Shown here one piece after another: positions 1 to 24,721 of a stretch of DNA of 24,721 nucleotides; position 1 is the first letter of the stretch; each line of letters begins with the position of its first letter. The position numbers and the translations under genes were made by a program. A model generated the notes under the pieces. It had not been told where the DNA came from, did no database searches, and worked only from the letters and a program-made list of their open reading frames with translations. The DNA is taken from the IMG/VR virus record IMGVR_UViG_3300020045_005344, positions 1 to 24,721 of that record, one strand, 5' to 3'. The stretch comes from a virus (Duplodnaviria > Caudoviricetes).

Positions 1-668
1 CTCTCTGGTAAACTCTCAAGAGACTTATAATAACTAGCATCTAAGTAGGGGTTGTCTGTCGGTAATGCTGGCACAAACACAAATTCATATTGCTCGTTCT
101 CTTCTGGTGGGAATAAACGCTTAACCCAAATATTCTTTACCCACGCTTCTCCTACCGGGTTACAAGCTGCTAAAAACCTAACATCTTTAATCCCAGACCA
201 TCTAAGACGCTTTCTGAGCTCTCTAAATGTAACAATAGGATTACGATTGATTTCATCTACTCCCATAACTGCAAACTCAACTGATAAATACTTTTCGGGA
301 TCATCTAGGTTTCTGAATGCAATAATGCCTGATCCATACTCAGGCTTTAGTGTGAACTCATGTCTCTGTTGGTTATATTCACCGAGCCATTGAGGAAACT
401 CATATTTAATCTTTGAAAGGTGTCTATCTTCAAGTGAAGGATAGTCTTCACAAAACAACCCAGCTCTCACTCCTTTAATTTGGTACTTAGCAAATAGCTT
501 CATCAACCAATATACCATCATCCATCTAAGCCAGTATGACTTACCGCTTCCTAGACTACCTCCATACAATACAAATTTAAATCTCTTAGATGCTTCTAGG
601 GCTTCTAGTTGTTTAGGGAAGAATTTACATAACTCTGAGAATTTGATCTTTTCACTTTCATTATTCAT
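1..668 (-). CDS. terL: Phage terminase large subunit, N-terminal ATPase part (runs off the left edge)
   Basis: Not in the ORF track; translated by hand from ATG at 668: MNNESEKIKFSELCKFFPKQLEAL...VLYGGSLGSGKS (Walker A)...FAVMGVDE (Walker B)...FLAACNP (motif III)...DNPYL. Overlaps the terS stop. Confidence 0.92.
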   Translation of the reverse strand, partial: MNNESEKIKFSELCKFFPKQLEALEASKRFKFVLYGGSLGSGKSYWLRWMMVYWLMKLFAKYQIKGVRAGLFCEDYPSLEDRHLSKIKYEFPQWLGEYNQQRHEFTLKPEYGSGIIAFRNLDDPEKYLSVEFAVMGVDEINRNPIVTFRELRKRLRWSGIKDVRFLAACNPVGEAWVKNIWVKRLFPPEENEQYEFVFVPALPTDNPYLDASYYKSLESLPE

Positions 669-963
669 CAACGCTTACTATCTTAGATGTTAATTCACCT
701 GATATATTTACACCTTGTCCTGCTTTGTCTTCCGCCATTTCCCATATAGTTTTGTGGTCTACACTGTTTAGAAAGGCTATTCTATCTTCATCAGGCATAC
801 TCTCAAGATATTCTCTAGCATAAGACTTCATTGATTTAGAGCCTTTGGGTCTACCTCCTGGATTAGCATTGTTACCTACCTTGAATACATATTTCCTTAG
901 TTGTGGAGGAACCTTATCATAACGCTTTTCCAGCGATTCTTGCGTTGTTTCTTCATTTTCCAT
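661..963 (-). CDS. terS: Putative terminase small subunit (DUF5681-like)
   Basis: FKVGNNANPGGRPKGSK motif typical of small-subunit N-termini; 100 aa; directly upstream of and overlapping terL. Confidence 0.75.
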   Translation of the reverse strand: MENEETTQESLEKRYDKVPPQLRKYVFKVGNNANPGGRPKGSKSMKSYAREYLESMPDEDRIAFLNSVDHKTIWEMAEDKAGQGVNISGELTSKIVSVDE

Positions 964-2491
964 CTTCTTTTAATTCGCTAATACTTAGTTGTATTGATAA
1001 GAACATTGATGCTGTGCTAACTGCATTTTGTAATACAGTTTTAGTTACCTTTACTGCATCAATGATACCTTCCTTATACATATCTTCCACTACTGTATTA
1101 TCTAATGAGTTATAACCTATTGTCAAGCTGTTTGATTCCTTTATTTTATCAATTATAACATCAGGCGAGCCATTAGAGTTTTCCACAATTTGTCTTAGGG
1201 GAGCTTCGATTGATTTCATGACTAAATTATATCCTTTCTCGTAATCTTCATTAAATGGAGCTGGTATAAATCCTTTGCTAGCGTGAATAAAAGCTACATT
1301 CCCACCCATTACAATACCTTCCTCTAAAGCTCTCTTGGTCTCGTTCACACCATCTTCTATTTTAAGTTTAAGATATTTAATCTCTGTTTCGCTATTAGCT
1401 CCTACTTTAATAACTGCTATGCCGTTCTGTAGTTTAGCTACTCTTTCATCGTATTGGTCTTTCTCCCATTTATTTTCAGTGAGTTCTCTGCGTGTTTTGA
1501 GTGTTGTTATCCAGGTCTTTAAATTACCGGCACCCATTATTACACTAGAATCCTTTTTGGCTACGATTTTCTTTATGTAGCCTAGTTGTATCTTGTCCTT
1601 TTTAATGTCCTTAACCACTTCAGCGCCTGTTAGAGCGCACAAGTCTTCAACACAAAACTTCTTCATGTCCCCTATGCCTGGTGTTTTAATTGCTAGTGCC
1701 TTGAATAGTCCATTAAACTTAGCAAAAGCTAATATGCGTAGCACTGATTCATCTACATCTTCAGCTATGATTAGGAGCTCTTTCTTGCCGTCTTTTACCA
1801 TTTTGTCTATCAAGGGCTTAATCTCTCCAAAGTCTTGTAGTTTGTTTTCTAGTATGAGCACATTCACTTCTTTGAACACAGCTTCTAGTTTCTCGTTGTC
1901 AGTTACCATGTAAGGCGAAAGATAACCTTTGTCAAACTTTAGTCCTTCAGCCACTTCGCTGGTAATACCAAATGCTTGTGACTCTTCTACTGTTACCACA
2001 CTGTCTAGCCCAACCTTTTCAATAGTCTTAGCAATAACCTCTCCTAGCTCTGCACTCTCAGTTGAGATAGTGGCCACTTCTTTTAAGTGTCCTTTAACTG
2101 GCTTAGCCATTTTGGTGAGTTCTGCTGTGATGTCCTTTACCGCAAGCTCCATGCCTTTCTTGATTTGATTAGCATTAAAGCCACGCTCTAGTAGGTTGAG
2201 TCCTGTTTGGCATAGCTCTCGGTATAGGATTGCACATGCTGTACGTCCACCACCTACCTCACTACTTATCTTGCGCACCATGTTACGTACCTTAGTAGCG
2301 CCTTTGTTTTCTATTGGGTCTTTTAGAGTGATGTCTTCAGCTATGCGCTTACCATCGTTGACTATATCCCCGTTAGTAAGGCACACGTTCTTGCCACGTG
2401 GGCCTATCGTAATTGCCATGATGTCTACTACCTTGTTAATCCCATCCAACTGCTTGTGCTTAGCCTTGTTTAGTTCTATTACTTTTGCCAT
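953..2491 (-). CDS. groEL: Phage-encoded group I chaperonin (GroEL/Cpn60-like), divergent ATP-binding motif
   Basis: TIGPRGKNV, VVTVEES, EGLKFDKGYLSPYMVTD, LLIIAEDV, ERVAKLQNGIAVIKVGA, KIED...ALEEGIV.GG and GIIDAVKV motifs. GDGTTT is replaced by GGGRTA and there is no GGM tail. Confidence 0.93.
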   Translation of the reverse strand: MAKVIELNKAKHKQLDGINKVVDIMAITIGPRGKNVCLTNGDIVNDGKRIAEDITLKDPIENKGATKVRNMVRKISSEVGGGRTACAILYRELCQTGLNLLERGFNANQIKKGMELAVKDITAELTKMAKPVKGHLKEVATISTESAELGEVIAKTIEKVGLDSVVTVEESQAFGITSEVAEGLKFDKGYLSPYMVTDNEKLEAVFKEVNVLILENKLQDFGEIKPLIDKMVKDGKKELLIIAEDVDESVLRILAFAKFNGLFKALAIKTPGIGDMKKFCVEDLCALTGAEVVKDIKKDKIQLGYIKKIVAKKDSSVIMGAGNLKTWITTLKTRRELTENKWEKDQYDERVAKLQNGIAVIKVGANSETEIKYLKLKIEDGVNETKRALEEGIVMGGNVAFIHASKGFIPAPFNEDYEKGYNLVMKSIEAPLRQIVENSNGSPDVIIDKIKESNSLTIGYNSLDNTVVEDMYKEGIIDAVKVTKTVLQNAVSTASMFLSIQLSISELKEDGK

Positions 2492-2718
2492 ATGATATTT
2501 GAAAGACTAACTAATTGTAAATCCTCACCATCAAGAGATACCTTGTTGCCGTATTGGTAGGCTATCTCATCACCTTTCTTGAAAGATACTTCCTCATCCT
2601 CTATTTTGCCTTTAAATGGAAACATCAGCGTGCCGATTTTGATGGCGTCTTTGTCAGTGTAGCCACCGATTCCTTCTTCTTGTTTGACTTCCTTTAGTAA
2701 TAGTTTAAACGTTCGCAT
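2479..2718 (-). CDS. groES: GroES/Cpn10-like co-chaperonin (79 aa)
   Basis: C-terminal part of ORF 2479..3144, restarted at ATG 2718. FKKGDEIAYQYGNKVSLDGEDLQLVSLSNII fits the GroES C-terminal pattern; overlaps the groEL start. Confidence 0.72.
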   Translation of the reverse strand: MRTFKLLLKEVKQEEGIGGYTDKDAIKIGTLMFPFKGKIEDEEVSFKKGDEIAYQYGNKVSLDGEDLQLVSLSNIIWQK

Positions 2719-2725
2719 TAAGTTA

Positions 2726-2754
2726 AGTATATAAAATTGAATAATAAATGTAAA
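2726..2754 (-). promoter_or_regulatory. Sigma70-like promoter for groES-groEL-terS-terL, probably giving a leaderless mRNA
   Basis: TTTACA-17 nt-TATACT, then 7 nt to the ATG at 2718; no Shine-Dalgarno. Confidence 0.6.
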
Positions 2755-2789
2755 GGGTTGGGGAGATGCCGAAGCAGAGCTCCCCTTCC
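2752..2789 (-). terminator. Hairpin downstream of the radical SAM gene, probable terminator
   Basis: GGGGAG-ctc-TGC-TTCG-GCA-t-CTCCCC with a UUCG tetraloop right after the stop codon; the U-tract (CTTTACATTT) is weak. Confidence 0.5.
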
Positions 2790-2791
2790 AC

Positions 2792-4330
2792 TTACGATAC
2801 TCGGAACATTCGCGAGGGCAGGATTGGTGTCTGCCCCATTGAGTGTCCAAAGTTGATAGAGGCACAGTCGATGGGCTCGCTCCGCTGATAGTACGGGATG
2901 CCGAGCCTGCCTCGCACGTCCTTCTCCACTTGATTGCGGTGACGAACGAGGTCTTCCGGTGACAGGTGGTCAGTCCACACGTGAGAGATGACCAAAGCGT
3001 TCGGGTCTCCCTTGTAGTAGTCCACCTCGGTCCGGTAGTCCAGTTCCACCTGGTACAGGCGGTCGTGTTCCCCGTTGTAGGCGTGCTTGCAGGTGTAGAC
3101 GAAGGTTGGTTTCCCTTCCAGCGTCTCACCCGTGGGTAGTGCATCGTCGTAGTACGGGCTTCCAGGATAGGGCGTGATGATGGTCACGTCGAAGTCCGGG
3201 GGATTCATGTCGAGCAACCAACGACGTGTCTCGTTGATGGTCTGCTCTGATTCCCCTGGATGTCCAACGCTCATCAGTGCCTTCACCTCTAGGCCGTACT
3301 TGCGGGCGATTTCCACACAGCGGGTATTGTCCTCGCGTGTTGCACGCTTCTTGATGTTCGAGAGGATTCGCGGTGAACCCGACTCAAACCCAATGAGGAT
3401 TTTGCGATAACCCGCCTCGTACATCGCCTTGGCCTGGTCTTCGTTGAACAACTGAGACTTCAGGAAGCCGCGAAGCTTCCAAGTCGTCCCAAGGTCCCGT
3501 TGGGTCTTGGTAATCTTCTCCAAGAACTCCAGGAACTCCTTGTTAACGAGGTTTTGCTCGTCGTCCGAGAACATGAAGCCACGGATGCCGTGAACACGGT
3601 GCATGTGCACCATCTCCTCGATAACCGCATCAGCCCCACGTGTACGAATGTTGCGGAAGCTGGGCGAGTTGCGACCCGCACAGAAACCACACTCGAACGG
3701 ACAGCCGAGCTGCGCCACGATAGACGTTGCCTTGACGCCCTCGATGACGTAGTTGTAGCTGTCGAGGTCCACGAGATGCCGAGCCGGAATCACCGAGTCG
3801 TTCAGCTGTTGTGGGGTCAGGAAGAGAGAATTTCGTTGTCCCTCGTCCTTGAACCCATCAGCGTGCACAACCTTAGGTGCTCCGAACTTGGCTGCCTCGA
3901 AGATGGCGTTTTCGCCGTCGCCTGCCACCAGAGTGCTGAAGATAGACTCAAGGCGTTCAGCCGCGCGGTGAGCACGACCAACCCGTCCCTGTTTCTGTTC
4001 AACTCTCTTAGCAGCATACACCAGCGTTACGTGCGGACCTCCCAGGATGATGTGGGAGAACCTGTCCGCCGAGCGAATCGCGGCTGCAATCTCCACCGCA
4101 GCGGGAAGCTGGGGCGTAGTAGCAGTGATGCCGTAGACATGGTCTCCGACATTTTCAGCGTATTCAGCCACGACCTTCCCATAGTTTGAGTAACCGCAGA
4201 GGTCCAAGTGAGCCACGCTCCACCCAGCCCTCTCCAGTGACCCAGCAACCTTGAGAATGCCGAGGCTGGGGAAGACCCGCTCGTCCATCAGAAATACTGA
4301 CGGCGGGGTAATCAGGGTGATGCTTCGCAC
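2792..4330 (-). CDS. Cobalamin-binding radical SAM protein (class B methyltransferase-like)
   Basis: N-terminal B12-binding domain (PSLGILKVAG, YGITATTPQ, IILGGPHVT, GDGE); CxxxCxxC in GCPFECGFC; IGFESGSPRIL, VGHPGES, TPYPGSP. GTG start with AGGAGG upstream. GC-rich (34/60 in line 3601). Confidence 0.9.
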   Translation of the reverse strand: MRSITLITPPSVFLMDERVFPSLGILKVAGSLERAGWSVAHLDLCGYSNYGKVVAEYAENVGDHVYGITATTPQLPAAVEIAAAIRSADRFSHIILGGPHVTLVYAAKRVEQKQGRVGRAHRAAERLESIFSTLVAGDGENAIFEAAKFGAPKVVHADGFKDEGQRNSLFLTPQQLNDSVIPARHLVDLDSYNYVIEGVKATSIVAQLGCPFECGFCAGRNSPSFRNIRTRGADAVIEEMVHMHRVHGIRGFMFSDDEQNLVNKEFLEFLEKITKTQRDLGTTWKLRGFLKSQLFNEDQAKAMYEAGYRKILIGFESGSPRILSNIKKRATREDNTRCVEIARKYGLEVKALMSVGHPGESEQTINETRRWLLDMNPPDFDVTIITPYPGSPYYDDALPTGETLEGKPTFVYTCKHAYNGEHDRLYQVELDYRTEVDYYKGDPNALVISHVWTDHLSPEDLVRHRNQVEKDVRGRLGIPYYQRSEPIDCASINFGHSMGQTPILPSRMFRVS

Positions 4331-4354
4331 TGTGCCTCCTTTACAAAGAACTGC

Positions 4355-5278
4355 CTATATTTTACAACACTTTTCCATGAGCTTCACGAGGTCGAGCTCG
4401 TCTAAGCTCATAGTCTGCGCTCTAGCATATAGGTCACTTTGGGTTAGGAGTTCTTCCGTAACGTCACTCCAGTCATCTACAAACAACACAGGAAAGCCTG
4501 CCATTAACTTCTCATAATAGGGATGTCGTTTCATTACAGGCACACGGCGGAGGTATAGGGCTTCCCATACTCTATGAGTATCCATTCCGTGGCCTTGGGG
4601 ACACAGCATATACTTGTGGTTCTTTATTTCATCTAGGAAGTCTTGGTACTTCTCATAAGGAAAGAACTTAGAGTTCTCATCAAAGCGTGTCGTAACCCAA
4701 TTATTAGTCTCAAACTTAGCTATCGGTTGGCGGTCAGGGTTTCTGCCTATGCCCATGTTTATGTACAGTAATTTTTTGGGTTCTGTATCGTCACCTATAT
4801 TCTGTAGCATTATGTCTAATCTATTATCCTCGTCTGTCATCTTGCGTTGTAAGCCAAACGGGAATGGAACCACTTGGTCAGTGTTATATACTGCGTTGAC
4901 TGCAAATACCTTAGCGACATTTAGGGGTAGTTGTATCTGGTCGTCTATTGGGGTGTCTTCTTGACCTGTGAAAATAATGAAGCCATTGGAAGGAAGTAAG
5001 GAACATAGAGCCAATAGGTTATTAGTCATCATTAGGAAGTTAACAAAACTTTTGTCGTTGTCTGTGTCGGTTTTAACAGGTCGAGCGTAGAGACGTAGGT
5101 TATCTATATAGAGAGTCATAAACTTACCTTCAAACTCTTTGGCCTTGTCTAGGAACTCTCGATTATTAGCATTGGCAAACTTAGTAAACGCACCTGGTAA
5201 TGTATTCCACAAAGAAAAGTGGTCTCCGAATGAGTAGTCAACTGCTTTAGATACATTGTCCCCTGTTATGATTTGCAT
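4355..5278 (-). CDS. Exostosin-like (GT47-related) glycosyltransferase
   Basis: C-terminal KYMLCPQGHGMDTHRVWEALYLRRVPV fits the exostosin-type CPxGxGxDxxRxWEAL pattern. Confidence 0.7.
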   Translation of the reverse strand: MQIITGDNVSKAVDYSFGDHFSLWNTLPGAFTKFANANNREFLDKAKEFEGKFMTLYIDNLRLYARPVKTDTDNDKSFVNFLMMTNNLLALCSLLPSNGFIIFTGQEDTPIDDQIQLPLNVAKVFAVNAVYNTDQVVPFPFGLQRKMTDEDNRLDIMLQNIGDDTEPKKLLYINMGIGRNPDRQPIAKFETNNWVTTRFDENSKFFPYEKYQDFLDEIKNHKYMLCPQGHGMDTHRVWEALYLRRVPVMKRHPYYEKLMAGFPVLFVDDWSDVTEELLTQSDLYARAQTMSLDELDLVKLMEKCCKI

Positions 5279-6039
5279 AGGTGCTTGTATTTCTCTTTAT
5301 TATCCTTTAACCATTGTGGCCATTCAACTTCTGTGACTACAAATTGATACGGCACACCTTGATAGTTGTACGGGCGGCCCAAGAAGTCGTAGCCCTTTTC
5401 CATCCTATCCTTGATTCCATAGCCCTCGAACTTAGAGAGCATCGGGATGACTTCGTTGGAGTGGTCGTAGGCTTCGAGCTTCTTGATTATCTGTTCTACT
5501 CCCCCTTGGTTAGAAAAGTGCCAACCTCCATCTCGTAGAGGGTAAGGTTTCACAGTCCGATTACGCTTATTAAAGTTCGGTCCAATGTTCTTTATCTTGG
5601 TCATCAAAGTACCAGTCCATTCTTCGTTGGATAGGTAGTTTAAATAGTAGGAGTAGTTGTGTTGAATCAGCGTGTGCGGGTCATCGTCAACTTTACTTAG
5701 TATTTCAGGATTCCATATCTCGTCTAGGTCGGAGCAGAAAGCTATGTCATCATCTTTAAATTCTTGTAGTTTATCCTCAATAGCATCGTAGCAGAGGTAG
5801 TGGCGTCTAAATAGGTTCCCATCGTCTACTTCCATGTTTGGTACAACTATGTGTATTATCTTATCGTTCCACTTGGCGAACCGCTCTTTGTTTTCAAAGT
5901 AATACAGGGGTTTGGAGTTACCGCTAAAGGTTTGGTGGGATTCTACAAGAATGAACTTGTCTACGTAAGGACCGAGAATATCGAACCTGAGTTCTAGTAA
6001 ATCCAACTCGTTGAAAAATGTAAATGCGTCTATGACCAT
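5266..6039 (-). CDS. GT17-family glycosyltransferase (MGAT3/beta-1,4-GlcNAc transferase-like)
   Basis: IDAFTFFNELDLLELR, VDKFILVES..TFSG..KPLYY, SDLDEI and GGWHFS motifs. Confidence 0.85.
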   Translation of the reverse strand: MVIDAFTFFNELDLLELRFDILGPYVDKFILVESHQTFSGNSKPLYYFENKERFAKWNDKIIHIVVPNMEVDDGNLFRRHYLCYDAIEDKLQEFKDDDIAFCSDLDEIWNPEILSKVDDDPHTLIQHNYSYYLNYLSNEEWTGTLMTKIKNIGPNFNKRNRTVKPYPLRDGGWHFSNQGGVEQIIKKLEAYDHSNEVIPMLSKFEGYGIKDRMEKGYDFLGRPYNYQGVPYQFVVTEVEWPQWLKDNKEKYKHLCKS

Positions 6040-6686
6040 ATTGTATACAAAGCCCGCTCCACGACCATCGCTTCGCCGGGGTATCTATCCCATTCTAAAT
6101 ACGACCTTAGCTCTTCGTAAAATGACTTTGGGTGTTTCAATATGTTTTCTTTCGGTAAAATATAGTTACTTCCGGGAGCGAAAGGTAGATACTTCATTTT
6201 ATCAATTCCTAAAAGTTTAAGCAAGGGAAAATCATAGTACGTATCAGCAAAGCACCACTGCGGGTCTTTAGTTGGGTGTGATTTTAAAAACGCTGGATAG
6301 TGCAGTTCGTAATACATACCGTCTTTGTAATACGAAAATGGTACTGGCGGTTCCCAGCCCTGTTGGACAAGTATGTTAGTATCACACATTATTTCGGGGT
6401 GGCCTTGAGTAAACAATGGTGTGAATGTAGTGTTATCTTTTACCTTATCGAACTCTACCTTGGTAATGTATTTGGGTAGGTTCGCCTTGGAGTAAAGGGC
6501 GACATCAGGTAGGTTGTCGTAGTTGTCAATGATGTAAGTAAATTTATCGTAGATGTCTGTACCGATGTTGGGTACAACAATACTTCCCTCTAATGGGATT
6601 TCACTGCGGTCGTAAAGAACCACGTCATCTGTGTATTCCTTGACCCACTCTATATCGTGATTGTAGCGTGAGAGAATGTACTTCAT
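6030..6686 (-). CDS. DUF3431-family protein (putative glycosyltransferase-like)
   Basis: SRYNHDIEW, YIIDNYDNLPD, FAPG...KENILKHPKSFY and ERA..IW motifs. Start moved to ATG 6686 (ATGA overlap with the upstream stop). Confidence 0.7.
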   Translation of the reverse strand: MKYILSRYNHDIEWVKEYTDDVVLYDRSEIPLEGSIVVPNIGTDIYDKFTYIIDNYDNLPDVALYSKANLPKYITKVEFDKVKDNTTFTPLFTQGHPEIMCDTNILVQQGWEPPVPFSYYKDGMYYELHYPAFLKSHPTKDPQWCFADTYYDFPLLKLLGIDKMKYLPFAPGSNYILPKENILKHPKSFYEELRSYLEWDRYPGEAMVVERALYTIWS

Positions 6687-7450
6687 ATATACGTGAACGC
6701 TTTGTAATAGTTCTGTGGATAGTCCCACTTCTTTATGTTGTAGCGATTCCAATATCGTGGAGCTATTGTTAGTCCGCCATTCATAAGGCGAGGTAAAACA
6801 TAAAAAGAAGAGTTGGCTATAATGGCATACTTAGCCCACCTTACTGCTTGCCAGTTTTTCTCTACATCGTGAATGATGTTAGCTAGTGGAAAGAACTGTT
6901 TAGCTAAGATAGGGTCGTCAGTGTGAACCTCGAATCTCATTAAAGGATTTATGTACATCATCTGTTGCATTGCGCGGTCGTAGTATTCTTGCGGTAAACC
7001 AAGTTCGGGTACAGTGTAGTATTCCCCACCACGAAAACCTATTACGCATGTGTCATCAGGAACGTCTAACGGCTTGGTTGCTAACCATTCCTTTATGTCA
7101 TCTAGGTGGTCTATAAAATACTTCTCATCTTCAAAGTTGCCATCTATAATGGTATCGTCTTCTACAAAGTTAAAATCAGGGTCATAGGTGTTTTTATCCC
7201 ATTCTTCCCATAAAGCAAGTTTTTTTTGTGGGTGAATTATACCTGTAATTTTACCTGACGGTTCTTCTGTGATAAATTTTAAATCAATATCATAACCCAA
7301 ATCCAAATTCATAAAGGAAGAACCTTTAAATCCCTGAGTATTTATCATTGAAAAATCATAACCTTTCTCTTTGGCCAACACCCTAGTAGCTACATACCTA
7401 TGTAGTTGGTTGCCTAGCCCACTTCCTTTGTGAAATATGCCGTAAATCAT
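6683..7450 (-). CDS. GT11-like glycosyltransferase (alpha-1,2-fucosyltransferase family), variant donor motif
   Basis: GSGLGNQL, GNFEDEKYF, GFRGGEY (variant of HxRRGDY) and IIANSSF motifs. Confidence 0.75.
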   Translation of the reverse strand: MIYGIFHKGSGLGNQLHRYVATRVLAKEKGYDFSMINTQGFKGSSFMNLDLGYDIDLKFITEEPSGKITGIIHPQKKLALWEEWDKNTYDPDFNFVEDDTIIDGNFEDEKYFIDHLDDIKEWLATKPLDVPDDTCVIGFRGGEYYTVPELGLPQEYYDRAMQQMMYINPLMRFEVHTDDPILAKQFFPLANIIHDVEKNWQAVRWAKYAIIANSSFYVLPRLMNGGLTIAPRYWNRYNIKKWDYPQNYYKAFTYI

Positions 7451-8079
7451 TTCATTAAAGCTCTATACTGCTCATTACGACCTGGGTAATTGTCTGCCAT
7501 ATGGAAAGCAAAAGGTGATTCTACGTCTTGATTCTCTGGTATATCCATCTCTCTACTAAAGTATTTAGCCATCTCTATTGGAGCATAGCGTGCCCCATAG
7601 TGTTGAAAAAGCCTGCGGTTATGACAGGTTAAGAATCCATCCTCGTTAGTATTACCAAAATAAGAACGCCACGTTACCTCTAGTTGATAGGGTAAGTGCA
7701 ACATCTCTTTACTACGTATGCTGACACTGTTACCCACCCGTACTATCTCGCCATCTGGTGTCCGGTAAGAGTAGTCATCAGTCGGTAGGGGCCACGGTGC
7801 ACCGATATAGTCGTAGTTTAGAAATTCCGGCTTCCACGATTCAGGATTCACTACAAAGCCATCGGGGTGTACTAGCATACAGAAATCTGTATCTACAAAC
7901 TTTCGTAAATCAAATATGATAGCGTGGTTCCACTCATCGATACTGTTGCATTGAATATGTGTAATGAGTTTAACTGCCCCCCACGTTATGCCTTTACTGC
8001 TCTGCTCTAGGGCGTTATACATTCCCTCTATGTTCTTTGTGCCTAGGGCTATGAGTGTGACTCTAGGAAGTTGAAGCAT
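7447..8079 (-). CDS. DUF5672-family protein (putative glycosyltransferase)
   Basis: LVHPDGFV, FLNYDYIGAPW, VGNS.SIRSK, NEDGF and FAFH motifs. Confidence 0.72.
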   Translation of the reverse strand: MLQLPRVTLIALGTKNIEGMYNALEQSSKGITWGAVKLITHIQCNSIDEWNHAIIFDLRKFVDTDFCMLVHPDGFVVNPESWKPEFLNYDYIGAPWPLPTDDYSYRTPDGEIVRVGNSVSIRSKEMLHLPYQLEVTWRSYFGNTNEDGFLTCHNRRLFQHYGARYAPIEMAKYFSREMDIPENQDVESPFAFHMADNYPGRNEQYRALMK

Positions 8080-9229
8080 AGTAATCTTTAAAAACTTTAA
8101 TAATATAATCTAAGTCAGATTTTTTAAGCCTAGGATGAACTGTTATCCAAAAAGAGTGTTTGAGTATTACGTCTGCCTCTCTTAAAACTCCACTTACTTT
8201 ATACTCACTGTCTTTGTAGGCTGGATGCTTGGTAATGTCGCCTGAGAACATACTGCGAGTTTCTATCCCATGTTTTTCCAAGTGTGCTACCAGGGGTCCC
8301 CTCTTACCAACAGTGCTTAATGGAAAGGCAAACCAACACACATCGGCTTCAGGCAACCATTCTGGCATTATTAAGTTTTCTACTTCTCTTAGATTCTCGT
8401 ACAGATAATTAAAGTTCTTCTTTCTAAGCCTCTTTATCTTATTAGACTTACGTAACTGCACTCTACCCATAGCTGCTTGAAGCTCTAGGATTTGGAAGTT
8501 GTAGCCGATTTTGTCGTAGACGAACCTTGGGTTGTAGTCTTGCGGGAGTGCTTTGTATTTATTCGGGTTAGTTGTATTAGCTTGCCGTCCCCAATCACGG
8601 TATATTCTAATTTTTTCGGCGAGCTCTTTCGAGTTAGTGAAGATTCCCCCACCCACTCCCATGGAGACGATGTGAGCAGCATGGAAAGAGGTAATCGAGA
8701 CATCACCAAAGGACCCAACTTTTCTTCCGTTAATTGTGCTTCCCCAGCCGTCGCAATTATCTTCGATGACTTTGACATTATGTTTCTTAGCCACCTTCAT
8801 TAGTTTAGGCATATCACAGGGATTGCCCACTGCATGAACGGCTATTATTGCACCCGTTTTACTTGTAATCGCACGTTCGACTTCTTCTACGTCAAAGTTA
8901 TATGTGCCTATCTTAGCATCCACCACAACAGGAACCAGATTGCACTGGAGTATGATATTGAAAATAGTTGGAAAAGTAACGGCTGAGATGATAACTTCCG
9001 ACCCTTTAGGAAGCTCCAAAGCAGATAGAGCAAGTAACCCAGCACAAGAACCAGAGGTAGTGAGTACACCATATTTAACTCCAAGAAATTTAGCAGCTTC
9101 TTCCTCCATCGCTTTCGCTTCGGGACCAGTCTGCCAATTCCCTGTCTTATTAGACTTGTAAATCGACTTTATAATTGCTTGCATTTCAGCTTTACCCGTT
9201 AGGGCACCGCCGTATCTTAGGTCTCTCAT
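8063..9229 (-). CDS. DegT/DnrJ-fold PLP/PMP enzyme, RfbH/ColD-type NDP-4-keto-6-deoxyhexose 3-dehydratase
   Basis: VHAVGNP, IEDNCD, SFHAAHIVSMGVGG (His at the usual Schiff-base Lys position), RDWGR, GYN and GIETR motifs. Confidence 0.82.
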   Translation of the reverse strand: MRDLRYGGALTGKAEMQAIIKSIYKSNKTGNWQTGPEAKAMEEEAAKFLGVKYGVLTTSGSCAGLLALSALELPKGSEVIISAVTFPTIFNIILQCNLVPVVVDAKIGTYNFDVEEVERAITSKTGAIIAVHAVGNPCDMPKLMKVAKKHNVKVIEDNCDGWGSTINGRKVGSFGDVSITSFHAAHIVSMGVGGGIFTNSKELAEKIRIYRDWGRQANTTNPNKYKALPQDYNPRFVYDKIGYNFQILELQAAMGRVQLRKSNKIKRLRKKNFNYLYENLREVENLIMPEWLPEADVCWFAFPLSTVGKRGPLVAHLEKHGIETRSMFSGDITKHPAYKDSEYKVSGVLREADVILKHSFWITVHPRLKKSDLDYIIKVFKDYYASTS

Positions 9230-10335
9230 ATGTGTTTACGTGAAATCCACTCAGGATGCTCCTGCTGCCACTTGATTGTCTCCCTTAGTGAATCCTCAAA
9301 TGAAACTGGCGACTTCCAGCCCATCTTTTCTAATTTGGTATTATCCAATCCATAATGAGGGTCGTGACCAGGTCGGGTTTGGTGGAAGTTAGTCAGCTTG
9401 TATTTCAGTTCTTTGCCCATTAGCTTGGCTATGAGTTGTGCAAGTTCTAGGTTGTCTAGTTGTTTATCCCCGGCGATGTTGTATCTATCGGGTACATCAG
9501 CTTGCCCCGCTTTGTGCATATACACTGGTTGCTTTAGAATGAACAGTAGTGCATCCGCAGCGTTGCGTGAGTGAATGTAGGAGCGTGAACCTATATCTCC
9601 GTTCTCGTTGCCGTGAATTGTTATCTCCTCTCCAGCAGCGATGGCCTTCTGTATCATCACCGGATATTTGAATGGCTGTTGCATCTCGCCAAAGTTATTC
9701 ATCGTGTTGGTGATAACTACGGGTACGTTGTAAGTCCTCCAGTAAGCTATACAAATCATCTCCTGACATGCCTTAGAAGCTGCATAAGGATTAGATGGTA
9801 CTTGGGGCGCCCACTCTTTATAGCCGTCATCCTTGCCTGTGGTTGGGCCGTATACCTCGTCTGTAGAAAACTGAATAAACTTTTCGGGTTTGGCTTCTTT
9901 GGCGTACTCCAACATGTTTATCATCAGAGCCACGTTGTTGCGTATGAATGAGTCTGGGTTATGTATGCTATCCTCCACGTCCGACAATGATGCAAGGTTT
10001 ATCACGTAGTCTATGTGGCCTATCTTTTCTCTAGTGAGGGGTGATATAGGAGCCGAGATGTCGTGCGTCACCATGTTTAAACGAGGTGCCCAATCTGGGT
10101 GGTCTGCTAGGGTAAGAGCAATCCTGTCTACTAAACCCTTATGTCTAAAGCTCCCTATACCCACCACTTGCCAATCCGTATTGTGCATGATGTGAGCGAA
10201 CACGTGAATTCCGATACTTCCTGCTATTCCTGTTAGTAAAACTCGTTTCGGTTGTTCTTGTTTAGGAGTTTTGTTCCAGTAACTATCGTCCCAAGGATTA
10301 CCAGTTGTTATTAAATTTAAATATGGGTTAGTCAT
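9226..10335 (-). CDS. NDP-glucose 4,6-dehydratase (RmlB/RfbB-like SDR)
   Basis: LLTGIAGSIG, NLASLSDV, FSTDEVYG, PSNPYAASKA, NNFG..Q and RPGHD..Y motifs. Confidence 0.88.
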   Translation of the reverse strand: MTNPYLNLITTGNPWDDSYWNKTPKQEQPKRVLLTGIAGSIGIHVFAHIMHNTDWQVVGIGSFRHKGLVDRIALTLADHPDWAPRLNMVTHDISAPISPLTREKIGHIDYVINLASLSDVEDSIHNPDSFIRNNVALMINMLEYAKEAKPEKFIQFSTDEVYGPTTGKDDGYKEWAPQVPSNPYAASKACQEMICIAYWRTYNVPVVITNTMNNFGEMQQPFKYPVMIQKAIAAGEEITIHGNENGDIGSRSYIHSRNAADALLFILKQPVYMHKAGQADVPDRYNIAGDKQLDNLELAQLIAKLMGKELKYKLTNFHQTRPGHDPHYGLDNTKLEKMGWKSPVSFEDSLRETIKWQQEHPEWISRKHI

Positions 10336-10900
10336 ACTTCTTTCTAATTAAATTATGTTCTGCTAATTTCTCTTCGTCTGTTAAAATGTGGGTCATCTGA
10401 TGGTCGCCGACTCCAATGTTCACCCCTATGCTATCTAAAATTTTAGGTGGACCGTACTCGTCGTACATTCGCCTATAAAGGTCGCAATCTAACAACCACG
10501 ACATTCTTTCATCAAACATCAGTGCGGTGCTTTTACGCATCGTGAGAGCCGAGGGGGAGCCAAGCTTGTTGTTTCCAGTTTCAATGTCGTCCGTCCAGTA
10601 AGGGTGAGGGTTCGTGTCCGCTCCAGTGATGAGCCATTCGTCCATAAATTCAAAGTTGTTCCAGATGTCTTGCAGTGCGTTTGGGTGGGCAAGAAAATCA
10701 TCCATGTATAAAATCTTGACTAGGGTTCCTTCTGCCTTCTTGATTGCGCTGTTGGTGTTTTCTGCCATCTTGCCATCCTCTGTAACCACAAGTTCCCAAT
10801 CTTGAAACGTCTGTGACCTTACAGAGTTCAATGCACGCTCTAAAAAGAACTCTTTGTTCTTCATGTTATGTGTGGGAATACAAACTGAAATCTTAGGCAT
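10328..10900 (-). CDS. GT2-family glycosyltransferase
   Basis: KISVCIPTHN, ALNSVRSQTFQDWELVV, N.AIK.A.G..VKILYMDD and FDE....LLDCDLY motifs. Confidence 0.82.
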   Translation of the reverse strand: MPKISVCIPTHNMKNKEFFLERALNSVRSQTFQDWELVVTEDGKMAENTNSAIKKAEGTLVKILYMDDFLAHPNALQDIWNNFEFMDEWLITGADTNPHPYWTDDIETGNNKLGSPSALTMRKSTALMFDERMSWLLDCDLYRRMYDEYGPPKILDSIGVNIGVGDHQMTHILTDEEKLAEHNLIRKKYD

Positions 10901-11285
10901 CAGATATTCTTTTTCTTAGCGCACTCGTACTAAAGTTGTGTCTTCGGGAAGTGTATATAAGTTTAATTGGTAAATCACTGCCGGTAAAAGGTTTACCTAT
11001 GTAGTCCTCTCCAATAAAGCGTACATCTGGTCGAATCACTTGGAGTAAGTTGATTACATCCTCTTCTGTGTCGTAAGGGATAATTTCATCTACGAATCTA
11101 CATCCTTTGAGCTGTACGTATCTTTCAAATATAGTCTGTACTGGCTTGTTTTTATGGGGGCGGTCAATAGTGGGGTCACTTTGTAAACCTACTGTCAGGT
11201 GGTCGCATTGACTACGTGCTTCCTCTAGCATTGCAATGTGTCCACTATGTAATAAATCGAAAGATGATAAGACTATTCCTCTCAT
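10893..11285 (-). CDS. TagD-like cytidylyltransferase (HxGH nucleotidyltransferase)
   Basis: SFDLLHSGH, LTVGLQSD, ER...L..CRFVDEIIPY and R.HNFSTS motifs. Confidence 0.85.
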   Translation of the reverse strand: MRGIVLSSFDLLHSGHIAMLEEARSQCDHLTVGLQSDPTIDRPHKNKPVQTIFERYVQLKGCRFVDEIIPYDTEEDVINLLQVIRPDVRFIGEDYIGKPFTGSDLPIKLIYTSRRHNFSTSALRKRISDA

Positions 11286-11923
11286 AATATGTTTAAGAGG
11301 TCTGTGGGATTTTTGACCTCAATACACTTCATTACTCCTAATACACTCTCGTCATTGCCCCCTTCTTTAAAGTTGTCGCCATAGTAGATACAGTCTTCTT
11401 TTTTTAATAGATGGAGTTTCATGTAGCGCTTTAAGTTGTCGCCTTTGAGATTACCTTTTCTATTATAGTCTAAACACGTAGTACCCGCAACACGTACCAT
11501 CAGAGTCTTGCTCTTGAAGGGTATCTCTTTAAGGAGTTCGGTTCGGTATCTCCCATTCGGGTCAAATAGCTTCTTCCAGTTTACGTCCGCATCGTGTCCC
11601 GTGAAAGAGAATGAAATCTGGCATCCCCTATTTTGAGTAGTTACTGCATCTACTGGTATATTTGCGTGCCGGGATATTTGATGAAGGTGTTTGTGTATCT
11701 CTAAAATCTCTTTTGGGGTCAGCTTATTATACCAGTCAGGGGCTTCGTTGCCGTTCTGTCCCATTATGATACAAGGCAGTCCGTCCATCTGTTTCTCTAT
11801 ACGTTTCTTTTCACCCCCAGATATGACTATGAAGGTGGGGCGGACACGTAGCTTCTCTTTCATCTCGGGTGAGATTACCTGTCGTGATTCGCAAATCGTG
11901 TTATCCAAATCAAATATTTCCAT
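11282..11923 (-). CDS. HAD-IIB hydrolase, eukaryote-type phosphomannomutase-like
   Basis: FDLDNT (DxDxT), ISGG, NRGCQISFS, AGTTCLD and YYGD.F..GGND motifs. Confidence 0.75.
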   Translation of the reverse strand: MEIFDLDNTICESRQVISPEMKEKLRVRPTFIVISGGEKKRIEKQMDGLPCIIMGQNGNEAPDWYNKLTPKEILEIHKHLHQISRHANIPVDAVTTQNRGCQISFSFTGHDADVNWKKLFDPNGRYRTELLKEIPFKSKTLMVRVAGTTCLDYNRKGNLKGDNLKRYMKLHLLKKEDCIYYGDNFKEGGNDESVLGVMKCIEVKNPTDLLNIL

Positions 11924-12596
11924 TGATGTAATCTATTACGTTTACTTTTGGTACCCAGTTAGGGGTGGTGTTTGGTAATGTTGATTCTCTCTGTTCCTTG
12001 CGGGCTTCTTTAAAAATTACTTTCTTACCCTCGGCGAGCTGTATGAGGTTGGTTGCAATACCACTTCCTAACATATATTCGCCTGCGGGCCATTCTTGGG
12101 CCTTGTAGAGCCCTTCTACGATGTCATCCACGTGCACGTAGTCCCGTGTCTGTAAGCCATCGCCGTAAATGATAACCTCGTCCTTGTCCTTGAAGATGTC
12201 GACCACACTTCTTGGGATACCAAAGATGTTGGGAAAGTAGAGTATCACTGCGTTTTTGTGAAAGCGTTTTAGATACTCGTTACAGGCGAACTTTGAGAAC
12301 CCATAGGGGGACACAGGGTCAAGGGAAGCCCCAGTAGAGGCAAATATTATCTTGGCATTAGGATAGTGGTGGACCAGACGTACTGTAGTCAAAAGATTCT
12401 CCATCGTCCTTACAGGGTCTTTCCACGAGTCTTCAACAGGTGCGTGGGCTGCGAGGTGAAAGATAGTGTCTACGTTGTCGGGTAGCTCACAAGTTATTAA
12501 ATTCTTACCATCCTTGGTATCAACGCCTACAAAATTATCTAGTCGTTTGGCGAGCTTACTACCGATGAATCCTTTGTGTCCTGTTAAGAAGAGCAT
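11910..12596 (-). CDS. NAD-dependent epimerase/dehydratase/reductase (compact extended SDR)
   Basis: LTGHKGFIGS, IFHLAA, SPYGFSK (YxxxK) and IYGDGLQTRDYVHVDD motifs. Start moved to ATG 12596. Confidence 0.85.
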   Translation of the reverse strand: MLFLTGHKGFIGSKLAKRLDNFVGVDTKDGKNLITCELPDNVDTIFHLAAHAPVEDSWKDPVRTMENLLTTVRLVHHYPNAKIIFASTGASLDPVSPYGFSKFACNEYLKRFHKNAVILYFPNIFGIPRSVVDIFKDKDEVIIYGDGLQTRDYVHVDDIVEGLYKAQEWPAGEYMLGSGIATNLIQLAEGKKVIFKEARKEQRESTLPNTTPNWVPKVNVIDYINGNI

Positions 12597-13546
12597 AGGT
12601 CGTTGATTATGTCGTCTAGTGAATACTTGTAATCCCAATTCGGATAGTCCTGGCGAAACTTGGAGATGTCGTGTATGTCCCACACCCTGTCACCCTTACG
12701 AGGCTCGTGGTGTTCATGGATACATGGTTTGCCGAGTTTCTTAGAAATTAGGTTAGCCGCTTCTATAATGGACACGGCTCGGTCTGGTCCGCCACCGAAG
12801 TTGTATACCGCTCCTACTTTAGGATTCATTATGAACTCATAGCAAGCTGAAACTAAGTCATAGGCATGTATCTGGTCTCGCACAGTTTTACCATTGCCGA
12901 ATATCTTGTATGTTATTCCTTCTTTGATACAGCGGGTAAGGTAAGCCAGGAAGCCGTGCAACTCTGCACCTTTGTGATTCCTTCCTGTGATACAGCCTAG
13001 CCGGAAGCAAGCCGTCTTCATTCCGAAATAATTACCATACTCTTGCGTGTATATATCCGAGGCAGTTTTAGAACATCCAAAAGGTGAACGGCAACCAGCG
13101 AAGTCAAGTCCTAGGTCTTCCTTGAATGGAGTTGTGCCTTTCATGTTCTCTCCATAAACCTTATCCGTAGTTATGTTTACAAACACTGCATCAGGACAAT
13201 ACTTACGTGTAGCTTCTAGGAGAATGACTGCGCCCCGTGCATTTATATCAAAATCCTCTAACACGTGGTCTTTGGAATAGTCGTGACTCGGTTGGGCGGC
13301 CGTGTGTAAAATGGCGTCAAATTTAGTTCTATCTCCCGAACTGTAATTATTAAAAAGTGTATCAATGTGAGACTCGTCTCTTATATCAATAGACATACAC
13401 TCGGCATCTTCTGTTCTAATCACTTTAAAAAATTTAGCGCGTTGGTTATTGTCTATCCCTACGACATCCCATCCTTTTTCTTTAAAGAATTTTACTGCTT
13501 CGATACCTACAAGCCCTAAAGAACCTGTTATTAAAATTTTTGCCAT
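12584..13546 (-). CDS. NAD-dependent epimerase, CDP-paratose 2-epimerase (RfbE)-like
   Basis: ILITGSLGLVG, GIDNN.R, HTAAQPSHD, DFDINARG, TDKVYG, SPFGCSK, QEYG..FGMKTACFR.GCITG and G.ELHGFL motifs. Start moved to ATG 13546. Confidence 0.78.
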   Translation of the reverse strand: MAKILITGSLGLVGIEAVKFFKEKGWDVVGIDNNQRAKFFKVIRTEDAECMSIDIRDESHIDTLFNNYSSGDRTKFDAILHTAAQPSHDYSKDHVLEDFDINARGAVILLEATRKYCPDAVFVNITTDKVYGENMKGTTPFKEDLGLDFAGCRSPFGCSKTASDIYTQEYGNYFGMKTACFRLGCITGRNHKGAELHGFLAYLTRCIKEGITYKIFGNGKTVRDQIHAYDLVSACYEFIMNPKVGAVYNFGGGPDRAVSIIEAANLISKKLGKPCIHEHHEPRKGDRVWDIHDISKFRQDYPNWDYKYSLDDIINDLCSS

Positions 13547-14106
13547 GTTTCCGGCAGAGGGATTGTTCGCCCATCTGCAAACCATTGTGAAGGTGCGACT
13601 ACTTTACCTTCACCTAAATACGAAGCCCAGAATGAGAAAGAGGAGTTCGCCATGATGTGAGCCTTACAGCCCATCATCTTATTAAAATCTTCTATTTCGG
13701 TTTTACCAGAGTTGTAGAACAGTCGGTCGTTGGGAATAAACTTACGTAGGAATTCGTGGACTTGAATCCTATCCTCCCCGTCGTCCCCCTGTCGGTCAGC
13801 ACAGAACACCATAAACTTCTCGTTTGGGAACTCGGCCACGGCTCTCTGGTAGTAGTCGGTTGTTGTAAGGTCTATATAATATGGGTTATTTACGTAATCC
13901 CCCCGGCGGACGTGGAGGGACACGTAGTCGGATTTCTCTACACCCTCTTGTAAAATATGTTTGAGTTCTGGGCGGTACTTATCAAAAATTGTGTAGTCTT
14001 GTAAATAAATGTCGGGCAGTTTGCCTTCACGGACTTGGGAATACAGAAATGCAAACTGAAAGAGCCTATTACCCAACCCTCCCATAAAAGTTCTAACGTC
14101 CCGCAT
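13531..14106 (-). CDS. GT11 alpha-1,2-fucosyltransferase-like glycosyltransferase
   Basis: GGLGNRLFQ, SLHVRRGDY, IMANSSFSFWASYL and VVAP..WF motifs. Confidence 0.9.
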   Translation of the reverse strand: MRDVRTFMGGLGNRLFQFAFLYSQVREGKLPDIYLQDYTIFDKYRPELKHILQEGVEKSDYVSLHVRRGDYVNNPYYIDLTTTDYYQRAVAEFPNEKFMVFCADRQGDDGEDRIQVHEFLRKFIPNDRLFYNSGKTEIEDFNKMMGCKAHIMANSSFSFWASYLGEGKVVAPSQWFADGRTIPLPETWQKF

Positions 14107-14815
14107 TTGGAAAATCCTTAGTTATTTGATTCATAAGTTCTTCGTGATGATTTTGTGCATCGTGAATCATTGATTTTTCTTTAGTGCGATAGAGAACCAG
14201 TATCTCCGGTATTGTTTTAATTGTAGCACCTCTACTTAATAAGTCAAACCATAGGTGGTAATCTTCATAGCCAAAGGTCATTCTTGGGCTATATCCTCCA
14301 CACTCTAATAGTTTTGATTTACGAATAGCGGAGCAGTATGGAATACGGTTTGCCTCTATGAAATCTTTAAAACCAGGATTTCGCATTAACACAATATTTG
14401 TTTGCCTGATACCAAATTCTTTAAACGATGGGGCGACTATATCAGGAGGACAAAATCCTTGTACAACTTCACGTATTCTATACACACACATAGGCATTAG
14501 TATGTCATCAGCATCAAGTGGAAAGAACCACTCCCCCTCGGAGTTCATAATACCTGTATTCCTAGCCGAACTTAGTCCTTTATTGACCTGCGAGATAACT
14601 TTTATGTCTTTAAGCTGTCTTCCTTTGCCTGCATTCTTGTCTGCTAAAAACTTGGCTCTATATTCCTTGGCTATCGTAAGAGAATTATCTGTGCTCCCAT
14701 CATCCACAATTATTAACTCTAATTCTCCAGTATAGAATTCTTGATTCAACACAGACTCAATAGCATCTGGTAAAAATTCTGCCTGATTGTAGCTTGAAAT
14801 TGATATTGAAATCAT
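14093..14815 (-). CDS. GT2-family glycosyltransferase
   Basis: SYNQAEFL..AIESVLNQ, IVDDGSTDNS, NKGLSSARNTG, PLDADD, GGY...GYEDY.LW motifs. Confidence 0.9.
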   Translation of the reverse strand: MISISISSYNQAEFLPDAIESVLNQEFYTGELELIIVDDGSTDNSLTIAKEYRAKFLADKNAGKGRQLKDIKVISQVNKGLSSARNTGIMNSEGEWFFPLDADDILMPMCVYRIREVVQGFCPPDIVAPSFKEFGIRQTNIVLMRNPGFKDFIEANRIPYCSAIRKSKLLECGGYSPRMTFGYEDYHLWFDLLSRGATIKTIPEILVLYRTKEKSMIHDAQNHHEELMNQITKDFPNAGR

Positions 14816-15906
14816 TTTCCTAACATCTTATTTAAATGCTCGCCACCCTCTTTTGATAATGAAAACCACTTTGTGACTGTTATGAGCTTAGGGGGATAAG
14901 AGCAACCCCAGACTATCGGCTCGTAGTATTCCTTTATGAGTGAGTCCGGATAGATGTACGAGGGCGACAACACAGTTTCCGGCTCGTGGTCGAGTAGGTA
15001 TCTGTTCCACGCACTCTCGTCATTCCACCTAGGGATGTAGCCTTTGTTTAAGTCTGTCTCGATTATTTTCTTAGTGCCTTTCATAGCTTCGATGAACTTG
15101 TCCGCCTTACCGCCTTGGAAACCTCCTGCATAGTATAGGGGCAGGAATCTTGTCCCTGTAGGTTGGCCATTAGCTGAGCGAGCCACGGGGTCTTGGACGG
15201 TCTTGCCATTTAACTTTATGTACGAAGCAGACTGTGGGTTGGATTCTATCGGTGGGTGGAGTTCCTTGCGTATGTGGTAGCCGGGGTGTACCGCAGCCGT
15301 GATTCCTTCGTTTAATATCTCATCCCCCACCGGAGCCACGAATTTCATATCCACATCACAGTAGAAAATGTAATCAAACTCTTTTAGCTTATCTTCCTCG
15401 CCAAGAAATAGGTTGTAGCGTAATAGTGTCGGGTAGGGCCAGTCTACCATCTCGGTGGGTATTAGGTGTATGTCCTTTTGCGTCTTTAAGTTTACCACAC
15501 CCTCTATGATAGCGGGAGTGTTGACAACCATGTTTCTACCTTCTAGGCCTATTGCCCCTGACGTTATGTCCATGTCCTTAGTATCTATGCCGATTTTAAA
15601 TAGGGCTTCTTTGTATTTACTGACTATCTCCTCTTTGGTATCGGGTATGTCAGTCCAAAAGAAAAACTCTCGCTCGTGGCCGGGTAGGAAGAACTTGCGT
15701 GCCCCTTGTACCATTTCGTTAGCAAACTCCCAATACAGGGGATTTAAGCATATAAAAACAAAAGCAACCTTAAATTTCTTAAGGTCTTTCTGGGTGGACA
15801 TGTAATTAACAAGGTCTAAGTCAAGTGCCATTCGCTGTAAATCAACAGCGTAGCCCTTGGAGTTGTAGAAGTTATTGATTGACCTTAGAAAATCATCCGG
15901 CGGCAT
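14812..15906 (-). CDS. GT6-family glycosyltransferase (ABO blood-group transferase-like alpha-1,3-GalNAc/Gal transferase)
   Basis: FFLPGH....F.WTD, WPYPTLLRY, FDYIFYCDVDM.F, VGDEIL, HPGY, YYAGGFQGG, WNDESAWNRY and LSPSY.YP motifs. Confidence 0.9.
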   Translation of the reverse strand: MPPDDFLRSINNFYNSKGYAVDLQRMALDLDLVNYMSTQKDLKKFKVAFVFICLNPLYWEFANEMVQGARKFFLPGHEREFFFWTDIPDTKEEIVSKYKEALFKIGIDTKDMDITSGAIGLEGRNMVVNTPAIIEGVVNLKTQKDIHLIPTEMVDWPYPTLLRYNLFLGEEDKLKEFDYIFYCDVDMKFVAPVGDEILNEGITAAVHPGYHIRKELHPPIESNPQSASYIKLNGKTVQDPVARSANGQPTGTRFLPLYYAGGFQGGKADKFIEAMKGTKKIIETDLNKGYIPRWNDESAWNRYLLDHEPETVLSPSYIYPDSLIKEYYEPIVWGCSYPPKLITVTKWFSLSKEGGEHLNKMLGK

Positions 15907-15913
15907 TTATATT

Positions 15914-15941
15914 AGTTTACCACTTATATTTTTAATGTCTA
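15914..15941 (-). promoter_or_regulatory. Putative promoter of the glycan operon, probably leaderless
   Basis: TAGACA-16 nt-TAAACT with TG upstream of the -10 (extended -10), 7 nt before the ATG at 15906. Confidence 0.45.
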
Positions 15942-16478
15942 CTCTTCATCGGATAGGAGGGAGAGGCAAATGTCAAAGGCTTTGTCTATACATTCATCTC
16001 CACAGCCAAACTCGTAGCTTTTTTCTTTTGCTTGCCCTATTTTCTCCTTTAGTATATTTAGGGTACGGTCTTTTCCTTCTTTATATGCAACCATTCTAGG
16101 AATTATGGCGAATTTTGCTTCTTCTTCCCCACGCTCATAGGCGGCATCTTCTACTGATTGGATGAATTTCTTTAATGGGTTCCTGTAAAAAGTGTCGGCT
16201 TCTTTCCACCATTTACTTAGAATATCTTGTAGGGCGTTTTTTGCCACTTCATCTGAAAATCCACCGAAGTTACTGACTTTAGGAGCCATTCCATCTAATA
16301 GTTTATCAAAAGCCTTGTCCCAACTTCTAGTCCGCAGAGAGTTAGATTCTTCCCCCTCTATAGACTGTGAGTGGCAGAAATGGGTACAAGGTAATACTAT
16401 TGGTAAATTTCGCCCAGGTATATGAACTAGGCGGTCGTCAAGATTGCACTTTTCACAACATTTTGTTTCTTCCTTCAT
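15939..16478 (-). CDS. Hypothetical phage protein
   Basis: 179-aa ORF, same strand as neighbours, AGGAG upstream, Cys-rich N-terminus. Confidence 0.6.
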   Translation of the reverse strand: MKEETKCCEKCNLDDRLVHIPGRNLPIVLPCTHFCHSQSIEGEESNSLRTRSWDKAFDKLLDGMAPKVSNFGGFSDEVAKNALQDILSKWWKEADTFYRNPLKKFIQSVEDAAYERGEEEAKFAIIPRMVAYKEGKDRTLNILKEKIGQAKEKSYEFGCGDECIDKAFDICLSLLSDEE

Positions 16479-16491
16479 AATTCTTATTCTC

Positions 16492-16659
16492 CTAAAATAA
16501 TGGGTTACTTACTGGATAAGACACTATTACTGGTATGTATATTGGCAGGCTCGCTCGTAGAACTTTCAACTCAAAAAGCTGGCGTTCTAGCCGTTCAATG
16601 TTGGCTAATTTCGCCTCTGCTATTTTTATTTCTAAGTCTATTTCTTGTATCGTTCTCAT
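16492..16659 (-). CDS. Small hypothetical protein (55 aa, coiled-coil-like)
   Basis: Hand-translated MRTIQEIDLEIKIAEAKLANIERLERQLFELK...; AGGAG upstream; fills the gap. Confidence 0.55.
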   Translation of the reverse strand: MRTIQEIDLEIKIAEAKLANIERLERQLFELKVLRASLPIYIPVIVSYPVSNPLF

Positions 16660-16685
16660 ATATTCTCCTATCTTAGTTTAATCCT

Positions 16686-17021
16686 CTAGTGACCTATTTC
16701 ATAAATATTACCAATTACTTCTAAAGTATTTCCTTCAAAACGTGAATGTGCTCCCTTTGAGTGTTTTGGGTTTATGTACCACGCCCCGTGAGGATTCCAA
16801 TAAACATCAAATATTTTGCCTGTCAAAACTCCTTTTACTATATCTCCTTCAAATATTTCCTTGCCGTTTTTGTCTTTGAGGCCTGTATACTGCATTAAAT
16901 TCGGCGTGATTTTACATAGATTGTCTAGTTGAACTTGACCTATACCTGGCACTTGAAAAGCTGGATTATATACCATTCCATTCTTTTCATCATAGGCTCT
17001 AAATTTAATTTCTCGGTTCAT
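16686..17021 (-). CDS. YopX-family phage protein
   Basis: REIKFRAYD, LMQYTGLKDKNGKEIFEGDIV and EVIGNIYE motifs. Confidence 0.92.
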   Translation of the reverse strand: MNREIKFRAYDEKNGMVYNPAFQVPGIGQVQLDNLCKITPNLMQYTGLKDKNGKEIFEGDIVKGVLTGKIFDVYWNPHGAWYINPKHSKGAHSRFEGNTLEVIGNIYEIGH

Positions 17022-17045
17022 CTTTATTATTACTGACTGTGGGGG

Positions 17046-17252
17046 TTAAAAAGTTGCTGTTACATAATGTCTTCCATTAGGGTGGAGGGGGCAAGGTGCT
17101 GACGTGGCTCCATTTCCTTTATACATATCGCAAGTGCACTGAAAAGTAATACTTCCCCCTGCTCCGCTGCTTGCCATAGGACTGCTGAAGTTCGCCTGAT
17201 GGACATAAATATGGATTTCTACTATTTGATTTTTATTTGTTTTCTTTTTCAT
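17046..17252 (-). CDS. Hypothetical protein
   Basis: 68-aa ORF with CTC...CPLH; packed among small genes. Confidence 0.55.
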   Translation of the reverse strand: MKKKTNKNQIVEIHIYVHQANFSSPMASSGAGGSITFQCTCDMYKGNGATSAPCPLHPNGRHYVTATF

Positions 17253-17264
17253 ACTGACTGTTGG

Positions 17265-17588
17265 CTAGGGGGAGAGGGTAGTTGTTCCATTTGCCGTTGT
17301 GGTAAAGTCTCCTCCTACTGAAATTTCTGTTATATTTTGTGGTCTTGGGCGTGTATCTTCTATTAATTCACCATTAAGTTTAAATTCGTAACAAGATTGC
17401 GGGGCTTTGGCGGCAAACTGTAATGCCTCGTCTTGTGTGGCAAATTCGGCTGACTTATTCTCTGTAATAGTCATACAATGATATACCGCACAGTGAAAAC
17501 TAGGATATTCCCCTGTATATGGGTCAGGAACATAGTCAGGACACGCCGTGGGTATTGTTTTATCTACTTTCCAAGTTAATGTATACAT
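17265..17588 (-). CDS. Hypothetical protein
   Basis: 107-aa ORF, collinear with neighbours. Confidence 0.55.
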   Translation of the reverse strand: MYTLTWKVDKTIPTACPDYVPDPYTGEYPSFHCAVYHCMTITENKSAEFATQDEALQFAAKAPQSCYEFKLNGELIEDTRPRPQNITEISVGGDFTTTANGTTTLSP

Positions 17589-17609
17589 TTATTTTCTCTT
17601 TACCCTAAA

Positions 17610-17726
17610 CTAATAATCATCTTCGTCCCAATCTGGTAATGGTATTTTAATTTCACCACTGGCGATTTTCTCGTAGACTTCATTTATCCATGCGACCTTT
17701 TGTTCATCTGTTGGTTCTTCTTTCAT
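17610..17726 (-). CDS. Small acidic hypothetical protein (38 aa)
   Basis: Hand-translated MKEEPTDEQKVAWINEVYEKIASGEIKIPLPDWDEDDY; fills the gap. Confidence 0.45.
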   Translation of the reverse strand: MKEEPTDEQKVAWINEVYEKIASGEIKIPLPDWDEDDY

Positions 17727-17760
17727 CTCTTTACCCTAGCTCCTTTATGGGAGGGGAAGG

Positions 17761-17973
17761 TTACGATTGTAATTTTTCTATTAAACTACGGTTATGCAAA
17801 CATCCTTTACACAGCTCTGGCGAACCAGGTTTCGCACGGCAAGTGTCGCATTCTAAGAATTTATCAGGACTAGGCGGATTTAATATCTCTAAAACTTCCC
17901 TATAATGCATTGCACCCCCATAACTTGATGCATAAGATGCTATGTATTCTATTGCTTTTTGTAACTTCTCCAT
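17761..17973 (-). CDS. Small Cys-rich (possible Zn-binding) protein
   Basis: CDTC-x8-CKGC motif. Confidence 0.55.
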   Translation of the reverse strand: MEKLQKAIEYIASYASSYGGAMHYREVLEILNPPSPDKFLECDTCRAKPGSPELCKGCLHNRSLIEKLQS

Positions 17974-18000
17974 AATTTTTCTTATTACTGATAATGTTGG

Positions 18001-18114
18001 GGTAAAGGGGTTTGCCGAGAGAGCATAGCTAGCGGGTGTCCTACCATTAGACGATTTTCATACGATTTGAACGTAATCTCCCTGTTTTTTACTCCCTAGC
18101 CGAACCACTCTACC
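18001..18114 (-). ncRNA. Candidate permuted tRNA-like ncRNA (YrlA/Y-RNA-like architecture)
   Basis: 5' GGTAGAGTGGTT pairs with 3' AACCCCTTTACC (11/12), continued by GCT-AGGGAGTA with TGCTCTCT-c-GGC. This helix encloses a T-arm (TACG-TTCAAAT-CGTA) placed before a D-arm (GTC-TAATGGTAG-GAC). Lies in an intergenic gap. Confidence 0.6.
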
Positions 18115-18139
18115 TCCTCTAACATGTTTTTAAGGGACG

Positions 18140-18259
18140 CTACAACCAATCAACTAATAATATTACTGCGAAGGCGGACCAAATTACTACCGCTAATATT
18201 TTCACCCAACCCCAGAACAATGCTTGTCGCTCCAACTTCTTTATAAAATCGTCTTTCAT
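18140..18259 (-). CDS. Small membrane protein (39 aa)
   Basis: Hand-translated MKDDFIKKLERQALFWGWVKILAVVIWSAFAVILLVDWL; one hydrophobic helix. Confidence 0.5.
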   Translation of the reverse strand: MKDDFIKKLERQALFWGWVKILAVVIWSAFAVILLVDWL

Positions 18260-18263
18260 ATAT

Positions 18264-18440
18264 TTAAGGACGCATTGCTTTAAACACTTCGACCAACCCT
18301 AGTAATGGCTTCTCAACTTTGTGTCTTCGTATTCTCATAAGTTTACCACTTTGTAAGTTCTGCGCCCATTCGTAATTTGATTCACGCTGGACGATTTTCT
18401 CTAATTCCTTTTGTAGTGGTTCAGCTAAGTGTTGGGTCAT
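18264..18440 (-). CDS. Small hypothetical protein (58 aa)
   Basis: Hand-translated MTQHLAEPLQKELEK...; ATGA overlap with the upstream gene's stop. Confidence 0.5.
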   Translation of the reverse strand: MTQHLAEPLQKELEKIVQRESNYEWAQNLQSGKLMRIRRHKVEKPLLGLVEVFKAMRP

Positions 18441-18730
18441 ACAAATAAAGTTGGTACGCCGTTAATTATTTCGACCTTTTGCTTTGGTGGGGTAGGGTCT
18501 ACCCAGTTGTTATTTTCCACCATCATGTAGTCCTTTGCCCCGCTTATACCGTGTTCACACTTTTGTTCTATGAAGATGAATCTGCCAGTAGGTTTCTCGT
18601 CTCGATTCTTGCGCCCCTCGATTTCTATTCTACGCTTGTGTGGTGATTTAGAGATTCGCCAAAATTCTGTTTGACAGTGATACTTCATATCATAGCACAT
18701 TTCTATTATTTTTTCGTGTTGATTGTTCAC
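18437..18730 (-). CDS. Hypothetical protein
   Basis: 97-aa ORF with GTG start, abutting neighbours. Confidence 0.6.
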   Translation of the reverse strand: MNNQHEKIIEMCYDMKYHCQTEFWRISKSPHKRRIEIEGRKNRDEKPTGRFIFIEQKCEHGISGAKDYMMVENNNWVDPTPPKQKVEIINGVPTLFV

Positions 18731-18731
18731 G

Positions 18732-19094
18732 TTAGTTTCCTCTTAATTCATCAGAATAAATACGAGCGTGTAATTTTGCTAATCTTATAAACTCTATAAT
18801 TTGAGCAATCTTATTCTTTTGTCGTTTAGATTCTTTGAAAATGTCAGTAGCCTCTATTTTCATTTTAGCTTCTGCAACACTCGCACTACCCTTCATAAGC
18901 TCTAGTTTTTCTAAGGCACACTTTTGTTCTAGTTCGGCGAGTTTGTCATTCTCTCCTCCAATAAGAACATTCAAGAACTCTCCTGCTTCTACCCATTTTG
19001 TAGGTGGTATAGGTTTCTTAGCTTGTACAGTCTCACTAAACCACTCTAGGATGGTGTCTATGCTTCTTTCAGGGTTTTGTGTGTTTTCACTCAT
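18732..19094 (-). CDS. Hypothetical helical/coiled-coil protein
   Basis: 120-aa ORF following the SSB-like gene. Confidence 0.65.
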   Translation of the reverse strand: MSENTQNPERSIDTILEWFSETVQAKKPIPPTKWVEAGEFLNVLIGGENDKLAELEQKCALEKLELMKGSASVAEAKMKIEATDIFKESKRQKNKIAQIIEFIRLAKLHARIYSDELRGN

Positions 19095-19122
19095 AAAATT
19101 GCTCTATGGGGCTATTAGGGGC

Positions 19123-19572
19123 TTAGAAAGGTATATCTTCGGGGTTAATCTCTTCCTCAGGATACTCTACGCCATTTAATGGAACTGGTCCTTTTACGCC
19201 AATCTTAGAAACTACTACATAGCCTGCTTCATCCTCAGTAACTTCAAAACCTTCAGGAATAAGATATACAGCAATCCCTCTCTTACCTGCAATCACCGTC
19301 TTTTCAGTGTGAACTGTTAATGGCTTGCCTATCCAGTTTGTTGAATCTTCACCAAAGGCTACAATCAAGGCATTCTTAGAAGGTTTATTTATAGATATAT
19401 TTGCATCATCTCCTGTAAGACCCTTAACTTTACACTTAGCTACGACTTGCATTCCTTCTCCTTTTGAATTCGGAATTTCAGTAGCTTCAGTGGTTAGTTT
19501 GATAAGGTCTCCAGTCTTTAATGTTTTCTTATCTAACCAATTACCTGTTGTTGTGTTTATTGTAAATTTCAT
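19123..19572 (-). CDS. Putative single-stranded DNA-binding protein
   Basis: Beta-rich body plus acidic C-terminal tail EEINPEDIPF, like the SSB-Ct DDDIPF. Confidence 0.65.
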   Translation of the reverse strand: MKFTINTTTGNWLDKKTLKTGDLIKLTTEATEIPNSKGEGMQVVAKCKVKGLTGDDANISINKPSKNALIVAFGEDSTNWIGKPLTVHTEKTVIAGKRGIAVYLIPEGFEVTEDEAGYVVVSKIGVKGPVPLNGVEYPEEEINPEDIPF

Positions 19573-19844
19573 TTGTTTATTCTTTTAACGCACTTTTTAA
19601 TCTCTTGGATTATATGCTTTTGTTCGGCAGACATAGACATATACTCACTCTCTGTTAAACTATTGGTTGATAAATACTTATCTAATGCTTGGTTCCATTC
19701 TTTGGTTTGTAGTCCTGTTTGACCAGTAATAACCCTTTCTAGCTCTAAATACTTTTCATGGGCTTCATTCATATCAACTACCTCCACTTCAGTAAGCTCT
19801 ATGTAAGCATATTCTTTTGTGGGGATTCTAAATGTTGCTTTCAT
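19569..19844 (-). CDS. Hypothetical protein
   Basis: 91-aa ORF with ATGA overlaps to neighbours. Confidence 0.65.
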   Translation of the reverse strand: MKATFRIPTKEYAYIELTEVEVVDMNEAHEKYLELERVITGQTGLQTKEWNQALDKYLSTNSLTESEYMSMSAEQKHIIQEIKKCVKRINK

Positions 19845-19948
19845 AGTTGTTCTGGGCTAATTATTATTAATATTCCGACTATTACGACTAGGGACAAGAT
19901 GAACATCATTCCTTCCCACATTACTTTCCATGCTTCTGGTGATTTCAT
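19841..19948 (-). CDS. Small membrane protein (35 aa)
   Basis: Hand-translated MKSPEAWKVMWEGMMFILSLVVIVGILIIISPEQL; ATGA overlaps on both sides. Confidence 0.5.
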   Translation of the reverse strand: MKSPEAWKVMWEGMMFILSLVVIVGILIIISPEQL

Positions 19949-20103
19949 TTGAATAGTTGTCTTAGTCTGTTAAATTTCAAACTATTTCTTAGGGCGAACG
20001 GGCTAGGAAACTTTAGTAGGTCTAACTCGTATAGGTCTAGTTGCATTTCACCTACAAGACCTCTGTTTTTATTCAGTACGATTTTTAATATTTTATTCGG
20101 CAT
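19945..20103 (-). CDS. Small hypothetical protein (52 aa)
   Basis: Hand-translated MPNKILKIVLNKNRGLVGEMQLDLYEL...; coupled to neighbours. Confidence 0.45.
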   Translation of the reverse strand: MPNKILKIVLNKNRGLVGEMQLDLYELDLLKFPSPFALRNSLKFNRLRQLFK

Positions 20104-20260
20104 ATTTAGCTGGGTTATATTTTGCTAATGCTTCCATATTGTGTTTGTGTATCTCTTCCTGTAGGTGGCACTCGTAACAGATTTTAGGGAGTTCTGCGAA
20201 CTTATGTTGCCCGCCTTTATGTTCTTTTTCTGTAAAGTCTATTTCTTGTTCTTTAGTCAT
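20093..20260 (-). CDS. Small hypothetical protein (55 aa, CxxC)
   Basis: Hand-translated MTKEQEIDFTEKEHKGGQH...ICYECH...; first gene after the long leader. Confidence 0.5.
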   Translation of the reverse strand: MTKEQEIDFTEKEHKGGQHKFAELPKICYECHLQEEIHKHNMEALAKYNPAKYAE

Positions 20261-20299
20261 GTTATTTAAGTTAATGATAAGTTAAGACACACTGAATAC

Positions 20300-20524
20300 T
20301 AAAGAGGTGAACTGATACCTTGCCGTGCTATTAGCATTAAGAAACTTTAGCGTGTTCTAGGTATTTCTGCCTCTAGTTTTCAATGAGCCTTTAGTGGAGT
20401 ACTTCGGGGGATTGGTACTGCGGTGGAACCAGTGTGGGATTAAGTGGAATACCTCTTAATATGTTGCCCCACCCAATTCGCCGTCTCTCGCTCCCCCTCA
20501 CTCCAGTTTTGTAGATTGCTCTAC
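20300..20524 (-). ncRNA. Structured 5' leader or candidate ncRNA
   Basis: GTAGA-GCAA-TCTAC hairpin, then nested inverted repeats across 20395-20505 (TGGAGT/ACTCCA, GGGGGA/TCCCCC, ATTGG/CCAAT, GTGGG/CCCAC, ATTAAG/CTTAAT), then boxA-like GCTCATTGAAAA. Confidence 0.4.
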
Positions 20525-20530
20525 TCTCTT

Positions 20531-20559
20531 ATCATATACCCAAGCGTTTCGTTAGTCAA
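20531..20559 (-). promoter_or_regulatory. Sigma70 promoter with operator-like site in the spacer
   Basis: TTGACT-17 nt-TATGAT; spacer holds CCCAAGCGTTTCGT (plus strand 20539-20552). Confidence 0.75.
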
Positions 20560-20571
20560 GCCCTTTTTCTA

Positions 20572-20760
20572 CTACCCTGTGGATAACTTTTTATGCTTGT
20601 GATAGCCACCTTTCTTGCCATTCAGCCGTGCTGCCCTAGCCTTTTTAGTAGACTTTACTTTACCTCCTATTCTTCCTAGTGCCTGTGCGTGTTTATTCTT
20701 CATAGCTTCCTTCTCACGAGATTTAATATACTGATAATGTTCTTGAGTCATCATTGACAT
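20572..20760 (-). CDS. Small basic protein, putative DNA-binding regulator
   Basis: KNKHAQALGRIGG...STKKARAARLNGKKGG; K/R/G-rich; lies between two promoters that share a palindrome. Confidence 0.65.
   Translation of the reverse strand: MSMMTQEHYQYIKSREKEAMKNKHAQALGRIGGKVKSTKKARAARLNGKKGGYHKHKKLSTG
20578..20586. promoter_or_regulatory. DnaA box
   Basis: Perfect TTATCCACA on the minus strand, 18 nt upstream of the -35 at 20554-20559. Confidence 0.55.
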
Positions 20761-20766
20761 ACTAAC

Positions 20767-20795
20767 ATATTACACCCAACCGCTTAGGAAGTCAA
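20767..20795 (-). promoter_or_regulatory. Sigma70 promoter with operator-like palindrome, probably leaderless
   Basis: TTGACT-17 nt-TAATAT, 6 nt before the ATG at 20760; spacer holds CCCAACCGCTTAGG (20775-20788). Confidence 0.65.
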
Positions 20796-20800
20796 GTAAT

Positions 20801-20992
20801 TTAGTGGCCGTGTTTTGCGTACGTTTTCCTCATAAATTCAACTACATCATTTACAGACATAGTTTTTAGAAGCCACTTGATTATGGATTTCATAATAAAT
20901 TTGCGCCAACCTTTAAACTCAATAATCTCGTGGCATTGTTTACACTCTATTTGACCCACTAAATCCCAAACTATTTCTTCAGAAGTTTTCAT
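20801..20992 (-). CDS. Hypothetical protein (CxxC)
   Basis: 63-aa ORF; ATGA overlap with the upstream gene. Confidence 0.55.
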   Translation of the reverse strand: MKTSEEIVWDLVGQIECKQCHEIIEFKGWRKFIMKSIIKWLLKTMSVNDVVEFMRKTYAKHGH

Positions 20993-21225
20993 ATATACCT
21001 ATTCAACGTCTCCGCCTTGATAAAGAACTTGTCCTTCCTTTTAGATTTACAGAAGGCCTTAGTTCTATCTCGGTTCCAGTAAATCCGCCTGAAACAAATA
21101 GGACATCGCATCTTACTTAAATAGTAGACTAACTCTTCTTTAGAGGGTTCAAAAAGTGATTTCGGATAAGTTACACGAAATCTGCTTAAATCGTATTCTT
21201 TTAAAAGTTGTCCGGTATTCTCCAT
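20989..21225 (-). CDS. Hypothetical protein, possible Zn ribbon
   Basis: CPIC...FC motif; AAGGAG upstream. Confidence 0.6.
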   Translation of the reverse strand: MENTGQLLKEYDLSRFRVTYPKSLFEPSKEELVYYLSKMRCPICFRRIYWNRDRTKAFCKSKRKDKFFIKAETLNRYI

Positions 21226-21534
21226 ATGCCTGGTCTCCTTGTTACTATTCTTTTAGGTAATTTAGGTACTCTTGCGCTACCCCTAGATAATGTTTTCTCG
21301 GTAGGCTCGATTACTTGCTTTGTTATGTATCCTTTATATCTCTTCATATACATAGCTGGTATCCCCCAGTTCCCCCCGACTTAAAGTCATAGCATCATAT
21401 GTTGAGTAGACTTATAGTGAGCAGAGGGTATAGCGTTATTGGGAAAGTTTATAATGCTATATTACTCCACTCACTACATTAAGATAAAGTTTTGTAAGTG
21501 ATTACCTTAAAGCACTTGTAAAGGAATTGTACGC

Positions 21535-21557
21535 AAAAACCGCCCATTTCTAGGCGG
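21535..21557 (-). terminator. Intrinsic terminator
   Basis: CCGCCT-agaaat-GGGCGG followed by TTTTT. Confidence 0.65.
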
Positions 21558-21630
21558 CCTCTACGTTGCGATTAACAACGGAAAAATTCTCTAAGCAGAA
21601 AACTCTTTCGTTGTTACTGTTAATCGCCAC
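21535..21630 (-). ncRNA. Candidate ~95-nt small RNA or attenuator
   Basis: Promoter, then a long hairpin (GCGATTAAC...GTTAATCGC enclosing GAGTTTTCT-gctt-AGAGAATTT), then a terminator; no ORF recognised. Confidence 0.45.
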
Positions 21631-21636
21631 TAACAC

Positions 21637-21682
21637 ATCATAAAGCACAAAAACCGCCTTTGCAAGCGATTTCTGTGGATAA
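21637..21682 (-). promoter_or_regulatory. Sigma70 promoter with upstream DnaA box
   Basis: TTGCAA-17 nt-TATGAT (21665 to 21637); perfect TTATCCACA at 21674-21682. Confidence 0.6.
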
Positions 21683-21717
21683 CTCAAATTTGGTGTAATC
21701 TAGGACAATAGCTTCGA

Positions 21718-22098
21718 TTACTCTATTAGTCTAGCATAATGCTCTATTTTGTCAAGATACCACTCCCTGTCTAGCTTTAAGGTTTGGTGTCTGCTTTGTT
21801 TTATAGCCTCTACCTTGTCTCTTCCGTATTCTTTAATTAAGCCCTCTTCAAACTCTAGTGTCATTCCTCTGCCGAATCCGTTACAGCCCCAGCACTGTGG
21901 GCGACAGTTTTCTTCACTCCACCTAGTAGCTAAATGTTTCCTTGAAACAAAGTGGCCGTTCTGTATTCTTTTGATTTCAAAAATCTTGCCACAAGTGTAA
22001 CAAGAAACCATGCCATCAACAGCGTATTTCTGTCGTATATATTTAGAGAAAATGGCATCCAGTTCTTTTTTAATCTTTCCAGTAGTGTAGTCTTTCAC
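21718..22098 (-). CDS. ninG: NinG/Rap-family recombination endonuclease
   Basis: LDAIFSKYIR, CYTCG, NGHFVSR...TRW.E.NC.PQC..CN motifs. Start taken as GTG 22098, 6 nt after an extended -10 TGCTATACT. Confidence 0.85.
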   Translation of the reverse strand: MKDYTTGKIKKELDAIFSKYIRQKYAVDGMVSCYTCGKIFEIKRIQNGHFVSRKHLATRWSEENCRPQCWGCNGFGRGMTLEFEEGLIKEYGRDKVEAIKQSRHQTLKLDREWYLDKIEHYARLIE

Positions 22099-22112
22099 AT
22101 TTAAAGTATAGC

Positions 22113-22163
22113 ACAAATAGAAAGGGGTAGGAATCAGATATACACTGACGACTACCCCCTTTC
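22113..22163 (-). terminator. Terminator-like hairpin closing the GC-rich module
   Basis: GGGGTAG-tcg-TCAG-tgtatat-CTGA-ttc-CTACCCC followed by TTTCTATTT; overlaps the HNH gene's stop codon. Confidence 0.55.
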
Positions 22164-22337
22164 CTTTGCACGCTTAACCCTATGAAGCAAGGAAATAACT
22201 TCATCGAGTGTTCGGTTGCCGAAGACCTTGTGCCAATGAGTGTGTCGAAGCACATCCATCAACAAGAGGTTCTTCCTGCTGTTGTCTCCCCCCCGTGAAC
22301 GTGGGATGAGGTGGTGCTTGTTGCGCCAGCGCTTCAC
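22152..22337 (-). CDS. Minimal HNH-motif protein
   Basis: HHLIPRSRGGDNSRKNL...H..WH motif; GTG start with AGGAGG upstream. Confidence 0.75.
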   Translation of the reverse strand: MKRWRNKHHLIPRSRGGDNSRKNLLLMDVLRHTHWHKVFGNRTLDEVISLLHRVKRAKERG

Positions 22338-22345
22338 TTTGCCTC

Positions 22346-22534
22346 CTAGGCCCCGTCATCTTCTTCAACGCGGAGCCGTTTGTAGCCGAATTGCTTTTCA
22401 GCATTCTCCATCAGCCGTTTCCGACACGAGCCACAGAACGTCATGGCGTAGAGTTCTATTACGAAATCCATACTCACCACGAGATTCTGCGACCAGACCT
22501 TCCCACAGCGTAGGCACGAAACCTTCGCCGTCAT
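22346..22534 (-). CDS. Small Zn-ribbon-like protein
   Basis: CLRCG...CGSC motif; start overlaps the upstream stop. Confidence 0.6.
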   Translation of the reverse strand: MTAKVSCLRCGKVWSQNLVVSMDFVIELYAMTFCGSCRKRLMENAEKQFGYKRLRVEEDDGA

Positions 22535-22743
22535 CAGTTCACGCTCTTGTTCCCCTTGACCAGAACTCGGTCAAGAAAGAATGCGTAGAGGTCGTCCACC
22601 CTGAACGGCACATCTTCCTCGCAGTGAGGGCACGTACCGTACAGGAACAGTTGGTTTTCGTGCCAGTACGAGCCAGTGACAGGCATCGGTTTCTGGCAGT
22701 GGTGACATCGAAAGGTCGCCGATGGAACCTGGACTTCACTCAT
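22534..22743 (-). CDS. Small Zn-ribbon-like protein
   Basis: CHHC...CPHC motif; GGAGG upstream; ATGA overlap. Confidence 0.6.
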   Translation of the reverse strand: MSEVQVPSATFRCHHCQKPMPVTGSYWHENQLFLYGTCPHCEEDVPFRVDDLYAFFLDRVLVKGNKSVN

Positions 22744-23213
22744 TTAACACCTCCAAGCCACTCGATGAAATCGGGGTGGGTCATCACTTGTCGCACCATG
22801 ATGTCCACGATGCTTTCGGTGTTGACCATCCCCCTCGGTTCGGTCTTGTATGAGAGCCACCAGTGAAGGTACTCGTGTACGAGAACGTCCGCACCCGCCT
22901 TTTCCCACAGGACGATGTGCAGGTGGGTTGGGTCTTTCTCGGGAATCCAGTGTCCGTGAATGAACACGTTGATGGACTCCACGAGTTGAATGCAGTAGGG
23001 GAAGTTGCCGTTAGTTTCCTGTAGGCAGTCTCCCATCTGTTCGCCCTTGAACTGGTCTTGCAGTTTCTTCTGCGAAACCAGCTCAATTTCGAGCTTCTTC
23101 GGCATCTCCGTCTTCGTCATCTCGGAAAGTTTTGCAACGAGCCGAGTGTTGAAGTCTGTGGGTGCTTGGAAGCTCGAGGAGAGCATCACACACACGATGA
23201 GTAGTATTCTCAT
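22740..23213 (-). CDS. Exported protein with HExxH motif (zincin-like metallopeptidase?)
   Basis: N-terminal signal-like MRILLIVCVMLSSSFQA; VLVHEYLH followed by a downstream E (NTE). Confidence 0.55.
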   Translation of the reverse strand: MRILLIVCVMLSSSFQAPTDFNTRLVAKLSEMTKTEMPKKLEIELVSQKKLQDQFKGEQMGDCLQETNGNFPYCIQLVESINVFIHGHWIPEKDPTHLHIVLWEKAGADVLVHEYLHWWLSYKTEPRGMVNTESIVDIMVRQVMTHPDFIEWLGGVK

Positions 23214-23359
23214 AGTTGCTTCTCCCTCAAACGAATTGCCACGAGTTCCTTGACCTGGTTGATGGAGAGTCGCTTGTATTCCTCTGTGGTGCAGAGGTAG
23301 AGCAAGTAGCCGCCGCCAAGTTCATAGAACACCCGACCATCGCTGGTAAAGAGTTTCAC
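23210..23359 (-). CDS. Small hypothetical protein (49 aa)
   Basis: Start moved to GTG 23359, preceded by AAGGAGG; first gene of the GC-rich module. Confidence 0.55.
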   Translation of the reverse strand: MKLFTSDGRVFYELGGGYLLYLCTTEEYKRLSINQVKELVAIRLREKQL

Positions 23360-23558
23360 AGTCCCCTCCTTGTCAATTCCAAATAAATTGTGTTCCTTAA
23401 AAAACAAAAAACAAGGGGATAACCGAATATAAACAAAAATTCCATCGATAAAATGGAATCTTTGCCCACCGAGAAGTCGTTTCTATGTTTATATAAATTG
23501 ATGTTGTTCTTTTGCGAGATAGCCCAAGGAACGTTGGTATCCTGAGGTGGGATGATAC

Positions 23559-23933
23559 CTAATACCAATTATGTGCCTTGTGAAACTTTAATGCAATCTG
23601 TGGATTACCGTACCGCTCCGAGATGTAAACAATACACTCGTCTATCTGCTCGTACGGGTTAGAAGTTTTGCCATTCTTCCAAGTTGAATTGAGAAACTGG
23701 CAAAGTCCGTAGGCAGAACTGTGGGGGTTCTGGGCAGCCGGGTCCCAACGGCTCTCTAGGGCTATTATAGCCTCAAAAGAAAGCCACCCAGAGCCAAACA
23801 CCTCATTTACCCTCTTTTCCGCATACTCGCGTATAGGGGGCAGTTTTGGGGCTTCTGGGGCCTCTGCAATAGACCACCTAATAGGTAGAAATAAACACGC
23901 CAAAATTGCAAGAATAATAATAACATATCTCAT
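23559..23933 (-). CDS. SLT-family lytic transglycosylase with N-terminal signal/TM segment (putative endolysin)
   Basis: IIALESRWDPAAQN (catalytic ES), SAYGLCQFL and YISERYG...HNWY motifs; hydrophobic N-terminus. Confidence 0.85.
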   Translation of the reverse strand: MRYVIIILAILACLFLPIRWSIAEAPEAPKLPPIREYAEKRVNEVFGSGWLSFEAIIALESRWDPAAQNPHSSAYGLCQFLNSTWKNGKTSNPYEQIDECIVYISERYGNPQIALKFHKAHNWY

Positions 23934-23953
23934 ACTGTGCCTCGTGCGAGGGC

Positions 23954-24184
23954 TTAGCTAAGAGTTGATTTTGTGCCAGAGAATAACCCTGAAGCTGTTA
24001 GCCCCACGATTATACCTTGCAAGACATTTGCTCCTGTAAAGGCGTCAAGCAAGCCTATCCCCGCCACACCTAGAATTAGGGAAGCTAGTGGTAAAAACTT
24101 ACTTACAAGACCTATATGCTTTAACACTTCTACTAGACCGATAACGACTGGCACTAAAACCAAAAACTCTGTTGATATTTCCAT
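23954..24184 (-). CDS. Putative holin
   Basis: 76 aa with 2-3 hydrophobic helices; GLVEVLK..G...KFLPL.SL.LG...GLTASGLFSG.K pattern; adjacent to the muralytic enzyme. Confidence 0.75.
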   Translation of the reverse strand: MEISTEFLVLVPVVIGLVEVLKHIGLVSKFLPLASLILGVAGIGLLDAFTGANVLQGIIVGLTASGLFSGTKSTLS

Positions 24185-24253
24185 AATTATAATTTAACTA
24201 ATAATCGAACATACTAAGTGTGATACCCCTGTATGAGGTTGGCAAGTGGATAA

Positions 24254-24721
24254 CTATTTCTTAAGAGGTTTCTCCGTTTTAACCTTTTCCCCCACGGAAG
24301 ATAGCCCACAGTTCTTACACCGATACTTCTGGTTCACCCCTCCATTACGATACTTAAAACCGTCTTTAACGACATAAGGGCTGAAACACCCCGGACAGTT
24401 GAATACTCCACCGAAGATTACATTAAGGTTCGGTCCCGTGGTAGCCCAACCTCTGAGCTTTAGATAGACCTTCTCAAGTAGTACCACGTCTTGCACGTTG
24501 TATGCTTTCATCAGCTTCCAAGAAGCGGGGTCACCCTCCATACAGCCGAACCAGAGGTGCTTGCCAGTGTGGGGGAGCTTTCTACCTAACTTTAAATACT
24601 GTCCCAGATAGTCTAGTTTGTTGCTGTCAAATTTGAAGTGCTTACGGGCCAGTTTTAGAGTATCAATGGTCTGGTAGGGCGAAGGAGACTCTAAGCCATG
24701 GAACACGAATCTTGCGTTGGC
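24254..24721 (-). CDS. DnaQ/RNase H-like 3'-5' exonuclease with C-terminal Zn ribbon (5' end beyond the window)
   Basis: IDTLKLARKHF...NKLDYL, YNVQDV.LLE.VY (ExoIII YxxxD) and CPGC...CKNC motifs; the frame stays open to the right edge (ANARFVFHG...). Confidence 0.8.
   Translation of the reverse strand, partial: ANARFVFHGLESPSPYQTIDTLKLARKHFKFDSNKLDYLGQYLKLGRKLPHTGKHLWFGCMEGDPASWKLMKAYNVQDVVLLEKVYLKLRGWATTGPNLNVIFGGVFNCPGCFSPYVVKDGFKYRNGGVNQKYRCKNCGLSSVGEKVKTEKPLKK

Follow-up and report, generated by a model that had tools for sequence, protein, structure and literature searches.

Gtr seroconversion cassettes are systems of temperate phages which comprise the membrane proteins GtrA, GtrB and GtrC. 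In Wzx/Wzy O-antigen loci with 3,6-dideoxyhexose (ddh/rfb) genes, glycosyltransferases (GTs) are combined with an NDP-sugar pathway for the repeat unit. Soluble GTs and nucleotide-sugar enzymes without membrane parts are likewise found in the 'LPS / cell-wall synthesis and modification' clusters of T4-like cyanophages, e.g. the 15-gene cluster of P-SSM2 and those of S-SCSM1 and S-SCSM2R (PMC7824862, PMC12801897). Similar clusters in cyanophages and CPR viruses are mostly read as modifiers of the host surface (PMC7824862, PMC12801897, PMC11310336). In mycobacteriophages, Che8 among them, cytoplasmic phage-encoded GTs are reported to glycosylate the capsid, with the capsid protein as proposed acceptor (Freeman et al. 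2023, as cited in PMC11256854 and PMC12619734). Phage GT-type genes are often filtered out or tallied as auxiliary metabolic genes (PMC12960796). Whether such clusters are directed at the host surface, the DNA or the virion has been an open question since the P-SSM2 cluster.

The DNA analysed here, called the window, is a phage fragment of 24,721 nucleotides (IMG/VR record IMGVR_UViG_3300020045_005344). It contains a glycan block encoding 7–9 GT-type proteins and six nucleotide-sugar enzymes which, by homology, is related to a bacterial O-antigen pathway but has no genes for a flippase, a polymerase or lipid priming. With about even chances, this soluble block builds a branched oligosaccharide on the phage particle, where a family-specific Gly/Ser-rich capsid loop is the predicted acceptor. 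No account of the phage family or of the module was found in the main texts of the largely open-access literature searched; supplementary tables of groundwater viromes may list such genomes.

Organization of the gene block

The block extends from 15906 to 4355 on the minus strand, and all of the 15 overlapping, co-oriented genes of the original prediction are present. Every one of the 14 junctions overlaps, by 4–17 nt with the start codons selected here. Pfam matches support the YopX, groEL and terL genes named as neighbours, and YopX genes do border the block on one side. The supposed direct contact with groES on the other side does not exist, as an overlooked 16th gene (4330–2792) intervenes. 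The adjoining features are:

15914..15941, minus strand, putative sigma70 promoter (TAGACA-16-TG-TAAACT), −10 box 7 nt ahead of the GT6 ATG
2792..4330, minus strand, B12-binding radical SAM enzyme
2726..2754, minus strand, second putative promoter (TTTACA-17-TATACT), 7 nt ahead of the groES ATG
2479..2718, minus strand, GroES-like co-chaperonin
953..2491, minus strand, GroEL, accessory (4/13 near-complete relatives)
661..963, minus strand, putative terminase small subunit
1..671, minus strand, terminase large subunit (terL), truncated by the contig end

The groES assignment was upheld by profile search alone (E 1e-4), and terS is named from its position and a weak DUF5681 match. A single promoter had been proposed for the block. 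The site in front of GT6 is of the host sigma70 type, and because of the short distance between its −10 box and the ATG a leaderless transcript is predicted. However, 37 such sites were observed where 37.1 are expected by chance, and the promoter/terminator scan gave no excess over shuffled sequences. A loose pattern of the same spacing fits seven of 13 relatives, a count that has no chance control. Scans of the window for tRNAs and meaningful repeats found none.

The radical SAM gene (GC 57 %) possesses its own ribosome site (AAGGAGG) and a downstream hairpin. It occupies the same slot in the relative G011 (74 %) and lies within the module in G018 (50 %). Sugar tailoring by C-methylation or deoxygenation is its likely role. 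Tailoring genes are variable across the relatives and comprise a C-methyltransferase, FkbM, an FdtA-like protein and the radical SAM enzyme.

Sugar nucleotide enzymes

All six predicted sugar-nucleotide enzymes were confirmed:

12584..13546, minus strand, SDR, closest solved relative CDP-tyvelose (paratose) 2-epimerase (E 6e-28)
11910..12596, minus strand, short SDR epimerase/reductase, candidate 4-keto reductase
11282..11923, minus strand, HAD-IIB enzyme, alpha-phosphoglucomutase-like (E 3e-11)
10893..11285, minus strand, HIGH-family cytidylyl/adenylyltransferase, TagD/HldE-like
9226..10335, minus strand, RmlB-like NDP-hexose 4,6-dehydratase
8063..9229, minus strand, PLP enzyme closest to the E1/RfbH 3-dehydratase

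In the PLP enzyme the Schiff-base lysine is replaced by a histidine (SFHAAH) and the Fe-S cysteines are absent. Because of this histidine the label 'DegT aminotransferase' was rejected and a 3-dehydratase is predicted. Judged from their homologies, the sugar enzymes of the block point to a 3,6-dideoxyhexose as product.

Glycosyltransferases and a proposed pathway

The remaining genes of the block encode established or putative GTs:

14812..15906, minus strand, GT6, ABO/BoGT6a-like alpha-1,3 transferase with DxD (CDVD) and WNDES; core, 13/13 relatives
14093..14815, minus strand, GT2a; core, 13/13 relatives
13531..14106, minus strand, GT11a, alpha-1,2 fucosyl/deoxyhexosyl transferase family; core, 13/13 relatives
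10328..10900, minus strand, GT2b, a short GT2; 12/13 relatives
7447..8079, minus strand, DUF5672, putative GT; 11/13 relatives
6683..7450, minus strand, GT11b, divergent GT11-like; 12/13 relatives
6030..6686, minus strand, DUF3431, putative GT; 12/13 relatives
5266..6039, minus strand, GT17, beta-GlcNAc transferase family; 12/13 relatives
4355..5278, minus strand, GT47/RXYLT1-like, below cut-off; accessory, 2/13 near-complete relatives

Seven recognisable GTs and two GT-like DUF proteins had been proposed. GT6, GT2a, GT2b (matching only over residues 5–63), GT11a and GT17 pass the Pfam cut-off, and so do DUF5672 and DUF3431. The other two GTs are weaker cases: GT11b has no Pfam match but resembles PHROG 2644 (E 8e-8) and shows 28 % identity to a bacterial GT11, and the GT47-like protein reaches 16.7 bits with GT47 (cut-off 33.4) and 24.2 bits with RXYLT1_C (cut-off 27), models that match five and six of seven family members, respectively. 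That DUF5672 and DUF3431 are GTs is inferred from gene context. Profile searches of the PDB with both gave no match, and their ESM Atlas matches were restricted to clusters of the same family, mostly viral.

By homology, the phosphomutase and the nucleotidyltransferase would supply an NDP-hexose, which the 4,6-dehydratase, the His-type 3-dehydratase, the reductase and the tyvelose-type 2-epimerase would convert to a 3,6-dideoxyhexose. One GT-A enzyme (GT2a, GT2b or a DUF protein) would prime Ser/Thr; no protein-priming GT was recognised among the block proteins, which weakens the reading of a virion glycan. Chain extension might be performed by GT17, the GT47-like protein and the DUF proteins, GT11 would add alpha-1,2 deoxy-sugar branches, and GT6 would set an alpha-1,3 cap, leading to an ABO-like terminus. 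Tailoring of the product may fall to variable methyltransferases or to the radical SAM enzyme.

Such enzymes could instead produce a free or small-molecule glycan, or glycosylate cytoplasmic proteins of host or phage, as decoy or counter-defence. The solubility of every enzyme fits this idea, and the tailoring genes vary as in a natural-product cluster. It is nevertheless improbable: the block has no linked gene for an aglycone, for export or for a hydrolase, its GTs belong to families of glycan-on-glycan transferases, and the order is fixed beside the packaging genes in most relatives.

Conservation in a phage family

The block is carried by a widespread, uncultured family of small, non-integrating, podophage-like phages with an SU10-type portal/adaptor and an N4-like capsid. 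It occupies about 18–30 % (a fifth to a third) of their genomes of ~38–45 kb. GT6, GT2a and GT11a are present in 13/13 near-complete relatives (38–44 kb) and the long block in 12 of them, usually adjoining the terminase. Of 31 distinct loci in which the sequence upstream of a close terL spans 3 kb or more, 27 contain module genes in that stretch; in G013 the module is separate from terL and in G014 it lies ~4 kb away. A minimal module, composed of GT11-GT6-GT2, one unknown gene and FkbM, exists in G015.

This synteny with the terminase establishes a phage module. The steps in GC content at the radical SAM gene and at 22–23.5 kb (about 50 %) might raise the suspicion that the assembly is chimeric, or that an LPS island of the host was wrongly joined to phage DNA. 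However, G011, a complete relative of 44,046 bp with terminal repeats, keeps the order from GT6 to the radical SAM gene, groES/EL, terS and terL, and the linkage is repeated in dozens of independent contigs, by which this explanation is effectively refuted.

The host probably belongs to the Patescibacteria. The search for a prophage flanked by host DNA gave none. Of the three genome-collection matches to terL, one is a 43.4 kb contig representing a whole family phage within a Cellvibrionaceae bin, another a fragment of 1.8 kb, and the third a distant phage carrying an integrase. Over 79 viral and 80 metagenome loci the largest family contig measures 45.3 kb at most. Tyrosine integrases (PF00589) were detected in 0/17 records (control 14/14) and serine recombinases (PF07508) likewise in 0/17 (control 2/14). 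Since neither an integrase or recombinase nor a longer contig occurs, lasting lysogenic conversion is unlikely; plasmid-like carriage may be compatible with the missing integrase.

Comparison with O-antigen and cyanophage loci

The predicted lack of transmembrane segments in the block was borne out, at the level of a crude hydropathy test, by a maximal KD19 value of 1.75 versus 2.19 for the holin and 2.50 for the SLT protein of the window. The same holds for the missing Wzx flippase (PF01943; 0/15 relatives, control 13/14; none among the window proteins) and undecaprenyl-phosphate priming transferase (PF02397; 0/15 relatives, control 9/14). By crude hydropathy, no module protein of the window and 13 relatives has more than one hydrophobic window, as would be expected of a polytopic Wzy-type protein, and the module of the window holds no GtrA/GtrB/GtrC-like membrane protein. 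A WecA/MraY-type priming transferase would be polytopic as well, and the same crude measure revealed no such module protein.

These data bear on the main rival to virion glycosylation, a re-dressing of the host surface, which is possible but rather unlikely. Here the soluble GTs would act on lipid-linked repeat units of the host or on glycans of its surface proteins, by means of the host priming enzyme and flippase, and would block superinfection or change the attachment of an episymbiotic host. Published work customarily reads the GT genes of cyanophages and CPR viruses in this way. It is favoured by a locus on the Pseudomonadota chromosome G270, in which homologous families (E1-type dehydratase, DUF5672, GT17, DUF3431, GT17, GT11, Wzx, a Wzy-like protein, GT2, GT11) occur in similar order. 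Because the homologous GTs of this Wzx/Wzy locus are also soluble, solubility does not discriminate between the readings. In addition, divergence is greater in the module genes (mean identity 0.44–0.53) than in the head genes (0.61–0.66), as in serotype loci. In contrast to the O-antigen loci, the block is phage-borne, lacks Wzx, Wzy, the priming transferase and the E3 reductase, and its E1 homologue has no Fe-S cysteines. Flippases and polymerases are usually unit-specific, and the absence of Wzx and the priming enzyme from the relatives thus counts against a surface role, as does the absence of an integrase, which leaves a short window of benefit. Recent uptake from host chromosomes has left no sign, because the best 120 DUF5672 homologues lie on contigs of ≤62 kb wherever the length is known (118/120). 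DUF5672 was present in five of 400 sampled genomes of the phylum of G006, one of them with the gene in a matching glycan locus, and on G006's own phage contig. Finally, a surface role leaves the capsid insertion described below unexplained.

The cyanophages S-H68 and RN05-S (GenBank) contain GT17, GT11, DUF5672, an E1-type enzyme, a cytidylyltransferase and SDRs at 22–50 % identity, and GT6 exists also in P-SSM2. However, their clusters are sporadic islands in myoviruses of >200 kb, whereas the present block is core, conserved in order, located beside the terminase and paired with a capsid insertion. A GT2 of the block is weakly similar to GtrB-like PHROGs (E 4e-10); unlike Gtr cassettes, the module has no membrane protein, no integrase and far more enzymes.

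DNA modification

Hydroxymethylated bases are known substrates of phage GTs, according to work cited in PMC12619734. Sugar hypermodification of the phage DNA had been named as an alternative, and both this precedent and the position of the block after replication and recombination genes agree with it. The search for base hydroxymethylases speaks against it: the thymidylate-synthase family gave 0/15 relatives (control 10/14), Tet_JBP also 0/15, though its control was silent too, and Pfam scans of the relatives' ORFs found ordinary DNA methylases and no hydroxylase. Palindromes are strongly avoided in 14/14 sequences (6-mer O/E 0.51–0.74). GATC is near zero in six of them, with an O/E of 0.04 in the window and ≤0.02 in five of 13 relatives. 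The near-absence of GATC suggests that the DNA is open to restriction and hence argues against its glycosylation, which is very improbable.

A capsid loop as candidate acceptor

As the window stops inside terL, the evidence on the capsid comes from the relatives. Their HK97/N4-like capsid protein has ~45 extra residues in the E-loop, which are uncharged, rich in Gly/Ser/Ala and missing from the nearest outside capsids. A 142-sequence alignment gave a predicted fold with mean pLDDT 78 and a low-confidence insert (5-sequence alignment, pLDDT 27); a PDB search with the capsid profile returned only spurious antibody matches. S88, S96, S110 and S111 are invariant in 104/104 capsid sequences and may be structural.

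Loop length climbs with the number of GTs, in a series that reflects nested kinship, not independent events. Loops of 16–17 aa belong to the near-complete outside genomes, 7/7 of which have no GT2 or GT4-type match, 19 aa to a subgroup with a GT4-like gene near the head genes, 23 aa to G023 with three GTs, 45 aa to G015 with three core GTs and FkbM, and 59–73 aa to 12 genomes with 7–9 GT-type genes. An exception is locus L313 with a 17-aa loop and yet a GT2 gene. Identities among capsids follow those among GTs only loosely (Mantel rho 0.01–0.33; for terL, too, only 0.12). Ser/Thr content was rejected as evidence, as it does not separate GT-bearing from GT-less phages: whole-capsid Ser+Thr is nearly equal (0.172 vs 0.162), and outside capsids without GTs have 2–8 Ser/Thr in their 17-aa loops.

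In mycobacteriophages, according to PMC12619734, a few GTs act and attachment is C-terminal. Here there are 7–9 GT-type genes, an own supply of rare sugars and a predicted site in the E-loop; the C-termini of the family capsids are short (for example ESAATT) and have no Ser-rich extension.

Conclusions

Virion glycosylation is the best reading, ahead of host-surface remodelling, and is held at even confidence. The question of the acceptor is directly testable by co-expression, because the block is core, the evidence goes against DNA modification and lysogenic conversion, G015 has a minimal version and a specific candidate acceptor is at hand. Compact, soluble enzymes of the families GT6, GT11 and GT17 can moreover be drawn from these phages, which also suggest candidate functions for the DUF5672 and DUF3431 proteins. 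If the virion is indeed the target, complex phage glycan coats would extend far past the actinophages and include self-supplied rare sugars. A more far-reaching reading, less likely than not, is that a large family of podophages infecting ultra-small (Patescibacteria) hosts has turned an O-antigen pathway into a glycan shield of the capsid. All members would carry an ABO-like, variably methylated oligosaccharide with 3,6-dideoxy-sugar tips on a loop that grew together with the enzyme set, and in groundwater and lakes virion 'glycotypes' would represent a core phage trait that diversifies.

The glycan gene block and its neighbours

Every recognisable gene of the window, a linear record of 24,721 bases with an estimated completeness of 57%, lies on the minus strand. 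The predicted 15-gene block is present, and with the starts chosen here all 14 junctions overlap as proposed, by 4-17 nt.

15906-4355, minus strand: 15-gene glycan-building block
4330-2792, minus strand: B12 radical-SAM gene (GC 57%, GC3 0.70), between block and groES

Pfam, PHROG and NCBIfam confirm GT6, two GT2, GT11a, GT17, DUF5672 and DUF3431 as well as the sugar enzymes (three SDRs, a HAD protein, a HIGH nucleotidyltransferase and a DegT-family enzyme). Among the seven glycosyltransferases (GTs) originally counted, the assignment is weaker for GT11b and the GT47-like protein. The absence of obvious transmembrane segments holds (KD19 ≤ 1.75 in every protein). The single promoter ahead of the block is less certain: such sites number 37 against 37.1 expected by chance, but each of the two candidate −10 boxes stands 7 nt upstream of an ATG, and the spacing is alike in some relatives. 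The block does not directly adjoin groES, as the original prediction had it; the radical-SAM gene, which was overlooked, intervenes.

With its strong ribosome site and the hairpin downstream of it, this gene resembles a recently swapped cassette; copies elsewhere have a GC content of 49% (G011, a complete relative) and 55% (relative G018). The groES-groEL pair (953-2718) has its own candidate leaderless promoter, and GroEL occurs between glycan block and terminase in four of 13 near-complete relatives. A second GC-rich patch (22000-23500, about 50% GC) is without family matches; an ORF in it (22740-23213, GC3 0.71) starts with a hydrophobic N-terminal stretch. A holin-like gene and a small SLT transglycosylase, whose N-terminus forms a hydrophobic anchor, stand at 23559-24184 among early-type genes, apart from the structural block.

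Conservation in the phage family

The proposed linkage of GT clusters with terL recurs across IMG/VR: seven loci retrieved by GT6 and 31 by terL contain the same genes in near-identical order. The complete genome G011 (44,046 bp), reached via its radical-SAM gene, keeps this order through to terL. The block is therefore a family trait, and it is extremely improbable that the window is chimeric or otherwise an artefact. In a set of 31 distinct loci with at least 3 kb upstream of terL (terL identity at least 60%), module genes lie upstream of terL in 27; the remaining four include two with the block further away and one 60%-complete record without GT2.

The 13 near-complete genomes were found by GT6 (2), radical SAM (1), terL (3) and capsid (7), four of the last being picked for lack of a visible GT near terL. 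GT6, GT2a and GT11a are present in 13/13, GT2b, GT11b, DUF3431, GT17 and the DegT-family gene in 12/13 and DUF5672 in 11/13. The matched module genes span 7.6-13.1 kb, and only 2.1 kb in G015. Portal and adaptor of SU10 type and a phrog_1357/N4-like capsid give the structural genes a podovirus-like character (best 120 of 1,237 capsid clusters listed). Of 54 GenBank records 20 are listed, and in these even the nearest phages match at 28% at most.

HNH, NUMOD3 and EndoVII homing-endonuclease genes repeatedly sit between module genes (G001, G004, G011, G012, G017, G019). One relative encodes RecA (L152:12114-13031, G017), another an amidoligase and glutamine amidotransferase pair (L148:6001-8222, G014).

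Predicted enzymes and related clusters

The DegT-family protein best matches E1, CDP-4-keto-6-deoxyglucose 3-dehydratase (E 2e-77). Its aminotransferase lysine position is His, which marks 3-dehydratases, and the Fe-S cysteine stretch is absent; ColD functions without Fe-S. Relatives have His in 9/12, Lys in 1/12 and an unmatched motif in 2/12. SDR2 is closest to CDP-tyvelose 2-epimerase, HAD to alpha-phosphoglucomutase, GT6 (DxD present) to BoGT6a and ABO transferases, and radical SAM to the apramycin enzyme of structure 6fd2, presumably AprD4. What fills the accessory slots varies among relatives: radical SAM, an FdtA-like protein, a sugar C-methyltransferase, or FkbM and other methyltransferases. 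Enzyme sets like the minimal trio of GT2, GT11 and GT6 make ABO-like termini. From these similarities we infer that the product would be a branched, variably tailored glycan bearing a 3,6-dideoxy sugar.

DUF5672 was found in five of 400 sampled genomes, all from a single phylum. In one, the Pseudomonadota chromosome G270, it sits in a classical locus (gene names inferred from Pfam):

gmd-/fcl-like, ddh genes, DUF5672, GT17, DUF3431, GT17, GT11, Wzx, Wzy-like, GT2, GT11

Synechococcus phages S-H68 and RN05-S share families with the block and likewise lack membrane genes. These clusters and the G270 locus relate the module to the cytoplasmic half of a repeat-unit pathway. Clusters of this kind are already known in phages, according to PMC7824862, PMC12801897, PMC11310336 and PMC12647753; the block is a real feature and a variant of this type. 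A 642-kb uncultured phage (LR756502.1, 444210-450938) has GT6, DUF5672 and GT17 homologues within about 7 kb.

Host

Three indirect signs point to Patescibacteria as host. TGA interrupts 28 of 57 outside capsid genes (sister lineage, L288-L347), with Gly as the consensus residue of the alignment column for 123 of the 165 positions concerned. TGA = Gly is the Gracilibacteria/SR1 code; the sister phages are recoded and probably have such hosts. In the window's own family the code is standard. Only 5/81 capsid genes of the family are preceded by a 5-nt Shine-Dalgarno motif, and 35/80 metagenome record names contain '01um', taken as the 0.1-micron fraction. One whole family phage (L039, G006:C56, 43,426 bp) lies inside a Cellvibrionaceae MAG, probably a mis-bin.

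Candidate acceptors of the glycan

Phage DNA is a very unlikely acceptor: the search of 15 records for base-hydroxylating enzymes gave no hit to the thymidylate-synthase family (control 10/14) and none to Tet_JBP, for which the control set was silent too, and palindromes are strongly avoided (GATC O/E 0.04 in the window). Remodelling of the infected-cell surface is possible though rather doubtful. Soluble GTs are normal in O-antigen-type loci, so modification through host machinery could occur, but complete O-antigen replacement is disfavoured by the absence of Wzx, covered by the flippase check, and of a priming transferase from 15/15 records, and of integrases from 17/17. Another soluble product is improbable.

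That the virion carries the glycan is about an even call. The capsid gene lies outside the window, and the capsid evidence rests on relatives. Their predicted capsid has an HK97/N4-like fold (pLDDT 78) with a loop that we read from the fold as a putative E-loop on the outer surface; it carries a Gly-rich, near-uncharged insert containing four invariant serines (104 sequences). The loop measures 59-73 residues in the family versus 15-19 in outside capsids. GT2 and GT4-type matches are absent from 7/7 near-complete short-loop genomes (G026, with an only distantly related capsid, was excluded). Intermediates are G023 (23 residues, three GTs) and G015 (45 residues, reduced GT set). Against the virion count that Ser/Thr numbers fail to separate the groups, that one 17-residue-loop locus carries GT2, that the loop-length/GT series is phylogenetically nested, that capsid-GT correlations are weak, that the block is apart from terL in two genomes and that no priming GT was identified.

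A GT-less relative (G025) has a 499-aa protein, ATP-grasp/PurD-like by eye, among its late genes (L185:4978-6477). In the 19-residue-loop subgroup 7/10 distinct loci have a GT4-like gene near head genes, and small GT4/GT2 sets lie among terminase, portal and head genes in L163:2331-5183 (G023), L291, L293, L297-L300 and L304. Since this set in related phages is a different one, head genes acquired neighbouring GTs on more than one occasion.
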